Shown: positions 1 through 64,000 of the stretch, piece by piece | Numbering within the stretch: the first letter of the stretch is position 1 | How the letters are laid out: the number at the start of each line of letters is the position of its first letter | DNA from: Prochloron sp. | GTDB taxonomy: Bacteria > Cyanobacteriota > Cyanobacteriia > Cyanobacteriales > Prochloraceae | DNA: 64,000 nt | Assembly (NCBI GenBank): GCA_965198675.1 | Contig: OZ240666.1 | Coordinates: 146,806-210,805, forward strand | Reading direction: 5' to 3' | Made by a program: the position numbers and the translations under genes | Notes under the pieces: model-generated | What the model was told of the DNA's origin: nothing | Databases searched by the model: none | Seen by the model: only the letters and a program-made list of their open reading frames with translations

Positions 1-993
1 TTAGCCTGTATTCTTATTAATCACACCACGAACCATTACTCTTGTTTGCAGTAAGGGCAAAAAGTTATCCTTGTTCAATCCTGATCTACCCTCAGTGCTG
101 CCGCGCAAGTAAAGCACTACATCTTGATTGTTTGAGTTATATTGATTATCTACTGCTGAGAGAACACAGGCATAAAAGCCGGCATTACCACCACCACCAT
201 AACTCCTGGTGTATGATAGGTTTCGATCTCGTTCTTCTTGAGTGAGTTGTGCAGTGAAATCTCCGCAATTATCTGGAACGCCATTATCAGGAGAAGCTAC
301 ATAATCAACTAAAACTGGTATGCCATTTCCAGGATTTTGAGGACGCCTATAACCTGTCGGAGTATTACCATCTTCATCATTTGGCCAATTGGCAAAGGTA
401 GTATTATCTTTTTCCGGATCTACATATCCAAGATTATTACGTAATTTATTAGAGTTAGCTGTTAAGTCTCTGTCCCGGAATTTCCGTAACTGATAGCGGT
501 GAATGCGCGATTCTCCTTCCCAAATATTATCGGTATTTGCCGTAGATTGGGCGTAGACAACTAATGTATAAGAACGACGTTCTATTTGCAAATCTTCACA
601 ATTCTTGTTCAAGCAATTTGGAATCGCCTGAGTATTGGTATAAGGAACTGATTCTCCTTTCCAGAAAGCTAGAATCGGGGTACTTCCGTTTGTGGACAAA
701 TTTTCTGGCAAATTGTCTGTTATAGCGGTCAACTCTGCACCATTATAGACGTAAACAGCTTTCCGCAACTCCTGAGCCATGTAGTTTAGAGCACGTTTCA
801 TTTCCTCCTGAGTTGAGGTGCGGGCTATTTCCCGTCGGTTAGCTTGAGTCAACTGGTTTGTCAGGGCTAGGAGGCTGGAAATGACAATAGTGCTCATTAC
901 CATGACAACTAAAAGCTCTACTAAGGTGAACCCAGCTTGAGGTTTTTCCTGTCGAAGCTTGGCGATTATTGTTTTTAGGAGTGCTAGAGTCAC
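1..993 (-). CDS. hpsC: Prepilin-type N-terminal methylation-domain pseudopilin, HpsC-like (hormogonium polysaccharide secretion)
   Basis: 330-aa ORF with stop at 1-3. The N-terminus QAGFTLVELLVVMVMSTIVISSLLAL is a type IV prepilin cleavage/methylation motif plus hydrophobic helix. It is the third gene in a minus-strand run behind an HpsA-like giant protein and another pseudopilin. Confidence 0.5.
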   Translation of the reverse strand: MTLALLKTIIAKLRQEKPQAGFTLVELLVVMVMSTIVISSLLALTNQLTQANRREIARTSTQEEMKRALNYMAQELRKAVYVYNGAELTAITDNLPENLSTNGSTPILAFWKGESVPYTNTQAIPNCLNKNCEDLQIERRSYTLVVYAQSTANTDNIWEGESRIHRYQLRKFRDRDLTANSNKLRNNLGYVDPEKDNTTFANWPNDEDGNTPTGYRRPQNPGNGIPVLVDYVASPDNGVPDNCGDFTAQLTQEERDRNLSYTRSYGGGGNAGFYACVLSAVDNQYNSNNQDVVLYLRGSTEGRSGLNKDNFLPLLQTRVMVRGVINKNTG

Positions 994-1034
994 AATTTTC
1001 CCTCTACTACTAATCTAATCTGGGTTATACTTCG

Positions 1035-1760
1035 TCATGAAGTAGGGCTAGAGCAACCTGTCCTGGTGGAACTCTCCAAATAATTTTCATAGCTCTTCAG
1101 GGAAACTGGCAAATCACTCCGACTTATTTCAGTATAAAGAACTGCTAGGGGGCGTGTTGTTCGGTCTTGGAATCCTCCGAGAAATAATGAAGCAGGCTCC
1201 GTTTCTCCTTTACTGTCTGCCAAGTTGCCTTCAGCTGCAATGGAATATACCCGCACCCCCATGCGGAAGATAGCTATTTCCTCCCCACTTAAACCTAAGC
1301 CAAAACACGCCCCTGCATCTCGGAAGGTTTGCACAATAAAGTCATCATCGTTCCCATCTCTATCTACATCTACTGTGAAAGCATCAGCAGTTGTGGTAGC
1401 CGAGGCTCTATCGGTTACCACACTTGTGGGCGCTGATGCATCTTGGACTTCCCCTGAGGTTAATTTTGGTGGTAATCGGGTGTCTTTATCTGCTACAGGC
1501 ACTCCCCGAATCATTCTAGCCTGAATCCGCTCTATTTCACTCTGTGCTAAATCCATGGCTTGTTCCACCTCCCTGGTATGGACGCGGCTGGCAGCAACCA
1601 GGAACAACATGGGGCTGACAATAGCAAGAACCGTGGTAATGATGACCATCGCTGCCAGTACTTCTAGGAGGCTGCCGCCCCGATTTTTTTGGGAGTCCAG
1701 CAGCTCAAGGAGCAGTCTTAAATTTTGACCTAGTCCTGTTTTAGTTGCCATTTTCATCAT
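1035..1760 (-). CDS. hpsB: Pseudopilin, HpsB-like
   Basis: The N-terminal RGGSLLEVLAAMVIITTVLAIVSPML resembles a prepilin leader plus hydrophobic helix. I place the start at MMKMATK (1760) because the 5' extension of the ORF track (to 1856) is translated from a dispersed repeat. Confidence 0.45.
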   Translation of the reverse strand: MMKMATKTGLGQNLRLLLELLDSQKNRGGSLLEVLAAMVIITTVLAIVSPMLFLVAASRVHTREVEQAMDLAQSEIERIQARMIRGVPVADKDTRLPPKLTSGEVQDASAPTSVVTDRASATTTADAFTVDVDRDGNDDDFIVQTFRDAGACFGLGLSGEEIAIFRMGVRVYSIAAEGNLADSKGETEPASLFLGGFQDRTTRPLAVLYTEISRSDLPVSLKSYENYLESSTRTGCSSPTS

Positions 1761-1877
1761 CGATAGATTTTTGTTAACAAATGCATTAATCAGTGAGCTT
1801 GTACCATGACAGTTGACCAAGCGTATGATGGGGGGGGGTGGGTGCAAATCTGCCACTGTGTGACAGCCTCCATTTCA

Positions 1878-4800
1878 TTACTTGCATAAATTCTTGTAGA
1901 TTGGAGCGTTATTTGGATCAGCAGCATTAGAATCCGCCGGTGGGACTCTGGCACAGAATAGGAGTTGATTGTAGGGATCGTTGGAGGGCATTTCGTGGTA
2001 GAACTCATTCCGAGGAGCACCATAGGAGATAAAACGGTCAGAAATTGGTGCTGGTGGTCGGTACTTGAGTGCTACATCGTAGCCCCATTTTCGGATGGGA
2101 GGGCCATAATACGCCCACTCCGTATGCGCATGAGGCTTCTGAATATTTGCTCTGGAAACATTCCAAGCATCACGATCATGAGGACCTGTAGCATAAATGC
2201 TGAATTTTATCTGCAAGAAAGATCCTTGAATATTTAAATCGATATTCCCCCAAGATTCAAGTACCCGAGTATGAATGACTAATCCTCCCATGGGTTGGTC
2301 AGGACGTTCAGGTGGGACACCGGTAATTAGAACTGCATTTACTTGAGTTTCGTTCTTTGGCCTATTTCTTATTTTTGTTCCCTTTAGGTTTCTATATGTA
2401 CTAAAAGGCTCAAATTGTGAAGAATAATATATATTCCCGTTGCGATCTAGCCGGATAGGGCTATGCCTGTTTAAATTCTCTTCTCTCATCAAATTAGAGA
2501 GCATATCAGCATAAGTAAATTTTTGTGTTAGTTCTGTTAGGACACTGTTCAAATAAGAAGGCTTTGAATTATTAACACCGGGACAATCACGATTATTATC
2601 GGCCAGACCATCTTCTATATAGCCGTCGCAGAAGTTCTGACTAAGAATTGTTATTGCGTCCCCTAAAATTTCTGTTGGTCGCCAAGTATCTTGATCATTC
2701 CTGGCAAAGTTAATGTTCAAATCATCATCATCACGGTCATAAAAATTGCTATAATCATTTCTTAGCTGAGTATTGAACTCCTCAATGAGAGTATTTATAG
2801 TTCCATCGGTACTATGTAAGTTAAAAGTTCCCTGAATGTAAACCGGGTTGTCGCTAATAAAGGACATTCCAGCAGTAACGTCTTGAGCCGTATTTAGGCT
2901 TTCGCCACGATATAGCACCCTCCCATTCTTGAGCCGGAAACCATAGGGACGGCGATCGGGGTCAGGATGAAAATCTACGGGCTTGGGGCTGAGGCCAGTA
3001 GTGAAATTTTGGGGTGGATCCTGAGGCTCAGTGCTTCTGGCATTCATTCTGCAATCCACATGGGTGGCAATTTGATTGGTAAATGTGCTGCAACCGTTAT
3101 TCTTTGGTCGGGCAATGCCATCTTCTCTCACTGCGTCTTCCCGGAAACCATAGACAATACCGCTGGAGGGAAGCAACCAGTCTTTGCCCGATGCTACTTG
3201 ATTTTGGCGCAGTAAATCTAAATTAATCTCCAGAGCGCGCACTAGCATTAATTCCCGCCCGTCGTAAAATGCTTTATCTTGGATAGCCAGGTACAGATCA
3301 TTCGCCACTGCACTCACTGCACTACCTTGGATTTTGCTTTTATTATTGGTTACCGCACTGTCATCCTGGCTGTCACTAGTGCTTATAGGCAGTTTCCAGT
3401 TATCTATGGGTCTGGGGGTGAGCGCAATATTAGCAAGGGTTACTGGTTGGTAGGTAATAGTCCCAGAGGGATTGACACTATTTATATAAGCATCCTTCAA
3501 ATATTCTTCCGCATTAGGATCAGCGACGAAGCCCTGGTTGTGCCCTGCTGTGGGAAATAGGTAGTAAAGAGCCGGATAATGTGGTTGGTTTAGATTGGAT
3601 GCCTCAGAGCAGAATGCTAAAGCTAGACCAATCTTACCCTCGCTTCTACTATAACTATTCTCATCCTCTAAGGGTAATGAAGCGAATAAATCTTTAAACT
3701 CTTCGGGATGACATGCTGTGCTGAATTTTCTCCCACTCATGGTTACGTTGCCATTATCATCATCCCAGTTTAAATCATCATCAGCTGCGTCGACGCGGTC
3801 CAAACGACCTTCAGCAAAACCTTGGGCGCGATCGCGAGCTATCAGGATTGCTTCCCTAATCTGCAGTGCTCTTTTTTCGCCATATTCTTTCCATGCAGTT
3901 TTCAAAGTTTCTGGTAACAACTTTTCTACCGCTTCTAGATACTGTTTTGTAGTGAATTGGCCGTAGTATTTTGCATCGCTCATGGATTTCTTAGCATTAT
4001 CTAAATCCGCAGCACGATTTACCAGCTTTATCGTCCCATCACTTGACAGCGCAATTTCTGGATTATCCGCTTCTGCCGTACCATCTACTAGTTGCCACAA
4101 ATGAGCACCCAGCTGCTGCATATTCGGTTCTGTTGTCCTGTCGGCGATACCACTTTCAAGGGTCGCAACCCTGCCAATTATCCCCTCCCTGTTTTCAATG
4201 TTATAAGCCAACATTCCCAGAGCAGCAGCTGCGGTATGAAGAGTACTCTTATCCGCAATACTCAGATCGCTATAGTTAGTGGAATTATCGTCCACTATCC
4301 GGCGCAGGTTGGAGAAGTCTCCCCACATGGTTAAGTAGGGGTAGGGATGAACCTTTGCCGCAGCACCAAAAGTTTCTTGGGTTGGGGGGAAAGCCCCGTT
4401 TGGATCCCCGGCGAAGTGAGCCAAGTTATTCAGTGCCTTACGCAAATCCATGCTGGTATAATCGTACCTGCGGGCAAAGGTAGTTTCATTTCCAGCAGGA
4501 GGCTCAAATTCCCAACCATTGGTTCCTTTACCAGTTAAAAAGTCCGTATCCACATTATCCCCTGGGGGAATATAGTCAATCTTATCAAAGGTGGTGCTGT
4601 TTCTCCAAGTTGAAAAAGTTCCCGGATGAGAAGTGGATGCTAGCACAGTTACAGGAAAATAACCATCGTTTCCCTCCTGATAGTGATACACTGCTGTAGC
4701 TTGCACTGCTGCCAAGTTATCCCTCAGGGTGCGCCGCTGGAGGTCTAAATTCTCCCCTGATTCATCTTTGTAGGGATAGAGAGGATCGTCATCTTTTATA

Positions 4801-6467
4801 TTAGCATTACCACTGCCACCCCAACCATTGGCGTTACCCAGCTCCAACCGTTGTCCAACGATTAATCGCAGTCCTTCAGCCCTGGCTCGCCGTTCCCAAT
4901 AACCATCTAAACCCACATTCACAAATCTCTCTCCAGGGGGATCGTCTGTGGTGAGAGTCTGTTTTAAGGTGTTGGAAATAAGATTGCCGTAGTTACTTCC
5001 GGATACGGCTATCTCGGAATTGTAATTTGCTTTGGGTCCCCAACGATTATCAGCCCTGTAAGTATCATCTACAAAACACGGGGGCCCTTGCTGAGTTCTA
5101 ACCCGCCCATTAAGACCATTCCAATCATCGTCTCGGACCTGGTTGGTACCACCATCTCCGTTGGAACCTAAGACTTGAAATTTATTGTTCGTTAAGAGCG
5201 CAACTGGGTCGAGAAGCAAATCATTGTAATTCTGATTACCATCGGCCACAGAATCTGTTTCTTGGTTCAGCACTATAATGTTTTCATTGGCATCATCGCT
5301 GGTCTTCTGGAGCGTATGGAATTTTGCTCCCAGTCTATTTTTTGTTAGTGCAATAATTTGACCTTGGTAGGAGATATACTCATTTCCCTGATCGTCTTTC
5401 TCCATCTTTTCTGTGATTGTAATTTGGGAAGCATCATCACTGAAAATGCAAGAACTAGGGGAACTGACTAGAAAAGATTGAAAGGAGGAGTCGCGTTCTT
5501 CTGGTCCTACCAGGATACTGCCTTCACTATGCAGAGAACCGTTAAATCTAAATACTGGAGCGGGTTCTATAAACATGTCATAGAAGGACCATGCTCCCCA
5601 CTTATTGCCCTTTTCTACCTGTCTGTCCTGATGGTATTCTAAAGTAGCTACAGCATTATCTTCTTTCACCACTACTGCATTTACTTGGAAGTTTTTTCTC
5701 TGTGAGCTACCGTTTATTGTATACCATCCCGTTTTAGTATTTAGCAATTCTAGGTCGCAATCTCCTGTTGGTGCCCCTTGAGCTGTATTTATACCTAGAG
5801 GACCGTTGCGATTAACCTGGGCATAGGCTTTATCCTCGTTATCGGAGTCCAATCTTATAGTACCATCTTCATTTTCAGCCCTCATCATAATGGAATAAAT
5901 GACGGTTTCGTTTTCATCATCTCCATCCCTATCCTGGTTGAAAGACCAAACGTTGTAGGTTTTGTAATTATTGCCGCTGTCATCTGTGGGTATTTCCAGG
6001 CGAGTTTCATCGGGTAATGTATAAGGATAATCTGTATTTGCCCTGATCCCTTTGGCACTATCATCTACATTCAGCATTAAGGCTTCCAACATATCTTCAG
6101 AAAACCCACCATTTGGTAATCGGCCATCTGACTCGAAGAGAAACTTAATCTTAGACTTAGCCCTTTCTATAGCTGGTGTAGCGGCGTTGTAGGTTGACTG
6201 AATTTCCCGCTCTCCAATCACCTGGCGAGTGCGCTGGGAGGTGCGAATTAGCATAGAGGAAATCACCAAACTCATCACCAACAACAACATCAAAGCTGTT
6301 GGTATGACAAAACCGGCGTTAGATGCTCTGAGTAAAGAGAAGCCATGGAAGGTACGAAGGAGCCATCGCATCAACCCGGATACTGGGGCGAGGATGTTTT
6401 TTCTACCCTTGCGAAATTTCTTGTTTCCTTTACGTCGTTCCATAGCTACTACACTCAACAAGTCCAT
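1878..6467 (-). CDS. hpsA: Very large (1529 aa) secreted/anchored protein, HpsA-like hormogonium polysaccharide protein
   Basis: Single uninterrupted 4.6-kb ORF with a basic N-terminus followed by one hydrophobic helix (GFVIPTALMLLLVMSLVISSML). It lies directly upstream of two pseudopilin genes, as in the hps locus of Nostoc. Confidence 0.55.
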   Translation of the reverse strand: MDLLSVVAMERRKGNKKFRKGRKNILAPVSGLMRWLLRTFHGFSLLRASNAGFVIPTALMLLLVMSLVISSMLIRTSQRTRQVIGEREIQSTYNAATPAIERAKSKIKFLFESDGRLPNGGFSEDMLEALMLNVDDSAKGIRANTDYPYTLPDETRLEIPTDDSGNNYKTYNVWSFNQDRDGDDENETVIYSIMMRAENEDGTIRLDSDNEDKAYAQVNRNGPLGINTAQGAPTGDCDLELLNTKTGWYTINGSSQRKNFQVNAVVVKEDNAVATLEYHQDRQVEKGNKWGAWSFYDMFIEPAPVFRFNGSLHSEGSILVGPEERDSSFQSFLVSSPSSCIFSDDASQITITEKMEKDDQGNEYISYQGQIIALTKNRLGAKFHTLQKTSDDANENIIVLNQETDSVADGNQNYNDLLLDPVALLTNNKFQVLGSNGDGGTNQVRDDDWNGLNGRVRTQQGPPCFVDDTYRADNRWGPKANYNSEIAVSGSNYGNLISNTLKQTLTTDDPPGERFVNVGLDGYWERRARAEGLRLIVGQRLELGNANGWGGSGNANIKDDDPLYPYKDESGENLDLQRRTLRDNLAAVQATAVYHYQEGNDGYFPVTVLASTSHPGTFSTWRNSTTFDKIDYIPPGDNVDTDFLTGKGTNGWEFEPPAGNETTFARRYDYTSMDLRKALNNLAHFAGDPNGAFPPTQETFGAAAKVHPYPYLTMWGDFSNLRRIVDDNSTNYSDLSIADKSTLHTAAAALGMLAYNIENREGIIGRVATLESGIADRTTEPNMQQLGAHLWQLVDGTAEADNPEIALSSDGTIKLVNRAADLDNAKKSMSDAKYYGQFTTKQYLEAVEKLLPETLKTAWKEYGEKRALQIREAILIARDRAQGFAEGRLDRVDAADDDLNWDDDNGNVTMSGRKFSTACHPEEFKDLFASLPLEDENSYSRSEGKIGLALAFCSEASNLNQPHYPALYYLFPTAGHNQGFVADPNAEEYLKDAYINSVNPSGTITYQPVTLANIALTPRPIDNWKLPISTSDSQDDSAVTNNKSKIQGSAVSAVANDLYLAIQDKAFYDGRELMLVRALEINLDLLRQNQVASGKDWLLPSSGIVYGFREDAVREDGIARPKNNGCSTFTNQIATHVDCRMNARSTEPQDPPQNFTTGLSPKPVDFHPDPDRRPYGFRLKNGRVLYRGESLNTAQDVTAGMSFISDNPVYIQGTFNLHSTDGTINTLIEEFNTQLRNDYSNFYDRDDDDLNINFARNDQDTWRPTEILGDAITILSQNFCDGYIEDGLADNNRDCPGVNNSKPSYLNSVLTELTQKFTYADMLSNLMREENLNRHSPIRLDRNGNIYYSSQFEPFSTYRNLKGTKIRNRPKNETQVNAVLITGVPPERPDQPMGGLVIHTRVLESWGNIDLNIQGSFLQIKFSIYATGPHDRDAWNVSRANIQKPHAHTEWAYYGPPIRKWGYDVALKYRPPAPISDRFISYGAPRNEFYHEMPSNDPYNQLLFCARVPPADSNAADPNNAPIYKNLCK

Positions 6468-6536
6468 TTCACCTATTCTACTAGGATAGCTCTTTTCCTA
6501 GTAAACTGCCATCTGTATTAATACCTATTTTTTAGC

Positions 6537-6773
6537 TTAATATTGATTCAAGTTGATACCAGCTGCTGCTGCCATAGCTTGTAAACCTTTTTTCTGACAG
6601 GTTTTAATCGCTTTAGTAGAAAGACGCAGTTTCACCCAGCGGTTGCCCTCTGCCCACCAAACTCGCTTCCACTGCAAATTCACCTGTTGCAATTTTTTCG
6701 TCCGGCGGTGAGAATGAGATATAGCATAGGCATTATTGGCCTTTTTCCCAGTGAGCTGACACTTACGAGACAT
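6537..6773 (-). CDS. rpmB: 50S ribosomal protein L28
   Basis: [34 protein letters not shown] is the canonical L28 N-terminus. 78 aa counted from the internal Met of ORF 6537..6833. Confidence 0.85.
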
Positions 6774-6929
6774 AGTTACTTCCTTATCTTTTAACGAGTA
6801 AATATTATAGCCTACAGAGTTACCCTCTCTCATCTTCCTCTGCGCCCTCTGCGCCTCTGTGGTTCATCTTGTACAAATGATTTAGACCCACTATAATAAG
6901 GAGAACCGTCATGAAACAATCACAAATAT

Positions 6930-9900
6930 ATGCCTCGCCGCCACGATCTACAGAAAATATTACTTCTCGGTTCCGGTCCCATTGTAATTGGCCAGGCCTG
7001 CGAATTTGACTACTCAGGAACCCAAGCCTGTAAAGCACTGCGCTCTGAAGGATACACTGTTGTCTTGGTCAACTCCAATCCTGCCTCCATTATGACGGAT
7101 CCCCAAATGGCAGATCGCACTTATATCGAACCCCTGACGGAGTCCATGGTAACCAAGGTAATTGCCAAGGAGCGTCCCCATGCTATTCTACCCACCATGG
7201 GGGGACAAACAGCCCTAAACTTAGCTGTAGCCCTCAGTAAAAATGGCGTCCTGGCTAAATATGAGGTAGAACTGATTGGCGCTCAACTGCCCGCTATTGA
7301 AAAGGCAGAAGATCGCCAATTATTCAAGGCAGCAATGGAACGCATTGGTGTGCCTGTCTGCCCTTCAGGTATTGCCAATAATTGGTCAGAAGCCCAAGCT
7401 ATCGCCGCAGAAATCGGTTCTTACCCCCTGATTATTCGCCCTGCTTTTACCCTGGGAGGTACTGGAGGAGGTATCGCCTATAATGAAGAAGAATATGAGA
7501 AATTGGTAGGCTTTGGTTTAGAAGCTAGCCCTGTAAACCAAATATTGGTGGAAAAATCTCTCCTGGGTTGGAAAGAATACGAATTAGAAGTAATGCGAGA
7601 CTTAGCAGATAATGTGGTGATTATTTGCTCCATCGAAAACATCGACCCGATGGGAGTCCATACAGGAGACTCCATGGTGGTTGCCCCTGCTCAAACCCTC
7701 ACAGATAAGGAATACCAGCGGTTGCGGGATTATTCCCAAAAAATTATCCGGGAAATTGGGGTGGAAACCGGGGGTTCTAATATCCAATTTGCCGTGAACC
7801 CGGTAAATGGGGAGGTGATCGTCATCGAAATGAACCCCCGAGTCTCCCGCTCTTCAGCCCTTGCTTCCAAAGCAACGGGTTTTCCCATCGCTAAATTTGC
7901 CTCCCTATTAGCAGTAGGATACACCCTGGATGAAATTACCAACGATATTACCCAGAAAACCCCTGCTTCCTTTGAACCCACCATTGACTATGTAGTCACC
8001 AAAATACCCCGGTTTGCTTTTGAGAAATTCCCCGGTGCCCAACCCCTCCTCACCACCCAAATGAAGTCAGTAGGGGAAGCCATGGCTATTGGGCGCACCT
8101 TCTGTGAATCTTTCCAAAAAGCTCTGCGCTCTTTAGAAATCGGTCGTTACGGTTTTGGCTGCGACAAAGAGGAAACCACTCTTTCCCAAAACCAAATCCT
8201 TTCTAACTTACGCATTCCCAACCCAGAGCGAATTTTTACCTTGCATCAAGCACTCAAATTGGGTATAACAGTAGAGGAAATTAACCAAATCACTGGGATC
8301 GATATCTGGTTCCTGGATAAAATGGCGGAACTGGTAACCACGGAGCACTTCCTAGAAAAGACTCTCTTAAAGAAAATAACCCCAGAAGACATGAGGTTTG
8401 TGAAGCAACAGGGGTTTAGCGATCCCCAAATCGCCTTTGCTACCAAAACCACGGAAGACACAGTACGCACCCACCGCAAGAATTTAGGGGTGGTTCCCGT
8501 TTATAAGCTAGTAGATACCTGCGCTGCGGAGTTTGAGGCATTTACTCCCTACTACTATTCTACCTACGAAACAGCTGAATCGGAAATAAAACCAACAAAC
8601 AAGAGCAAGGTGATGATTTTGGGAGGTGGTCCCAATCGCATCGGTCAGGGGATAGAATTTGACTACTGCTGCTGTCATGCCTCTTTTACCCTAACTGAGG
8701 TGGGATATGAGACCATTATGGTAAATTCCAATCCGGAGACCGTCTCCACTGACTATGATACCAGCGATCGCCTCTATTTTGAACCCCTGACTCAAGAAGA
8801 CGTGCTCAATATCATCGAAGCGGAAAACCCCACAGGGATTATCATTCAATTTGGTGGTCAAACCCCCCTCAAACTAGCAGCAGGACTGGAAAAATACCTA
8901 GCAAGTCCTGAGAATAGGAGCGGGGCGAAAATATGGGGAACCTCCCCCAATTCTATCGATATTGCCGAAGACCGGGAAAGGTTTGGTCAAATACTAGCCA
9001 AACTGAATATTCAGCAACCCGCCAACGGTATCGCCCGCAGCTACTCAGAATCCTTAGCTATTGCCCGTTCCATCGGCTATCCTGTAGTGGTGCGTCCTTC
9101 CTACGTTTTAGGAGGCAGAGCCATGGAAATCGTCTATTCCGATTCTGAACTCCAGCAATACATAATTTATGCGTTACTAATTGAAAAAAAACATCCTATT
9201 TTAATAGATAAGTTTTTGAAAAATGCCATTGAAGTAGATGTAGATGCCATTGCAGATAGTACTGGGAAATGTGTTATGGGTGGAATTATGGAACACATTG
9301 AGCAAGCAGGGATTCATTCAGGAGACTCAGCCTGCTCCATTCCCCATACATCCCTGAGTCCCTCCGTCTTAAAAACAATTGGTCAGTGGACAGAACAATT
9401 AGCTAGAGCATTGCAAGTGGTAGGATTAATGAATATCCAGTATGCAGTGCAGGGAGAAAAGGTCTATATTTTAGAGGCTAACCCCCGTGCTTCTCGAACC
9501 ATTCCCTACGTTTCCAAAGCCATTGGAGTTCCCTTAGCTAAATTAGCCTCTCGTATTATGGCAGGAGAAACCCTCGAATCCTTGAACATAACCACAGAAT
9601 CCAGGGTACAACATATAGCAGTAAAGGAAGCAGTATTACCCTTTGATAAGTTTCCCGGAGCAGACACCCTCTTGGGACCGGAAATGCGCTCTACAGGGGA
9701 AGTAATGGGTATAGATCTGGATTTTGGCAAGGCATTTGCTAAAGCAGAATTAGCAGCAGGGGTGCAACTAGCCACGGAGGGAACCGTGTTTGTTTCCATG
9801 AGCGATGGGGATAAAGAAGCAGCGGTACCGGTGGTGAAAGATTTAATGGATTTGGGTTTTAAAGTAGTAGCAACTTCCGGAACTCGTCGTCTCTTACAGT

Positions 9901-10190
9901 TTCATGGGATTAAAGATGTAGATTTGGTCTTAAAACTCCATGAAGGACGTCCCCACGTCATAGACTGGATTAAGAACAAGCAGATTCAATTTATTATCAA
10001 TACCCCCAGTGGGAAAGAATCTCAAGCAGACGGAAGGGCGATCCGTCGCACTGCTGTAGATTATAAGTTGCCTATTATCACCACCATCGCCGGAGCCAAA
10101 GCTACAGTAGCAGCCATTCGTTCTTTACAGTCTGGACCCTTAGAAGTAAGAGCACTACAAGACTATATAGCAGTGATCAGTAACCAGTGA
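6930..10190 (+). CDS. carB: Carbamoyl-phosphate synthase large subunit
   Basis: 1086 aa with duplicated ATP-grasp halves ([21 protein letters not shown] and [21 protein letters not shown]) and a C-terminal MGS-like domain. Confidence 0.95.
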
Positions 10191-10361
10191 CCAGTTACCA
10201 GTGTAGGGGTGAAAGGGGTTAAAAACTAACAATAGGTCGTGTTATAACATGAACAGGTTTTCAGATGACGTTACAATTGTGGCTGCTGTTTTGGGAGCAG
10301 TGATTATGCTTGTCAGTCTTGTCAGTTTAGTTACTTCTTTACTGTCATTGGTGAGCTAGAT

Positions 10362-10715
10362 ATGGATTGGTCCTTCCAGAATTTGTTTAACGCCGTCTCT
10401 GTTGGAGCAGGAGTAGTAGTGTTCGTTGTTTTAGTGGCTCGGAATGCTATTCAGAAACGTGACGCCAGACTTGAGAATATCCTCGCCAAAGTACTGGTTG
10501 CTAGTTCTTTTCCCACAGGAGTTGCTCTATTTCTTTGTGCGTTTAATCCAAGTCTGATTGCCCAGTTAATAGGACTCAACATCCACATTGCTTTGGCTGG
10601 GATGGCACTCCTCTATATTTCTGGAAGAACTCTCTTCAGGAGTGAAAGCTTCGAGGAGGACAAGGAGAAAGGAAAAGACAACTCCCATAACGATGCACCA
10701 CCAGATAAACGATAG
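10362..10715 (+). CDS. Small membrane protein, unknown function
   Basis: 117 aa with three hydrophobic segments and a charged tail. No recognisable family. Confidence 0.35.
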   Translation: MDWSFQNLFNAVSVGAGVVVFVVLVARNAIQKRDARLENILAKVLVASSFPTGVALFLCAFNPSLIAQLIGLNIHIALAGMALLYISGRTLFRSESFEEDKEKGKDNSHNDAPPDKR

Positions 10716-10900
10716 CTAACCTAAATGATTTGTGTAAATATACCGGGTTGGGAGAAGACAAAAGCAGAGGTTGTACGATGTCAGGGTCCGGCGCACACAA
10801 TGCGCCCCCACACCCCACACCCCCGCCAAGCAATTGCACATCGGTGCAACCCTAGGGAAGCCCCCGTGAAACTTACCGTTCTGCGAAGGAAAAAACAGCA

Positions 10901-11612
10901 ATGAATACGGACTACCTAAATTTCTGCCCTCGACTAAAAAAGATGATAGATACGGGAACCTCAGTTAACTCAAAGGGAGAAAAAATACAAATTGCGGGAA
11001 CCTCGATTTTAAACAACATTAGGATTATCCGAGAAATATTAAGAGAGTTTAAGCCAATCAGAACCCTTGAGATTGGATTGGCTCATGGCGCTTCTGCTTT
11101 AACTATACTTTCCACTCTTAGAGAAATATCGCCAAATGGGTTTCTTCACACTACCATTGATCCATGTCAGACAACAGTATGGGGTGGCAGCTCAATTCGA
11201 GTTATTAATGATGAAGGATATGTCGAAAATTTCCGCTTTTACGAGGATTATTCGGCTATTGTCTTAGCAAACCTAGTAAAAGAAAAGGAGAAATTTGATT
11301 TGGCCTATGTAGACGGTTCCCATCTTTATTGAAGATGTTTTTCTAGATTTCTACTACACATCCATTCTTCTAAATAAGGATGGCATTGTTTTATTTGATG
11401 ATTGCACGGATAGACATGTGGCAAAGGTAATTAAATTCAGCAACAAAAATTATTCTGATATTTGGGAACCTTTAAATATAAAACCCTTTGAAGCTCCGCA
11501 AAAATATTTTAAGAAAAAACTAGGTAATTTGTTAGGAATAAGACAATTGATTGGCTTTAAAAAAATTAGCGAACCACCAAGAGTATGGAATGTAAAATTT
11601 AGCAATTTTTGA
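10901..11612 (+). pseudogene. Class I SAM-dependent methyltransferase, frameshifted
   Basis: ORF 10901..11332 ends at ...AYVDGSHLY*. The protein continues in another frame (IFIEDVFLDFYYTSILLNKDGIVLFDDC...) into ORF 11418..11612. The start frames differ (mod 3 = 2 versus 0). Confidence 0.6.
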
Positions 11613-11629
11613 CCAGAACAAAACAGTTC

Positions 11630-11829
11630 GTAGGGTGGGCAAGGTAGACGAAAACTTATAATTCATGGTTGGGGAATTAATTGAAGACCTTGCCCACCAG
11701 CAAAGTGTATGGGACATTTTAATTATATCTTCATAGTACAGTCCAGTCCACGACGGTGGACTTCCTATATTAGCACGCAATTTATTAGCGTGCGGGATAG
11801 ATAGCCAGGTGAACAATGCTAATATTATA
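11630..11829 (+). repeat. Structured dispersed repeat, copy A (GTAGGGTGGGCAAGG head; hairpins GTCCAC..GTGGAC and GCACGC..GCGTGC)
   Basis: About 90 percent identical by eye to 13331..13492 in the same orientation. Its head is related to 45328..45370 and its tail to 39390..39425. Confidence 0.7.
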
Positions 11830-12133
11830 CTATGGATAACTTGTGTTTCACGGAGATATCTCGATTATGAGCTTCTGATTGCTGAGCAGAGAATAAGTCC
11901 CAGCGACGCTGTAGGTTCATCCAGAAATCAGGAGAAGTGCCGAAAAACTTGGCTAATTTCAACGCGGTGCTTGGTGTGATTCCTCGTAAACCTATGATTA
12001 ACTCGTTGACCTGTTCATCGGGAAGGTGGATAGCATCAGCAAGTTCTTCTCGGGTCAAATTCATCGGGTTCAGAAATTCATCCAGAAGCATTTCTCCTGG
12101 ATGAGTTGGTGCTCGGTGGGTTGGTACTCTCAT
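11825..12133 (-). CDS. higA: HigA-family antitoxin (HTH)
   Basis: MRVPTHRAPTHPGEMLLDEFLNPMNLTREELADAIHLP...ITPSTALKLAKFFGTSPDFWMNLQ is the typical HigA/VapI HTH antidote sequence. It lies immediately downstream of a HigB-like ORF. Confidence 0.75.
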   Translation of the reverse strand: MRVPTHRAPTHPGEMLLDEFLNPMNLTREELADAIHLPDEQVNELIIGLRGITPSTALKLAKFFGTSPDFWMNLQRRWDLFSAQQSEAHNRDISVKHKLSIV

Positions 12134-12150
12134 TTGCTATTTCCTCAGAG

Positions 12151-12412
12151 TCAGTGGTAATTTAGAATTTCAACCTCATCTGTTCCTCCGTCATTCCAGG
12201 TAAAACAGATGCGGTACTGATCATTTATCCGGATGCTGAACTGCCCAGCGCGGCGGAATGCGAAGTTCATCCAAGGACATGACAGAATCCAGTTGATCTA
12301 GCTTTCGAGCCGCCCGCCCCCACAGATAGGTCGGACATATCCTCCGTGCTGCTTTGGAATCTCTGCCGTTGAAGATATCTTCAGTCCCGGAGTTTTTGAA
12401 TGCTCGAATCAT
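12151..12412 (-). pseudogene. higB: HigB-family toxin (plasmid maintenance system killer), frameshifted
   Basis: The N-terminal part MIRAFKNSGTEDIFNGRDSKAARR...LRIPP stops at 12221. The conserved C-terminus AGQFSIRINDQYRICFTWNDGGTDEVEILNYH* is readable in another frame down to 12151. The segment that normally joins them (GNRLE.LKGDR-like) is missing. Confidence 0.7.
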
Positions 12413-12991
12413 GTTTTCATGATATCATGGAAGTCTTAGTGACGCACCCACAGCCATCCTTCGGGTAGGCAGTGGGCAACGAGCGTCGCCCTTCGGGCGA
12501 GGAGAACTTCATTCGAGGTACTCGGAACTTTCCCCCGACTGCGTTTTATAGTGAGGTATGCGTCCCGCCCCACTTTCAATTCATTGTATCGTAGTTTTGA
12601 AAATCCGTCAATGAATTTTGATATCCGGCGCGGCATCTCCCCTTGGGGGGAGTAGAGGGGGGTTCCTCACACGCCAAAACTCGCGCCCACCGAGTAGGCG
12701 CAAAGGGACGCAATTACACCCCGACTGCGGTATAGCACCGTCTCCTTCCCATCATAAAGGCGTACTTTGCGTCTTTGCGTGACCAAATCAAAGATTATGG
12801 CGTGCGGCTCCTGCCGCCTTAGCTAAAAGGTCTTGTTTGAAGCAGCGCGCCGCCTTGCTGTTCCGTTCCGGATTAATTTTGAGTCTAGTCACCAAGTTGA
12901 GAAAGAAATTGGCAAAGTCGTGATATAGTTTCAATTTCATTCGAGGGTAATTTTTTCGTGAGAGAATAGACGAATAACTAGATAAACTCCA

Positions 12992-13105
12992 TGCTAAGAA
13001 AAATTCGAGCATTGAAAGCCCAAATTGCCCTTTTAGGGTTTGTTTATTTACCTAAGCGGGGAAAAGGTAGTCATGAACGTTGCAGGATTAATGAGTCTAT
13101 ATAGC
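12992..13105 (+). pseudogene. Possible truncated HicA-like toxin
   Basis: 37-codon ORF MLRKIRALKAQIALLGFVYLPKRGKGSHERCRINESI*. The LLGF....GKGSH core resembles HicA but the protein is about half normal length. It overlaps the start of a HicB-like gene. Confidence 0.3.
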
Positions 13106-13309
13106 ATGATAGTTGAATGGTCAGATGAAGACCAGCTTTTTTTAGTTACTATACCAGAATTCTGCGATCGCGTTATTATGCCTTGTACTCATGGCCAAAC
13201 TCGCTCAGAAGCTATTCGTCATGGTGAGGAAGTCATCGCAATGTATTTGGAAGCTTGGCAGACAGAAGGAGAATCTATCCCTAAACCTAGCACATTCCAA
13301 GCTGCTTGA
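13091..13309 (+). CDS. HicB-family antitoxin (UPF0150-like)
   Basis: MSLYSMIVEWSDEDQLFLVTIPEF...CTHGQTRSEAIRHGEEVIAMYLEAWQTEGESIPKP matches the HicB N-terminal fold pattern. The start is uncertain (13073 or 13091). Confidence 0.6.
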   Translation: MSLYSMIVEWSDEDQLFLVTIPEFCDRVIMPCTHGQTRSEAIRHGEEVIAMYLEAWQTEGESIPKPSTFQAA

Positions 13310-13330
13310 TTGTGTTGTTGACTCTCCCCG

Positions 13331-13492
13331 CTTATCATATAATTCATGGTTGGGTAATTAATTGAATACCTTGCCCACCAGCAAAGTGTACGGGACATTT
13401 TAAGTACAGTCCACGACAGTGGACTTCCTATATTAGCACGCAATTTATTAGCGTGCGGGATAGATAGCCAGGTGGGCAATGCTAATATTATA
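13331..13492 (+). repeat. Structured dispersed repeat, copy B
   Basis: Direct repeat of 11655..11829 with small indels. Confidence 0.7.
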
Positions 13493-13500
13493 GTAAGAAT

Positions 13501-13830
13501 TTACTCTAGAGGACGCTCACTGGCAATGCGGATGGCGATCGCATTCAACAATTCGCTCAAAGTCTCTGTAGGTAAGTCTTTCACTTTATCGGCAACTTCG
13601 TCAATAGTGCCGTTAAGCTGCACCGCAAAACCGTTATTTATCATATTGGAACCTCCCACAATAATAGTCAGCCCGGGGGATTTCTCTATAAGATGTTGCG
13701 CTATCTGCAATCGATCATCTAAGGGGAGAGTATCGATACGCTTTTTCAATTCTTCAAGATTCATTAGATTAGAGGAAATAGGTACAGTAGTCAGATAAGC
13801 CAATTTATTGGTTGTGATAACTTCAGACAC
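13501..13830 (-). CDS. Hypothetical protein, downstream partner of an XRE regulator
   Basis: 109-aa ORF starting 9 nt downstream of the HTH gene stop codon on the same strand. No family recognised. Confidence 0.4.
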   Translation of the reverse strand: MSEVITTNKLAYLTTVPISSNLMNLEELKKRIDTLPLDDRLQIAQHLIEKSPGLTIIVGGSNMINNGFAVQLNGTIDEVADKVKDLPTETLSELLNAIAIRIASERPLE

Positions 13831-13839
13831 AATACTTAG

Positions 13840-14196
13840 CTAAACGACTGTTAACAAGTGTTTTATCTCATGAGTACTGTCCGTCTCATTAGGCAGTTGC
13901 GTCCTTTTTAAAGCATTCGCCACCATTTTAAGCAGAATTGCCATTTGTTGCGAGGAGAGTTCATATGGCAAAAAACCCCTAACTCCTAACAATTCACAAG
14001 CCCAAATTTCAATAAATCCGGGTCTCAACTGTTCCGCGATTTCTAGCAGACCGGCAAAATCTTCAATATTAGGACGTACCTTGCCATTGCGGATATCTGA
14101 GATGTTAGACCGGGATCGCCCTGTTGCTTTGGCCAGGATTGAGGGGCGCAAACCAACTTCGTCCATAACTTTCTTGAAACTGTCAGCAAAATCCAT
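13840..14196 (-). CDS. XRE-family helix-turn-helix protein
   Basis: LRPSILAKATGRSRSNISDIRNGKVRPNIEDF is a Cro/C1-type HTH. Confidence 0.65.
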   Translation of the reverse strand: MDFADSFKKVMDEVGLRPSILAKATGRSRSNISDIRNGKVRPNIEDFAGLLEIAEQLRPGFIEIWACELLGVRGFLPYELSSQQMAILLKMVANALKRTQLPNETDSTHEIKHLLTVV

Positions 14197-14210
14197 TTTT
14201 ATCAGAAAAG

Positions 14211-14259
14211 TTAGCTCAATGGGCTTATAATTATAGATGTAATTTAGCTATTGAGCTAA
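14211..14259. promoter_or_regulatory. Perfect 10-bp inverted repeat TTAGCTCAAT-N29-ATTGAGCTAA upstream of the XRE gene (candidate operator)
   Basis: The arms at 14211-14220 and 14250-14259 are exact reverse complements. They lie 15-63 nt upstream of the start at 14196 in an AT-rich region. Confidence 0.35.
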
Positions 14260-14408
14260 TTATATCACAATATTATCTCATTATGATACATCAGCATTAC
14301 GTCTAACGCTTTCTGCGGCAACCGCCAAAGCGTTTAGGACACCATATTTGAAAAGGAAATGGGATATAGGGAAAGAGAAATGTCCTAACCAGCCTGACGA
14401 CTGCTATA

Positions 14409-14673
14409 CTAGTATACTTCATCATGAGTACCAACCGTTTGCAGTAAAATAGCTTCAGTTCCCTTATGTTGTGCGAACTCAAAGATAATTCTTAAGTCGT
14501 ACCCTACGCTACAAGCCCAAGAACCTCCAAGCTCTCCTTTCAGCTAAAGCGGCAGGAGCCTCACAGAGTAATACCAAAGTTAGCTGCAAGTCTTGCGCTG
14601 CTCTAGGATTCTTCTTCACTAAACGCTTAGCTGCTCTGGCAAAAGCATTTGAGCGGATGAGGATACGTTTCAC
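14409..14673 (-). pseudogene. RelE/ParE (YafQ-like) toxin, frameshifted
   Basis: A GTG start overlaps the upstream stop (GTGA). The N-terminal part is VKRILIRSNAFARAAKRLVKKNPRAAQDLQLTLVLL. The C-terminal part LKGELGGSWACSVGYDLRIIFEFAQHKGTEAILLQTVGTHDEVY* is in another frame. Neither half is in the ORF track because both are shorter than 60 aa. Confidence 0.5.
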
Positions 14674-14915
14674 GACAGAATCTCTCCCATAAGTTCATCC
14701 ACTGATACTGGTGAGCATCGCCCCTCTGAAAAGTCTTGACGAGCTTCCCGAACCTCAGCAACTAATATTTGACGACTAAGTTGGGCTGTACGGCGATGCA
14801 AAATATTGAGCAAGGTTTCCTGCTCTTCTAAAGAGAGTTTATCAATCGCTTCTGTAGGATGCGTTACTCTTCTTAATTCTGTTTTGTTTCTACTACTAAC
14901 GATGGCTAACGCATC
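14670..14915 (-). pseudogene. Cognate antitoxin-like ORF with lost start
   Basis: The frame ...EAIDKLSLEEQETLLNILHRRTAQLSRQILVAEVREARQDFSEGRCSPVSVDELMGEILS* is open but has no ATG. Its 5' end is occupied by copies of the small GTAGGATGCGTTAGC repeat. Confidence 0.3.
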
Positions 14916-15004
14916 CTACGCTTCTCCAAAAAGCATTGTTGGCGTCATAAACTTAAATCCCTCCTATTACAATGTCTCTGGGGCATCCTGCTCATTGAGA
15001 GGTA

Positions 15005-15078
15005 TGGCTCAGGTCAGATTTGAACTGACGACCTTGGGCTTATGAGTCCCCTACTCTAACCAACTGAGCTACTGAGCC
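15005..15078 (-). tRNA. tRNA with CAU anticodon (elongator Met or Ile2)
   Basis: The reverse complement GGCTCAGTAGCTCAGTTGGTTAGAGTAGGGGACTCATAAGCCCAAGGTCGTCAGTTCAAATCTGACCTGAGCCA folds as a cloverleaf with a G1-C72 pair (not initiator-like). The anticodon stem has two non-Watson-Crick positions. Confidence 0.75.
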
Positions 15079-15202
15079 AATTGTTTTTGCCATTGATTCC
15101 ATGATACACAAAAAGAACCAAATGAGCAACAATTTTTTGAAATTAAATTTCAAGCCAAGACAGGGGGAGGGAGATCAACCCAAACCCCACCCCCGAACTG
15201 GA

Positions 15203-16552
15203 TTAACGACGCTTAGGTAAGAAAGCGATGGGATTTACCGCACCTCGTCCCTGGTGATGCAGCTCAAAATGGAGATGAGGACCGGTACTGTATCCCGTAC
15301 TGCCCATTTCCGAAATTTTTTGACCTTGCTGTACCTGTTGACCCTTGCTGACGAGAATCTTGCTATTGTGAGCATAGAGGGTCAGACTGCCATTGGGATG
15401 GCTTACTTTCACTAGGTTACCATAGCCGCCGTTATTCCAACCAGCACTAACCACTTCTCCGGGAGCAGCAGCGAAAATGGGCGTCCCAACAGGTGCAGCA
15501 ATATCAATACCTTTATGCATTCTTCCTCGACGGGGTCCGTAGCCAGAGGAGAGAACTCCCCGAGCTGGCCAATCAAAACCGTTAAATCGGGGAGGACTAT
15601 CGGGTAAATACTGTTCTGGAGAAGATAAGGGGGGCAGTTCCGGTGCTACTATTGCCCCTACAGGGAACTCCAAGTTGAGGTTGTAGGTTTCTACTTCCAC
15701 AGGATAAGTGGCCCAGGTTTCCGGTTCCAGGTTATCATTCTCCCTTGGTGCTTGAGCAACAGCGATCTGTTGGGAGGACTGCTGAGGCATTCTTTGGACA
15801 TCTGCCTTCAACTTTTCCACTGGTTCTGGTTCGGGCAAAAAATCCAGCTCCTGTTCTGCCGAGCTACTATCGGGAGTGGTTACCACGACAATCAATTCTT
15901 CTGGATCAGATTTTTGAGATGGTACTACAGGGAGGGTAATGCCTTCTATCAAACCTGTTTGAGAGGAATTGGTATTGGCAACTAAATGAGTACCAGGTAT
16001 TTTGAACTCTTGATCCACTTCAATCAAGTTGGGATCGGTGATCTTATTGGCTTGGATTAATTCTGCTAGAGAGACTCCATGACGGCGGGCAATGCTATTC
16101 AGGGTATCTCCTGGTTGGACGCGATAGACAGGATTCTGAGCAGGGGTTATGAGGATCGGTATTGCTGCGTAGTCTTGAATCTTTGAATCGGTTCTTGCTT
16201 CTGGGGCTAACTCATTAGCAGATTGTCCATTCCCTTTCAAGGAAGGAATTTTCAGGGTCTGTCCTGCTCTTATCTTGGTGCTGGGTTCAATGTTGTTGGC
16301 TATTGCGATGGCAGTTACGGACACTTCATATTGACGGGATACTGCCCAAAGGGTTTCCCCTCTCTTCACTTTGTGTTCTACTATAATGGTTTGGCCAACA
16401 GGATTCACTCTCTTGGTGAGCAATGGTGCTGTAGCCATTGCTGGCGATTGTTGGTTCAGGAGCAATATTCCGGCAGTTCCTATGGCCATGGTCAAGCTTA
16501 GGGCTATTTTTGCAGTTAGGGTTCTACCCATGGTTTCAGATTTCACAAACAA
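15203..16552 (-). CDS. LysM-domain M23 family metallopeptidase
   Basis: Signal-like N-terminus and two LysM repeats (HKVKRGETLWAVSRQY..., YRVQPGDTLNSIARRHGVS...). The C-terminal M23 motifs are HKGIDIAAPVGTPI and GSTGYSTGPHLHFE. The start may instead be 16546 or 16531. Confidence 0.85.
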   Translation of the reverse strand: MFVKSETMGRTLTAKIALSLTMAIGTAGILLLNQQSPAMATAPLLTKRVNPVGQTIIVEHKVKRGETLWAVSRQYEVSVTAIAIANNIEPSTKIRAGQTLKIPSLKGNGQSANELAPEARTDSKIQDYAAIPILITPAQNPVYRVQPGDTLNSIARRHGVSLAELIQANKITDPNLIEVDQEFKIPGTHLVANTNSSQTGLIEGITLPVVPSQKSDPEELIVVVTTPDSSSAEQELDFLPEPEPVEKLKADVQRMPQQSSQQIAVAQAPRENDNLEPETWATYPVEVETYNLNLEFPVGAIVAPELPPLSSPEQYLPDSPPRFNGFDWPARGVLSSGYGPRRGRMHKGIDIAAPVGTPIFAAAPGEVVSAGWNNGGYGNLVKVSHPNGSLTLYAHNSKILVSKGQQVQQGQKISEMGSTGYSTGPHLHFELHHQGRGAVNPIAFLPKRR

Positions 16553-16745
16553 CCTCCTAGCGTCTTAGTCTTGTTAGTAGCACAGTTTCTCTTTGGGGTA
16601 GTTGGCCACCGCCAAAGATGCATAGCTTAGATTATACTGGTTTTGACTAATTATGACAAATCTTTACATTTCCTTTTCTCTCTTCATGTCTTCTCTACTA
16701 GATTGATTGTGAAATTTCAAGCTTTTGTTACAAATCTTTAACTAA

Positions 16746-18122
16746 ATGCTCCTAACTATAACCACTACTCACCAACCAGCCACAGACTTAGGCTATTTGC
16801 TCCACAAGCACCCAGAGAGGTTTCAGTCCTTTGACCTCTCTTTTGGCAGGGCATTTGTTTTCTATCCAGAAGCAAGTCCTGAACGGTGTACTGCTGCTCT
16901 GATGCTAGACATGGACCCCATAAAGTTGGTCCGGAAGGAAGGGGCTACTATAGCACAATACGTCAATGACCGTCCCTATGTAGCTTCCTCTTTTCTGAGT
17001 GTGGCCATAGCCCAAGTTTTCAGTACTGCTTTAGCCGGACACTGTCATCATAAACCGGAACTGCCATCAACACCACTAAATTTAATCGCTAAACTGGCAG
17101 TATTACCCTGTAAGCAGGGGTCCGGTTTCCTTCGTCGTCTCTTTGAGCCATTAGGATACCAAATAACTGCAACGGGTCATCAAGAAGATGAAGCATTTCT
17201 CCAGTGGGGGAACAGTCCTTATTTTACCGTCCAACTGGAAGGATTGGTCACGTTACAGCAGTTACTAGAGCATCTTTATGTTCTGATTCCCGTTTTAGAT
17301 GCTCAAAAGCACTATTGGATCGGGGATGAGGAAGTGGAGAAATTGCTGCGTCGCGGGGAAAGTTGGTTGGGAAGTCATCCAGAACGGGAAAGGATCGCCC
17401 GTCGTTACCTCAAACAGCAAGGATATTTGGTGCGGAATGCTCTCACTCAGTTAACTGAGGAGACGATGGAAGAGGAAAAATTGGAACCCCCTCTCAGTCT
17501 CAACCAACAAAGACTGGAAACAGTTGTCGCTACTCTGAAGGAAGCAGGGGTTAGGAAAGTGCTGGACTTAGGTTGTGGGGAAGGGAAGCTGTTGCAGAAA
17601 CTGCTCCAAGAGGACAGTTTTACTAAGATAGTTGGGGTAGACGTATCTTGTCGCTGTTTGGAAATAGCTAAGAAACGTCTGAAACTAGACCGTTTACCAC
17701 CGTTACAGCAGGAACGGATTCAGTTATTACAGGGTTCCCTTACCTATGGTGATAAACGGTTCAAGGGTTACGATGGAGCAACGGTAGTGGAGGTGATAGA
17801 ACATTTAGATCCCTCACGACTCAGTGCCTTTGAAAAGGTTGTGTTTGCCCTTGCTCGACCAAAAACTATTGTTATTACTACCCCTAATCGGGAGTATAAT
17901 GTAAAATTGGAAAACTTACCTCGTAATTGTAACGGCGAGTCACAATCAGGGAAATTGCGTCATCCAGATCATCGTTTCGAGTGGACTCCCTCGGAGTTTC
18001 AAAGTTGGGCCAAATCTGTAGCTGAAAGGTTTGGCTATGAGGTGCAGTTTCAACCTATTGGGGAGTCTGACTCAGTTGTGGGGGCACCCACACAGATGGG
18101 GTTTTTCCTTTGTCAGGATTGA
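16746..18122 (+). CDS. hen1: 3'-terminal RNA ribose 2'-O-methyltransferase Hen1
   Basis: 458 aa. The N-terminal MLLTITTTHQPATDLGYLLHKHPERF is typical of bacterial Hen1. The C-terminal SAM methyltransferase carries VLDLGCGEGKLL and ATVVEVIEHLD. A Pnkp gene lies on the same strand downstream. Confidence 0.85.
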   Translation: MLLTITTTHQPATDLGYLLHKHPERFQSFDLSFGRAFVFYPEASPERCTAALMLDMDPIKLVRKEGATIAQYVNDRPYVASSFLSVAIAQVFSTALAGHCHHKPELPSTPLNLIAKLAVLPCKQGSGFLRRLFEPLGYQITATGHQEDEAFLQWGNSPYFTVQLEGLVTLQQLLEHLYVLIPVLDAQKHYWIGDEEVEKLLRRGESWLGSHPERERIARRYLKQQGYLVRNALTQLTEETMEEEKLEPPLSLNQQRLETVVATLKEAGVRKVLDLGCGEGKLLQKLLQEDSFTKIVGVDVSCRCLEIAKKRLKLDRLPPLQQERIQLLQGSLTYGDKRFKGYDGATVVEVIEHLDPSRLSAFEKVVFALARPKTIVITTPNREYNVKLENLPRNCNGESQSGKLRHPDHRFEWTPSEFQSWAKSVAERFGYEVQFQPIGESDSVVGAPTQMGFFLCQD

Positions 18123-18180
18123 AACACAATTTTGATTAAACTATTGTACAATGTAATCAGAGTAAGATTGAGGAGAGACG

Positions 18181-18498
18181 ATGGCAGTAAAACGTTGGAA
18201 CGATGAAATGCTCGATGGGTTAGCTACAAGCGTGACGGAGATGCGGGAGAGTATGACGGAGATGCGGGAGAGTATGACGGAGATGCGAGGCAGCATGACG
18301 GAGATGCGGGAGAGCATTTCGGAGGTAAGGGATAGTGTAGATGGTTTAAGAGTGACCGTTCAAGCATTGTTACAAGTAGCGGCTCAACATGAACGAGAAA
18401 TAGAGTTAACCAAACAGAGACAAGCAGAAAATGATGAGAGGTTTAATGTTTTGCTGGAAGAAGTACGCTATTTGATTCGAGGTCATCAGGGAGATTAG
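18181..18498 (+). CDS. Small coiled-coil protein, tandem paralog 1 (4 x TEMRES heptads)
   Basis: 105 aa with a GAGGAG Shine-Dalgarno sequence before the ATG. It is the first of four head-to-tail units. Confidence 0.5.
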   Translation: MAVKRWNDEMLDGLATSVTEMRESMTEMRESMTEMRGSMTEMRESISEVRDSVDGLRVTVQALLQVAAQHEREIELTKQRQAENDERFNVLLEEVRYLIRGHQGD

Positions 18499-18568
18499 AA
18501 AATCCAGGGTAATAGCAATGGGCACGAGGGTATTTACAAAGTAATCAGAGTAGGATTGAGGAGAGACA

Positions 18569-18823
18569 ATAGCAGTAAAACGTTGGAACGATGAAATGCT
18601 CGATGAGTTAGCTTCAAGCGTGACGGAGATGCGCGAGAGCATTACGGAGGTAAGGGATAGTGTAGATGGTTTAAGAGTGACCGCTCAAGCATTGTTACAA
18701 GTAGCGGCTCAACATGAACGAGAAATAGAGTTAACCAAACAGAGACAAGCAGAAAACGATGAGAGGTTTAATGTTTTGCTGGAAGAAGTACGCTATTTGA
18801 TTCGAGGTCATCAGGGAGATTAG
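18569..18823 (+). pseudogene. Small coiled-coil protein, tandem paralog 2 (start codon ATG to ATA)
   Basis: The unit is homologous to the others, but the position of the ATG reads ATA (18569-18571). The ORF track starts only at the internal Met (18596). Confidence 0.45.
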
Positions 18824-18893
18824 AAAATCCAGGGTAATAGCAATGGGCACGAGGGTATTTACAAAGTAATCAGAGTAGGATTGAGGAGAGACA

Positions 18894-19169
18894 ATGGCAG
18901 TAAAACGTTGGAACGATGAAATGCTCGATGAGTTAGCTTCAAGCGTGACGGAGATGCGCGAGAGCATTACGGAGATGCGGGAGAGCATTACGGAGGTAAG
19001 GGATAGTGTAGATGGTTTAAGAGTGACCGCTCAAGCATTGTTACAAGTAGCGGCTCAACATGAACGAGAAATAGAGTTAACCAAACAGAGACAAGCAGAA
19101 AATGATGAGAGGTTTAATGTTTTGCTGGAAGAAGTACGCTATTTGATTCGAGGTCATCAGGGAGATTAG
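18894..19169 (+). CDS. Small coiled-coil protein, tandem paralog 3 (2 heptads)
   Basis: 91 aa, near-identical to paralogs 2 and 4 except for one extra 21-nt repeat. Confidence 0.5.
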   Translation: MAVKRWNDEMLDELASSVTEMRESITEMRESITEVRDSVDGLRVTAQALLQVAAQHEREIELTKQRQAENDERFNVLLEEVRYLIRGHQGD

Positions 19170-19239
19170 AAAATCCAGGGTAATAGCAATGGGCACGAGG
19201 GTATTTACAAAGTAATCAGAGTAGGATTGAGGAGAGACA

Positions 19240-19494
19240 ATGGCAGTAAAACGTTGGAACGATGAAATGCTCGATGAGTTAGCTTCAAGCGTGACGGAGA
19301 TGCGCGAGAGCATTACGGAGGTAAGGGATAGTGTAGATGGTTTAAGAGTGACCGCTCAAGCATTGTTACAAGTAGCGGCTCAACATGAACGAGAAATAGA
19401 GTTAACCAAACAGAGACAAGCAGAAAACGATGAGAGGTTTAATGTTTTGCTGGAAGAAGTACGCTATTTGATTCAAGGTCATCAGGGAGATTAG
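19240..19494 (+). CDS. Small coiled-coil protein, tandem paralog 4 (1 heptad)
   Basis: 84 aa. The unit spacing to paralog 3 is 346 nt. Confidence 0.5.
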   Translation: MAVKRWNDEMLDELASSVTEMRESITEVRDSVDGLRVTAQALLQVAAQHEREIELTKQRQAENDERFNVLLEEVRYLIQGHQGD

Positions 19495-19575
19495 AAAATC
19501 CCACTCTGAAGTTGCATTATCCTCCTCAAAAGGATAATGTGAAATTATAAAATTTATCACCGTTGAGAAATAACT

Positions 19576-20808
19576 ATGGGCAAGCGCAAGGGCAAAACAA
19601 AAGGTAAGAAGAGGAGCAACCATTATGATTGTGCTCCCTATAGACAGGTTTTAAAGGACAATTTTATTCCCAAGCTCTTCCATGATATGGTTCCTCAAGT
19701 ACAGGAATGGTGCGAAGAGGTTGAAGGAAGATATCCAGATTTTGCTTTGGAGTTTAAGTTTAGTTATATGGTGTCTCGAAAAGCCAAACCAAAATCTAGG
19801 TTGAACCAGGACTGCTATACAATGGCATTTTGGCTCAAGCTGAAGCAACCTTTCCCTGATTTAATGGCATTAATAAATGAACACCGTGAGACTATTTTTG
19901 AAGCGATTCCTTTTTTGACCTATCTTGACTTGTATAGATATCACGGGGATGCCCATAGTTTGCCTTGGGACGATGTGAGCTGTTTTAGGGACTTACCAGT
20001 TTGGACTCCAAGTTACAAAGAAGAAGGTGCATGGTATGACTACGTGGATTATCCTGAGGAAGAAAATCCGATTCTAAGGATGTTTGAGCAATACCCCGTG
20101 TTTAATTTAGCAGATGCTTTGGCGGAATTTCGCAGTTCTGTTGAAGCAGGATTAATTGAGTCTTATAGCACTAGGATTGAAGAAAGAACTATGGGTAAGC
20201 GCAAGAAAAAAGGAAGGAAGCATGATTTTTATCTTCCCAGAACGTGGTTTTTTAAAGATAATGATATTCCCAATATATTATTGCATGACATGCTTCCTAA
20301 AGTCGAGCAATGGGAAGCAGAGGTTAACCGAAGATATCAATGTGATTTCGGGATTAAGTTTCGCTGTCTAGTGGAGGGTAAAAGACCGTTTCTGGATAAC
20401 TCCTATGACTATGAAATGGCATTTTGGCTGAAGCTGAGAAACCCTCTACCTTCTGATTTAATGGCATTAATGGATGACTACTGTGATATTATCTATGAAG
20501 AAATTCCCTTTTTGACCTATCTTGATATCTACAGATATGATAGCTACCCAGAGTGTTTGCCCTGGAAGAATGTGAGATGTTATGGGAATTTCCCAGATTA
20601 TGAGAAGTTGATTGAGGAGGAGGAATACTATGATTATGTGATTGATGAGGAGGAACCATGGAAAAACAAAAAACCATGGGAGGACTACTATAGTGAGGAA
20701 GATAATCCGATTCTAGTTTTGTTCGAGGAATACCCTGAATTTAATTTAGCAGATGCTTTGGCAGAATTTCGCAGTTCTGTTGAAGAAGAATTAATTGAGT
20801 CTTATTAA
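19576..20808 (+). CDS. Unknown protein made of two fused copies of a 205-aa module (basic MGKRKGK head, acidic tail)
   Basis: Residues 1-205 and 206-410 are paralogous. Both begin MGKRK.. and both end NLADALAEFRSSVE..LIESY. The second module starts at the internal ATG at 20191. Confidence 0.5.
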   Translation: MGKRKGKTKGKKRSNHYDCAPYRQVLKDNFIPKLFHDMVPQVQEWCEEVEGRYPDFALEFKFSYMVSRKAKPKSRLNQDCYTMAFWLKLKQPFPDLMALINEHRETIFEAIPFLTYLDLYRYHGDAHSLPWDDVSCFRDLPVWTPSYKEEGAWYDYVDYPEEENPILRMFEQYPVFNLADALAEFRSSVEAGLIESYSTRIEERTMGKRKKKGRKHDFYLPRTWFFKDNDIPNILLHDMLPKVEQWEAEVNRRYQCDFGIKFRCLVEGKRPFLDNSYDYEMAFWLKLRNPLPSDLMALMDDYCDIIYEEIPFLTYLDIYRYDSYPECLPWKNVRCYGNFPDYEKLIEEEEYYDYVIDEEEPWKNKKPWEDYYSEEDNPILVLFEEYPEFNLADALAEFRSSVEEELIESY

Positions 20809-20917
20809 GGCGACCCCGGCTTTGCCGGGATCCGCTACGGGGCGCGCCGGAAATTGCATTATCTTTCTGAAAAGGATAATGTACAATTATAACACTTATC
20901 ACCGTTGAGGAATAACT

Positions 20918-21544
20918 ATGGGCAAGCGCAGAGGTAAGAAAAAATGAGAAAAGTGGTTCAAGCGTCATGGTTGGGAATTTCCCAGGAATTGGTTTTTTAA
21001 GGACAATTTTATTCCCCCGATACTTTCAGAAATGCTTCCTCTAATCCAAAAATGGCGCGAAGAGGTTAACCGAAGATATCTATGTGATTTAGGGGTTAAG
21101 TTTCGCTGTCTAGTGGAGGGAAAAAGACAGTTTTTGGATAACTCCTATGAAATGGCATTTTGGCTGGAGCTGAGGGACCCTCCACTTTCTGATTTAGTGG
21201 AATTAATGAATGACTACTGTGATATCTATGACGCAATTCCCTTTTTGACCTATCTTGACTTGTACAGATATGATGACGACGCCGATTATTTGCCTTGGGA
21301 GAATGTGAGATGTTATGGGAACTTCCCAGAGTATGAGAAGTTGATTGAGGAGGAGGAAGACTATGATTATGTGATTGATGAGGAGGAACCACGGAACAAC
21401 AAAAAACCATGGGAGGAATACTATAGTGAGGAAGATAATCCGATTCTAGTTTTGTTCGAGGAATGCCCCGAGTTTAATTGGGCAGGTGCTTTGGCAGAAT
21501 TTCGCAGTTCTATGGAAGAAGAATTAATTGAGGTTGATGATTAA
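20918..21544 (+). pseudogene. Third copy of the 205-aa module, with in-frame TGA at codon 10
   Basis: It reads ATGGGCAAGCGCAGAGGTAAGAAAAAATGA and then continues in the same frame (EKWFKRHGWEFPRNWFFKDNFIPPILSEMLP...) into ORF 21032..21544. Its stop codon (21542-21544) directly abuts the pnkp ATG at 21545. Confidence 0.5.
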
Positions 21545-22214
21545 ATGGATATCAAAATTCCCGAACTCTCCCTTATTGTCCTCATTGGTGTTTCCGGTTC
21601 CGGTAAATCTACTTTTGCTCGAAAACACTTCCAACCCACGGAGGTTATTTCCTCAGATACTTGTCGAGGGTTGGTATCGGACGATGAAACGGACCAGTCC
21701 GCTACTAAAGATGCTTTTGAGGTTCTCCATTTTATCGCCGCCAAACGTTTAGCTGGGCGTCGTTTGACCGTAATAGACGCTACTAATGTGAAAGCAGAAG
21801 ACAGGAAACCGCTGTTAAAGTTGGCTAAGCAATACCACTTTTTTAGTGTGGCGATCGCCTTTAACTTACCACCAAAACTCTGTCAGGAACGGAACAAAAA
21901 CCGCTCCAACCGCCAGTTTAGTTCTCAGGTAGTCCACCGTCAGAGTCAATATTTGCGTCGGGGGTTAAATAAGCTGAAACGGGAAGGGTTCCGCTACCAT
22001 TATATCCTCTCTTCTGTAGAAGGAATAGATAAAGTTTCCATTCATCGTCAGCCACTTGGTCATAATTTACGTCAGGAACATGGTCCTTTTGATATTATCG
22101 GGGACATTCACGGTTGCTATGATGAACTGGAAACTCTACTGCAAAACCTAGGATACCAAATAACTGCTCATCCCGACCCAAGTTCTGGTTGGTATGGCCC
22201 AATATATCATCACC

Positions 22215-22567
22215 TTTTAGTTACCAGTGACCAGTAATCACGTACCATGGTAGCAGCTCAACCTTGGGTTTGAGGCCCCCACCTTTCAGTTACCAGTGAC
22301 CTTGTACCATGATAGTGACCAGTAATCACGTACCATGGTAGCAGCTCAACCTTGGGTTTGAGGCCCCCACCACTTATTTGGTGGCAAGCCACTTATTGGT
22401 GGAAGGTAACTGGTAACTGCCTGACTGCCCCGGTTGGCATGAGCAGGACTGGTAACTGGTAACTGGTCACTGCCTGACTGCCCCGGTTGGCATGAGCAGG
22501 ACTGGTAACTGGTAACTGGTCACTGGTAACTGGTAACTGGTCACTGGTAACTGGTCACTGTTTTACC
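22215..22567. mobile_element. 353-bp non-autonomous repeat insertion (MITE-like, STRR-rich) inside pnkp
   Basis: Deleting exactly 22215-22567 joins ...YHH to PEGRKAVFLGDLVDRGP in frame. The termini are inverted (GTTACCAGTGACC / GGTCACTGGTAAC). The inside holds two copies of an approximately 86-bp left unit, two copies of an approximately 62-bp right unit and CTGGTAA/CTGGTCA heptamer runs. Confidence 0.65.
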
Positions 22568-23323
22568 CAGAGGGGCGTAAAGCAGTCTTCTTGGGGGATT
22601 TAGTGGACAGGGGACCAAAAATCTTGGCTACCCTTAAGTTAGTGCGGAATATGGTGGAATTGGGCACTGCTTTGTGCGTTCCCGGGAACCATGATATCAA
22701 GTTGGTGCGGAAGCTGGAAGGCAGAAATGTGCAAGTTAAGCACGGTTTAGCCCAGACTTTAGCAGAGTTGGAACCCCTTTCAGAAGAGTTTAAGCAGTCT
22801 ATTGCTGCTTTCCTTGACGGTCTCGTCAGTCACTACGTCCTAGACCAGGGTAAATTAGTAGTAGCCCATGCAGGAATGAAAGAGTCCATGCAGGGTAGGG
22901 GTTCGGGACAAGTGCGCAGCTTTGCCCTCTATGGGGAAACAACTGGGGAAATTGACCAGTTTGGTTTACCAGTGCGCTATGAGTGGGCCAAAGAATATCG
23001 GGGTCAAGCTCTGGTTGTGTACGGTCATACCCCTGTTCCCGAACCAGAATGGCTCAATAATACCATCGATATCGATACGGGTTGCGTTTTTGGGGGGAAG
23101 TTGACTGCACTGCGCTATCCGGAAAAGGAACTGGTTTCTGTTGCTGCTGGGAAAACCTATTGTGAACCAGTGAAGCCTTTTTTACCTAATGTCGGCAGAA
23201 GGCTCACACCATAATCTTCGACCTGCTAAGGTCTGGCTATACCTTAGCAGGGGTGTGAGATGAATGACGACGCCGGGATTTATATGCTAGAATAAATCAA
23301 ATGGGCAGGCAATGGATAAGACC

Positions 23324-24572
23324 ATGTTGATCTACGAGATGAAACTGGAAGGAACTAAAGAACAGTACCCACCCCCCTTGCCCCCCTCCCGGGAGGGGGG
23401 TTGGGGGGTGGGTAGCTATTCGTACTGGGCGTTTTATTCGTAACAGTATCATCAGAGCGTGGATTGACAGAGAAGTGAAGAGTCGCAACTCAGCCTACAA
23501 ATATTGCAAGATTTTGGCAGATAATCCAGAGTTCCCTTGGGCAAAGCAGTTAAACTCGCAAGCAAGACAAGCCCACGCCGAAAGAACATGGGCTGCAATC
23601 GAGCGCTTCTTTTTAAACTGCAAGGCAAAAATTCAAGGAAAAAAGGGGTATCCAAAGTTTAAAAAGTATCAGGTCAGGGCGTCGGTGGAGTACAAAACTT
23701 CCGGTTGGAAACTGTCCGAAGATCGTAAGTATTTGACTTTTTCTGACAAGTTCCAAGCAGGTAAATTTAGACTTTGGGGTAGCCGTGACCTTCACTATTA
23801 TCAACTCAACCAGATTAAACGAGTGCGAGTAGTGAGGAGGCATGATGGCTATTACGCGCAATTTGTAATTAACCACTCCAGGAGGGAAACTAAGGAACTA
23901 TCCAACAAACAATCAGGGCTAGATGTTGGTTTAAACCATTTCTACACAGACTCCCATGGCGATACAGTCGATAATCCAAGGTTTTTAAGAAAAGGTGAAC
24001 GGCGTATTAAAAAGCTACAAAGACGTTTATCTCGAACTAAAAAGGGCAGTAGTAACCGCTCTAAAGCTAGGAATCGCTTAGGTAGAGCGCATCGATCGGT
24101 TTCCCGCAAACGTAACGATTGGGTATGTAAGTTGGCCCAGCGCGTCATACGGTCTAACGACTTAGTAGCGATTGAAAACCTAACAGTGCGTAATATGGTG
24201 AGAAACCACTGTTTAGCTAAATCTATTAACGATGCAGCTTGGTATAAATTCCGAGAATGGCTAGAGTATTTTGGGACCATTTATGGGGTGAAAGTGATTG
24301 CCATTGACCCCAAATATACTTCTCAAAACTGTTCTAATTGTGGGAAAAAGGTGACCAAAACATTGAGCACCAGAACTCACAATTGTCTTCATTGCGGTTA
24401 TATAGCTGATCGGGATGAGAACGCTGCCATCAATATCCTGTCTGCTGCATTGGAACAATTAAAAACTACCCTGGGGCACAGGGAAAGTAACGCCTCTGGA
24501 GAGACTCCCCTCTGCCTAGTAGTGGAAACACCGCTGAGTAAGGGAACTCGCAGAAAGAGGAAATCCTCATAG
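23324..24572 (+). pseudogene. tnpB: TnpB (IS605 OrfB) RNA-guided nuclease, N-terminus frameshifted by a 46-nt palindromic mini-insertion
   Basis: MLIYEMKLEGTKEQY (frame 2) is followed by 46 nt of C/G-run palindrome (23369-23414). The protein resumes as AIRTGRFIRNSIIRAWID... (frame 0). The C-terminal zinc finger and RuvC are present (CSNCGKKV...HNCLHCGYIADRDENAAINIL). Confidence 0.75.
23369..23414. repeat. C/G-run palindromic mini-element (CCCACCCCCC..CCCTCCCGGGAGGGGGG..GGGGGGTGGG)
   Basis: It is a near-perfect palindrome. Related copies lie at 58602-58643, about 59196-59245, about 12636-12665, about 31262-31310 and about 39222-39275. Confidence 0.7.
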
Positions 24573-26065
24573 CAATATGGGAATCCCCCGCTATACTGCG
24601 TAGCAGTTAGCGGCGGGAGGATGTCAATTACCACCCAACAGCAGTTGGACGATGTGTTAGAGTTGGAAGACTTGTTAGTTAAAAAGACCATTGAGACCAG
24701 ACTGGGACCCAGGGTAACTATTGGGGAAGAAAATGCTAGGACTGCCTTGGAAGTCATGAGTCGATTTGCAGTTAATCCCAAGTGGCTGATATATTTACCC
24801 TCAACCATGTCTCCCTCGGAAACTTCCAGTAAACCGGGTTTATTGGAATATCCCACAGAAGCTTTTGCTTATTATAGTCGTCTGGGTGTCTCTCAAGTAA
24901 TTTGCGAAGAAAAGCATATGGGTTCCCGGGGGATAGTTATAGTGTGTCGGCATGAAGAGGCAGCACAACGGCGATTTGGGGTAGTTGACGAAGGGATTGG
25001 CATTTGCTATAGTCGTACAGGAAGGCGTTTCTTTAAGAATCCAAAGCTGGAATAGGAAGTACTAACTCAATTACAAAGAGCACTTACAAGAGGGGGATTT
25101 TGGCAAGAGTTTGAGACGGACTGGATTTGTTTGGACTGCGAAATAATGCCTTGGTCTGTGAAAGCTGAGGAACTGATTCGAGAACAATATGCAGCAGTGG
25201 GGGTAGCTGCACGGGTTGCTCTGTCTTCTGCTGTTTCTTTGCTCCAACAAGGTGCGGTGCGGGGTTTAAATGTGGGGGAAATTTTAACTCGCTATCAGGA
25301 GAAGGAGCAATTAGCCCAACGATACGTACAAGCATACCGTCCTTATTGTTGGGAAGTGAATGGTATTAGGGACTTAAAGTTAGCTCCGTTCCACCTGTTA
25401 GCCACAGAAGGGGCAGTTTACGGGGATAGGGACCATCTCTGGCATCTGAATATATTAGGGCAAATCTGTCGTACTGACCCCTTGTTAATGACACCAACTG
25501 AGTATAAAGTAGTGGATACCAAAAATCCAGATTCGGAAGCAGAAGCAATTAAGTGGTGGAAGGAACTTACTGCTGCGGGGGGAGAAGGAATGGTAGTTAA
25601 ACCTTTGTCTTTTATAGCTAAAAGCAAACGGGGGTTAATGCAACCAGCATTGAAATGTCGCGGTCAGGAATATTTGCGGATTATCTATGGTTTGGAATAT
25701 ACTTTGTCAGAGAATTTGGAGCGATTGCGTCAGAGAGGGTTATCTAGGAAGCGGAGTCTAGCATTGAAAGAGTTTTGTTTGGGTATGGAAGCTTTGGAGC
25801 GATTTGTGGAACGGGAACCTTTGCGTCGGGTTCATGAATGTGTCTTTGCTATTCTCGCATTGGAGAGTGAACCTGTGGATCCTCGTTTGTAGGGTGGGCA
25901 TTGCCCACCAATAACCACCCGTACCCTCGTCTCCCCGCCCGCGAATGAATTGCGGACTACCTTATAAAACACCGAGCGGGTTGAATATTGAGTTGCGTTC
26001 AAACAGATAATTCTGTAATGGCGCAAGGTTTGCGCCCTCTTTAAACTATCCCACTGTAGCGACAA

Positions 26066-26914
26066 ATGACAAAAAAGAAAGCCGATATCAGCACGAAAAG
26101 ATTAATTAGTTTATCTCCAAATGAGTGGATACAATGGGTCATGCAAAGAACCGAATTTGAAGCGAAAGAGATTATTTCCTCTGAGTTTCAGTGGGTGAGT
26201 CGAGAAGGAGACGTTTTAGTTAAAGCATATAGTGACGATTTGGGGGAGTTTTTAATTCTCAATGAGTTACAATTGAGGTATACTAAAAAAGTACCTCGAC
26301 GCATGAGAGCGTATGCAGCTTTGGCGGAGGAAAAATATGAACTTCCCGTTTATCCAGTTTTGATTAATATACTGGAAGCGTCTTCAGAAACCATTACTAG
26401 TTCCTTCCAGAGTAATTTTGCTGGTTTGAGGGCGATCCAAGAGTATCGAGTAATAAACTTGTGGGAAGTAGACGTAGATATAGTCTTCCAGCGCAATTTA
26501 TCTACATTGCTGCCATTAGTGCCGATCCTGAAAGGAGGAGGGAAAGAAAAAGTCATCAAACGTGCTTTAAGAGAGTTACGAGTCCAAAAACAACCAGGTG
26601 AGCTAGAATCAATATTAGGGTTCTTTGCTACCTACGTTTTAGACACTAGTTTAGTTCGAGAAATTCTGAGGTTCGATATGGCAATTTTAGAACAATCCCC
26701 TTTGTATCGAGAGATAGTCTCCAAGAGCAAACAAGAAGGCATAGCGATCGGCGAACAGCGTGGTATTCAGCAAGTCGCTACTAATATGCTCCGCATGGGT
26801 ATATCAAGGGAGCAAGTCTCTGAGGCGACAGGAATCTCTGTTGAGCAAGTGGCTCGATTACTTGAGAAATCCTCAGTATCTGAGGGGCGCGCACCGCGTA
26901 GCGGATCTCTTTGA
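26066..26914 (+). CDS. Rpn-family recombination-promoting nuclease / putative transposase (PD-(D/E)XK with DUF4351-like tail), intact copy
   Basis: 282 aa. The MTKKKADISTKRLISLSP... head and the ...LEQSPLYREIV...GIQQVATNMLRMGISREQVSEATGISVEQVARLL tail are typical of the cyanobacterial Rpn/transposase_31-like family. Confidence 0.65.
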   Translation: MTKKKADISTKRLISLSPNEWIQWVMQRTEFEAKEIISSEFQWVSREGDVLVKAYSDDLGEFLILNELQLRYTKKVPRRMRAYAALAEEKYELPVYPVLINILEASSETITSSFQSNFAGLRAIQEYRVINLWEVDVDIVFQRNLSTLLPLVPILKGGGKEKVIKRALRELRVQKQPGELESILGFFATYVLDTSLVREILRFDMAILEQSPLYREIVSKSKQEGIAIGEQRGIQQVATNMLRMGISREQVSEATGISVEQVARLLEKSSVSEGRAPRSGSL

Positions 26915-26961
26915 GATCGCTCTGGTTAGAAACGGAGCGGTTAATCTCTATATCAAGGTTT

Positions 26962-27020
26962 GGACGGTGCGTTGCCATTGCGAAGCAAAGCGTAAGCAAC
27001 CGCCTTTGGCGTCCGCACCC
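26962..27020. repeat. Short copy of the composite GACGGTGCGTTGCCATTGCGAAGC...GGCGTCCGCACC mini-element
   Basis: It shares its ends and core with 57666-57771 and 59966-60091 but has single sub-repeats. It is duplicated at 27926-27984. Confidence 0.6.
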
Positions 27021-27265
27021 TACGCAGGAGGTCAACTTGCGTCGGGTTCATGAATGTGTGTTTGCTATTCTTGCATTGAAAAGCGAACCTGTGGATCCTC
27101 GTTTGTAGGGTGGGCATTGCCCACCAATAACCGCTCGCCCGCGAATGAATTGATTGCTCTCCTTATTAAACCCCTTCAGGATTTCATATTTAGTTGCGTT
27201 CAAACATAGAAGTAGGAGCGCCACCATCTTTGCGCCCTCTTTAAATTATCCCACTATACCGACAA

Positions 27266-27878
27266 ATGACCAAAAAGAAAGCCGATATCAGCACGAAACG
27301 ATTAATTAGTTTTGATTAATATACTGGAAGCGTCTTCAGAAACGATTGCTAGTTCCTTCCAGAGTAATTTTGCTGGTTTGAGGGTGATCCAAGAGTATCG
27401 AGTAATAAACTTGTGGGAAGTAGACGTAGATATAGTCTTCCAGCGCAATTTATCTACATTGCTACCATTAGTGCCGATCCTCAAAGGAGGAGGAGAAGAA
27501 CAAGTCATCAGACGTGCTTTAGGAGAGTTACGAGTTCAAAAACAACCAAGGGAGTTAGAATCAATATTAGGGTTCTTTGCTACCTACGTTTTAGACACTA
27601 GTTTAGTTCGAGAAATTCTGAGGTTCGATATGGCAATTTTAGAACAATCCCCTTTGTATCGAGAGATAGTCTCCAAGAGCGAAAAGCGAGGTATCGCGAT
27701 CGGCGAACAGCGAGGAGAAAAGCGAGGCATTCAACGAGTCGCTACTAATATGCTCCGCATGGGTATGACAAGGGAGCAAGTCTCTGAGGCGACAGGAATC
27801 TCTGTTGAGCAAGTTGCTCGATTACTTGAGAAATCCTCAGTATCTGAGGGGCGCGCACCGCGTAGCGGATCTCTTTGA
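27266..27878 (+). pseudogene. Rpn-family gene, copy 2, with internal out-of-frame deletion of about 250 bp
   Basis: It has the same first 16 codons as copy 1, then jumps from ...LIS to VLINILEAS at an AGTTT microhomology. The frame is lost (MTKKKADISTKRLISFD*). Confidence 0.65.
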
Positions 27879-28248
27879 GATCGCTCTGGTTAGAAACGGA
27901 GCCGTTAATCTCTATATCAAGGTTTGGACGGTGCGTTGCCATTGCGAAGCAAAGCGTAAGCAACCGCCTTTGGCGTCCGCACCCTACGCAGGAGGTCAAC
28001 TTGCGTCGGGTTCATGAATGTGTGTTTGCTATTCTTGCATTGGAGAGTGAACCTGTGGATCCTCGTTTGTAGGGTGGGCATTGCCCACCAAGCAACGCGC
28101 CCTTTATAAAACCCCGACCGGGTTTCAATTACTCCCCTCCTGGGGTTGAAACCCCAGGCTATTCCCTACTCTTCTCATGATTTTTTACCCCAACAGTGCC
28201 CCTACATTTTGCCGATCGTATCAATTCTCTTGTAGGCATCGCCCACCA

Positions 28249-28455
28249 ATGCTACTATCACCAGTACTCACCAACCAGCCACAGACTTAAGCTATTTGCT
28301 CCACAAGCACCCAGAGAGGTTTCAGTTCTTGCGAAGAAGAGAATAGGGATCCGGATACGGTGGAAGAGAAAAATTAGAACACCCTCTCAGTCTCAACGAA
28401 CAGCCGACGGTCAACAGTTGTCGCTACCCTCAAGGAAGCAGGGGTTAAGGAAGTG
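28249..28455 (+). pseudogene. hen1 relic (two fragments of a second hen1 copy)
   Basis: 28249-28330 aligns to hen1 16746-16830, including the ATG, with a 1-nt deletion. 28355-28455 aligns to hen1 about 17463-17570. The approximately 630 bp in between and the whole methyltransferase domain are missing. Confidence 0.7.
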
Positions 28456-29241
28456 CTAGACTTGATCTTGGTGACGTTCTGGATGACCGAACCATGATCT
28501 ATGGCGATCGTCATACATTTGATTCAAGACTTGTTCCACATCATTCATCGTTCCGTCAGCGTCAACCCATCCACCTTCTAGATCGGGGAAGTCAAGCCGA
28601 CAGTTTTCACACTTTTTACCATCGTAAAATTTGATTGGGCACCAAAATGATTCAACGTTGCGTAACATTTCGGCACCGAGGGAGTACACACCCGTCATCC
28701 AGTCACAGTAAAGACACCAAATCAGATCGTGTCCGACCAATCCTTCAAACTTGTGACGACTAACATTGACCCAATCACTGTGCTTGTATTTGGGAAACCC
28801 AAGTAACCAAATTAGCATTGGATAGACGAAAACCTCTGAGAACCGGAGCAGAAAAAATACGGGCACGATAATCGAGGTCACCCACAACGCCAAGTGATTA
28901 CGCCACCACCCAATGCGCTGGCTATGGAAACGGGCGATACGGGAGCCAGGTGCAACATTGCGGTTCAGGAACTCGTGGTAAAAAATCCATAACTGCATCG
29001 CCAAGACCTGGGCAAGAAGGCTTGCCACAATGCCCCCCCATCGCACAGTTAGACCACCTATCAACCAAGGAACCAATATTATAAAGGATAATAACCAGTC
29101 CAGCATCGGGGCTTTGGTACATGCATCGACAGCATCTTTTCCCCATGTCCCGAGCGATGGCATTGAGGTCAGCAGCAAGAACAGCAAAACCTCGAAGGTC
29201 AAGATGGCTAAAAAAACTGTTGTGTATACAATCATTATCAA
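28456..29241 (-). CDS. Polytopic membrane protein with Cys-rich C-terminal domain, unknown function
   Basis: 261 aa with about 6 hydrophobic helices, then WCLYCDW...FWCPIKFYDGKKCENCRLDF. No family recognised. Confidence 0.45.
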   Translation of the reverse strand: MIMIVYTTVFLAILTFEVLLFLLLTSMPSLGTWGKDAVDACTKAPMLDWLLSFIILVPWLIGGLTVRWGGIVASLLAQVLAMQLWIFYHEFLNRNVAPGSRIARFHSQRIGWWRNHLALWVTSIIVPVFFLLRFSEVFVYPMLIWLLGFPKYKHSDWVNVSRHKFEGLVGHDLIWCLYCDWMTGVYSLGAEMLRNVESFWCPIKFYDGKKCENCRLDFPDLEGGWVDADGTMNDVEQVLNQMYDDRHRSWFGHPERHQDQV

Positions 29242-29590
29242 ATTTATTCTGAATACGAGAACCCAGTTCTGACAGTTTCATTTCTCCCGCTCAATCCCGA
29301 TGGGCTTTGAGGCTGACATTACGATCATGGGAGGGCATATTTTTCTTACATGTTGGGGTTTTTAAATTCCACACTAATCCTAACCAAAGTAACTGATTAA
29401 ACATAGCGAAACTCCGAACCAAACTAAGTGAATCCTGACCACACGGCGAATAGAGCGACCAGATGGATAGCGACATCTATGATATGGAGATAGGTGATCG
29501 GTAATATACTCATGATTCTTTTTTTATTATAGCAACAGTCATCATCGTTAGGACACGATGTCCCGCCGGTCTGGCGCAGGTTGTGCGCCC

Positions 29591-30721
29591 CTACTTAGTC
29601 ATCAAATATTGTCCGTTGCCAATATACGTACCGTCCCAGATAGCAAAATTGCGCGAGAACCACAGCAAATACAGCCGCCAGATCCTACGAAACTTAGCAT
29701 AGTCACAACCATAATCTAATGTACTGATCTCTGCTTGATATTTGTCAAAGTTATTCAACCAGCTCGCAAATGTTCGAGAATAATTCATTCCATTTATATA
29801 CCACCGTTTAATGGTTTTTAAATCTTGGTTATGGGCAGGAATAGCATCATAATTCCACAAACGACCATGGGAAAAAATATATTTATGTGTAAAAACGCTA
29901 GATATATTATTTGTAGCACAAATTGTCATAATATGCGTAGAAACATAACCATCATCCTTTAAGAAAGATGTTAATTTTGAGAATGACTTAGTTAAATTAC
30001 CAATATGCTCAAAAACACCCAATGAGAAAATTACGTCAAATTTTTGGTCGAATTCTATATCATTAAAATCCTGCTCGTATAACATAAATCGAGGCGAGCT
30101 GAGGTAACTTTCCTGATCCTGAATTCTCCTGCGGATGTACTTGCATTGCTCCCCGCTTAAATTTAAGCCTGTAAACTCGATATTTGGAAATTTGGAGAGA
30201 ATGTAATTTGCCACACAACCTCAACCACAACCAATTTCTAGAATGCGATCGCCGTCTTTGATACCCACTTTCTCAATCATATCATCGATCATTTGGGTTT
30301 GAGCCTGTTCAAGGTTAAGCGCCCCTTTTTCCCAAAGACCAACAGTATATTTAGGATAAATGAGTGGTCCGTCACCTAACATCAGACTAAACATCTTTTG
30401 AGGAAGGTTGTACTGAATTTTCATTAACTCATGAGATCCCTCGGCAAGATGCTCCGTTTCCTCTAGTACCCATTCATAAGGGACAAACAACGAAGGTAAA
30501 AACTTGATCAATATAGGCATACAGGTATCCATAATATCTTGCAAGACAAAATTAGGTATTTCTACACCATTGATATAGACTTCTACAATTGCCAGTTGTA
30601 ATGCATTAAACCCCTCAATCAATCCTCGGCTTAATTGAAAGCCAAGTGGGCTTTTATGTGTTAGATCACCGACCAGTGGTATATGTTTATCAAAATCCTG
30701 TAGCATAGATATAAAAGCCAT
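29591..30721 (-). pseudogene. Cyclopropane-fatty-acyl-phospholipid synthase-family SAM methyltransferase with in-frame TGA
   Basis: ORFs 30221..30721 and 29591..30214 are in the same frame. The junction reads RILEIGCG-TGA-GCVANY, so the stop (30221-30223) replaces the Trp of the GCGWG SAM-binding motif. Confidence 0.7.
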
Positions 30722-30895
30722 CAGTTACACTCTAATTTTTTTCATTCATCTTGTCAAAATTTAGCTTCCTAATGGGACTTAAACAAAATTTAAGCCCAAA
30801 CATCGTTTAAGTCCCGCTAGTCCGCTATTCTTTTCTCAGTTCTGAACAGTATTTGGGGTAACGCCAACAGCGTAACGCACCAACAGCAGTTGAGG

Positions 30896-31171
30896 TTAGC
30901 CTCCAGCAACTGCTGGTACAATGCTAACTTCATCCCCATCTTTTAATGCTGTTTCCTTCCCTTGAAGAAAGCGAATGTCCTCTTCATTAACATAGAAATT
31001 AACAAAGCGACGCAGTTGACCTTTTTCATCGCACAACCGAGATTTTATCCCGGGAAAATCACTTTCTAAGGTTGAAACTAATTGTTCAATGCTAGCAACT
31101 TCGGAGCATTGCACAGTTGCTTCTTTGGTGAATTTTTGCAGGGTACTTGGAACTAAAACTTTGACAGCCAT
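30896..31171 (-). CDS. MoaD/ThiS-family ubiquitin-like sulfur-carrier protein
   Basis: 91 aa ending ...[14 protein letters not shown] with a C-terminal Gly-Gly. Confidence 0.75.
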
Positions 31172-31310
31172 TTTGTTCTTGATTATAGGTTTTTGATTGT
31201 GGTATGGGCGGAGTGAACAAGGGTGGGCGCAAGCCTTGCGCCCCTACACACACTGCCTTTCCTTTCTCCCCCCTTGATAAGGGGGGTGCCCGATAGGGCG
31301 GGGGGATCTA

Positions 31311-32615
31311 TTACACTGAAACTTGTTGCCACTCCAACCGTTCGAGAGTGCGAGACCGTTCTAATGCTCGCTCGAAACTATCCAGTTTCGGTTCAATGGT
31401 TAGGGGTTCGCCGATATAACCTTGCACTGCTTCCGTAGTCTTCAGTCCGTTACCAGTAATATAAGCCACTGTGGTCTCCTCCGGGTCTATTTTACCAGCT
31501 TCCACTAACTTCTTCAACACAGCAATAGTGGTGCCCCCAGCAGTTTCGGTGAAAATACCCTCTGTTTCTGCTAACAGTTGAATCCCCTCTACAATTTCTT
31601 TATCTGTAGCACTTTCCAGTTCTCCTTGGGTTTTGCTGGCAATGTCCAAAGCATAAATACCGTCCGCAGGGTTGCCGATGGCAATGGATTTAGCGATAGT
31701 ATTGGGCTTTACTGGAGTGACAAAGTCCCTTCCTTCCTTAAAAGCAGTGGCGATGGGAGAACACCCTTCCGCTTGAGCACCGCTGAAACGCACTGGTTTA
31801 TCTTCTACTAAGCCTACTTTGACAAACTCTTGGAAACCCTTATAAATCTTGGTGTAGAGAGAACCAGACGCTAAGGGGGCAACGATATGGTCTGGCAGTT
31901 GCCATCCTAATTGTTCCGCTACTTCAAAGGCAAGGGTTTTAGAACCTTCTGAGTAATAGGGACGGAGGTTGATATTCACAAATCCCCAACCGTAGGTATT
32001 GCCTACTTCTGAGCAGAGACGGTTAACTTGGTCATAGTTACCTTTAACAGCCATGACTGTGGGATTATAAATGAGAGTACCCAGGATTTTGCCAGCTTCC
32101 AAGTCTGCGGGAATGAAAACATAGCAGTCCATACCAGCACGAGCGGCGATCGCTGCGGTAGAGTTAGCTAAATTCCCCGTACTAGCGCAGGAAACAGTAG
32201 CGAAACCCAACTCCCGGGCGCGGGTAAGGGCTACTGACACCACTCTATCCTTGAAGCTGAGGGTGGGCATGTTGACGGCATCGTTTTTAATATAGAGGTT
32301 CTTCAGACCCAAGCGACGGGCTAAACGATGGGATTTAAGTAAGGGAGTCATCCCCGTTCCCACGTCAATGGGGTTTTCACTGGTAACAGGGAGAAAATGG
32401 CGATAGCGCCAAATGGAGTTTGGTCCTGCTTCAATGGTAGCGCGACTGACTAGGTTGCGGATGGTATCATAGTCATAGGCTACTTCTAGGGGAGCAAAGG
32501 TTTCCTCGCAAATATGAATTGCTTTCAGAGGGTACTCGGTGCCCCCTTCTTTGGAAACCAGTTTGGTGAAAGTGGGAGCGATAGATGGTGTTTTGGTTAT
32601 AGTCGCCTGGGTCAT
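31311..32615 (-). CDS. thrC: Threonine synthase
   Basis: 434 aa with the PLP-lysine motif PTLSFKDRVVSVAL and a fold-type II PLP enzyme layout. Confidence 0.9.
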   Translation of the reverse strand: MTQATITKTPSIAPTFTKLVSKEGGTEYPLKAIHICEETFAPLEVAYDYDTIRNLVSRATIEAGPNSIWRYRHFLPVTSENPIDVGTGMTPLLKSHRLARRLGLKNLYIKNDAVNMPTLSFKDRVVSVALTRARELGFATVSCASTGNLANSTAAIAARAGMDCYVFIPADLEAGKILGTLIYNPTVMAVKGNYDQVNRLCSEVGNTYGWGFVNINLRPYYSEGSKTLAFEVAEQLGWQLPDHIVAPLASGSLYTKIYKGFQEFVKVGLVEDKPVRFSGAQAEGCSPIATAFKEGRDFVTPVKPNTIAKSIAIGNPADGIYALDIASKTQGELESATDKEIVEGIQLLAETEGIFTETAGGTTIAVLKKLVEAGKIDPEETTVAYITGNGLKTTEAVQGYIGEPLTIEPKLDSFERALERSRTLERLEWQQVSV

Positions 32616-32690
32616 AGTGAGTCTTTCCTCATGGAACCGTCAACATAATTTCCAATACTAACACAGCAAATGAAGAAAATGCTCAAGAAA

Positions 32691-33806
32691 TTAAATCCGG
32701 TTTAGAGTAATATTTTGATAATAGTGAGTCAAAATCTGGTAATAATTGTAACCGGACTGAGCGAGGTAGTGGGCACCCCATTGACTGAGTCCCACACCGT
32801 GACCGAAACCCCTTCCCTGGACTATAAAACCTTGTCCTGTGGGAGAAATAGTGAACAGGGTGCTGCGCAAACCGAGGTATCTGCGAATTTCACTACCGCT
32901 AAATCTTTTCGCCCCCCGATCCCCTCTGACCATCATTGTTACCACTCTCCCTTGAGGAGTCTTCCTTTCTATGGTCATGGAGTGGATCGCTCCTACCCCA
33001 GGAAGACGACTATTTAGTTCAGAAGTGGAAAAGGTTTTGCTCCATTGATATACTGGTGCTCTGTGGTCGTAATCCCACACTCCCCGCAAATAGGGTAGAC
33101 TATGATTCCAAATATTCTCCACATTTTCTGTGTGTCCCCCAGAAGAAGAATGAAAGACAGCCAGGATAACCTTCCCGTTGTAAGTCATTACTTCTCCGGC
33201 GGTTTCATTCACTGCTTGTAGGGTGCTAGAATATTCGCTATCTAAACCCTTGTAAACTTGGCTGGCAGTAGTGTTGTCCAAGTCGTACAATGAACTAGAA
33301 CTGCGAGACTGTTGATAGAGGGCATAGGATCGGGCAGCCACAGCCTGAGCTTTTAAAGCTTCTAGGGGCCAACTAGAGGGAGTTTCAGCCCCCACAACGC
33401 TGTAGAGATACTCTTCTAAATCGATATGGTTAATAACTGTAATCCCATTTCCATCTAACAGGAGTTGTACCCTTCCTCGATACCAGCGCTCCTCAATCCA
33501 AACATATCCGTCTGAACTGGGTTCCAGCCAAATTTGGGGATAATGCCACTGGGAGATAGATATGTTATTATAACTCTTACGGACGTTAAAAGCAGTCAGT
33601 TCGGAGATTTCTCCCAGTTGTCTACCAGCCCTATCTTTCACTACCCCTGGAGTGGAAGTTCCAATTGCCAACTGTTGGATATTCTTTTTGATGGCTACTC
33701 GCACTTCTAGAGCCTCCCCAGGTGCTATCAAGGCGATCCAGAATATTAAAGATAGCCACCAGGGAATTAAACTGGTTCTAGATGTCATTATGGTGTACTT
33801 CCTCAC
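32691..33806 (-). CDS. SpoIID/LytB domain protein
   Basis: EEYLYSVVGAEMP-like EEYLYSVVGAETPSSWPLEALKAQAVAARSYAL, then VFHSSSGGHTEN and GFGHGVGLSQWGA motifs. Signal-like N-terminus. Confidence 0.8.
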   Translation of the reverse strand: MRKYTIMTSRTSLIPWWLSLIFWIALIAPGEALEVRVAIKKNIQQLAIGTSTPGVVKDRAGRQLGEISELTAFNVRKSYNNISISQWHYPQIWLEPSSDGYVWIEERWYRGRVQLLLDGNGITVINHIDLEEYLYSVVGAETPSSWPLEALKAQAVAARSYALYQQSRSSSSLYDLDNTTASQVYKGLDSEYSSTLQAVNETAGEVMTYNGKVILAVFHSSSGGHTENVENIWNHSLPYLRGVWDYDHRAPVYQWSKTFSTSELNSRLPGVGAIHSMTIERKTPQGRVVTMMVRGDRGAKRFSGSEIRRYLGLRSTLFTISPTGQGFIVQGRGFGHGVGLSQWGAHYLAQSGYNYYQILTHYYQNITLNRI

Positions 33807-33978
33807 AATTTGTGCTTATATTAGTTTATAATAAAGTCGTGAGTTAATCTAATAAGGTTCCCACACCACCAATATTTTCCTGTTGGCAACGCACCGTCCA
33901 AACCTTAGGGGCGGGGTCTTCTCGCCCATCCACCGTTACAGCTGCTATAATGTGTATTTAGTTCTCTTTAAAATATTT

Positions 33979-35511
33979 ATGTTAAGGTTTAAATCTGAAT
34001 TAGACCTGTACCTGCGATCGCGCTTTACTCTCATTGTGGTAGTAACCCCAGAAGAAGAGAGAGTACTGCAAGTAATAACAAGTGTATGCCAACAAAGTAA
34101 TCGTACTTGTCTTACCTGGGATGTAGCTGATGGTTTTCAATCTCTCACGGAAAGGCGAGGTTCTGTACCCACAGCGCGGGATCCCCTGACTGCTTTAGAA
34201 CAGATTGATAAATCTGATAATGATACTTTATTTGTCCTGAAGGATTTTCACGACTGTTGGACCAATCCTCAATGCAAACGGAAACTCCGCAGTGTGGCTC
34301 AACGACTCAAGTATAGCAAAAAGTCCATAGTGGTGACAACCCCTTTGAGTAAAATTCCCGAAGAGTTAAAAGATGAAGTAGTGGTAATAGAGTTTCCTCT
34401 CCCTCAAGGGGCTGAGTTAGAAGCAGTACTGAACAAGTTAGGAAAAACACCGGGGGTGAAGTTTAACCTCACCACCTTGGGACGAGAAAAACTGGTACAA
34501 TCTGCTTTAGGTTTGACTGCATCCCAAGGACAACGGGTATTTGCTAAGGCGATCGTGAGTAACGGAGTTTTAGATGATCGAGATATAGACTTGGTCATGG
34601 AGGAGAAAAAGCAAATTATTCGAGAGAGTCGAGCGTTGGAGTTTTACACTCAACAAGAAACCCCCGATCATGTAGGAGGTTTGGGAGTATTAAAAGAGTG
34701 GTTGCGGTTGCGAGAAAGAGCATTTAGTCAAGAAGCTTCCGCTTATGGACTTCCCGCACCAAAAGGGATGGCTCTTATTGGTATTCCTGGTACAGGGAAG
34801 AGTTTAACTGCTAAAATGATAGGTGGTTTGTGGCGTTTACCCTTGTTGCGTTTGGATCTGGGAGCATTATTTGGTAGTTTAGTAGGAGAGTCTGAGGAGC
34901 GAGCGAGACAAGCGTTGGGGTTAGCAGAAACTGTAGCACCTTGTGTCTTGTGGATTGATGAAATGGAAAAAGGTTTTGCTTCTGGGGGTTTGGACGGTGG
35001 TACAAGTCAGCGAGTTTTTGCTACCATTCTGACTTGGATGCAAGAAAAGACTGTTCCCTGTTTTGTGGTAGCCACAGCCAATAATATTGACAGTTTACCT
35101 CCAGAACTGCTGCGCAAAGGACGGTTTGATGAGATTTTCTTTCTGGATTTGCCTACTATAGCAGAGCGAGAGGAGATTTTTACTGTTCATTTACACAAGC
35201 GGAATCGATTGTCTGAAGACTATAACATTAAGAGGTTAGCTTCTGAGTCTGAGGGTTATGTGGGAGCAGAAATTGAACAGGCTATTATTGAGGCTATGTA
35301 TGAGGGTTTCAATCAGAATCGGGAGTTTACTACAGAGGATATTTCCCATGGACTGAAACGTCAAGTACCCCTATCCGTATCTCAAAAGGAGAAGATTGAA
35401 GCTTTACGGAATTGGTTACGGGAAGGAAGGGCACAGTCTGCTTCTTTTGCACAAGTTCAGGAAGCAGAGGAACGGTTTGTACCTATCCAATTGGATCTCT
35501 CCAAATCGTAG
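33979..35511 (+). CDS. AAA+ ATPase, Ycf46-like
   Basis: The N-terminal [30 protein letters not shown]...FVLKDFH pattern is that of Ycf46. The C-terminal AAA module has Walker [13 protein letters not shown] and Walker [12 protein letters not shown]. The 5' extension of the ORF track (33883) is translated from a repeat. Confidence 0.7.
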
Positions 35512-35651
35512 GGTGGGCATTGCCCACCGCACCGCCCGAACCGCTAGTAGGGGCTGGGTTTTCCCGCCCGCATCGCCCACCAAATCCTTACGTAGCATCG
35601 CCCACCAAATCCGTCACCCGTCACCCCGAACCCAATCAAAGCCTAAAGAAC

Positions 35652-36970
35652 ATGACCAAAGAACTGCACAAAGAGAACTTTAATAGGAATCAGATAGCTC
35701 AGTTAGTTAAAATGACGGAGGAGGAATGGAGGGAAACTCTCCGGTCTTTGTGTGACAACGGTGAGTTTGATAAAATGTGGCAGTTAGCTCAAAAAGTACC
35801 TCCTGTCTGGAGTAGGGAGCTATTACAAGAGTTGGGTAAAGTAAAATGGTCTCCCTCCTGGGAAGGGGAAAGAGAAGTTTTTCAGAAGTTGTTGTCTTTA
35901 GCAGAGAATTGTGTTGAGGAAGTACCGCTGGGGGGACTGGTAAGCTGTAAGAAGGTATTGAGAGGACATTCCAATTGGGTCAGCTGTTTAGCTATCAGCC
36001 CGGATGGTAAGATTCTTGCTAGTGGTGGGAGTGGGGACGATACCGTGCGATTGTGGGGATTACCAGATGGTAAGCACTTGTGTACTCTTGAAGGACATTC
36101 CAAATCGGTCTGGAGTTTAGCAATCAGCCCGGATGGTAAGATTCTAGCTAGTGGGAGTAGGGACAAAACCGTGCGATTGTGGGGATTACCAGATGGTAAG
36201 CACTTGCGCACTCTGAAAGGACATTCCAGAAATGTCCGTAGTTTAGCCTTCAGCCCGGATGGTAAGATTCTTGCTAGTGGGAGTGAGGACAAAATCGTGC
36301 GGTTGTGGCGATTACCAGATGGTAAGCACTTGCGCACTAAAGGACATTCCCATTGGGTCTATAGTTTAGCTATCAGCCCCGATGGTAAGATTCTCGCTAG
36401 TGGGTGTGGGGACAAAACCGTGCTGTTGTGGCGATTACCAGATGGCAAGCACTTGCGCACTCTTAAAGGACATTTCGATTTGGTCTATAGTTTAGCTATC
36501 AGCCAGGATGGTAAGATTCTAGCTAGTGGGAGTAAGGACAAAACCGTGCTGTCGGGATTACCAGATGGTAAGCACTTGTGTACTCTTGAAGGACATTCCT
36601 CTACGGTCGAATGTTTAGCTATCAGCCCGGATGGGAAGATTCTAGCTAGTGGGAGTGAAGACGAAACCGTGCGGTTGTGGGGATTACCAGATGGTAAGCA
36701 CTTGTGTACTCTTAAAGGACATTCCGGTTACGTCTATAGTTTAGCCATCAGCCCCGATGGTAAGATTCTCGCTAGTGCGAGTAAGGACAAAACCGTGCGG
36801 TTGTAGACATCAGAGTTACCTCGTGTCACTGCTTTACCCCTAGAGCAACTGACTCCAGAAGATATAAAGTGGGTGGAGGGAGCATTGGAAAATAAAAATA
36901 TTACAGAAGATGAGCGTCATTGGTTAGAATTTACCTTAGAATTAATACGGTGGGAGCAACGATTCGATTC
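35652..36970 (+). pseudogene. WD40-repeat protein, paralog 1 (premature TAG, small in-frame deletions, 3' end truncated)
   Basis: It has the same 110-aa N-terminal domain as 37812..39215. The repeats read GHS..V.SLAISPDGKILASGS.DKTVRLWGLPDGKHL. A TAG at 36804-36806 replaces the Trp of VRLW. Homology continues (TSELPRVTALPLEQLTPEDIKWV...) until it is cut by an inverted Rpn fragment at about 36970. Confidence 0.7.
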
Positions 36971-37615
36971 ACTTGCTCAACAGAGAGTCCCGTCGCCTCA
37001 GAGACTTGCTCCCTTGATATACCTATGCGGAGCATATTAGTAGCGACTTGCTGAATACCTCGCTGTTCGCCTCGCTTTTCGCTATTTTCGACTATCTGCC
37101 GATACAAAGGGGATTGTTCTAAAATTGCCATATCACACCTCAGAATTTCTTGAACTAAACTAGTGTCTAAAAAGTAGGTTGCGAAGAACCCTAATATTGA
37201 TTCTAACTCTTGGGGTTGTTGTTGAAGTCGTAATTCTCCTAAAGCACGTCTGATGACTTTTTCTTCCCCTCTTCCTTTCATAATGGGTACTAATGGCAGC
37301 AATGTGGATAAGTTGCGCTGGAAGACTATATCTACGTCTACTTCCCACAGGTTTATTACTCGATACTCTTGGATCGCTTTTAAACCAGCAAAATTACTCT
37401 GGAAAGAATTAGCAATGGTTTCTGAAGACGCTTCCAGTATATTAATCAACACTGGATAAACGGGAAGTTCATATTTTTCCTCTGCTAACCCTGCATATGC
37501 TCTCATGCGTCGAGCAGCAGATTGAGCATTGGTATAACTATTAACTACTAACTGGTAACTGGTAACTGGTAACTGGTAACTGGTAATTGCTTTTCGTGCT
37601 GAGATCGGCTTTCTT
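36931..37615 (-). pseudogene. Rpn-family gene, copy 3 (N-terminal region replaced by heptamer run, C-terminus fused to WD40 sequence)
   Basis: MTKKKADLSTKS (from 37615) is followed by (CAGTTAC)n instead of about 80 codons. The family sequence then runs from MRAYAGLAEEKYELPVYPVLINIL. The tail diverges at VEQVNRIVAPTVLILR*. Confidence 0.6.
37549..37587. repeat. STRR-like heptamer run (CTGGTAA)n
   Basis: ACTAACTGGTAACTGGTAACTGGTAACTGGTAACTGGTAA. The same heptamer occurs at 10178-10202, 22405-22560, 40222-40254, 54766-54800 and 63262-63292. Confidence 0.85.
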
Positions 37616-37811
37616 TTTTGTCATTGGATGTTTGAGGAAAGATATGAGATAATTTTAACCGTAGATAGATACAAATGTTCCTGGCAATAAATAACTAAGT
37701 TCTTCTAAAATATTTAGAAATTATCTTATAGCAGTGCGTAAAAAGGCAATCTTTTCCCACACCCCCGCGCAGCGCTATACAATTAGTACAAACAGCATAT
37801 TGCCAAAGAAC

Positions 37812-39215
37812 ATGACCAAAGAACTGCACAAAGAGAACTTTAATCGGAATCAGATAGAGCGATTGGTAAAAATGACGGAGGAGGAATGGAGGGAAACTCT
37901 CCTATCTTTGTGTGATAACTGTGAGTTTGATAAAATGTGGCAGTTAGCTCAAAAAGCACCTCCTGTCTGGAGTAGGGAGCTATTACAAGAGTTGGGTCAA
38001 GTAAAATGGTCTCCCTCCTGGGAAGGGGAAAGAGAGGTTTTTCAGAAGTTGCTGTGGTTAGCAGAGAATTGTGTTGAAGAAGTGCCTAAGTTGGGCGGTT
38101 TAGTAAGCTGTCAGAAGGTATTGAAAGGGCATTCCAATAGTGTCTCTAGTTTAGCAATCAGCCCCGATGTTAAGATTTTTGCTACTAGTGGTAGGAATTT
38201 GGACTCCACCGTGCGATTGTGGGGATTACCAGATGGTCAGCATTTGCGCACTCTGAGAGGATATTCCGTTTCCGCCTATAGTTTAGCAATCAGCCCGGAT
38301 GGTAAGATTTTAGCTAGTGGGAATTATAACGATACCGTGCGGTTGTGGCGATTACCAGATGGTCAGCGCTTGCGCACTCTTAAAGGACATTCCGATACGG
38401 TCACTATTTTAGCAATCAGCCCGGATAGTAAGATTCTTGCTAGTGGGGGAGGTGTTGACAAAACCGTGCGGTTGTGGCGATTACCAGATGGTAAGCACTT
38501 GCGCACTCTTAAAGGACATTCCTATGGGGTCAATTTTTTAGCCTTCAGCCCGGATGGTAAGATTCTTGCTAGTGGGGGGGAAAATATCGTGCGATTGTGG
38601 CAATTACCAGATGGTAAGCACTTGTGCACTCTTACAGAACATTCCCATTTGGTCTATAGTTTAGCTATCAGCCCCGATGGTAAGATTCTTGCTAGTGGGA
38701 GTAGGGACAAAACCGTGCGGTTGTGGCGATTACCAGATGGTAAGCACTTGCGCACTCTTAAAGGACATTCCTATGGGGTCAGTAGTTTAGCCTTCAGCCC
38801 GGATGGTAAAATTCTAGCTAGTGGGGGTGGGGACAGAACCGTGCGGTTATGGGGATTACCAGATGGAAAGCACTTGTGTACTCTTAAAGGACATTCCGAT
38901 TCTGTCTGGAGTTTAGCAATCAGCCCCGATGGGAAGATTCTTGTCAGCGGGAGTCGTCAGAACGGAACCCTGCGATTATGGACATCAGAGTTACCTCGTG
39001 TCACTGCTTTACCCCTAGAGCAACTGACTCCAGAAGATATAAAGTGGGTGCAGGGAGCATTAGAAAACAAAAACATTACGGAAGATGAGCGTCATTGGTT
39101 AGAATTCATCTTAGAATTAATACGGTGGGAGCAACGATTCGATATTGAAATTGAGATTGATGATCCAGAATCCAGAGAAAATCCGGTCGAGTTTGATATT
39201 GAAATAGAAGGATAA
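37812..39215 (+). CDS. WD40-repeat protein, paralog 2 (intact)
   Basis: It starts MTKELHKENFNRNQIERLVKMTEEEWRETL. It has about 8 WD40 blades and a C-terminal acidic extension (RFDIEIEIDDPESRENPVEFDIEIEG). Confidence 0.75.
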   Translation: MTKELHKENFNRNQIERLVKMTEEEWRETLLSLCDNCEFDKMWQLAQKAPPVWSRELLQELGQVKWSPSWEGEREVFQKLLWLAENCVEEVPKLGGLVSCQKVLKGHSNSVSSLAISPDVKIFATSGRNLDSTVRLWGLPDGQHLRTLRGYSVSAYSLAISPDGKILASGNYNDTVRLWRLPDGQRLRTLKGHSDTVTILAISPDSKILASGGGVDKTVRLWRLPDGKHLRTLKGHSYGVNFLAFSPDGKILASGGENIVRLWQLPDGKHLCTLTEHSHLVYSLAISPDGKILASGSRDKTVRLWRLPDGKHLRTLKGHSYGVSSLAFSPDGKILASGGGDRTVRLWGLPDGKHLCTLKGHSDSVWSLAISPDGKILVSGSRQNGTLRLWTSELPRVTALPLEQLTPEDIKWVQGALENKNITEDERHWLEFILELIRWEQRFDIEIEIDDPESRENPVEFDIEIEG

Positions 39216-39509
39216 TCGGATCCCCCCCAGCCCACCAAAATATCGGGGGGTGCCCTTAGGGCGGGGGGATTTTACGTGAATAAGACGATGGGATGATAGG
39301 ATAAGGGCGGCGTTTCACGATCGCCAGCAAATCTCCTCCCCCATTCTCGCTGGATCGCCCTATAAATCTTGTAGTCCTGAAAGGACTTTTCTTGTTAGCA
39401 CGCAATTTATTCCCGTGCGGGTCTTAAATAAACCCTGTTAGGGTTCCCATTGTTGGGTTTCGTGCCTCAACCCAACCTACATAGAATTAGCTAAATAAAG
39501 ATAAAAGTC

Positions 39510-40220
39510 ATGTCCAACTGGTTCAAACAACTACTACAAAAACTCTCCGGTGAGAATGACAAGGTGCTCACCCTAGAAAGAGACTTGCAAAACCTACGCT
39601 TAGAAAACCAAGAACTAAATCATCTCAAACAAGAACTAGAACGTCAGCGCAGTGGTGAAACCAATCGTACCACAGAAGCTGTCCAAACCGAAATAGAACA
39701 GCTTTTCACCGATATTTCCTCCCCTATTACCCAACTTCTGACTCAAACTTACTTATTAGAAGAAGAAGACAAACCAGTGCAAACCAAAGATGTCCTTGCT
39801 GTTGTTAAACGTCTGCTCCACACTTTAGAAGATAAGGGCTTAATGATAACAGGAAAAGTGGGAGAAACGGTTCCTTTTGAACCAAACTACCACCAACCTC
39901 TGAGTGCTAATGCTTCCCTCACACCAGGTTCATCAGTTATTGTTAGACTTGTGGGCATCTCCTATCAGGGTAAAGTAATTAAGAAAGCAGGAGTTGAAGC
40001 AGCACAGCGCTATCAAAAATTTACATATAAAAGTTACCCTACTTCACTTAGTTTATGTCTTGAATACATTTTGTTGGGGGCGATCCGGCGGGTACGCCGG
40101 ATCTGCGCTATCGCGCAGACCGCCAAACTTAGGTTGGTGGGCGATGCTACAAGTATAATAGGTTTAATGATTAACCGCAGATGGCTCCAGATTTTTGTGG
40201 TAGGATTAACTGATAACTAA
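39510..40220 (+). CDS. GrpE-like nucleotide-exchange factor (coiled-coil N-terminus, GrpE beta-domain), with repeat-derived C-terminal extension
   Basis: The coiled coil reads LERDLQNLRLENQELNHLKQELERQ. The GrpE-like C-terminal pattern is GLMITGKVGETVPFEPNYHQPLSANASLTPGSSVIVRLVGISYQGKVIKKAGV. The last approximately 65 codons run through HIP1-like and STRR repeats. Confidence 0.55.
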   Translation: MSNWFKQLLQKLSGENDKVLTLERDLQNLRLENQELNHLKQELERQRSGETNRTTEAVQTEIEQLFTDISSPITQLLTQTYLLEEEDKPVQTKDVLAVVKRLLHTLEDKGLMITGKVGETVPFEPNYHQPLSANASLTPGSSVIVRLVGISYQGKVIKKAGVEAAQRYQKFTYKSYPTSLSLCLEYILLGAIRRVRRICAIAQTAKLRLVGDATSIIGLMINRRWLQIFVVGLTDN

Positions 40221-40271
40221 TAACTGGTAACTGGTAACTGGTAACTGGTAACTGAAAGAAGGAGTTAAAAT

Positions 40272-41861
40272 ATGCCCGGACGTTTAGGGGTTGACTTTGG
40301 TACTTCCAATACAGTAATTGCTCTCTGGGATGAAGTGAGACAGGAAGGTTTACCTTGCCATATTCCTGACTACGGCTATCTCTATGGACAGAGTCATGAG
40401 AGAATCTCTGTTATCCCTTCCCTAATTAACTATCCAGCAGAGGGAAAACAGTGGTTAGGAAATCAAGTAATACAGCAAAACCTCCAAAAAAGTAATAACA
40501 CTTTTCGCTGCATGAAACGTTATATTAGCAACCGCTCCCCCGTCAAACGACCACTTCATGGACAGCAAATTTCCCACTTTGACGCTGGGAAAGACTTCCT
40601 CACCGGGGTATTACTCCTGGCAGCCGAAGCCAACAACATTAATAATGAAGAAGTAGCCTTTACCGTTCCAGTAGAAGCCTTTGAACACTATGAAAATTGG
40701 CTCGCCGAAGTGACTAAAGACGCCGAAATGCCTCGTTTCCGCTTGCTTGACGAACCCTCAGCCGCAGCTTTAGGCTATGGGGCACAAATCCAACCAGGAG
40801 ACGTTTATCTCATCTTCGACTTCGGCGGTGGTACCCTAGACGTAGCAGTAGTTTTAATAGAGAAAGAGAACCTTTCAGCTAATCGCTGCTGTCGGGTTTT
40901 GGGAAAAGCAGGAGCCGATATAGGAGGTGCTAAGATAGATCAATGGTTGTTTCAGGAAGTATTGCGCCAAACAGGAAGAAATGACACCGACGAAGAAGTG
41001 GCACAACTGAGTGGAGCATTATTGGTAGAATGTGAACAAGCGAAAATAAGTCTTTCCGAAAAAAAACGTGCTTATATTACCCTGATAAACCCCCAAACCG
41101 GTGCAGTCCTATCAGCAGAATTTACTCGCAGTGAGTTTGAAGACATTCTCGACGCTCAGGAAGCTTTGAGCAAAATTCACCGCACCATTCGCCGTGCCTT
41201 AAATACTGCCAGAGAGCGAGGCTACACTGAAGATAATATCAAATCTGTGCTCATGGTGGGAGGTAGTAGTAAAATTCCTGTGGTACAAAAAACCCTAAGA
41301 CGTATCTTTGGTAAAGAGCGAGTCATGCTAGATCGCCCCCTAGACGCAGTAGCCCGGGGTGCAGCAGCTTTTGTAGCTGGAGTAGATTTCTACGACCACA
41401 TTCAACATGATTATGCCATTCGCTACTTCAATCGTCAAGCAGGAAAGCGAGACTATCCCACTTTAGTCAAGGGAGGTACTCCCTATCCTACCTCAGAACC
41501 ATTAGCCAGTTTAACCATCAAAGCTGCTCACGACAAACAAACTCACCTGGGACTTTCTATCTTTGAAATGAGCACTAGACATGAAAATAGTCCTAATACT
41601 GGGGTAGAATTAGTATTTGACCCCTCTGGTGCAGCTCGTCTTAATGACCTCACTCCCTCAGAAGAGGAAGAGCGTAATTATTTTTGGCTCAATGAAAAAA
41701 ATCCCACCTTCTTGACTGCTAAACCAGAACCCAAGAAAGGGGAAAAGTGTTTTCAAGTCCAATTTTCTCTGAACGGTAACAAGCAACTTTTAATTACAGC
41801 CCGGGATTTGAGAACCGGAAAAGTGACCCATCGAGACTATCCAGTGGTAAAATTAACTTAG
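40272..41861 (+). CDS. Hsp70-family protein (non-canonical, 529 aa)
   Basis: Actin-like ATPase motifs GVDFGTSNTVIALWD, LDEPSAAALGYG, IFDFGGGTLDVAVV and VLMVGGSSKIPVV. It has a short non-DnaK C-terminal domain. The Shine-Dalgarno sequence is GAAGGAG. Confidence 0.8.
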   Translation: MPGRLGVDFGTSNTVIALWDEVRQEGLPCHIPDYGYLYGQSHERISVIPSLINYPAEGKQWLGNQVIQQNLQKSNNTFRCMKRYISNRSPVKRPLHGQQISHFDAGKDFLTGVLLLAAEANNINNEEVAFTVPVEAFEHYENWLAEVTKDAEMPRFRLLDEPSAAALGYGAQIQPGDVYLIFDFGGGTLDVAVVLIEKENLSANRCCRVLGKAGADIGGAKIDQWLFQEVLRQTGRNDTDEEVAQLSGALLVECEQAKISLSEKKRAYITLINPQTGAVLSAEFTRSEFEDILDAQEALSKIHRTIRRALNTARERGYTEDNIKSVLMVGGSSKIPVVQKTLRRIFGKERVMLDRPLDAVARGAAAFVAGVDFYDHIQHDYAIRYFNRQAGKRDYPTLVKGGTPYPTSEPLASLTIKAAHDKQTHLGLSIFEMSTRHENSPNTGVELVFDPSGAARLNDLTPSEEEERNYFWLNEKNPTFLTAKPEPKKGEKCFQVQFSLNGNKQLLITARDLRTGKVTHRDYPVVKLT

Positions 41862-41877
41862 GGAGTAGAGGAGAGAA

Positions 41878-42261
41878 ATGTCTCATTTTACAACGATTAA
41901 AACCAAGATAGTAGAAAAAGAATATTTGCAGCAGGCATTGACAGATTTAGGTTATACTTATGAAGAGGGTAACGTCCAGGTGCGGGGTTATCAAGGTAAT
42001 CGTACCGAAGTAGAAGTCAAAATAACTACCAATAGTCCTGGGTACGATATTGGTTTGCGCAAAACAGGAGACTCCTATGAAGTAATCGCTGATTGGTGGG
42101 GAATAAAAAACATGACCTCCCAAAAATTTATCCAACCTTTAAACCAGCGCTATGCTTATCATGCAGCCAAAGCAAAACTAGAAGCACAAGGCTTTTCTTT
42201 AGTAAGCGAACAACAAGAAGAAGGAGAGAAAATTCATTTAGTATTGCGCCGAATGGTTTAA
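41878..42261 (+). CDS. DUF1257 (Ycf35-family) protein
   Basis: MSHFTTIKTKIVEKEYLQQALTDLGYTYEEG...ADWWGI is the characteristic DUF1257 sequence. It starts 16 nt after the Hsp70-like stop. Confidence 0.7.
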   Translation: MSHFTTIKTKIVEKEYLQQALTDLGYTYEEGNVQVRGYQGNRTEVEVKITTNSPGYDIGLRKTGDSYEVIADWWGIKNMTSQKFIQPLNQRYAYHAAKAKLEAQGFSLVSEQQEEGEKIHLVLRRMV

Positions 42262-42322
42262 AATCTCTCTCCACCTCTCTGTGCCTCTGCGCCTCTGCGT
42301 GAAACCCAAAAATAAATTTAAA

Positions 42323-42529
42323 ATGGAACTACAAGAAATCGATGTATTTGTGGAAAAAGACGGTAAAGTCCGCCTTGAAGTGCGGGGAGTCAAAGGAACA
42401 TCTTGCTTAGATTTAACTCAAGACTTAGAAGCTATCTTAGGAGGGGAAATTGCAGCAAGGGAAATGACTCCAGAAGCTGAGGAAACAGCAGCAGTAATCC
42501 CCGTACAGTTAACCAGTTACCAGGGTTAA
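42323..42529 (+). CDS. DUF2997-like small protein
   Basis: MELQEIDVFVEKDGKVRLEVRGVKGTSCLDLTQDLEAILGGEI matches the DUF2997 pattern as I remember it. This family usually sits next to DUF1257. Confidence 0.6.
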   Translation: MELQEIDVFVEKDGKVRLEVRGVKGTSCLDLTQDLEAILGGEIAAREMTPEAEETAAVIPVQLTSYQG

Positions 42530-43005
42530 AACCGATAATTGCGCTCCCCTACCCAAAGACTAACGGGGACTGCATTTCCTTTACTATCCACCTTCACTTC
42601 TACCACAAATTGCCGTTCTTCCTTTTGTATCTCCCTGATCTGGGCATTAATCTCCTTACGCTTATTTTCTGGCATATAATAGGTTTCCAGCCCATAGTCA
42701 ATCCAGTCAGCACCCCCGGCTGAAGCACGGTTGCTCTCATGCCTCCAGCTTCAGGTAGCTGACCAGCCGTAGGATGCGTTACGCCATAGCTGTCAGCTTT
42801 AAACACTTCTCCAGACGTGTGCTAACGCATCCTACTTAACTGACTACGTTTTCCTTCGTCACGACACCTTCAGGTGCTTTCCAGCCTGTCGCTCTGTCGC
42901 TAATCATTAAACAGCCTTAGTAGGGGTAAAGCAGTGTGGTTGGCCCAACAAGCTTAGAAAACATTGGCAAGGAACACATTACACATCTGTAGACGAGACG
43001 CAACC

Positions 43006-43921
43006 ATGTCTAACTACGTTTTGGTAATTGATACCCATAAAAAGCCGTTAAATCCCTGCACACCAGGGATGGCCCGCTCTCTCCTGAAAGCGGGTAAAGC
43101 AGCGGTCTTCAGACGGTATCCCTTTACCATCATCCTCAAGAAAGCGGTTTGGGATACTCCAGAACCCTGCCAACTCAAGTTGGACCCTGGCTCCAAAACG
43201 ACTGGGATTACCATCTTGCAAGGGAATCAAGTCATCTGGGGGGCAGAATTGACCCATCGGGGGCAACAAATCAAAATGGAAGCTCACAGAGACACAGAGG
43301 CGCAGAGGGATCAGTCATATCTCTTTGCAGCTATAACGCTTGTTTATACGTTCTCCGTGCCTCCGCGCCTCTGCGCGAAACGATTCGGGAAAGCCTGACC
43401 TACTAGCCAAAATCAAGCGACAAGCCAAAGCCCCTCTGAAGGATGTGGCAGCAGTTAATACCACCCGTTGGAGGTTATTAAACGCCCTTAAGCAAACGGG
43501 CCTAACTGTTACCACAGGCACGGGAGGACAGACCAAATTTAACCGTTCCCAACAGGGGGTGGCTAAAGCTCACTGGCTGGATGCAGCTTGTGTTGGGAAG
43601 ATATTAACTCTGGAGTTTTGCACTTCCAAACCATTACTGATTAAAGCAACGGGGCACAGGTGCAGGCAAATGTGTGGCACCGATAAGTATGGCTTCCCAA
43701 AACGACATCGTTCACGGATGCAAGTTCACAAAGGCTTCAGAACAGGAGACATGGTTAAAGCGGTTGTTACGGCTGGCAAGAAAATAGGCACCTATGTGGG
43801 ACGGGTTCTATGTCGTGCATCCGGCAGTTTTGATATTGCCACTCAAAGTGGCAGAGTGACGGGTATTAGCCACAAGTATTGCCAGCCAATTCACAAAAAG
43901 GATGGATACGCCTATGCATGA
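43006..43921 (+). pseudogene. iscB: IscB-like (RRXRR/PLMP-domain) OMEGA nuclease relic with internal deletion
   Basis: N-terminal part: MSNYVLVIDTHKKPLNPCTPGMARSLLKAGKAAVFRRYPFTIILK (PLMP domain), LKLDPGSKTTGITIL (RuvC-I), AELTHRGQQIK. C-terminal part in another frame: LLAKIKRQAKAPLKDVAAVNTTRWRLL...KAHWLDAACVG (RuvC-III) plus GFRTGDMV...GRVLCRASGSFDI...KKDGYAYA. The bridge helix, RuvC-II and HNH are replaced by 118 bp of repeat (43276-43393). Confidence 0.7.
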
Positions 43922-43928
43922 CAGATTG

Positions 43929-43970
43929 ACGGCGCCCGGCATTGATTAATGGCGGGCGCCGTTCGTTTTT
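43929..43970 (+). terminator. Rho-independent terminator after the IscB relic
   Basis: A 10-bp GC-rich stem ACGGCGCCCG / CGGGCGCCGT with a 14-nt loop, followed by TCGTTTTT. Confidence 0.6.
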
Positions 43971-44201
43971 CCTCCCCGCTCGCGCATAGGCGTTGCTCTC
44001 CAAACGTATCGGATATTTTCGTGAGAATTGTACTCTCCCTGCAAATTACCGGCAATCCTGACTGGTGAATTGTGGATTCATAGAAACCAGCAGCAATACT
44101 ACCTTTAATTCTCTCGACCAAACCTGCCAATTAGCTGCCACAAAGGTAATTACTGCCAAACCCACTAAAATCATGATAAATAGGAATCTCTTAACAAGAA
44201 A

Positions 44202-45317
44202 ATGTTTGATTGTATTATTATCGGTTCCGGACCCGCTGGGGGTAGCGCTGCTTATCACTTAGCCAAACGAGGACGTTCCGTGTTAATCTTAGAAAAAGCC
44301 TCCTTACCCCGTTATAAACCCTGTGGGGGTGGAGTATCTCCCCTGGTTCAATCCTGGTTTGACTTTGACTTTACTCCCGCTATTTCTTGCAAAACCACCA
44401 CTAATTGCTATACTTGGAATAAGTCAGACCAGGTAGAAGTAACAATTGAGAATCAAGAGCCAATTTGGATGGTACGACGGGATATATTTGACTACTTTTT
44501 AGTTAAGCAAGCCCTAAAACAAGGAGCAGAACTGCGAGAGAATACCAAAGCGACGGCGATTGCCTTTCAGGGAGATAGTTGGGAAGTAATCACCACCTCA
44601 GAACCAGTCACAGGGCGCTACTTAATTGCAGCCGATGGAGCTAAAGGTATCATGGCTAAATTATTGGGCTTCAAAAAGCGCAAAACTCGTCTCGCAGGTG
44701 CTCTGGAAGTAGAAGTCCCCATACCCAAACAAGAAGATCGTCGAGTTTATTTTGAATTTGGCATGGTAAAAGGAGGCTATATCTGGAACTTTCCCAAAGC
44801 AGACGGCTATTCCATCGGTGTGGGTACCTTTCGGGGTGCCCAAAGACAAGACTTTAAAGGCATTTTGACAGAGTATAGCAAGATGTTTGACGTGGATATT
44901 AACACGGGTAAACACTGTGGTCATCCTGTCTCTCTTTGGGACGGCAATCAAAGGCTCCATACCGAACATGCCCTGTTAGCAGGGGAAGCTGCTTCCGTGG
45001 TGGATCCCTTTACCGCTGAGGGCATTCGTCCTTCTATTTTTAGCGGTATGAAAGCAGCAGAAGCAATAGATATGGCGATAGCAGGGGATATTAATGCCCT
45101 GACAGGATATACTGAAACCATGAGCCAAGAATGGGGTAGTGAAATGATATGGGCAAAGCGTCTTGCCCAGTTATTTTACCGCTTTCCCCGAGTGGGTTAT
45201 GAAATGGGAGTGAAACGTCCTTCTGCTACTACAACCATGGCCAAAATTTTAGCTGGTAAATTGCGTTACTCTGATGTTGCTCATAGGGGTATTCAACGTT
45301 TCACACAAAGACACTGA
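44202..45317 (+). CDS. Geranylgeranyl reductase-family FAD-dependent oxidoreductase
   Basis: MFDCIIIGSGPAGGSAAYHLAKRGRSVLILEK is a dinucleotide-binding motif. LIAADGAKG and GEAASVVDPFTAEGI motifs are also present. Confidence 0.75.
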   Translation: MFDCIIIGSGPAGGSAAYHLAKRGRSVLILEKASLPRYKPCGGGVSPLVQSWFDFDFTPAISCKTTTNCYTWNKSDQVEVTIENQEPIWMVRRDIFDYFLVKQALKQGAELRENTKATAIAFQGDSWEVITTSEPVTGRYLIAADGAKGIMAKLLGFKKRKTRLAGALEVEVPIPKQEDRRVYFEFGMVKGGYIWNFPKADGYSIGVGTFRGAQRQDFKGILTEYSKMFDVDINTGKHCGHPVSLWDGNQRLHTEHALLAGEAASVVDPFTAEGIRPSIFSGMKAAEAIDMAIAGDINALTGYTETMSQEWGSEMIWAKRLAQLFYRFPRVGYEMGVKRPSATTTMAKILAGKLRYSDVAHRGIQRFTQRH

Positions 45318-45327
45318 GACGCCGCAA

Positions 45328-45488
45328 GGTAGGGTGGGCAAGGTAGTAAAAAATTCATAATTCAGCCCACCAGCCCATAATCTGGTATAGTTTACCATGA
45401 CAGCTTATTCAGCTTTCTGGTTTAGTGGGCAATCAGAAATTTACTCTCATTATAGGGGACCAAACGTTTTCCAAATTGCCCACCCTAC
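45328..45488. repeat. Approximately 160-bp MITE-like element bounded by GTAGGGTGGGCAA / TTGCCCACCCTAC inverted repeats
   Basis: The terminal 13-nt arms are exact reverse complements. The head resembles 11630-11675. Confidence 0.6.
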
Positions 45489-45491
45489 GAA

Positions 45492-45938
45492 CTACTTTTC
45501 TCTCCTCTCTGGGTCTCTGGGGTTTATTTCACGAATAAATTCTAAAGGCAAACCATCCCTATCGGCAATAAATGCCACCTCATAAACCCTATCCCCTATC
45601 ATTTGTTGTCGCGGTTCTAATAATACTTGCAACGGTGACGATTCTTTAGCAAAACTAACTTTCAACTCATGTAACCAACTGGGTAAATCTTCAGTAACAT
45701 CGGTCAAATCAAAAGAAAGATGATAATAACCCACATAATGCTGGTCTCCAAAAGCATCCGGGGCTGGTTTTGGTGACCGTATTTCCATCAACTCAATCCT
45801 ACCCCCCAAACCCTCCAACCAGCAAGCGAGGGTATAACCAGTACTAAAGCGCTCTTTTACAGTAAATCCCAACCTTTCATAGAAGGCGATCGCCCGATGA
45901 ATATTAGCGGTGCGAATAGCAGCGTGGTGCATAATCAT
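45492..45938 (-). CDS. VOC (glyoxalase/bleomycin-resistance/dioxygenase) family protein
   Basis: HHAAIRTANIHRAIAFYERLGFTV...YYHLSFD is a typical VOC beta-alpha-beta-beta-beta module. Confidence 0.7.
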   Translation of the reverse strand: MIMHHAAIRTANIHRAIAFYERLGFTVKERFSTGYTLACWLEGLGGRIELMEIRSPKPAPDAFGDQHYVGYYHLSFDLTDVTEDLPSWLHELKVSFAKESSPLQVLLEPRQQMIGDRVYEVAFIADRDGLPLEFIREINPRDPERREK

Positions 45939-46441
45939 TCAAATAAACGATAATAAGTACAGTGTTGCGGCGTCCCCTTTTCTCTTTCCAAATGGAAGTT
46001 AATTACTTCCCAGCAAGGATCCTCTGGGGGTTCGGCACTAAATTCTACCGGTACGCCGTACAACTGGAGATTTTTGCTATTTGGATCTTCTTTCCAAGAA
46101 GAGTTTCCTTCCAAACAAGTACTGACCAACTTCCGATAGCGATAGGCAATAATTATCTTAGTGGCTCGATAGCCTTCAGTATAGAGCTGATCTAAGGCTT
46201 CGTGAATTTCAAAGCGAATTCCATCAGGGTGGGTATACTGTCGATACCATTTATCCTGCCAGAGACGCCAGTGTCTTTGAGACTGGAGATGAATTAGTTC
46301 TCCCATTTGGGGATCCGCTTCAAAAGCACCGTGACGAGGACACAAATAGCTATCTGTCAGGGTCAAAGCAGCAATTCTTTGGTGACAGTGAGGACAGTGA
46401 ATCTCCGGACCAAATATAGGGTATTGTAGAGCTAGATTCAT
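45935..46441 (-). CDS. Conserved hypothetical protein with N-terminal zinc-ribbon (CPHC...CPRHG)
   Basis: MNLALQYPIFGPEIHCPHCHQRIAALTLTDSYLCPRHGAF. There is a 4-nt ATGA-type overlap with the downstream VOC gene. Confidence 0.5.
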   Translation of the reverse strand: MNLALQYPIFGPEIHCPHCHQRIAALTLTDSYLCPRHGAFEADPQMGELIHLQSQRHWRLWQDKWYRQYTHPDGIRFEIHEALDQLYTEGYRATKIIIAYRYRKLVSTCLEGNSSWKEDPNSKNLQLYGVPVEFSAEPPEDPCWEVINFHLEREKGTPQHCTYYRLFE

Positions 46442-46478
46442 CTTTAACTTACCGTGAGCCAGCAATTCTATTATAGAT

Positions 46479-47006
46479 ATGGTAACTTCACCAACTAAAT
46501 ATTGGCAGCCTCCCGATTGCTCTCAAGCTGCTTTTATAGCTCCTAATGCAGTGGTTATGGGTCATGTCACCCTCAGCCCAGGGGTGAGTGTGTGGTACGG
46601 TGCTGTGGTGCGGGGAGATATAGAACGGATTGAAATTGGTGCTAGCACTAATATCCAAGATGGATCAATTTTGCACGGGGATCCCGGTGTGCCTACTATT
46701 TTAGAAGATTTCGTTACCGTCGGCCATCGCGCTGTGATTCATTCTGCTTATGTTGAAAGGGGTTGTTTAATCGGCATTGGGGCAGTAGTCTTGAATGGAG
46801 TGCGGGTAGGTGCTGGTAGTATTATCGGTGCTGGGAGTGTTGTTACCAAAGACGTGGCCCCAAAATCCCTAGTGGTGGGGGTACCCGGTAAATCACTGCG
46901 AGAAATTAGCGACTCGGAAGTAGTAGAATTAATCGAACACGCTGAACGTTATCAAAAGTTAGCTCTCGTCCATGCTGGAAAAAGCACCGATTTAGGCTTT
47001 TCCTAA
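46479..47006 (+). CDS. Gamma-class carbonic anhydrase-family (hexapeptide repeat) protein
   Basis: Left-handed beta-helix hexapeptide repeats with His residues, e.g. IQDGSILHGDPG and VTVGHRAVIHSA. Confidence 0.75.
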   Translation: MVTSPTKYWQPPDCSQAAFIAPNAVVMGHVTLSPGVSVWYGAVVRGDIERIEIGASTNIQDGSILHGDPGVPTILEDFVTVGHRAVIHSAYVERGCLIGIGAVVLNGVRVGAGSIIGAGSVVTKDVAPKSLVVGVPGKSLREISDSEVVELIEHAERYQKLALVHAGKSTDLGFS

Positions 47007-47007
47007 C

Positions 47008-47661
47008 TCATGATACACTAAGACACTGTTGACAAATTGCTTGCAAAACCTGTAATAATTCAAGAGCATGTTCACGACGTATAAGATTTAATTCCGGTAA
47101 AAGTTGATAGATAGGAGGATTACCTTGTTGCAGATAAACAAATTGATAATTTTTACCATTGGTTGCTAGTCCCCAAACTGAGTCTTGATGTTCTAAACTA
47201 GAATAAGCATAGGTAAGTAACTGGGGCAAACCTTCTAAAGCATCAACTCGACTTCTTTTAGATTCAATTAACAGTACCCACAAAGGAGTGTTTTTCCTAT
47301 TGGCTTCTATTCTGTTAACCGCTAGAATATCCATTCTACCCCTGATAATGGTGTCTTTATCTTCAATGTTAATGGGGACAATGCCTTCTTCTAAAGAAAT
47401 TCTTATATGGGGATGATAAAAACCAGCTAACCACATTAAAGGAGATAAGATAAGAAATTTTACTTCTCCTTCTAACAAATTACCTTCTTCGTAATATACT
47501 TCAAAATTATGACGTATTTGCTCTAAGTCTTGTTCCTCTCTTGAATTTAAAGATTCCAGAGCAAGTAAAGAATTAAAAGAGTTATTAAATTGCCTTTTTA
47601 ATTGGAGAAGACCATGAACATCTTTTAAAACGAGATTACTAGTATCTAATTTAGTCGTCAT
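47008..47661 (-). CDS. Restriction-endonuclease-like (PD-(D/E)XK, HsdR-N-like) protein
   Basis: GRMDILAV...VLLIESKRS fits a D...E-x-K nuclease core. The overall layout resembles the type I restriction enzyme R N-terminal domain family. Confidence 0.45.
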   Translation of the reverse strand: MTTKLDTSNLVLKDVHGLLQLKRQFNNSFNSLLALESLNSREEQDLEQIRHNFEVYYEEGNLLEGEVKFLILSPLMWLAGFYHPHIRISLEEGIVPINIEDKDTIIRGRMDILAVNRIEANRKNTPLWVLLIESKRSRVDALEGLPQLLTYAYSSLEHQDSVWGLATNGKNYQFVYLQQGNPPIYQLLPELNLIRREHALELLQVLQAICQQCLSVS

Positions 47662-47718
47662 TGATTTCCTAACTCCTTCCTTTTCTTATAGTATACCTCG
47701 GGTGATAGGGGGAAACAA

Positions 47719-47880
47719 TGCTAGGGTGCTAGGGTGCTAGGGTGCTAGGGTGCTAGGGTGCTAGGGTGATAGGGGGAATATTTGTCGGTAGCGCGCGTGG
47801 CGCACTCGCTCTGGACCAATCTCCTCATCTCCTCATCTCCTCATCTCCTCATCTCCCAATCTCCCAATCTCCCAATCTCC
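47719..47880. repeat. Two octamer tandem arrays: (TGCTAGGG)x6 and (ATCTCCTC)x4-(ATCTCCCA)x3
   Basis: Both are read directly. The first array (47719-47766) is flanked by the direct repeat GGTGATAGGGGGA. The second lies at 47818-47880. Confidence 0.9.
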
Positions 47881-47938
47881 CTCAGGGTGTGTTAAGATTG
47901 GTTAAGTACTTTAATAAATCCAAAGAGGAGAAACAGAG

Positions 47939-48055
47939 ATGGACTTGCGGCTCCTAATAGTTATTCTACCCCTGGCGATCGCTTTGGGTTGGGTCTTTTA
48001 TAATATCGGCTCCGCTGCATTACAGCAAGGGCAAGATTTTCTCAACAAGGAATAA
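47939..48055 (+). CDS. psbY: Photosystem II protein Y
   Basis: 38-aa ORF MDLRLLIVILPLAIALGWVFYNIGSAALQQGQDFLNKE with a GAGGAG Shine-Dalgarno sequence. It has the PsbY pattern of a single helix, GW..FNIG and a basic/polar tail. It is not in the ORF track because it is too short. Confidence 0.6.
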   Translation: MDLRLLIVILPLAIALGWVFYNIGSAALQQGQDFLNKE

Positions 48056-48247
48056 CTCAGAATAGAAACCACTAACACTAGCTCTCTTATGGCGATCCGG
48101 GGGTAAACCCCCGGATCTGCTACCGCAGATCGCCCCACCGCGCAGTACCGTGCAGGGAGCGATCGCTTTTTAGTCACAGTGGCAAAATTACCCTAGACAT
48201 TGTATCGCTAGTTATATACAATAGGTGTAATCAACATTAATTTTTTC

Positions 48248-48940
48248 ATGAACAAAAAAGCGATATTAGGTTCAATATTTTTAATCGCTGGTTTGACTCA
48301 GCCAGTGCTAGCACAAGAAATCAACAGCGAAGAAGACTTTTGGACATGGTGCGGCCCCCAAGCTTACTACTACAATGCTCAACACCCTGATTGCGATGAA
48401 CTGCGACAAATTTGGGCACCGGAAACAAGAGAAAACCCAGTAGTGCGTCCAAGAGAAGAACATCGCTTTGTAGAAGAAACTCCAACACGAAGAAATTATG
48501 GAACCGTCATTTACCCCGCTCGCTTTGTGGCGGGGCTTGGAAGAATCAGCTTCTAACTAAGAGTTGAAGCTGAATTTGTGCCCATCACTGGAATTGGAGA
48601 GGTTCCATCATCGGATTTGCAAGGAACCTACACCTTTTTTGGCCTTATTGTCGCTCCTGTATTGAGATTTCCTCTTTCACAGTCATTGAGAACTGCATTG
48701 TTCATCTCACCGGGAGTGGGTTTTGGATCGGTGAAAGTAGATTTGGACAACAGTGATTTATTCGCTGAGGATACCAGCTTTGTTTTTCAAGTCAAAGCTG
48801 GATTTGAGGTAGAAATGTTAAAGAATTGGTTCATACTCTTACAAGGTCGATACCTGAATACTTCGGCTGGGGATACATTTATAGGTAACGAAAATATTGA
48901 GGTTTGGTCTCCAGAGCTGGGAATAAGATTTTGGTTTTAG
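48248..48940 (+). pseudogene. Outer-membrane beta-barrel protein with in-frame TAA
   Basis: Signal peptide MNKKAILGSIFLIAGLTQPVLAQE. ORFs 48248..48556 and 48578..48940 share a frame and are separated by a TAA at 48554-48556. The C-terminus ...PELGIRFWF is a beta-barrel signature. Confidence 0.6.
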
Positions 48941-49014
48941 CTTATCATAGCTCATATCTTCCTCCCTCTGCGCCCTCTGCGTCTCTGCGGTTAAATAAAA
49001 AAATACACTCTACC

Positions 49015-50895
49015 ATGAAAACAACATCCTTTGGTTCCTGGAAATCCCCCATTACTTCAGACTCTATTGTTGCTAGTACCATTGGACTACCGGCAGTTAC
49101 CCTAGATGGAGAAGATATTTATTGGTTAGAAACACGACCTAATGAAGGGGGAAGAAATGTGCTAGTAAAACACACTCCAGATGGTAAAGTAACAGATGTT
49201 ACACCCCCAGATTTTAATGTGCGGACGAAGGTCCACGAATATGGAGGCGGTGCTTTTCTGGTAGTGGAGGGTACAGTTTATTTCTCTAATTTCGCCGACG
49301 GACGTATCTATCGTCAAACCCCCAATACCCCACCCCAACCCCTGACAAAAGAAAATAAGCTGCGCTACGCTGATTTTATCCTGGACTGGAAGAGAAATCG
49401 CCTAATTTGCGTCTGCGAAGACCATAGGGAGCAACAGTCGGAACCGGAAAATACTTTAATAGGGGTAGATCTGTCCAACGGTACAGTGCAAGTTTTGGTT
49501 TCTGGGAGTGATTTTTACTCTTCTCCTCGTCTCAGTCCCGATGGAAATAGGTTAGCATGGTTGAGTTGGAACCATCCTCATATGCCTTGGGATAGTAGTG
49601 AACTGTGGTTGAGTCATATTAATGAAGATGGCACTCTTTCAGAGGAAGAACTGGTAGCTGGAGGTCCAACCGAGTCTGTTGGGGAACCCAAATGGTCCCC
49701 AGATGGAATATTATATTTCTCCAGCGATCGCCTTGGTTGGTGGCACCTCTATCGCCGCACCAACTCAGGTAAAGTAGAATCTTTATCTACCATAGAGGGG
49801 GAGTTTGCCTATCCTCATTGGGTATTTGGCATTTCTACTTATGGTTTTGCCTCTTCTGACCAGATCCTTTGTACTTATACTCAGAATGGTAGCTGGCATT
49901 TGGCTAGTTTGAATCTTAATAGTAAAGAATTACAACCTTTAGACTGTCCTTATACCAATATTTGGTGCCTTCAGGTTCGAGAAGGGGAGATTGTATTTAT
50001 TGGGGGTTCACCCACAGAAACCACAGGGGTAGTGAGTTGGAACCTGTCGTCAAAAGAAAGGAAGATACTGAAGAGAGCTAGTACCTTGAAGATTGAGGAG
50101 GGATATCTTTCCGTTCCAGAGGCGATCGCCTTTCCTACAGAGGAAGGTAAAACTGCCTATGGTTGGTATTATCCCCCGAAAAACAAAGATTACCTTGCAC
50201 CTACCGACTCCTTACCCCCAATGGTGGTGAAAAGCCATGGTGGACCCACTGCGGCGGCTTCTAGCAGCTTTAATTTAAAGATTCAATATTGGACCAGTCG
50301 GGGCTTTGCTTTCTTAGATGTAAATTATGGCGGTAGTACTGGCTATGGTAGAGAGTACCGGGAAAGGTTGGCGGGCAAATGGGGTATTGTGGACGTAGAT
50401 GATTGTGTCAATGGAGCCAAATACTTGGTAGAACAGGGAAAAGTGGATGGGAAAAAATTGGCTATTACCGGGAGTAGTGCTGGGGGTTATACCACTCTGG
50501 CAGCCCTAACTTTCCGGGATGTTTTTCAAGCAGGAGCCAGTTATTATGGCATTAGTGATTTAGAAGCCTTAGTGAGAGATACCCACAAATTCGAGTCTCG
50601 TTATCTGGATAAACTAATTGGTCCCTACCCAGAAATGCAACCATTATATCAAGAGCGCTCCCCTATTCATTTTACCCACCACCTTTCTTGTCCCATTATC
50701 TTCTTCCAAGGACTGGAAGACAAGGTTGTACCCCCTCCTCAAGCAGAAATGATGGTAAAAGCGCTGCAAGAGAAGGGATTGAATGTGGTTTATGTCCCTT
50801 TTCCGGGAGAGCAGCACGGTTTCCGTCGCGGGGAGAACATCAAAAAAGCCATCGAAGCAGAACTTAACTTTTATCACCAAATCTTCTCCCTCTAA
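49015..50895 (+). CDS. S9-family serine peptidase (prolyl oligopeptidase/dipeptidyl aminopeptidase type)
   Basis: Beta-propeller N-terminal half. Alpha/beta hydrolase with nucleophile ITGSSAGGYT, then ...GLEDKVVPP...PGEQHGF. The start is at MKTTSFGSWKSP; the upstream ORF extension is repeat-derived. Confidence 0.85.
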   Translation: MKTTSFGSWKSPITSDSIVASTIGLPAVTLDGEDIYWLETRPNEGGRNVLVKHTPDGKVTDVTPPDFNVRTKVHEYGGGAFLVVEGTVYFSNFADGRIYRQTPNTPPQPLTKENKLRYADFILDWKRNRLICVCEDHREQQSEPENTLIGVDLSNGTVQVLVSGSDFYSSPRLSPDGNRLAWLSWNHPHMPWDSSELWLSHINEDGTLSEEELVAGGPTESVGEPKWSPDGILYFSSDRLGWWHLYRRTNSGKVESLSTIEGEFAYPHWVFGISTYGFASSDQILCTYTQNGSWHLASLNLNSKELQPLDCPYTNIWCLQVREGEIVFIGGSPTETTGVVSWNLSSKERKILKRASTLKIEEGYLSVPEAIAFPTEEGKTAYGWYYPPKNKDYLAPTDSLPPMVVKSHGGPTAAASSSFNLKIQYWTSRGFAFLDVNYGGSTGYGREYRERLAGKWGIVDVDDCVNGAKYLVEQGKVDGKKLAITGSSAGGYTTLAALTFRDVFQAGASYYGISDLEALVRDTHKFESRYLDKLIGPYPEMQPLYQERSPIHFTHHLSCPIIFFQGLEDKVVPPPQAEMMVKALQEKGLNVVYVPFPGEQHGFRRGENIKKAIEAELNFYHQIFSL

Positions 50896-50938
50896 CCTTT
50901 GCGTCTTTGCGCCTTTGCGCGAAACATCATTCTAGGCC

Positions 50939-51430
50939 CTAAAGTTTCTGGATGACATTTTCGTAGCGCTGACCAATCTTTTCCCAAGTATATTCTGTCT
51001 CCACCAGAGTGCGACCATTGGTGGAAAGTTTTTCCCGCAGTTTTGGTTCGGCAAACAATCTACCAATAGCATAGACATATTCGGACAGTGTATTCGCTCT
51101 CATGGCTCGCAAAGGCACATTTGCTCTATCTACCTTCAATCCTAGCAAAGCGCGCTCGCGTAGCGGAGCCTTGCTCTCGCTTCCTACCACCGGAACTCCC
51201 GCAGCCATTGCTTCCAAGGTCTTATTTTGCAAGCCAAATCCCCGCCTAGTGGGTACAACACACACCGTTGCCCAGTGTAGGTATTCTGTCATAGATTTTA
51301 CCTCCCCTGTGACCTTAATGTTGGGGAATTCTACCAACTCTAACACTTCCGGAACTGGACAAGCACCCACTATTTCTAACCTTGCTTCCGGATAGCGATG
51401 GAGAATTTCCGGAAATATCTCCAGACTCAA
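50939..51430 (-). pseudogene. Family-1 glycosyltransferase, C-terminal fragment only
   Basis: It has the GT1 C-terminal domain pattern (VPTRRGFGLQNKTLEAMAAGVPVVGS). The N-terminal half is absent, and a dispersed repeat (51429-51478) sits at the truncation point. Confidence 0.6.
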
Positions 51431-51522
51431 TCAGTGATCTTGTACCATGACAGTTGACCAGGAGTATGATGGGGGGTTGAACCCATCAATAATTAGTTGT
51501 AGGGCGCGCCCTACGTAAGATA

Positions 51523-52716
51523 TTAGTTTTGCACAAATAAATCCATGCTTGACTTTTTTAAGAATAAATAATAAAGTTCTCCTTTATCATGAATCACTCC
51601 AGCGCGATCGCCCGCAGTAGGTCCGGTTCCGATAAAAATATCCACTCGCCCCGGTCCTTTAATGGCACCGCCCGTATCCTGATCTAACACATAACGACTA
51701 ACAAAACGGGTTTCAATTCCTCCTCGTTGGTTATAATAAGGAATGCGGGTCCTAATTAAGGCTAGAGCACCGGGAGGCATCAAGGGATAATCGGTGGCAA
51801 TGGAACGCTCTGCCGTTACAGGTACGCCGAGGTTGCCTACGGGATAGGGGTTTTCAGTTTCCTGGAAGAAAATAAACCGATTATTGAGAGGCAAATATTT
51901 GTCCAGTAATTTCGGATAGGTATGAAAACATTCCACCATCACGGGTAAACTCAATTCACCTATTTCGGTACACACTTTATCTTTAATCATTTGGCGACCG
52001 ATACTCGTGTAGGGATAGTCTGTATTGCCATTATACTTTACGCCCATGATCCTGCCGTCGGGAAAACGGAGTCGGGCAGAACCCTGAATTTCGACTAAAT
52101 ATGCCTCAAAGCGATCCCGCAGCCAAACCAGTTCGTTCCCTGCTAAGGGACTTTGTTCCCCCAAACCATTGACCCCTTGTAACTGTGCCCGAGTGGGGTG
52201 AGGTTTGGGGAAGGTGCTATCTAAGTTTGCTGGTCGACGATAGAGAGGATAGCGGTACTCTGCTGTTGGTACTGAACTAGCTTCGTAGATAGGCTCGAAA
52301 TAACCGGTAAAAATCACCTCTCCCTGATTATTGCCCACAGACTTATAAAAGACAAACTCCCGTTCTACTGCTGCTTGAAATGCTTCTGCTGAAGGGGAGG
52401 AAATCAGCAACTCCCGGAAGCGGTGCAGAGAGAGCACAATGCGTTCCCGGGTGATTCCGGTTACTGGATAATTTTCATAATCTCTTACTGCTTTGGGGGT
52501 ATTTAGATAAGTTAGACTGTGGTCGATTGATTTTATGAGGTTCTCTCGATCCCCAACAGTACCGTACATTTGCCACAACTGTTCGTCTACCCCAAGGGAA
52601 TTATTTCTGGGCTGAACCTGCCGCAGGGGTACCTCAACACCATAGAGCAAGCTGGGGTTAAGGAGAGTGAGACCTAAACTCAAGGAAATTAAAGCGATTG
52701 TTTTTTTCATTGGCAA
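51523..52716 (-). CDS. mltA: Membrane-bound lytic murein transglycosylase A
   Basis: FTGYFEPIYEAS..., EIQGSARLRFPDG..., SIATDYPLMPPGALALI, LDQDTGGAIKGPGRVDIFIGTG (3D domain). Lipoprotein-like signal. Confidence 0.85.
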   Translation of the reverse strand: MPMKKTIALISLSLGLTLLNPSLLYGVEVPLRQVQPRNNSLGVDEQLWQMYGTVGDRENLIKSIDHSLTYLNTPKAVRDYENYPVTGITRERIVLSLHRFRELLISSPSAEAFQAAVEREFVFYKSVGNNQGEVIFTGYFEPIYEASSVPTAEYRYPLYRRPANLDSTFPKPHPTRAQLQGVNGLGEQSPLAGNELVWLRDRFEAYLVEIQGSARLRFPDGRIMGVKYNGNTDYPYTSIGRQMIKDKVCTEIGELSLPVMVECFHTYPKLLDKYLPLNNRFIFFQETENPYPVGNLGVPVTAERSIATDYPLMPPGALALIRTRIPYYNQRGGIETRFVSRYVLDQDTGGAIKGPGRVDIFIGTGPTAGDRAGVIHDKGELYYLFLKKSSMDLFVQN

Positions 52717-52753
52717 ATGTGTGTCCTTCAGCCTTCAGTTGACGTCAGAGAAG

Positions 52754-53023
52754 TTAGTAACGTTCCACGCTGCCAAAAAATACTGGTTCTACCCGAATTG
52801 CCATTACACTTGCTGGACGCACTACCATATACTCCCCCTGGATATTTTGAATGGGCACGGTAATAAAGTTGTTGGATTCGAACTTAGGCAACAGTTCCCC
52901 ACTGTACCATTTCTGAAATTCTTGCACGGTGGTAAAACGCACTTCTTCCTTGTGACCGCTGGAAAGAAAAAGATGGTCTGCGAACTCGTCTGGTTTTCTT
53001 CGCTCTGCTTTTCTTGTTGGCAT
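52754..53023 (-). CDS. Hypothetical 89-aa protein
   Basis: The ORF lies 29 nt downstream of the TIR-like gene on the same strand. No family recognised. Confidence 0.4.
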   Translation of the reverse strand: MPTRKAERRKPDEFADHLFLSSGHKEEVRFTTVQEFQKWYSGELLPKFESNNFITVPIQNIQGEYMVVRPASVMAIRVEPVFFGSVERY

Positions 53024-53052
53024 ATAACACTCTGATTTTCTGGCTTTAGGGA

Positions 53053-53823
53053 CTATACAAACAAATTAAACCGCTTGAGTAGAGTTTCCATTACTGGCTG
53101 TATGGTTTGAGCTAATTCGGAACTAGCTTGAAATTTTAGCTGCTGTGAGGGGGGTAAGTCAAAGGGTAATTGTCCCGTTAAGTCTGGACGTGACCTTTCC
53201 AGGAGCAAAATTTGTCCTGGATCTTTGGTCGAGACAGCATAGCCTATTTCGACGCAAACAGTAGGATCCAGAAGTAACTGAGGCTGATCTTTTCCCGGTA
53301 GCTGAGCTATGGGGGTACTGTCAGCGATGAAGAGCAGACTTTTGCGGATTTTGCGCAGTCCGGTCTTGTTCAGACGCATTGGTGCGTCCGTGGGACGTAC
53401 AGATAGTTCCAGGGTGAGAGGGAGGCGAGATTTTTCGTTCAGGTTGTCGATGATTTGGGTGAGGGTTTCGGTTAAAGATTCTGAACCTGTGGCATATTCT
53501 CTTTGATAGCTAAAGAAGATAGTTGGGGAACCGGTGGCTACAGGATTCTGTTTGCTAAAATAGACTTCCTGAGAGATTAAATCGATATTAGCGATGGTAT
53601 AACCACCGCTTCCTTCAATGTAAAACTCAACTTTTTCTCCTTCTAGATAACGTCGGAACCAGACAGACTGTTGTACCTCCAAGCTATCGTCTAAGAAGTC
53701 AGCTCTTAAACCTGATTTGAGCAAGCTATTGCGGTTCAAACGCAAATCGTGAGGTCGTTTTATGATTGGCTCAATGGGTTCATAATGTTCTTGATACCAA
53801 GCTTTGAGTGGGATAATGGCCAT
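53053..53823 (-). CDS. Protein with unknown N-domain and possible TIR-like / nucleotide-binding C-domain
   Basis: From residue 100 it reads PTIFFSYQREY...(helix)...RKSLLFIADSTPI...PTVCVEIGYAVSTKDPGQILLL...LPFDL. This resembles the FxSY / hydrophobic-strand-D / NV.fElGyA layout of TIR-like (COG4271/MTH538-type) domains. Recognition by eye only. Confidence 0.3.
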   Translation of the reverse strand: MAIIPLKAWYQEHYEPIEPIIKRPHDLRLNRNSLLKSGLRADFLDDSLEVQQSVWFRRYLEGEKVEFYIEGSGGYTIANIDLISQEVYFSKQNPVATGSPTIFFSYQREYATGSESLTETLTQIIDNLNEKSRLPLTLELSVRPTDAPMRLNKTGLRKIRKSLLFIADSTPIAQLPGKDQPQLLLDPTVCVEIGYAVSTKDPGQILLLERSRPDLTGQLPFDLPPSQQLKFQASSELAQTIQPVMETLLKRFNLFV

Positions 53824-54429
53824 AAGGCAATTAGCAGTTAGAAGTTAACAGTTTATATTTATCTACTCATTATAACTCAAGAAGTAAAACAAATCAAATT
53901 AAATTTGATTTAGAGTTTTAAAGGGTTGTTGTAACACAATAATTATTTTGGACTAGTTAATAATAATAAATCAAAATTATTGGCTCTCTATTGGCATCTA
54001 TTAAAACCTATAGCAGTGAGCGAGTCAAGTATTTACAAACTTCTTAAAACAAACATTTACTCAAACTACGGTGGCGTTGCATCTCTATTCTGTAACTGTT
54101 CTCCAAGGTGCACTCTTCACATATAAAGTGCGATCGCTATAGGTCTTATGGGAGAGTTGGAGATAGCGCGAAGCGCTATAAATCACACTTCATACCAAGT
54201 TTCGGCATAATAGTAGCAATCTCGAAGACTAGAGCGAAGCGGTACGCTCTGGAACAAGTTTTCCTAAATCAAATATATAGCGCTACGCGCGGGTGTAGGG
54301 TGTGGGGTGGCGCCACCCGTGTGGGGAAGATAAAAGCCTTATAGAACAATACTTTTAGGAGTTGTTCTTCATCTAGACTTGTCGCAATCCCCCGTTGCTG
54401 TGCTATATCATTCCGATGCAACCGGAATT

Positions 54430-54732
54430 GATATTACGGGTTCAAGAACAACCAGGAGAGCTAGAATCAATGTTAGGGTTCTTTGCTACCTACGTCTTAG
54501 ACACTAAGTAGGTAAGCAAATTCTGAGGTTAGATATGGCAATCCTAGAACAATCCCCTTTGTATCGAGAGATAGTCGAGAATAGCGAAAAGCGAGGCATC
54601 GCGCTCGGCATTCAGCGAGTTGCATTAAATATGCTCCGTATGGGCATGGCAAGGTCGCAAGTCTCTGAGGCGACAGGACTCTCTGTTGAGCAAGTGGCTC
54701 GATTACTTGAGAAATCTTCGGTATCTGAGTAA
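54430..54732 (+). pseudogene. Rpn-family gene, copy 4 (3' fragment)
   Basis: QPGELESMLGFFATYVLDTK-stop, then MAILEQSPLYREIVENSEKRGIALGIQRVALNMLRMGMARSQVSEATGLSVEQVARLLEKSSVSE. It is homologous to the last third of 26066..26914. Confidence 0.6.
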
Positions 54733-54802
54733 GCGATCGCTCTTTTTGGTCACTTTCAAGGTACGTGGTAACTGGTAACTAATTACTGGTAACTGTTTGA
54801 AA

Positions 54803-54875
54803 TACCCCCAAGGGAATTCGAATCCCTGTCGCCTCCGTGAAAGGGAGGTGTCCTAGGCCTCTAGACGATGGGGGC
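54803..54875 (-). tRNA. tRNA-Glu (UUC)
   Basis: The reverse complement GCCCCCATCGTCTAGAGGCCTAGGACACCTCCCTTTCACGGAGGCGACAGGGATTCGAATTCCCTTGGGGGTA folds as a clean cloverleaf. Confidence 0.9.
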
Positions 54876-55265
54876 TTGTTTTTTGAACCTTTATAAATAT
54901 AACTAATATTTTTTCCAGTGTCAACCCCTTTTTGGAAAAATATTCAAAAAAATTTTTTTTCCCTACCCTGACCCACTCACCGAGTCTCAGGAACCACCGT
55001 GTCGCAACTGTTGTAAACGCTCCTTGGCTTCTGGAGTAAGGGAATTAAAAAGAAAACGACCCGGAGATTTTTTGTTGGGTCGTTTTTTGCGCTTCAGTCG
55101 AGTAGTTGCCATGTCCACCTCTCTTGCCAGTCTTTGAGCAGACATGGATTCCGCTCCATATCCCAAGACAGTTAGCTGCTGGGCCCGATCTGAAGTTGCC
55201 ACAATCAGTCGAGAATACTGGGGATACCCCTGGTGCTGACGTCGAGCGCAAACTTTTTCGGTATA

Positions 55266-56167
55266 GAACCCATTTGAGATCTCTGTTGTGGAGTAAAATA
55301 GGGAAAAAATGCCGTACTCAAGTAGTTTGACAGACGGGGAGTGGAAAATAATAGAACCTCTGTTGCCCAAAAAGAAACAGACAAGACCACCAAAATGGAG
55401 TAAAAGGCAGATTTTAGATGGTATCTTGTACCAATTAAAGAATGGTTGTAATTGGTGTGACTTACCCAAAGACTTGCCCCCCTATTCCACAGTATTTTGG
55501 TACTACAAACAGTGGCGATCGCTTGGGGTAATCGAAGCAATCAGAGATATCTTGCATAGTAGAGTCCGTCAGCAAGTTAAAAAAAAAGGGCAATGGACAA
55601 CCCTAATCATCATTGACTCCCAAGCGGTAAAAAATACCTGTAACGCCAGTGTAAAGTCGAAAGGGTTTTGTTTTTACAAGTCTACCAATGGTCTTAAAAG
55701 ACATCTAGCAGTAGATACTTTGGGCTTTCCTTTTTTTAGTCATTGCACCAAAGCATCGGTATCTGACGATGTGGGTTTGATTGAAATGTTATCGAAAAAC
55801 ATAGATTATTTCAAGTCTAAACCAGTCAACATCCCCAAGATTACCATTTTGCTTGACCATGGATATCACCCAGAAAAACTGACCCAGGAATTACATAAAA
55901 TTTATCCGGCGATTATGACTAAGATTAGATTTAAGGTCTCCCGTAAACCATCAAAAGCTCAAAAGAAAAAGAAAGGAAAAACCGGTTTTGTGCCAGTAAA
56001 AGCGCGGTGGGTGATTGAAAGAACTAATTCGTGGATGGAAAGATGCAAGAGTTTGGTCAAAAACTTTGAAAGGACTCTTGAGCAGGCTAATACCAAGATT
56101 AGTCTATGTTTTGTCCGACTGATGCTTAAAAGGCTAGCCACTACTTAAAAAGATCTCAAATGGGTTC
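55266..56167 (+). mobile_element. IS5-family insertion sequence (902 bp) with 17-bp perfect terminal inverted repeats and 4-bp TATA target duplication
   Basis: Left IR GAACCCATTTGAGATCT (55266-55282), right IR AGATCTCAAATGGGTTC (56151-56167). The element is flanked by TATA at 55262-55265 and 56168-56171. Confidence 0.85.
55309..56148 (+). CDS. IS5-family DDE transposase
   Basis: MPYSSSLTDGEWKIIEPLLPKKK...RQILDGILYQLKNGCNWCDLPKDLPPYSTVFWYYKQW is the DUF4096-type N-terminus. It is followed by the DDE domain (IIIDSQAVKN..., LDHGY..., RWVIERTNSW). Confidence 0.85.
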   Translation: MPYSSSLTDGEWKIIEPLLPKKKQTRPPKWSKRQILDGILYQLKNGCNWCDLPKDLPPYSTVFWYYKQWRSLGVIEAIRDILHSRVRQQVKKKGQWTTLIIIDSQAVKNTCNASVKSKGFCFYKSTNGLKRHLAVDTLGFPFFSHCTKASVSDDVGLIEMLSKNIDYFKSKPVNIPKITILLDHGYHPEKLTQELHKIYPAIMTKIRFKVSRKPSKAQKKKKGKTGFVPVKARWVIERTNSWMERCKSLVKNFERTLEQANTKISLCFVRLMLKRLATT

Positions 56168-56480
56168 TATAGGTATCTGCTGTCTGGGCAAAAGCCGTAT
56201 AATACACAGACAAATCCCGGGTATGACTTTCGCTATGGGCCGGAGTATTCTGATAATGGGCGTCAAAAACGATTTCCGTCTTATAGCCCACAATAGCAGT
56301 GTAATTAATTAAAACTTCTACCAACTCTCCTCTAGCTGAGGAAAGCCCATCATTATCCCTGGTCTTTTTCAGAGACGACCAAGTACCGATGACGTTATAA
56401 CCGTCAACGAGTAGGAGTACTGGGTCTGATTTGGAGGACATTTTTGCTGGTGGGAGGTTGGTTGGATAGTTCTTAAGAAT

Positions 56481-57185
56481 TTACTCATTATTATACTCTG
56501 CGTAATTTGTACGGAGTACAATCTCCAGCAGTCTTTCTCTGAGATGTTGTGGTTCTCCTCGATCTACAACCTTCCCACCGTCCAGCAAAAAAGCACCATC
56601 GCAATAGTTCAACTCTTCTAAGCGGTGGGTAACCCAGAGGGCAGTTAAGCCGCGACTTTTAACTAACCGTTGTACCTGTGCCACTAGCTCTAACTGAGCA
56701 TCGGGATCCAGGAGAGCCGTGGGTTCGTCTAGGAGTAAGGTCTCGCAGCGACGAGCGATGGCTCCCGCGATGGCAATCCGTTGCTTTTGCCCCCCGCTGA
56801 GAGCGTAAATGGGCCTTCTGGCCAAATCCAGAAGATTCACTGCTTCCAGCGAGGAGGCCACTCGCTCTCTTACTTTAGCTAAAGACAGCTTTTCTGCCAC
56901 CAGTCCAAAAGCCACGTCTGCCCCTACTGTGGGCATTACTAGCTGGCGATCGGGATTTTGAAAGACAAAACCTACTGGCTGGGTAATTTCAATTTGCCCT
57001 CCACAGGAGGGCAATAGTCCTGCTAGCAACCGCAGTAATGTAGATTTGCCGCTGCCATTATTCCCCAAGAGCATCCAAAATTCTCCCTTAGGTACTTCCA
57101 GAGAGCAGGATTTTAACAAGGGCTTTTCTGGACTCCAGCTAAAGTCTAAATCTTGCACTCTAATGGCACTGGCTGATGAATTCAT
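56481..57185 (-). CDS. ABC transporter ATP-binding protein (energy-coupling-factor/CbiO-like)
   Basis: Walker A GNNGSGKSTLL, signature LSGGQKQRIAIAGA, Walker B LLLDEPTALLD. Confidence 0.75.
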   Translation of the reverse strand: MNSSASAIRVQDLDFSWSPEKPLLKSCSLEVPKGEFWMLLGNNGSGKSTLLRLLAGLLPSCGGQIEITQPVGFVFQNPDRQLVMPTVGADVAFGLVAEKLSLAKVRERVASSLEAVNLLDLARRPIYALSGGQKQRIAIAGAIARRCETLLLDEPTALLDPDAQLELVAQVQRLVKSRGLTALWVTHRLEELNYCDGAFLLDGGKVVDRGEPQHLRERLLEIVLRTNYAEYNNE

Positions 57186-57418
57186 TCCTTTTCAGCTGCC
57201 GTAAAGAAACCCGGGGCCTTCCCAGAGGCTGTGGTGCTAGATTTCTGGGACACTATTACAGCGCAGACATGTTCTGACAGGACAGCTATTTGTTTATCCG
57301 GCTGCTTTTCGCAGGTCAATTCCAGCATTTGCTTGGTACGGGATCCCATTGCTTTCACAATTTCCCGGTATAGCTTAAGGGCATCCTCTTTTTCTTTCCG
57401 TTGCACCGAGAGGGTCAT
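57182..57418 (-). CDS. Hypothetical small protein, co-transcribed with the ABC ATPase
   Basis: MTLSVQRKEKEDALKLYREIVKAM... It overlaps the downstream gene by 4 nt. The TTG start at 57439 in the ORF track abuts the intron 3' end, so I prefer the ATG at 57418. Confidence 0.4.
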   Translation of the reverse strand: MTLSVQRKEKEDALKLYREIVKAMGSRTKQMLELTCEKQPDKQIAVLSEHVCAVIVSQKSSTTASGKAPGFFTAAEKE

Positions 57419-57512
57419 CGGTGTGTTCTTCACAGTCAAGTCGGGTAAGGTTCAGGAATCACTTCCCTCCCCTCCCCTAAGAACCGGACGTGACAGTTTC
57501 CTATCATCCGGC

Positions 57513-59462
57513 TCAAGCCTCACCCCGACAGTTGCCTGTCGGCCCTACTTGCTTGGATTTCTTGGAGTGTACCTGTTTATGACACGGGACGCTAACGCAG
57601 TTGCTTACGCAATTGTGTATGTGCATAAGGTTGTCAGTGTCGTCTGACCCCCCTTTCGCTACAGGCCGACACCGCGTTGGCCATTGCGAAGCTTTGCGAA
57701 GCAACCGCCTTTGGCGTCCCGCCTTTGGCGTCCCGCCTTTGGCGTCCCGCCCAAGGCGGGAGCGGTGTCGGTGTGGTGGGTTTCGATTTCTGAACCGCAG
57801 ATAATTGCTACGCAATTGTCTTTTCTGCCAGTATTCCTTCAATTCTGGATCGTCTGGGGAGTTAGTCCCCGTTACTTTGACATGTCTTATAAGAGGTTCC
57901 GATGTTATTTCGTATAGGTCGTGAGTTATCCCTCGGCCTTTACGGTCAGTTCCCTCATAGAAGAATTGCCATTCCTTTTTGCGACCTCCCTTTCGGGTGA
58001 TGATTCGGAAATATTTGTTCTTGACCCACTTTTTACTTTTGTTAGGGTGCCGTCTCTTTGCCCAACGCCAAAGGTACCACCATAGTCGGTAGCTAATGTG
58101 ACTAAAGGTTTCTTTGCTGCATACCCCTTTGTAGTAATTAGCAAAACCTCTGAGAAGCGGTTCTAGTTTTCGGGTAACTTGCTCTGGGGTTCTTGTCTTC
58201 ATGCTGTCGATGGTTTCACCGAGCTTCTTGCAGAATTCCACTACCTTTGACTTTTGAGGCTTGATGAGAAGTTTGTCCCTGGGGATTCCGTCTTCACCTT
58301 TAACCTTATACTGCCTCAGGTTAAACCCTAGGAAATCGAACCCGTCACTGATGTGGACTATCCTTGTCTTCTCCTCACTGAGATTGAGACCTATTTCTGA
58401 CAACCATTGATTTATCTGGATTTTCAATGCCTCCAAGGATTCCTTATCCTTTGCAGTGACGACAAAGTCGTCTGCATACCTGATGACGCCTACCTTTGGG
58501 TTGCATTTCTTGATGAATTTCTCTAATCCGTGGAGTCCGACATTGGCCAACAGCGGACTAATTACGCCACCCTGGGTCGTACCTGTTTTGGTCGGGTTGT
58601 ACCCACCCCTACCCCCTCCCAGGAGGGGGACTTTGGGGGTGGGTTCGACGAATCCAGCTTTTAACCATCCTCTGATTGAAGGGATGTACCCCATTCTGGT
58701 CAGGATAGATTCATGATCAATATTGTCAAAGAAGCCTTCAATATCAGCGTCCAGAACCCACTTATCGTATTTGCGCATCTGCCCGGTTTTGGTTTTGTGG
58801 TCGCCTCTTAGCCTTATGAAGCATTGTGCTATGGCGTCGTGGCAACTCCGTCCCGGTCTGAAACCATAGGAGTTGGCCTCAAATTCAGCTTCCCATTGGG
58901 GTTCCAGTGCATTTTTAACTATTGCCTGAGCGACTCTATCCCTCACGGGACGCCAAGGGCGGGACGCCAAGGGCGGGACGCCAAGGGCGGTTGCTTCGCA
59001 AAGCTTCGCAAAGCTTCGCAAAGGGATTCCGAGGGGCCGACAGGCAACTGTCGGCTTGCCGTTTGCCTTTGGAATATATATCCGTCTGGCGGGTGCTGCT
59101 GTTGGCATTTTCCATAGAGAGGCAAGTTTCACACGCTGTTCTGGGGTATTTATGACCTCCTTATCTATCCCCGATGTTTGCTTTCCGGTATAACCCCCCC
59201 CCTTAATCCCGGGGGGGAGATGACAAGGGGGGTAAGGGGGGATTTTCCGCTGTGTGATTTGTCTGATGCTCAGGAGTAGATTCGAGCGGCACCTTTTCAT
59301 TAGTTTCTGCAATCGCAGTACTTGCTTATGCAGTCCAAGCTTTTGAGCACGAAAGATTCGATTTCTTAGATTCCTGACGATTTTCCTGGTTTGACGCCAT
59401 TTGACATCGCCCCATTCAGATAATTGTCCCTCCGGTCCATTTTCCAGAATCGCTTCTGTCAT
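57513..59462 (-). CDS. Group II intron reverse transcriptase/maturase with HNH-like tail
   Basis: RT motifs are present (RRIYIPKANGK, GFRPGRSCHDA, VLDADIEGFFDNIDH, TTQGGVISPLLANV, IRYADDFVVTA). There is a maturase X region and a C-terminal GGSDDTDNLMHIH..CHKQVH. The ORF is open over 649 aa despite four repeat insertions. Confidence 0.8.
   Translation of the reverse strand: MTEAILENGPEGQLSEWGDVKWRQTRKIVRNLRNRIFRAQKLGLHKQVLRLQKLMKRCRSNLLLSIRQITQRKIPPYPPCHLPPGIKGGGYTGKQTSGIDKEVINTPEQRVKLASLWKMPTAAPARRIYIPKANGKPTVACRPLGIPLRSFAKLCEATALGVPPLASRPWRPVRDRVAQAIVKNALEPQWEAEFEANSYGFRPGRSCHDAIAQCFIRLRGDHKTKTGQMRKYDKWVLDADIEGFFDNIDHESILTRMGYIPSIRGWLKAGFVEPTPKVPLLGGGRGGYNPTKTGTTQGGVISPLLANVGLHGLEKFIKKCNPKVGVIRYADDFVVTAKDKESLEALKIQINQWLSEIGLNLSEEKTRIVHISDGFDFLGFNLRQYKVKGEDGIPRDKLLIKPQKSKVVEFCKKLGETIDSMKTRTPEQVTRKLEPLLRGFANYYKGVCSKETFSHISYRLWWYLWRWAKRRHPNKSKKWVKNKYFRIITRKGGRKKEWQFFYEGTDRKGRGITHDLYEITSEPLIRHVKVTGTNSPDDPELKEYWQKRQLRSNYLRFRNRNPPHRHRSRLGRDAKGGTPKAGRQRRLLRKASQWPTRCRPVAKGGSDDTDNLMHIHNCVSNCVSVPCHKQVHSKKSKQVGPTGNCRGEA
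57666..57771. repeat. Composite mini-element: CCGACACCGC...GCGGTGTCGG inverted ends enclosing GCGAAGCTTTGC-type and 14-nt GCCTTTGGCGTCCC tandem sub-repeats
   Basis: 106 bp with three 14-nt units. It lies inside the RT ORF. Confidence 0.8.
58602..58643. repeat. C/G-run palindromic mini-element, 42-nt in-frame copy inside the RT ORF
   Basis: CCCACCCCTACCCCCTCCCAGGAGGGGGACTTTGGGGGTGGG. It is homologous to 23369-23414. Confidence 0.7.
58947..59024. repeat. (GGGACGCCAAGGGC)x3 plus (TTCGCAAAGC)x3 array, inverted orientation, inside the RT ORF
   Basis: Read directly. It is followed by the palindrome GCCGACAGGCAACTGTCGGC (59035-59054), also present at about 57524-57543. Confidence 0.8.
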
Positions 59463-59965
59463 CTAACTTTTCCTTTGGTTGGGTTTCTATTTCGTCGTCT
59501 CGTTCGTATGAGACCCAAGTGAAGTCTGCTATTCCTTTCGGTCAAGGGCAAATTTTGAACCCTTATCCCCTTCATTACAAAGAGGCGTTCGCTTTCTCAC
59601 TCATCCTTTACCCTCCAGAGGGTTCTGCCGCCGTTACCTTTGGCTTACTGAGAGTATCGACCTGACTCTCAGACTCTGTAGGGCTTATCCTGTTGTATCG
59701 CTTAGTTTTCTTTTAGCTGGTTAGGATGGTTCCTTTCCCCCGGGAGAGCTTCATTTCCACATCTAGTTGAAAAGACAGCATCTAGATTCGTCTCCTTGCC
59801 TTTTTGGCTACGGCGTATCAGAGATAATTTCGCCGTTCGTTCCTTACGAGGTTTAAACGGAAGGTTCGGTTTTGTTCGGTATTTACTACCTGGATTCCTC
59901 CGATTTCCTTTGAGTTTCGAGAAGCTTCTCCCTTTTCTCTCGGTATTCGGGCGGGTTATCCAACC

Positions 59966-60091
59966 CCGACACCGCGTTGGCCATTGCGAAGCTTTGCGTA
60001 AGCTTTGCGTAAGCTTTGCGCAAGCTTTGCGTAAGCAACCGCCCTTGGCATCCCGCCCTTGGCGTCCCGCCCTTGGCGTCCGCGGTGTCGG
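59966..60091. repeat. Composite mini-element, long copy (4 x 12-nt AAGCTTTGCGTA units, 3 x 14-nt units) in the intron ribozyme region
   Basis: It has the same inverted ends as 57666-57771 but different sub-repeat copy numbers. Confidence 0.8.
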
Positions 60092-60519
60092 CCCTTTTAC
60101 TTCGCTTTCGCTCATCCTTCCAACTATTTCCCTCTTGCTCCTGGCACTTAATCTCTAGTGTTTCGGTTACTTTCGGGGCCTGCATTCCAGCTGTTTCGTT
60201 ACCTACTTGGCTGTGACCGGACTCATGGAGTCTTTTCCGTGAGGGTTAGGGGTGGAAATCCCTAAGAGGCTCGGTGCCTCATACTAAGCGACCAGTTCAG
60301 GCCGCACGTCAATGGTAAACATCAAGACATTATTGCAATAGTACAATCTCTATTATAGCCCGTGTTTGTTGGTGGTGGGTGGTTCCCATGACTCATGACC
60401 CACTACCCATTACCCAATTTTTGAACCACAGATGATTGCGAAGCAAAGCGCAAGCAAAGCTTCGCAATCATCTGCGTGTATCTGCGGTTACAATTTTTAT
60501 ATTTTCTTAAGATTTGGGG

Positions 60520-60549
60520 TTGCCAAAGTCTAAAGGTTTCCTTTAATAT
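60520..60549 (+). promoter_or_regulatory. Candidate sigma-70-type promoter upstream of psbD (TTGCCA-N18-TAATAT)
   Basis: The -35-like TTGCCA is at 60520-60525 and the -10-like TAATAT at 60544-60549, about 125 nt upstream of the ATG. This is a sequence resemblance only. Confidence 0.25.
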
Positions 60550-60675
60550 AAAATAAGTTAAGAAACGTAACGATTTTTCACATTTCCTCTACTCTTCTGC
60601 TTAATCCCAGGAGATCCGCGATGAGCGAGAGAAATTTCAATCCTTGTCCTCATATCATATTCAGAGATTTGCGTC

Positions 60676-61734
60676 ATGACAGCTGTAATATCTCGCGCCC
60701 CAGCTCAGAGAGGATGGTTTGACGTCCTCGACGACTGGCTCAAGCGCGATCGCTTTGTATTTGTTGGTTGGTCCGGTATTCTGCTCTTCCCCTGCGCTTA
60801 TTTAGCGCTCGGGGGTTGGCTCACGGGCACAACTTTCGTCACTTCTTGGTACACCCACGGTCTCGCCTCCTCCTACCTAGAAGGGGCGAACTTCTTAACC
60901 GTAGCGGTTTCCAGCCCTGCGGACGTCATGGGACATTCCCTTCTCTTCCTCTGGGGACCAGAAGCCCAGTGGGACTTCACCCGCTGGTGCCAAATTGGCG
61001 GTCTCTGGAGCTTCGTTGCTCTCCACGGTGCCTTCGGTTTAATCGGTTTCATGCTGCGACAGTTTGAAATCGCCCGTCTGGTAGGAATTCGCCCCTATAA
61101 CGCCATCGCCTTCAGCGGTCCTATTGCGGTATTTGTGAGCGTTTTCCTCATGTATCCTTTGGGACAGTCCAGCTGGTTTTTTGCTCCCAGTTTCGGTGTA
61201 GCAGGGATTTTCCGCTTTATCCTCTTCTTACAAGGATTCCACAACTGGACCCTGAACCCCTTCCACATGATGGGAGTAGCAGGTATTCTGGGAGGTGCCC
61301 TGTTGTGCGCAATCCACGGAGCGACGGTAGAAAATACCTTGTTCCAAGACGGAGAAGACGCTAATACCTTCCGCGCTTTCACCCCCACCCAAGCTGAAGA
61401 AACCTATTCCATGGTGACAGCGAACCGTTTTTGGTCCCAAATCTTCGGCATTGCCTTCTCCAACAAGCGTTGGCTCCACTTCTTCATGCTGTTCGTCCCT
61501 GTGACTGGCTTATGGATGAGTTCTGTAGGTATTGTGGGTTTAGCTTTGAACCTGCGGGCTTACGACTTTGTCTCCCAAGAACTGCGGGCTGCTGAAGACC
61601 CCGAGTTTGAGACCTTCTACACTAAAAACATTCTGTTGAACGAAGGTTTGCGGGCTTGGATGTCTAGCCAAGATCAGCCTCACGAGAACTTTGTCTTCCC
61701 TGAAGAAGTTCTACCTCGTGGTAATGCTCTCTAA
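60676..61734 (+). CDS. psbD: Photosystem II D2 protein
   Basis: 352 aa, near-identical to canonical D2 ([30 protein letters not shown]...[12 protein letters not shown]). No overlapping psbC follows, so this is a monocistronic psbD copy. Confidence 0.97.
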
Positions 61735-61798
61735 AAGTTTGCGGGTGTTGGATGAGTAATAATCATCCTCCCTATTACAGTTTTTTATACTCTGCTTT

Positions 61799-61826
61799 AG
61801 CCCCTACTTCAGGGGCTTATTTTTGC
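61799..61826 (+). terminator. Rho-independent terminator after psbD
   Basis: Stem AGCCCCT / AGGGGCT with loop ACTTC, followed by TATTTTTGC. Confidence 0.6.
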
Positions 61827-61972
61827 TTGATTATGTATTAATCTAGTTGAATAACAAGGTAAATGCGCTATATCATTTTATATCAATCAACATGTCTCCA
61901 CTGATCTACGAAATATTGGGACTTGATAATTTTACTGAAGCTGGGGCAAAACAAACACCGTAGGATCTCCAG

Positions 61973-62332
61973 ATGATTGAACTGATTCGTCAGGGACTTT
62001 CCCCATCTACTGCTTCCAGAGTAGCAGAGTATTCTGGACTATCCAAGGAGCAACTTTTGGGGTTGCTGGGAAGTCAAGAGAATACTCTATCTAAGGGTTC
62101 CGAAGAAAACAAACTGCTTGATTCCATCTCCTCAGATCGACTTTACCGCGTTGCTCGAACTGTTGCTCTTGCTATGGAAGCATTCGAGGATGGGAATAAA
62201 GCAAGACGGTGGCTTCATAAACCTAATCGCGCTTTAGGAGGAGGAGCACCCTTAGAACAGTTGGACACTGATGCGGGGATAGAACAAGTCCTGACATTAT
62301 TTAATCGCATCGAGTACGGAGTTTACAGTTGA
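61973..62332 (+). CDS. DUF2384 (Xre/MbcA/ParS-type) antitoxin
   Basis: SDRLYRVARTVALAMEAFEDGNKARRWLHKPNRALGGGAPLEQLDTDAGIEQVLTLFNRIEYGVYS is the characteristic DUF2384 C-terminal toxin-binding domain. Confidence 0.7.
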   Translation: MIELIRQGLSPSTASRVAEYSGLSKEQLLGLLGSQENTLSKGSEENKLLDSISSDRLYRVARTVALAMEAFEDGNKARRWLHKPNRALGGGAPLEQLDTDAGIEQVLTLFNRIEYGVYS

Positions 62333-62506
62333 TCATCTCCCTATGGCGAATATCCAAACTCCGAAATTATACATCAGAAAAGCAACTATTTGTTAAATTC
62401 ATTGCATCCTGACTTTTCTAAGATAATCATCCATCCTCCAGAACCTTTCACCCTGGAGCCTCGAATGTGGATAATAATATCACATCCGGTAACTAGACTA
62501 AAATAT

Positions 62507-62899
62507 ATGAGGAAAAGACTCTTACTCACCTTGTTATCTCTGCTGATAGTAACGCCTCTCGGCTTTTATCTCAAATTCTATCCAGGTTTAGGTCGGGAGT
62601 GGGTTAATAATTATTCAGCTGGGATATTATACGAGATTTTCTGGTGTTTGTTTTTCTTTTTGGTTATACCCAGGAAAAAAGCAGTTATTACTATTCCCCT
62701 GTGGGTTTTCGGTATCACCTGCTTATTGGAAATCCTGCAACTGGTGAAAACGCCAATTTTGAACCTAATGCGGTCTAATTTTATAGGTAAATTGCTCTTG
62801 GGAACTACTTTTTCTTGGTGGGATTTTCCCCATTATTTAGTCGGTTGTCTCATTGGTTGGTTATGGCTGAGACAAATTTGGCTCATGTCCAGAGAGTGA
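62507..62899 (+). CDS. DUF2809-like membrane protein
   Basis: MRKRLLLTLLSLLIVTPLGFYLKFY...YSAGILYEIFW...CLLEILQL...LLGTTFSWWDFPHYLVGCLIGW. Four helices and the F.W.D motif as I recall for DUF2809. Confidence 0.5.
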   Translation: MRKRLLLTLLSLLIVTPLGFYLKFYPGLGREWVNNYSAGILYEIFWCLFFFLVIPRKKAVITIPLWVFGITCLLEILQLVKTPILNLMRSNFIGKLLLGTTFSWWDFPHYLVGCLIGWLWLRQIWLMSRE

Positions 62900-63300
62900 T
62901 TTTAAGAGTTTCACGCAGCGGTGCGGTGCGTTCTTCTGGAATCTGATTCGGGCTTATTGCGCACCAAGCGGGTTTGGCCAACACCGAAGGTGCCGCCAAA
63001 GGCATCCCTTAGCAGGGGCACAGAGGGCGCAGAGAGGGTGCTATAGGCGAAGCAGGTGCGGACATTTGAGCTTTGGTGACGAGGTCTCGTCTTCTAGGGA
63101 GCATCAATTAAGCTATTGTAACCCCATAGGTTTATGCTCTGACCAAGGAAAAATACTAATTTTCTCATTCGCCCACTTGTTGACATAAAGAAAGCGCCTG
63201 TAGTGGGCAAGTGCTTCAGTTCATTTCAGTTTTGTCAGTCAACCAGCCAACAGACCACAGATCTGGTAACTGGTCACTGGTAACTGCTAACTGAATTAAA

Positions 63301-63373
<73 letters not shown>

Positions 63374-63665
63374 AAGCTTTTTCTCAAGCTCTTATTACTG
63401 TAACACCATAGTTTTGGATTTGTCAAGGGGAAAATCAAAATTAATTGAAAAAATTTTTGTCTTTGACAAATAGTTGCTATAGTGGTATAATAACCAACGA
63501 AGTGTATACCATAGGATTGATGAAAGCTGGCAAAAATTGGAAGGAGGCGGTAGGAAAAATATAGCGATCGCCTAAGATAGCGATCCCAGAGACGAACGGA
63601 AAAGAGAGGCTTATCGTTATCGGTGATAAGCGAGCTGCAGGCACAACAAAGGCTCGGAGGTAATT

Positions 63666-64000
63666 TTAATTGATTTCGTCCGGGTGTACTCCCATTTCTA
63701 GTAAACGCTGGGCTAACTTTTCAGCGCGTTGGCGTTCAGTTTCGGCCTGTTGGCGTTCGGTTTCAGCCCGTTGGCGTTCGGTTTCAGCCCGTTGGTGTTC
63801 GGTTTCAGCCCGTTGGCGTTCGGTTTCGGCCTGTTGTTCCAGGGTTTTGATTTTGGGACGCCAAGGGCGGGACGCCAAGGGCGGGACGCCAAGGGCGGGA
63901 CGCCAAGGGCGGTTGCTTACGCAAAGCTTGCGCTTTGCTTCGCAATTGTTCTTCTTTAATTAATTCCTCCACCAACGGCGGATCCAGTAGTTCTTTGACC
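63666..64000 (-). CDS. Partial gene (5' end outside window) ending in an (AETERQR)x5 heptad array; interrupted by a 14-nt-repeat mini-element
   Basis: The C-terminus is ...KIKTLEQQAETERQRAETEHQRAETERQRAETERQQAETERQRAEKLAQRLLEMGVHPDEIN*. Upstream sequence (VKELLDPPLVEELIKEEQ...) is separated from it by (GGGACGCCAAGGGC)x4 at 63855-63910. Confidence 0.4.

Follow-up and report, generated by a model that had tools for sequence, protein, structure and literature searches.

A repeat-riddled group II intron in a Prochloron-like cyanobacterium: signs of selection on the RT-X part of its maturase and decay of its endonuclease

The reverse transcriptase/maturase frame of a group II intron in 64 000 nucleotides of Prochloron sp. 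DNA (GCA_965198675.1 OZ240666.1:146806-210805; the whole of this 64-kb stretch is called the window) is riddled with very small repeats and is still open over 649 codons. The initial annotation counted four unrelated small elements translated in frame, with a fifth in the ribozyme, and saw in them either selection on the ORF or elements that are built to be translatable. The question raised by this locus is whether the frame is open owing to a need for the protein, owing to a property of the invaders or as the passing state of a dying copy. The intron, its host gene and its protein are arranged as follows, F1 being the commonest of the repeat families discussed below.

57440..60307, minus strand: group II intron (5' GTGCG, domains V/VI, GAC 3'), placed by RF00029 and by colinearity with paralogues
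57440..57516, minus strand: domains V and VI of the ribozyme (Rfam RF00029)
60308..60322, minus strand: 5' exon of the host gene, ATG TTT ACC ATT GAC = MFTID, which joins the 3' exon
57182..57439, minus strand: 3' exon of the host gene, UPF0367/PRK13683 family, from a profile match of the joined exons
59966..60091, minus strand: F1 composite within domain I of the ribozyme, lacking in L002, L084 and L085 at the same point
57513..59462, minus strand: intron-encoded protein (IEP), 649 aa, with RT0-7, X and D readable and En destroyed (Pfam)

Both intron ends proposed at the outset hold up. The 5' terminus (GTGCG at 60307-60303) fits 5' GUGYG, and domain V/VI, which is nearly identical to that of paralogous introns, matches RF00029 from the first to the last of its 77 positions with 62 bits (gathering score 40; 57516..57440). 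The intron aligns end to end at the DNA level with three paralogous introns (L002, L084 and L085), and the orthologous intron in the sister strain (L001) differs by 23 mismatches in 2866 nt. The Rfam D1-D4 class models gave no match to the intron, even with relaxed thresholds. A loop, GTCGAT (59661-59656), that could pair with exon ATTGAC was considered as EBS1 and was not accepted because paralogues whose exons differ conserve it too.

Joined in silico, the exons encode a 90-aa protein that matches NCBIfam NF010236 over positions 1-86 of 88 (114 bits; cut-off 90). A Pfam search of the host gene in the window did not detect UPF0367, although the NCBIfam search did and the same gene in L001 is called PF26132 UPF0367. 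The intron splits this conserved small gene after codon 5, so a full host product would need splicing, and we infer from the sequence that the intron is still spliced today. An 'empty' orthologue of the intron was not found, and a metagenome scan with a lineage-specific 20-mer of the intron gave no match. Exact-protein searches with the PsbD of the window, with a 78-aa UPF0367 call and with P0002 likewise matched no record.

The element annotated in the 5' part of the ribozyme is genuine and is missing from the paralogues. It is a composite with an 11-bp terminal inverted repeat (CCGACACCGCG), three 14-nt units and about 4.9 units of 11 nt; the L001 version is shorter by 39 nt. When the ribozyme is folded, the element forms a self-contained hairpin, and of the 194 base pairs outside it 188 are the same with and without the insert.

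The 649-aa frame (59462..57513) is equally secure as the ORF of a group II maturase. Pfam identifies RVT_N (7.5e-17), RVT_1 (1.1e-38) and GIIM (7.3e-21), and YADD is invariant across the aligned relatives. The best structural matches are the group II maturases 8FLI and 6ME0, and the closest solved relative is the TeI4 maturase to which these entries belong (phmmer E = 1e-87, Foldseek E = 2e-29, 36-38% identity). In the AF2 model the core has a pLDDT of 80-97, with low values only at the inserts and in the C-terminal third; the RT-X residues with a pLDDT below 50 are only 73-98, 135-169 and 278-284. Low values are expected at segments without homologues in the alignment and are therefore weak evidence that these segments are loops. 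Uninterrupted relatives are about 549-600 aa long and lack the inserted segments in protein and DNA alignments and in the alignment with chain C of 6ME0. The peptides quoted in the initial annotation are all present in the ORF, and their absence from these relatives identifies the segments as insertions rather than native coding sequence. One of the peptides of the protein, LRSFAKLCEATALGVPPLASRPWRP, is an example of a target for metaproteomic detection.

Four insertions lie in the RT-X region.

59192..59245, minus strand: element a, a C-run/G-run hairpin in RT0 (ITQ[..]TGK), net +54 nt, from the gap in paralogues
59037..59054: element b, an 18-nt hairpin (CCGACAGTTGCCTGTCGG) before RPLGIP, net +12 nt (K to PTVAC), from alignment
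58947..59024, plus strand: element c, an F1 array between GIP and VRDRV (RT1), net +72 nt, from alignment
58599..58644: element d, a nested G/C palindrome before RT4, net +30 nt, from alignment and folding

Element a corresponds to a 54-column gap in all paralogues, is a gap against 6ME0 as well and lies in the low-confidence residues 73-98 of the model (pLDDT <50); no further copies were found in 262 kb of related DNA. Elements b and c had been taken for a single element (58947-59054) and are two insertions, a hairpin and an F1 array, on either side of native RPLGIP. The array consists of three 14-nt units, the F1 core and three 10-nt units. At the same RT1 site L001, L084 (P0006) and P0010 have a single F1 core only (+24 nt, peptide LRSNRPWRP), and L002 and L085 are empty. 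Counted by event, the net lengths in RT-X are +54, +12, +24, +48 and +30, and all five are in frame. In-frame insertion thus stands for the RT region. The remaining member of the original four, in the HNH region, has a different history.

57793..57815, minus strand: F1 end fragment TTGCGTAGCAATTATCTGCGGTT, net -83 nt, from alignment
57772..57790, minus strand: remnant of native E-I-E-T-H-H, now read in frame +1, from frame comparison
57666..57771, minus strand: composite F1 element replacing 5 nt, net +101 nt, frame restored, from alignment
57586..57613, plus strand: F1b variant GGGACGCTAACGCAGTTGCTTACGCAAT in the C-terminal half of HNH, net +24 nt (CVSNCVSV), from alignment
57525..57542: second copy of the 18-nt hairpin, net +13 nt, from alignment

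The end fragment occupies the place of some 108 nt that natively encoded part of HNH, the CxxC included, and the EIETHH codons behind it are in frame 1 of the window ORF versus frame 0 in L002. The composite, whose inverted repeat is the same as that of the ribozyme copy, then brings the frame back: -83 nt and +101 nt give a net +18, and the two frameshifts cancel. In L001 the composite is 16 nt different in net length, and the ORF is broken at this element and stops at 579 aa. PF01844 (HNH) has no Pfam match in the window IEP, whereas the relatives have HNH. The earlier view of it as an in-frame insert within a functioning domain is wrong. Judged by its codons the endonuclease is dead, because the CxxC knuckle is lost and the catalytic ETHH codons are out of frame; group II introns as a family need not have an En domain (PMC4424553). 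The second hairpin copy puts the dispensable tail at the C-terminus out of frame and leads to a premature stop (compare the tails of P0004, P0005 and P0008), and the motif CGCAATTATCTGCGG is found again beside F1 copies in LD05. By event, the net lengths in En and the tail are -83, +101, +24 and +13, of which only one is in frame.

The list of five elements was thus incomplete: the F1b variant, the F1 end fragment and the second hairpin copy had been missed, and the total is no fewer than nine insertions or replacements. Nor are the elements unrelated, since three of the five first listed (57666-57771, 58947-59024 and 59966-60091) have the F1 core and the 14-nt and 10/11-nt sub-repeats in common and, together with two fragments, make up one family. 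Its core is 27 nt long (GGACGCCAAGGGCGGTTGCTTCGCAAT) and consists of two tandem mini-hairpins of 4 bp each rather than an inverted pair. The bare core lacks a terminal inverted repeat; the 11-bp inverted repeat is found only in two composite copies. Eight F1-type sites lie in the window. Among the 81 matches listed, at least 26 F1 copies lie in 25 Paraprochloron loci and the rest are isolated chance hits in unrelated taxa; the bare 27-nt motif accounts for 15 of the 24 complete Paraprochloron copies among these matches. A metagenome scan with a 23-nt F1 core gave no match.

The window and L001 differ chiefly within the tandem arrays, as would be seen if the array lengths were errors of long-read metagenome assembly. 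An artefact of this kind is very improbable, however: an independent assembly has the same elements at the same sites together with 23 point differences and a difference in IS presence, and the core is also present in L084, P0010 and two published Paraprochloron genomes.

At three independent filled-versus-empty sites (RT1 in three paralogous introns, a different site in P0008 and one in a Uma2 gene) F1 adds exactly eight codons. The footprint at each is one base replaced, with no target duplication, and no target consensus other than A|CC can be read from the flanks. Where 25 nt take the place of a single base the gain is exactly eight codons, and we infer the mode of movement, including this one-base-for-25 exchange, from the sequences of these sites. 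All six frames of the core are free of stops, as are those of the F1 arrays, composite elements and hairpins. F1 is therefore frame-neutral by construction, with +24 nt net and no stops, and it lies in open read-through in at least six genes, including ARC6, TnpB, Uma2 and intron ORFs, in varying frames and orientations; it would be translated there as part of the host ORF.

This neutrality is lost when the element grows. Growth by 14- or 10-nt units breaks the frame in the sister-strain HNH copy and in a gene at 63666-63975; balanced growth is seen in ORFs at RT1 (two 14-nt and two 10-nt units) and in Uma2 P0122 (one of each). Nested self-insertion of F1 into AACC at its own centre was proposed for the equal numbers of 10-mers and 14-mers and was rejected because the junction base is T and not A, each array has a single GGTT centre and P0122 has 5-nt units. 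Growth by tandem duplication would fit better.

Could the in-frame pattern then be a property of the invaders alone? Elements that evolved to be translatable or tolerated, like the Rickettsia palindromic elements (RPEs), would leave such a pattern and say nothing about selection on the ORF, and in-frame MITE fusions are documented (PMC10969869). The +24 nt footprint, the six-frame openness and the read-through of F1 in many genes agree with this. The argument holds for F1 only, and a 27-mer of its composition is open in six frames by chance in 18% of cases. The 18-nt hairpin, of which a third copy lies at L001 6962-6979, adds 12 nt in RT but 13 in the tail. The G/C palindrome adds 30 nt in the RT region, and its relative in tnpB (23366-23414; 49 nt here, given as 46 nt before) breaks the frame as first reported, parting an N-terminal segment (frame 2) from the OrfB_IS605/TNB segment (frame 0). 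An IS605-type tnpB and a HEARO RNA are also present in the window. From these sequences the hairpin and the palindrome are not frame-neutral by construction, and sub-unit growth of F1 breaks genes. The idea of elements built to be translatable thus applies to F1 and fails for the hairpin, the palindrome and the grown arrays; as an account of the whole pattern it is improbable.

Selection on the ORF can be assessed more directly. In-frame events number five of five in RT-X versus one of four in En and the tail (Fisher P = 0.048), and the chance of five in-frame events is (1/3)^5 = 0.004; the nine indel events are a small sample, their division is partly a matter of judgement, and the case was chosen for its open ORF, which biases ascertainment. 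In native RT-X codons the window and the sister strain differ by four synonymous and two non-synonymous substitutions (pN/pS 0.14, P = 0.023), again a small sample of six. Where 13 relatives show no variation in an alignment column, the window protein differs at seven such columns outside the HNH region (the others range from 1 to 14) and at 17 more within it. The sequence data suggest selection for maturase function in the RT-X part; the claim of selection on the ORF survives for that part and does not extend to En and the tail.

These figures also bear on the alternative that the intron is a plain pseudogene, a dead or dispensable copy whose ORF is open by virtue of G+C-rich, stop-poor repeats, the neutrality of F1 and a short time. 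Stop-free repeats and a +24 nt step that comes by mechanism would indeed need no selection. The native parts of the ORF are another matter: their openness is not trivial, because the other two frames over the same 1.95 kb hold 35 and 38 stops. The destroyed HNH region, which the ORF passes through only by two cancelling frameshifts, and the truncated ORF of the sister strain would be at home in a pseudogene; less so the non-F1 inserts of RT-X (+54, +12, +30) and the F1 growth there (+48), which are all in frame while the same families shift frames elsewhere. The pN/pS of 0.14 likewise speaks against a dead copy, and constraint at the invariant non-HNH columns resembles that of intact paralogues. 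We regard a plain pseudogene as unlikely, though deserving of serious consideration.

Two further points in its favour concern RT activity and the paralogues. The substitution P296T falls within GTPQGG of RT4, a motif that is invariant otherwise, another P to T change is seen in ISPLLAN of the sister strain, and the IEP scores 278.5 bits with TIGR04416, under the curated cut-off of 300; for these reasons some decay of RT activity is likely. The genome of a relative has about 50 RT genes (PMC9298193), and splicing in trans by a paralogous maturase has been shown in Thermosynechococcus elongatus (PMC2882425). A paralogue could do the same for the intron described here, and the window ORF would then not be needed.

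Our preferred reading, to which we assign a probability of roughly 0.6, is that a group II intron long resident in a host gene of a relative of 'Candidatus Paraprochloron terpiosi' has had its repeats filtered by function, with the RT-X/maturase part and the ribozyme kept and En decayed. The RT-X part of group II maturases binds and folds its own intron, and the endonuclease domain is thought to be necessary for mobility only. Several families of very small repeats in the genome would have hit the intron at least nine times, the survivors being those that passed the functional filter. In RT-X only frame-keeping, stop-free, loop-located insertions would have persisted, and in the ribozyme the sole insert would have been tolerable as a self-contained hairpin. 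The endonuclease would meanwhile have been partly deleted, frameshifted and left to drift, with frameshifts that happen to cancel here but not in the sister strain. Part of the in-frame pattern would have arisen without selection, as the commonest element, F1, adds eight codons and no stops, and only its later growth by 14-nt and 10-nt sub-units would shift frames. Against this reading, the inserts of 18 and 24 aa in RT0 and RT1 may be harmful, and the signs of RT decay described above also count.

There are precedents for such an intron. When the degenerate IEP of a bacterial intron in a real gene still has its frame open, it is taken as a retained maturase, as for O.i.I2 in radC of Oceanobacillus iheyensis (PMC4424553). 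As with O.i.I2 and with MatK in trnK, the intron lies in a real gene, the mobility function is lost, and the part containing X/thumb has no stops, the open frame being read as retained splicing (PMC4424553). Unlike these two, the RT motifs including YADD are kept here and En is lost, the damage has come through mini-repeat insertions and deletion rather than point-mutation drift, and the sister strain is already truncated at the C-terminus. The group IIB intron TeI4 of T. elongatus is comparable in that its genome, likewise cyanobacterial, is rich in intron copies and has twintrons, ORF-less derivatives and IS-interrupted ORFs; in contrast, the TeI4 proteins lack the extra loops, and colonisation of TeI4 introns by mini-repeats is not described in that work (PMC2882425).

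F1 itself has several partial counterparts. Compared with REP/REPIN sequences its core has tandem mini-hairpins in place of paired inverted REPs, and the bare core lacks the terminal inverted repeats and target-site duplication of a classical MITE. It comes closest to the repeats SDR1-8, of 21-27 nt, that Elhai et al. reportedly described in Nostoc punctiforme and relatives (2008, Genome Res 18:1484; cited in PMC5861425 and PMC3116915). SDRs are reported to be, like F1, tiny (25-27 nt), dispersed and cyanobacterial, to be filled in or missing at homologous sites that otherwise run on unbroken, to lie frequently at a hairpin tip or inside another repeat, and to have no obvious transposase. F1 differs from them in sequence, in its host (a Prochloron-like sponge symbiont) and in its two 4-bp mini-hairpins with 14-nt and 10/11-nt units that amplify separately. 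According to PMC5861425, SDR-like repeats were not known outside the Nostocaceae. Like RPEs and in-frame MITEs, F1 lies inside protein genes and is read as extra peptide loops that the host protein apparently tolerates (PMC10969869); RPEs are, however, palindromes of about 100-150 bp against a 27-nt core, and the host 'gene' here is itself a mobile-element protein.

A bolder and rather doubtful proposal is that F1 may be an undescribed ultra-small mobile element and the first SDR-like repeat outside the Nostocaceae. By swapping one base for 25 nt beside CC without target duplication, always adding eight codons and being stop-free in six frames, it would behave as a coding-neutral parasite that can settle in essential genes and even in another mobile element's maturase, with its 14- and 10-nt hairpin units acting as frame toggles. 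Mobilisation could use HUH/IS605-type single-strand hairpin recognition or intron RTs.

The whole case fits known patterns of intron decay and of frame-preserving mini-repeats. Degenerate IEPs are rare in bacteria according to a 2015 review, and the locus offers a natural experiment on which parts of an IEP remain necessary to the cell after its intron has become trapped in a real gene. In RT-X and the ribozyme only frame-preserving, loop- or hairpin-like inserts would be accepted, and the endonuclease would be left to decay. The maturase loops with 4-24 extra residues (in RT0, before and after RPLGIP, and before RT4) are candidate insertion-tolerant sites for engineering. The locus also reveals a compact repeat family in sponge-symbiont cyanobacteria, and with its fixed 24-nt footprint and six-frame openness F1 may serve as a tractable model for the spread of tiny repeats in coding DNA.

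The intron can be aligned over its whole length with three paralogous introns of related genomes (loci L002, L084 and L085), and its domain V/VI match is full-length (57516..57440; 62 bits with Rfam). It is placed after codon 5 of a small, conserved host gene, the joined product of which matches NCBIfam NF010236 (profile positions 1-86 of 88; 114 bits, cut-off 90).

60307..57440, minus strand, group II intron, 5' GTGCG, Rfam RF00029 domain V/VI at the 3' end
59462..57513, minus strand, 649-aa ORF in intron domain IV, Pfam RVT_N, RVT_1 and GIIM
60322-60308 (ATGTTTACCATTGAC) and 57439..57182, minus strand, host-gene exons, joined in silico to a 90-aa protein

Among solved structures the ORF is nearest to 6ME0/8FLI, the TeI4 maturase of Thermosynechococcus (phmmer 1e-87, Foldseek 2e-29). 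Pfam finds no HNH domain in the 649 residues, while relatives of ~549-600 aa all have PF01844. L001, an ENA contig of 4.7 Mb from a sister strain, serves best for comparison: its orthologous locus has psbD, the intron-bearing UPF0367 gene and an ABC ATPase gene, and the two introns differ by 23 mismatches in 2866 aligned bases. An IS-like insertion of ~900 nt (~55270-56172) is present in the window and not at the orthologous position in L001. Both introns start with the canonical GUGCG and the paralogous introns (L002 ~1307, L084 and L085) with GCGCGAC; in the exons upstream of these paralogues, nothing obviously matches the conserved GGTCGAT loop. Another paralogous intron forms a twintron (L087 ~1784-2470; also L039 ~6300): a small group II intron without an ORF splits its ORF (P0088) at a point between RT0 and RT1. 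This small intron, also found in LD05, carries close to its 5' end the core of F1, a small-repeat family.

Inserts were delimited against uninterrupted paralogues using protein and DNA alignments.

Inserts in the window intron
rz, 59966-60091, hairpin element of 126 nt within domain I of the ribozyme
a, 59192-59245, C-run/G-run hairpin in RT0, net +54
b, 59037-59054, 18-nt hairpin CCGACAGTTGCCTGTCGG, net +12
c, 58947-59024, array of repeats lying between GIP and VRDRV, net +72
d, 58599-58644, nested G/C palindrome upstream of RT4, net +30
e0, 57793-57815, repeat end fragment in place of ~108 nt of HNH coding sequence, net -83
e, 57666-57771, composite element in place of 5 nt, net +101
f, 57586-57613, F1b variant, net +24
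g, 57525-57542, the 18-nt hairpin again, net +13

The initial annotation had described four unrelated, in-frame, stop-free inserts in the ORF. The segments that it quoted are real insertions, since the uninterrupted paralogues are without them, but the count of four is too low. Nor are the elements unrelated: rz, c and e have in common a 14-nt unit GGGACGCCAAGGGC and a 10/11-nt unit GCTTCGCAAA around a single core, rz and e are further alike in their 33 terminal bases, which are identical, and in an 11-bp inverted repeat, and F1 also takes in f and e0 as variants or fragments.

The HNH-like tail is not a working domain that took an in-frame insert: a change of -83 is followed by one of +101, and the native codons between the two are frame-shifted. 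Between the flanking conserved codons there are 150 nt in the window and 132 in L002, a difference made up of -83 upstream and +101 downstream of the remaining GAAATCGAAACCCACCACA; this is native E-I-E-T-H-H coding sequence, now in frame +1 of the ORF. The CxxC knuckle was lost by deletion, and the window deviates at 17 HNH columns that are invariant among relatives. The L001 copy of element e has a net difference of 16 nt from that of the window, so that there the ORF (P0001) meets a stop at 579 aa. Hairpin g frame-shifts the optional C-terminal tail, whose reading frame in three relatives (P0004, P0005 and P0008) continues across domains V and VI.

Selection on the ORF, as had been proposed, is supported for the reverse transcriptase and maturase part (RT-X) but not for the endonuclease part (En) and tail. 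All five RT-X events are in frame (+54, +12, a +24 core, +48 growth of that core, and +30) compared with one out of the four in En/tail (one-sided Fisher test, P = 0.048; (1/3)^5 = 0.004), and between the window and L001 native RT-X codons carry four synonymous and two non-synonymous differences (pN/pS 0.14, P = 0.023); these numbers are small and the case was picked because the ORF is open. The +48 growth consists of 2 x 14 + 2 x 10 nt, any single step of which would break the frame; P0122, a Uma2 paralogue, is likewise balanced (+14 +10). Read in its other two frames, the ORF contains 35 and 38 stops. Outside HNH, the window deviates at seven columns invariant in 13 relatives (range for the others 1-14). 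The AF2 model has pLDDT 80-97 in the RT-X core, low values being confined to the inserts and the scrambled C-terminus; as low confidence is expected where the alignment has no homologues, this argues only weakly for loops. In the ribozyme, rz folds by itself via its inverted repeat, and 188 of 194 MFE pairs outside it are unchanged. Against full function we count P296T within GTPQGG (L001 has another P->T, in ISPLLAN) and a TIGR04416 score of 278.5, under the cut-off of 300. A further point against it is possible action in trans by paralogous maturases (PMC2882425).

A second proposal, that the elements are built to be translatable, holds for F1 and fails for the 18-nt hairpin (+12 in RT versus +13 in the tail) and for the family of palindrome d. 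The F1 core is stop-free in all six frames, for which the chance in a 27-mer is 18% at F1-core composition and 5% at window composition; the 80-nt and 106-nt arrays are open in six frames too. Its net gain was exactly 24 nt in three of three independent filled-versus-empty comparisons. On the simplest reading of these sequences, a 25-mer TTGCGAAGCAACCGCCCTTGGCGTC would swap for one base adjoining CC without target duplication, the ancestral base at each site being assumed. The RT1 site ATCCCT-A-CCGTG is filled in the window, L001, L084 and P0010 and empty in L002 and L085, and P0008 has F1 at a different site and frame, giving IAQQPPLAS. In a Uma2 nuclease gene F1 converts YYAIFE|PREG to YYAIFD-CEATALGV-PREG; aligned paralogues (P0122, P0121 and the L036 ORF) have three states at one site, namely empty, the 8-aa CEATALGV and a 16-aa insert CVALRSNRPWRPAFGV consisting of the F1 core, one 14-mer and 10 nt. 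Long ORFs with F1 read through in several frames and both orientations include ARC6/Ftn2 and a TnpB.

Amplification of F1 sub-units does shift frames, as in the L001 HNH copy and in a heptad-repeat (AETERQR) gene (63666-63975, minus strand; 21-nt repeats at 63719-63836). In the latter, the N-terminal piece MVEELIKEEQLRS... and the C-terminal piece lie in different frames, separated by an F1 element (63855-63946) grown to 4 x 14 nt and ~3 x 10/11 nt. Orthologues of the gene in LD05 and SP5CPC1 (L054 and L034) have just the 27-nt core, which is in frame there (..EEQLRSNRPWRPKIKTLEQ..). The initial annotation was right that a tnpB copy of the palindrome breaks the frame: an IS605-type tnpB (23324-24572, plus strand) is interrupted at 23366-23414 by a relative of d, a G/C palindrome of 49 nt, with the HTH-like start MLIYEMKLEGTKEQ in frame 2 and the AIRTGRFIRN... 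OrfB_IS605 and TNB part in frame 0. A HEARO RNA of the IS605-family omega-RNA type (RF02033, 108 bits; 42706-42982, plus strand) also shows that TnpB-type elements are present in the window. Two identical F1-variant copies GCCATTGCGAAGCAAAGCGTAAGCAACCGCCTTTGGCGTCCGC lie ~960 nt apart (26974-27016 and 27938-27980) with flanks GGTGCG/CGCACC, in a segment that looks duplicated. Between psbD and the intron-bearing gene, intergenic 60430-60490 has F1-related fragments ATTGCGAAGCTTTGCTTGCGCTTTGCTTCGCAAT between CCGCAGAT and ATCTGTGG; the ATCTGCGG motif also stands on either side of many F1 copies in intergenic DNA of LD05. Other long coding tandem repeats are 325-nt units containing 21-nt sub-repeats (18292-19501) and, in two arrays (35963-36804 and 38147-38954), units of 126 nt whose periodicity is WD40-like.

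Apart from single chance matches, the characteristic repeat junction was confined, among the matches listed, to LD05 and SP5CPC1 of 'Candidatus Paraprochloron terpiosi'; the bare 27-nt motif GGACGCCAAGGGCGGTTGCTTCGCAAT is the commonest F1 form in Paraprochloron (15 of 24 complete copies among the matches listed). In kind, F1 is closest to the small dispersed repeats, 21-27 nt long, of Nostoc, reportedly described by Elhai in 2008. Such repeats are not known outside Nostocaceae according to PMC5861425. LD05 and SP5CPC1 are cyanobacterial symbionts of the sponge Terpios, and the LD05 paper gives 50 RT genes and makes no mention of small repeats or introns (PMC9298193). Some small repeats, the RPEs, are known to fuse in frame with host genes, as here (PMC10969869).

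Taken together, the initial observation is partly confirmed and its interpretation partly supported. In RT-X and the ribozyme a filter would pass frame-preserving inserts that are loop-like or hairpin-like, the En domain would have been given up, and F1 would be superimposed as a repeat family that is frame-neutral through its own mechanics. The best reading is that of an immobilised intron, putatively kept for splicing its host gene; the same reasoning on a retained splicing role has been applied to O.i.I2 in radC, a rare bacterial case, and to MatK (PMC4424553).

Follow-up and report, generated by a model that had tools for sequence, protein, structure and literature searches.

A probable nested small dispersed repeat with a 27-nt double-hairpin core and internally amplified, strain-variable arrays in a relative of Ca. 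Paraprochloron terpiosi

In a 64-kb window (the whole stretch of DNA analyzed) from a cyanobacterium with a 4.74-Mb genome, a relative of Ca. Paraprochloron terpiosi, we identified eight copies of a repeat family that, in our judgment, is probably a nested, internally amplified, non-coding double-hairpin small dispersed repeat with a unit of 27 nt. In the host species, both hairpin modules have been multiplied into tandem arrays, the composite being a swollen, nested core, and the arrays are hypervariable at strain level. On balance, we favor the view that the core is selfish or neutral DNA common to the host cyanobacterium and the sponge-symbiont Paraprochloron. A sequence-only reading of the same DNA had described a non-coding mini-repeat that is dispersed and nested and contains two arrays of short units, and this description is borne out; the copies it listed all exist, at or within 1–17 nt of where it placed them.

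The basic unit is the 27-nt core ATTGCGAAGCAACCGCCYTTGGCGTCC, composed of two mini-hairpins that DNA folding resolves as TTGC-GAA-GCAA (hairpin 1) and CGCC-YTT-GGCG (hairpin 2), both with 4-bp stems. This core (A-type) carries AAC at its own center and is free of stop codons in all six frames. A second subfamily (ACACCGAAGGTGCC…) forms CACC-GAA-GGTG as hairpin 1 and shares hairpin 2 with the A-type core, with TGC at its center and no internal AAC. Among the copies sampled, the first stem is always either TTGC/GCAA or CACC/GGTG, with three compensated pairs and zero intermediates, and it covaries between the two subfamilies; in the second stem, one CGCT/AGCG variant was seen. A structure-based scan of the sampled sequence returned 58 matches, and none in each of five shuffles. 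Three viral matches lacking any A unit were discarded as chance, and two metagenome scans for family copies found none.

The core is numerous in Ca. Paraprochloron terpiosi LD05 and SP5CPC1 and, among the matches listed, is mostly unexpanded, with one A unit and one B unit (n = 1, m = 1). This bare form accounts for 16 of 22 LD05 copies and 15 of 18 SP5CPC1 copies (31 of 40 jointly, these ~40 coming from 300 kb of loci chosen for carrying the junction motif) vs none of six in the window. We take the core as the basic unit because the (1,1) form dominates in Paraprochloron and occupies homologous reverse transcriptase and Uma2 sites; the 'full form' CCGACACCGC...GCGGTGTCGG, earlier taken as the basic element, gives way to it, and those ends belong to a separate palindrome. 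Copies are found in ORFs (all frames, both orientations), group II introns, heptamer arrays, GCAGAT repeats, and palindromes, with 31 of 54 sitting within open frames of at least 150 aa.

Five independent sets of filled and empty sites show that the core takes the place of an AAC triplet, 3 nt giving way to 27 nt for a net gain of 24. These are two sites in the reverse transcriptase gene, the pair L018 (filled) and L061 (empty), and families X and Z of the CACC subfamily. The GIP|VRDRV site of the reverse transcriptase is empty in L071, L072, and outgroup reverse transcriptases, where AAC is a threonine codon; because the outgroups are canonical (GIPT(V/I)RDRV) and the filled copies are not monophyletic, we read the difference as insertion rather than deletion. 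Target-site preference and duplication had both been raised by the sequence-only reading: the preference is for AAC, which is replaced, and no duplication was found at any filled/empty pair. Nor did the parsed copies have a conserved IS200/IS605-like 5′ flank. We infer mobility of the family from its distribution together with these filled and empty sites. A model in which the central AAC is kept and 10 + 14 nt are added around it fits the A type, but was dropped as a general rule because the CACC type also replaces AAC yet has a TGC center. An integron-like G^TT/AAC crossover was ruled out because the junctions do not rebuild AAC.

In expanded copies, the A and B arrays flank the central AAC exactly, on either side. 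Tandem Repeats Finder detects a 10- or 11-nt period in the first (A) array rather than the 12 nt proposed earlier, and the B unit is 14 nt; inner A units begin with T or AAA, and single copies with A. The junction AAGCAACCGCCYTTGGCRTCC is present six times in the window vs 0.00 expected (100 shuffles), and GGCGTCCCGCC 11 times vs 0.41 expected. Array sizes (n A units, m B units) are (2,1) at both 26977–27014 and 27941–27978, (2,3) plus one inverted B-like unit at 57683–57747, (5,3) at 59983–60081, and, on the minus strand, (3,3) at 58948–59022 and (3,4) at 63856–63946. The n values reported earlier described real arrays and omitted the first unit of each. Similarly, the assertion that copy number differs at every locus holds for independent loci; the copies at 26962 and 27926, both (2,1), are not independent because they lie within a 964-nt segmental duplication with identical flanks.

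A single group II intron (57440..60307, minus strand; 5′ GTGCG starting at 60307, domains V/VI at 57440–57516) holds four copies of the family plus three or more other mini-insertions, and its reverse transcriptase/maturase ORF (57513–59462) remains open through several insertions. Composite copy 1 (57666..57771, plus strand) maps to the part of this ORF that encodes the degenerate HNH endonuclease (En) and folds as DNA at −38.4 kcal/mol (z = −6.2); its arms (57666–57675 and 57762–57771, spacer GTTGGCC) enclose an A array at 57683–57702 (2 × 10 nt), AAC at 57703–57705, a B array at 57706–57747 (3 × 14 nt), and the inverted B-like unit CGCCCAAGGCGGGA at 57748–57761. Composite copy 2 (59966..60091, plus strand) is in the 5′ ribozyme part of the intron, with arms (59966–59975 and 60082–60091) of the same palindrome, an A array at 59983–60036 (10 + 4 × 11 nt), AAC at 60037–60039, and a B array at 60040–60081 (3 × 14 nt). 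The expanded core at 58948..59022 (minus strand) lies between GIP and VRDRV in the reverse transcriptase ORF, keeps the frame, and encodes LRSFAKLCEATALGVPPLASRPWRP. Also in frame in this ORF, as an NCVSNCVS insertion, is the variant core ATTGCGTAAGC AAC TGCGTTAGCGTCC at 57587..57613 (minus strand), whose second hairpin has a GTTA loop; related second-hairpin variants are present in L023 and L059. The sequence-only reading had missed that three of its copies share this intron, as well as the AAC rule and the second subfamily.

Elsewhere in the window, the expanded core at 63856..63946 (minus strand) lies in the C-terminal part of a Uma2-family gene, and a second-subfamily copy, ACACCGAAGGTGCCGCCAAAGGCATCC, with hairpin 1 CACC-GAA-GGTG, is at 62981..63007 (plus strand). 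The 38-nt form ATTGCGAAGC AAAGCGTAAGC AAC CGCCTTTGGCGTCC at 26977..27014 (plus strand) is ~50 nt downstream of an Rpn-like gene and within the palindrome GGTGCGTTG..CGCACC (26966–27020); the segmental duplication carries its duplicate at 27941..27978 (plus strand). Previously described as minimal forms with GACGGTGCG ends, these two are the same core inside a different palindrome. The 38-mer also occurs in L019, L040, and L061 in different contexts, and the Rpn-like gene cassette was absent from SP5CPC1-like contigs. A fragment reported at 33885..33905 (minus strand) exists and matches, rather than the core, the left half of the outer palindrome around the 26962 copy (GGTGCGTTGCCAAC); read from sequence, this half-palindrome is unfilled here (GGACGGTGCGTTGCCAAC) and still carries an intact AAC. 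The A-unit-only palindrome (ATTGCGAAGC ... GCTTCGCAAT) at 60431..60472 (plus strand), set in inverted GCAGAT-type repeats, is as real as had been claimed (DNA fold −20.3 kcal/mol, z = −7.5), and the sister strain has the same palindrome.

The 10-nt arms CCGACACCGC/GCGGTGTCGG are found around the copies at 57666 and 59966 and no others, and restoring AAC at these composite copies yields a perfect 30-nt palindrome, CCGACACCGCGTTGG|CCAACGCGGTGTCGG. The 'terminal inverted repeats' are the arms of a separate 30-bp palindrome whose AAC was the target, which makes the composite element nested; no empty 30-bp palindrome was found in the sampled DNA. The core is nested in this palindrome, in GCAGAT repeats, in heptamer arrays, and in the group II intron.

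We compared the window with the orthologous locus of a sister strain (L069), which is 98.1% identical and includes four elements. Array length differs at all four, always by whole 10/11-nt and 14-nt units, so that the identity of arrays between strains that would have spoken against hypervariability is not observed, and eight of the 15 indel events in the alignment fall within these elements (+48 = 2A+2B; +39 = 1A+2B; +28; +11/+12). The window has (2,3) vs (3,2) in the sister strain at 57683 and (3,4) vs (2,2) at 63856, with unit sequences also differing at both; (5,3) vs (4,1) at 59966, where the sister is 39 nt shorter; and (3,3) at 58948 vs a bare 27-nt core in the sister strain and in introns L070 and L056. 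A bare core occupies the same place in the Uma2 tail of Paraprochloron homologues L024, L047, L014, and L062. Expansion is seen again in a fifth, cross-species comparison (sister-strain L072 vs LD05 L009), and several array states are also present among independent Paraprochloron assemblies (LD05, SP5CPC1, and ENA contigs). The variation expected earlier between orthologous loci is therefore seen in array length and not in presence or absence of the core, for which no difference was found between the two close strains over ~15 kb. At all four elements, the B array of the window exceeds that of the sister strain by exactly 28 nt, and this uniform gain could point to a directed process or an assembly effect.

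We propose that dispersal of the core would need a putative trans-acting activity recognizing the folded hairpins and the AAC target, and that the arrays may grow and shrink mainly via misalignment of hairpin-forming direct repeats in replication or repair, with 28-nt steps perhaps favored by a two-unit nested B hairpin. Gene-borne copies could persist because the core is stop-free in six frames and adds a multiple of three, and array changes that are not multiples of three would shift the downstream frame. Simple slippage does not explain three facts: the step from m = 1 to m = 2, the different starts of inner and single A units, and the unit-sequence differences at 57683 and 63856.

A more speculative account, which we consider rather doubtful, has the arrays arise through repeated re-insertion into the core's own central AAC, each event adding one A and one B unit, with slippage only trimming them. 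It would fit the placement of arrays exactly around the central AAC, the equal n and m at 58948 (3,3), in L032 (2,2), and in L069 at 5467 (2,2), the +2A and +2B strain difference at the reverse transcriptase site, and the unit-sequence differences between strains at two loci. None of 11 copies of the AAC-less CACC subfamily is expanded, compared with 19 of 54 A-type copies (Fisher p = 0.025; the counted copies are partly non-independent), but the subfamilies do not differ significantly when only B arrays are counted (p = 0.33). However, n differs from m in most expanded copies, as in (2,1), (3,1), (4,1), (5,3), and (3,4), and the predicted junction AAGC-ATTGCG was not found, inner A units beginning with T or AAA and free cores with A. 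We are just as hesitant about a broader version, argued from the two covarying subfamilies and the strict AAC replacement, in which a dedicated, previously undescribed structure-recognizing machinery writes the 27-nt double hairpin over AAC, and the arrays are the trace of re-targeting of the A-type AAC in an ongoing strain-level process rather than of passive slippage. About 50 reverse transcriptase genes are reported for Paraprochloron, and a reverse transcriptase- or HUH-type enzyme is imaginable as candidate machinery.

It is unlikely that the family is a REP/REPIN-like element that an HUH tyrosine transposase (RAYT or IS200/IS605 TnpA) mobilizes in single-stranded hairpin form. The element does consist of small hairpins and has a CGTC tetranucleotide near one end (GGCGTCC), IS200/IS605 genes (Y1_Tnp, OrfB) occur in the sister genome and a HEARO RNA in the window, and REPs may occur in ORFs, with CGTC-type REPs having no dedicated transposase (PMC3733652). 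The stems of CGTC-type REPs, however, are 8–9 bp (PMC3733652) vs 4 bp here, which rules out that type; moreover, the CGTC lies inside GGCGTCC and is not an unpaired 5′ tag. The core has two different hairpins rather than one and forms no head-to-head dimers, and its 5′ flank is unconserved and AAC is replaced, whereas IS200/IS605 elements insert 3′ of a fixed, retained left tetra- or pentanucleotide. In ~0.5 Mb sampled, we found neither core-flanked Y1 transposase genes nor a RAYT gene flanked by repeats, with one ordinary IS200/IS605 pair in L071.

We give still less credence to a conventional MITE, in which an insertion-sequence transposase would have moved the 87–126-nt form with 10-bp inverted ends, and the shorter forms would be its decayed fragments. 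Its perfect 10-bp terminal inverted repeats and its size within the MITE range would suit such an element, two same-orientation copies lie in one intron, and the whole unit (palindrome plus core) at 59966 is absent from three related introns (L070–L072). But these ends are on only two of ~60 sampled family copies, the rest having other flanks or none, and there is no target-site duplication. The majority 27-nt form has sharp, identical ends and its own filled and empty sites, and when AAC is put back, the ends and spacer together read as a perfect palindrome, as for a separate host element.

A cellular function, whether as a terminator, an RNA-stability hairpin, a protein-binding site, or contingency-locus phase variation, is improbable. 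The folds are strong, two copies lie ~50 nt past stop codons, and the core is near identical across introns whose reverse transcriptases are only ~80% identical in protein sequence; array changes also switch the reading frame twice, in the Uma2 gene (frame shifted at 63856 in the window, in frame in the (2,2) sister) and in the tail of the reverse transcriptase ORF. But copies are found in every ORF frame, both orientations, ribozyme domains, and other repeats, no T run follows the hairpins, and both frame-switched genes already look degenerate, the endonuclease domain being without CxxC and HH motifs and Uma2 being split in the sister strain. It is very improbable that the length differences are an assembly or polishing artefact of short tandem repeats, since the one-directional +28 nt at four of four B arrays is set against differences in exact unit multiples and in unit sequence, arrays of at most 130 nt (below the length of any read type), two genomes that are single multi-megabase contigs, and the multiple states in independent Paraprochloron assemblies.

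The family has both practical and conceptual consequences. It generates odd in-frame peptides (LRSNRPWRP, IAKQPPLAS, and PRAGRQGRDAKGG; the last was noted earlier together with LASRPWRP, and both are indeed present in ORF translations), as well as spurious ORFs and frameshifts, and annotators should mask it. For uncultivated sponge symbionts, the arrays can serve as ready-made markers of strain identity. The movement of ultra-small dispersed repeats has been an open question since the Nostoc work of 2008, and this family gives unusually clean handles on it: a fixed, replaced three-base target, two compensated-stem subfamilies, many filled/empty pairs in multi-copy group II introns, and strain-variable arrays. 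With these, ideas about the machinery can be put to the test through comparative genomics and read-level population data.

The core sequences had no match within the literature searched, and we compare the family with known systems by features. As in VNTR and contingency loci and STRR heptamer arrays, the number of short tandem units varies between close strains and non-triplet units shift the frame, but here the arrays are inside a dispersed mobile repeat and vary at many loci at once; we have no evidence of adaptive switching at the family arrays, the two frame changes both being in degenerate-looking genes. MITEs such as Nezha of Anabaena/Nostoc (PMC3184786) share inverted ends, a stable fold, and filled/empty sites with the 87–126-nt composite, which differs in lacking a target duplication and in having ends derived from a host palindrome on two copies only; no insertion sequence with matching ends was found in the sampled sequence. 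REP/REPIN elements with RAYT (PMC3116915, PMC3733652) are alike in their short GC-rich hairpins, sometimes within ORFs, and possibly in single-stranded DNA hairpin handling. They differ in having one 8–9-bp stem, a GTAG or CGTC tag, inverted dimers, mostly extragenic locations, and RAYT linkage, none of which we found for the core in the sequence sampled.

Rickettsia palindromic elements (RPEs) were reportedly described by Ogata et al. in 2000. They are single long palindromes of ~100–150 bp in an intracellular alphaproteobacterium, without internal arrays, and we know of no AAC target rule for them. RPEs are mentioned in PMC3733652. Like the core, they are selfish palindromic repeats in frame in genes that stay open, with the extra peptide tolerated, and differ from it in size and form, the core being only 27 nt.

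The closest known kind would seem to be the small dispersed repeats (SDRs) of Nostocales, likened by features and not by sequence, and the resemblance pointed out by the sequence-only reading holds for size, hairpins, nesting, and precision of insertion. Elhai et al. (2008) are said to have described SDR1–8 of Nostoc punctiforme and relatives, of 21–27 nt. [quoted passage not shown] Both kinds are tiny, non-coding units with predicted hairpins, present as many near-identical copies in unrelated contexts that include genes, nested in other repeats, and inserted precisely and without duplication at a very short target (HIP1 for SDR5, AAC here). Unlike SDRs, the core resides in unicellular sponge symbionts related to Prochloron rather than in Nostocales, has two adjacent hairpins, replaces its target triplet, and carries amplified, strain-variable modules. 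To our knowledge, amplification of hairpin modules into strain-variable tandem arrays is undescribed for SDRs, and such internal amplification within an SDR-like repeat is what is new here.

The copies listed by the sequence-only reading are present as described, and every copy has the layout (A unit)n-AAC-(B unit)m, in which A is NTTGCG(N)AAGC and B is CGCCYTTGGCGTCC. The unit numbers (n,m) are (2,1) in the copies at 26977 and 27941, (2,3) with an additional inverted B-like unit at 57683, (5,3) at 59983 and, on the minus strand, (3,3) at 58948 and (3,4) at 63856. The junction AAGCAACCGCCYTTGGCRTCC occurs six times in the window with zero expected, and Tandem Repeats Finder reports tandem periods of 10, 11 and 14 nt at the arrays. 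Because the two (2,1) copies are products of a single segmental duplication and count once, the array pair differs at every independent locus, in keeping with the proposal that copy numbers vary by locus.

The window is marked as cyanobacterial by psbD (60676-61734). A 4,740,233-nt genome encodes proteins that match its reverse transcriptase (RT) ORF and its threonine synthase at 100% identity; the match of the threonine synthase to the Ca. Paraprochloron SP5CPC1 protein is 98%, and an SP5CPC1-like contig shares ~21 kb of synteny with the window (91-99% nucleotide identity). Three of the listed copies, and a variant copy at 57587-57613, lie within a single minus-strand group II intron (57440-60307), which has domains V/VI (Rfam), a 5′ end GTGCG, and an ORF carrying RVT_N, RVT_1 and GIIM (maturase) domains. 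The 5′ ribozyme part holds one copy, a second is inserted in frame into the RT where GIP meets VRDRV, and the remaining two sit in remnants of an HNH endonuclease domain; because its CxxC and HH motifs are gone, replaced by repeats, the intron is probably maturase-only and immobile. At least six small insertions have left the RT ORF open (649 aa), and it carries at least three mini-palindromes unrelated to the core family. Three mini-palindrome families other than that of the core lie in frame in this ORF (59180-59245, 59035-59055 and 58596-58640), namely a 54-nt C-run/G-run palindrome encoding IPPYPPCHLPPGIKGGGY, GCCGACAGTTGCCTGTCGGC (PTVA) and CCCACCCCTACCCCCTCCCAGGAGGGGGACTTTGGGGGTGGG (TPKVPLLGGGRGG); related introns have none of the three.

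The full composite form described in the sequence-only reading is not the basic element, which is instead a core of 27 nt, the (1,1) form. When the junction was scanned across species-representative genomes, the matches listed were numerous for Ca. Paraprochloron terpiosi LD05 and SP5CPC1 and, for other genomes, single chance matches only. The bare form ATTGCGAAGCAACCGCCYTTGGCGTCC, with sharp ends and unrelated flanks, accounts for 31 of the 40 copies sampled in LD05 and SP5CPC1, at loci selected for containing the junction and with copies that are not all independent. At the RT site the core is bare in the sister strain and two other introns (L070 and L056), and at the Uma2-tail site it is bare in four Paraprochloron homologues; these homologous sites mark the window copies as expanded cores.

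The core is predicted to fold into two mini-hairpins, TTGC-GAA-GCAA and CGCC-YTT-GGCG. A second subfamily, ACACCGAAGGTGCCGCCNNNGGCGTCC (CACC-type; one copy in the window, at 62981), has the second hairpin unchanged and CACC-GAA-GGTG as its first, a stem that differs from that of the A-type by three compensated base pairs. A search anchored on the second hairpin alone returned two first-stem types only, with no half-changed intermediates among the copies found, and a structure-based scan gave 58 hits against 0 in five shuffles, which together make a clear, if limited, case for the importance of the fold.

The joined flanks of each copy were run against all DNA in hand, and the empty homologous sites had exactly three extra bases relative to the joined flanks every time. 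These are AAC in five independent filled/empty sets: ggaatccc-AAC-tgtg and cttgcc-AAC-tcatgg at RT sites 1 and 2, catccact-AAC-tactgcg in L061 (empty, compared with filled L018), and catcg-AAC-cgctcg and acga-AAC-cggacg in CACC-type families X and Z. The site changes from 3 nt to 27 nt in all five sets, and the commonest repeat contexts, gcagatgAACgcagat and ctggtAACtgg, have AAC rightly placed. Both target-site preference and duplication had been raised beforehand; the preference is borne out by these five sets, and there is no duplication at the filled and empty sites compared. The event is an insertion, not a deletion, because the RTs of other cyanobacteria read canonical GIPT(V/I)RDRV and because filled and empty introns are interspersed in a neighbour-joining tree. 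This interspersion means that one site was hit repeatedly or that gene conversion took place. At one position in homologous introns (sister-strain locus L069, 14620, and L042, ~2745-2775), one genome has a CACC-type core and the other an A-type core, which suggests that a hot spot was hit independently in each or that one subfamily has replaced the other. A separate family of small repeats, (A)ACCGCAGAT(G/A)AAC, is present at 57795-57818 and 60425-60480 and at many Paraprochloron loci, where copies often follow one another every 10 nt; its AAC gives the core a favoured place to land.

Inverted ends of 10 nt, which had been regarded as part of the element, occur on the 57666 and 59966 copies only. 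Swapping the arrays for AAC turns the outer shell of these copies into the perfect palindrome CCGACACCGCGTTGGCCAACGCGGTGTCGG, and that of the 26962 copy into GGTGCGTTG-C-CAACGCACC; since the shells become palindromes once AAC is restored, the inverted ends are evidently arms of a host palindrome and not element termini. The palindrome with its core is absent from the equivalent position in three related introns. The supposed fragment at 33885 is an unfilled half of a 26962-type shell.

The closest RT homologue (P0001, 96-97% identical) pointed to an orthologous sister-strain locus on a 4,718,108-nt contig (ENA ERZ22157276) with the same neighbouring genes. Between the assembled sequences of this one locus and window 56168-64000 there is 98.1% identity, and 8 of the 15 indel events lie in the four elements. 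Site 58948 is (3,3) in the window and (1,1) in the sister strain (+48 nt, or 2A + 2B), 59983 is (5,3) and (4,1) (+39 nt), 63856 is (3,4) and (2,2), and 57683 is (2,3+1) and (3,2), with the unit sequences also differing at the last two. Expansion at an orthologous site is seen across species as well, between a sister-strain intron (L072) and an LD05 locus (L009). Given these strain and cross-species differences, the constant array lengths that would speak against the proposed hypervariability are not what we find: lengths differ at 4/4 orthologous elements of the one sister-strain locus. The B arrays (57706-57761, 58948-58989, 60040-60081 and 63856-63911) are each exactly 28 nt, or two units, longer in the window, which may reflect chance, a preferred two-unit step, a bias in one lineage or an assembly effect. 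The Uma2 tail is read in frame in the sister strain but not in the window. For the RT it is the window that keeps the tail in frame, and an array-length frameshift cuts the sister-strain ORF short at 579 aa; both genes look already degenerate.

The two strains also differ nearby. Compared with L069, window 53943-54604 has ~660 nt of other sequence in place of a sister-strain-only group II intron (L069 14569-15657) carrying a CACC-type copy, and 55266-56168 contains a 900-nt insertion with a 279-aa ORF (55309-56148) that is missing from the sister strain. Further indels at 61851, 62970 and 63585 comprise 156 nt and 44 nt in the sister strain only and 63 nt in the window only; the 44-nt indel adjoins the CACC-type copy and has the direct repeat cttagcagggg at its bounds.

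These comparisons demonstrate the structure, target, nesting and unit-wise variation of the family. We propose that a trans-acting activity would recognise the hairpins and AAC, and that arrays would gain or lose units when hairpin-forming direct repeats misalign. A pair of B units is predicted to form a nested hairpin, and this may account for the 28-nt difference in all four B arrays. Alternatively, arrays may grow as new insertions hit the central AAC of A-type copies, given that CACC-type copies, without an internal AAC, are never expanded (0/11 against 19/54 A-type, p = 0.025, with copies not all independent); however, n is usually unequal to m, and the inner A units are without the starting A. 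Integron-type crossover was rejected on the ground that the AAC is not rebuilt, IS200/IS605-type insertion for want of a conserved 5′ flank, and a conventional MITE for the lack of duplication and for inverted ends on two copies only.

Two tandem Rpn-like (DUF4351-type) gene cassettes (25911-28001) follow a Pnkp RNA-repair gene, each closing with a palindrome-plus-core and a ~90-nt copy of the Pnkp 3′ end; SP5CPC1-like contigs (L073-L075) lack this block entirely, and it may be a mobile cassette duplicating a long stretch of its target. Pnkp is a single 858-aa ORF in SP5CPC1-like contigs and three ORFs in the window (23185-24628 and 23475-25892), where ~1.4 kb of the region is not alignable with L073. 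A HEARO RNA, a type associated with IscB/IS200-605 elements, lies at 42706-42982 (+; 108 bits) in a block absent from L073, and because a short ORF downstream (193 aa) has 8-mer arrays on its flanks, the locus suggests a decayed IscB element. Long coding tandem repeats, with two adjacent 8-mer arrays (TGCTAGGG x7 and ATCTCCTC x8), are found at 18292-19501, 35963-36804, 38147-38954 and 47719-47880, and include a 325-nt period and 126-nt WD40-type units in two paralogous genes absent from L073.

The core sequences had no match in the literature searched, and the Paraprochloron genome paper makes no mention of them. The element lacks the defining features of REP/RAYT elements and of MITEs that were checked; it resembles Rickettsia palindromic elements in its in-frame residence in genes. 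The closest known kind is the small dispersed repeats (SDRs) of Nostocales, and the likeness drawn in the sequence-only reading holds for the features compared. SDRs, an account of which is attributed to Elhai in 2008, are reportedly small, hairpin-forming and nested, with precise short targets. The core is like them in size, hairpins and nesting. It is also like them in having a precise short target, as SDRs do (PMC4390886). We would file the core as an SDR-like family of a different cyanobacterial lineage, in which the hairpin modules themselves are amplified and strain-variable.
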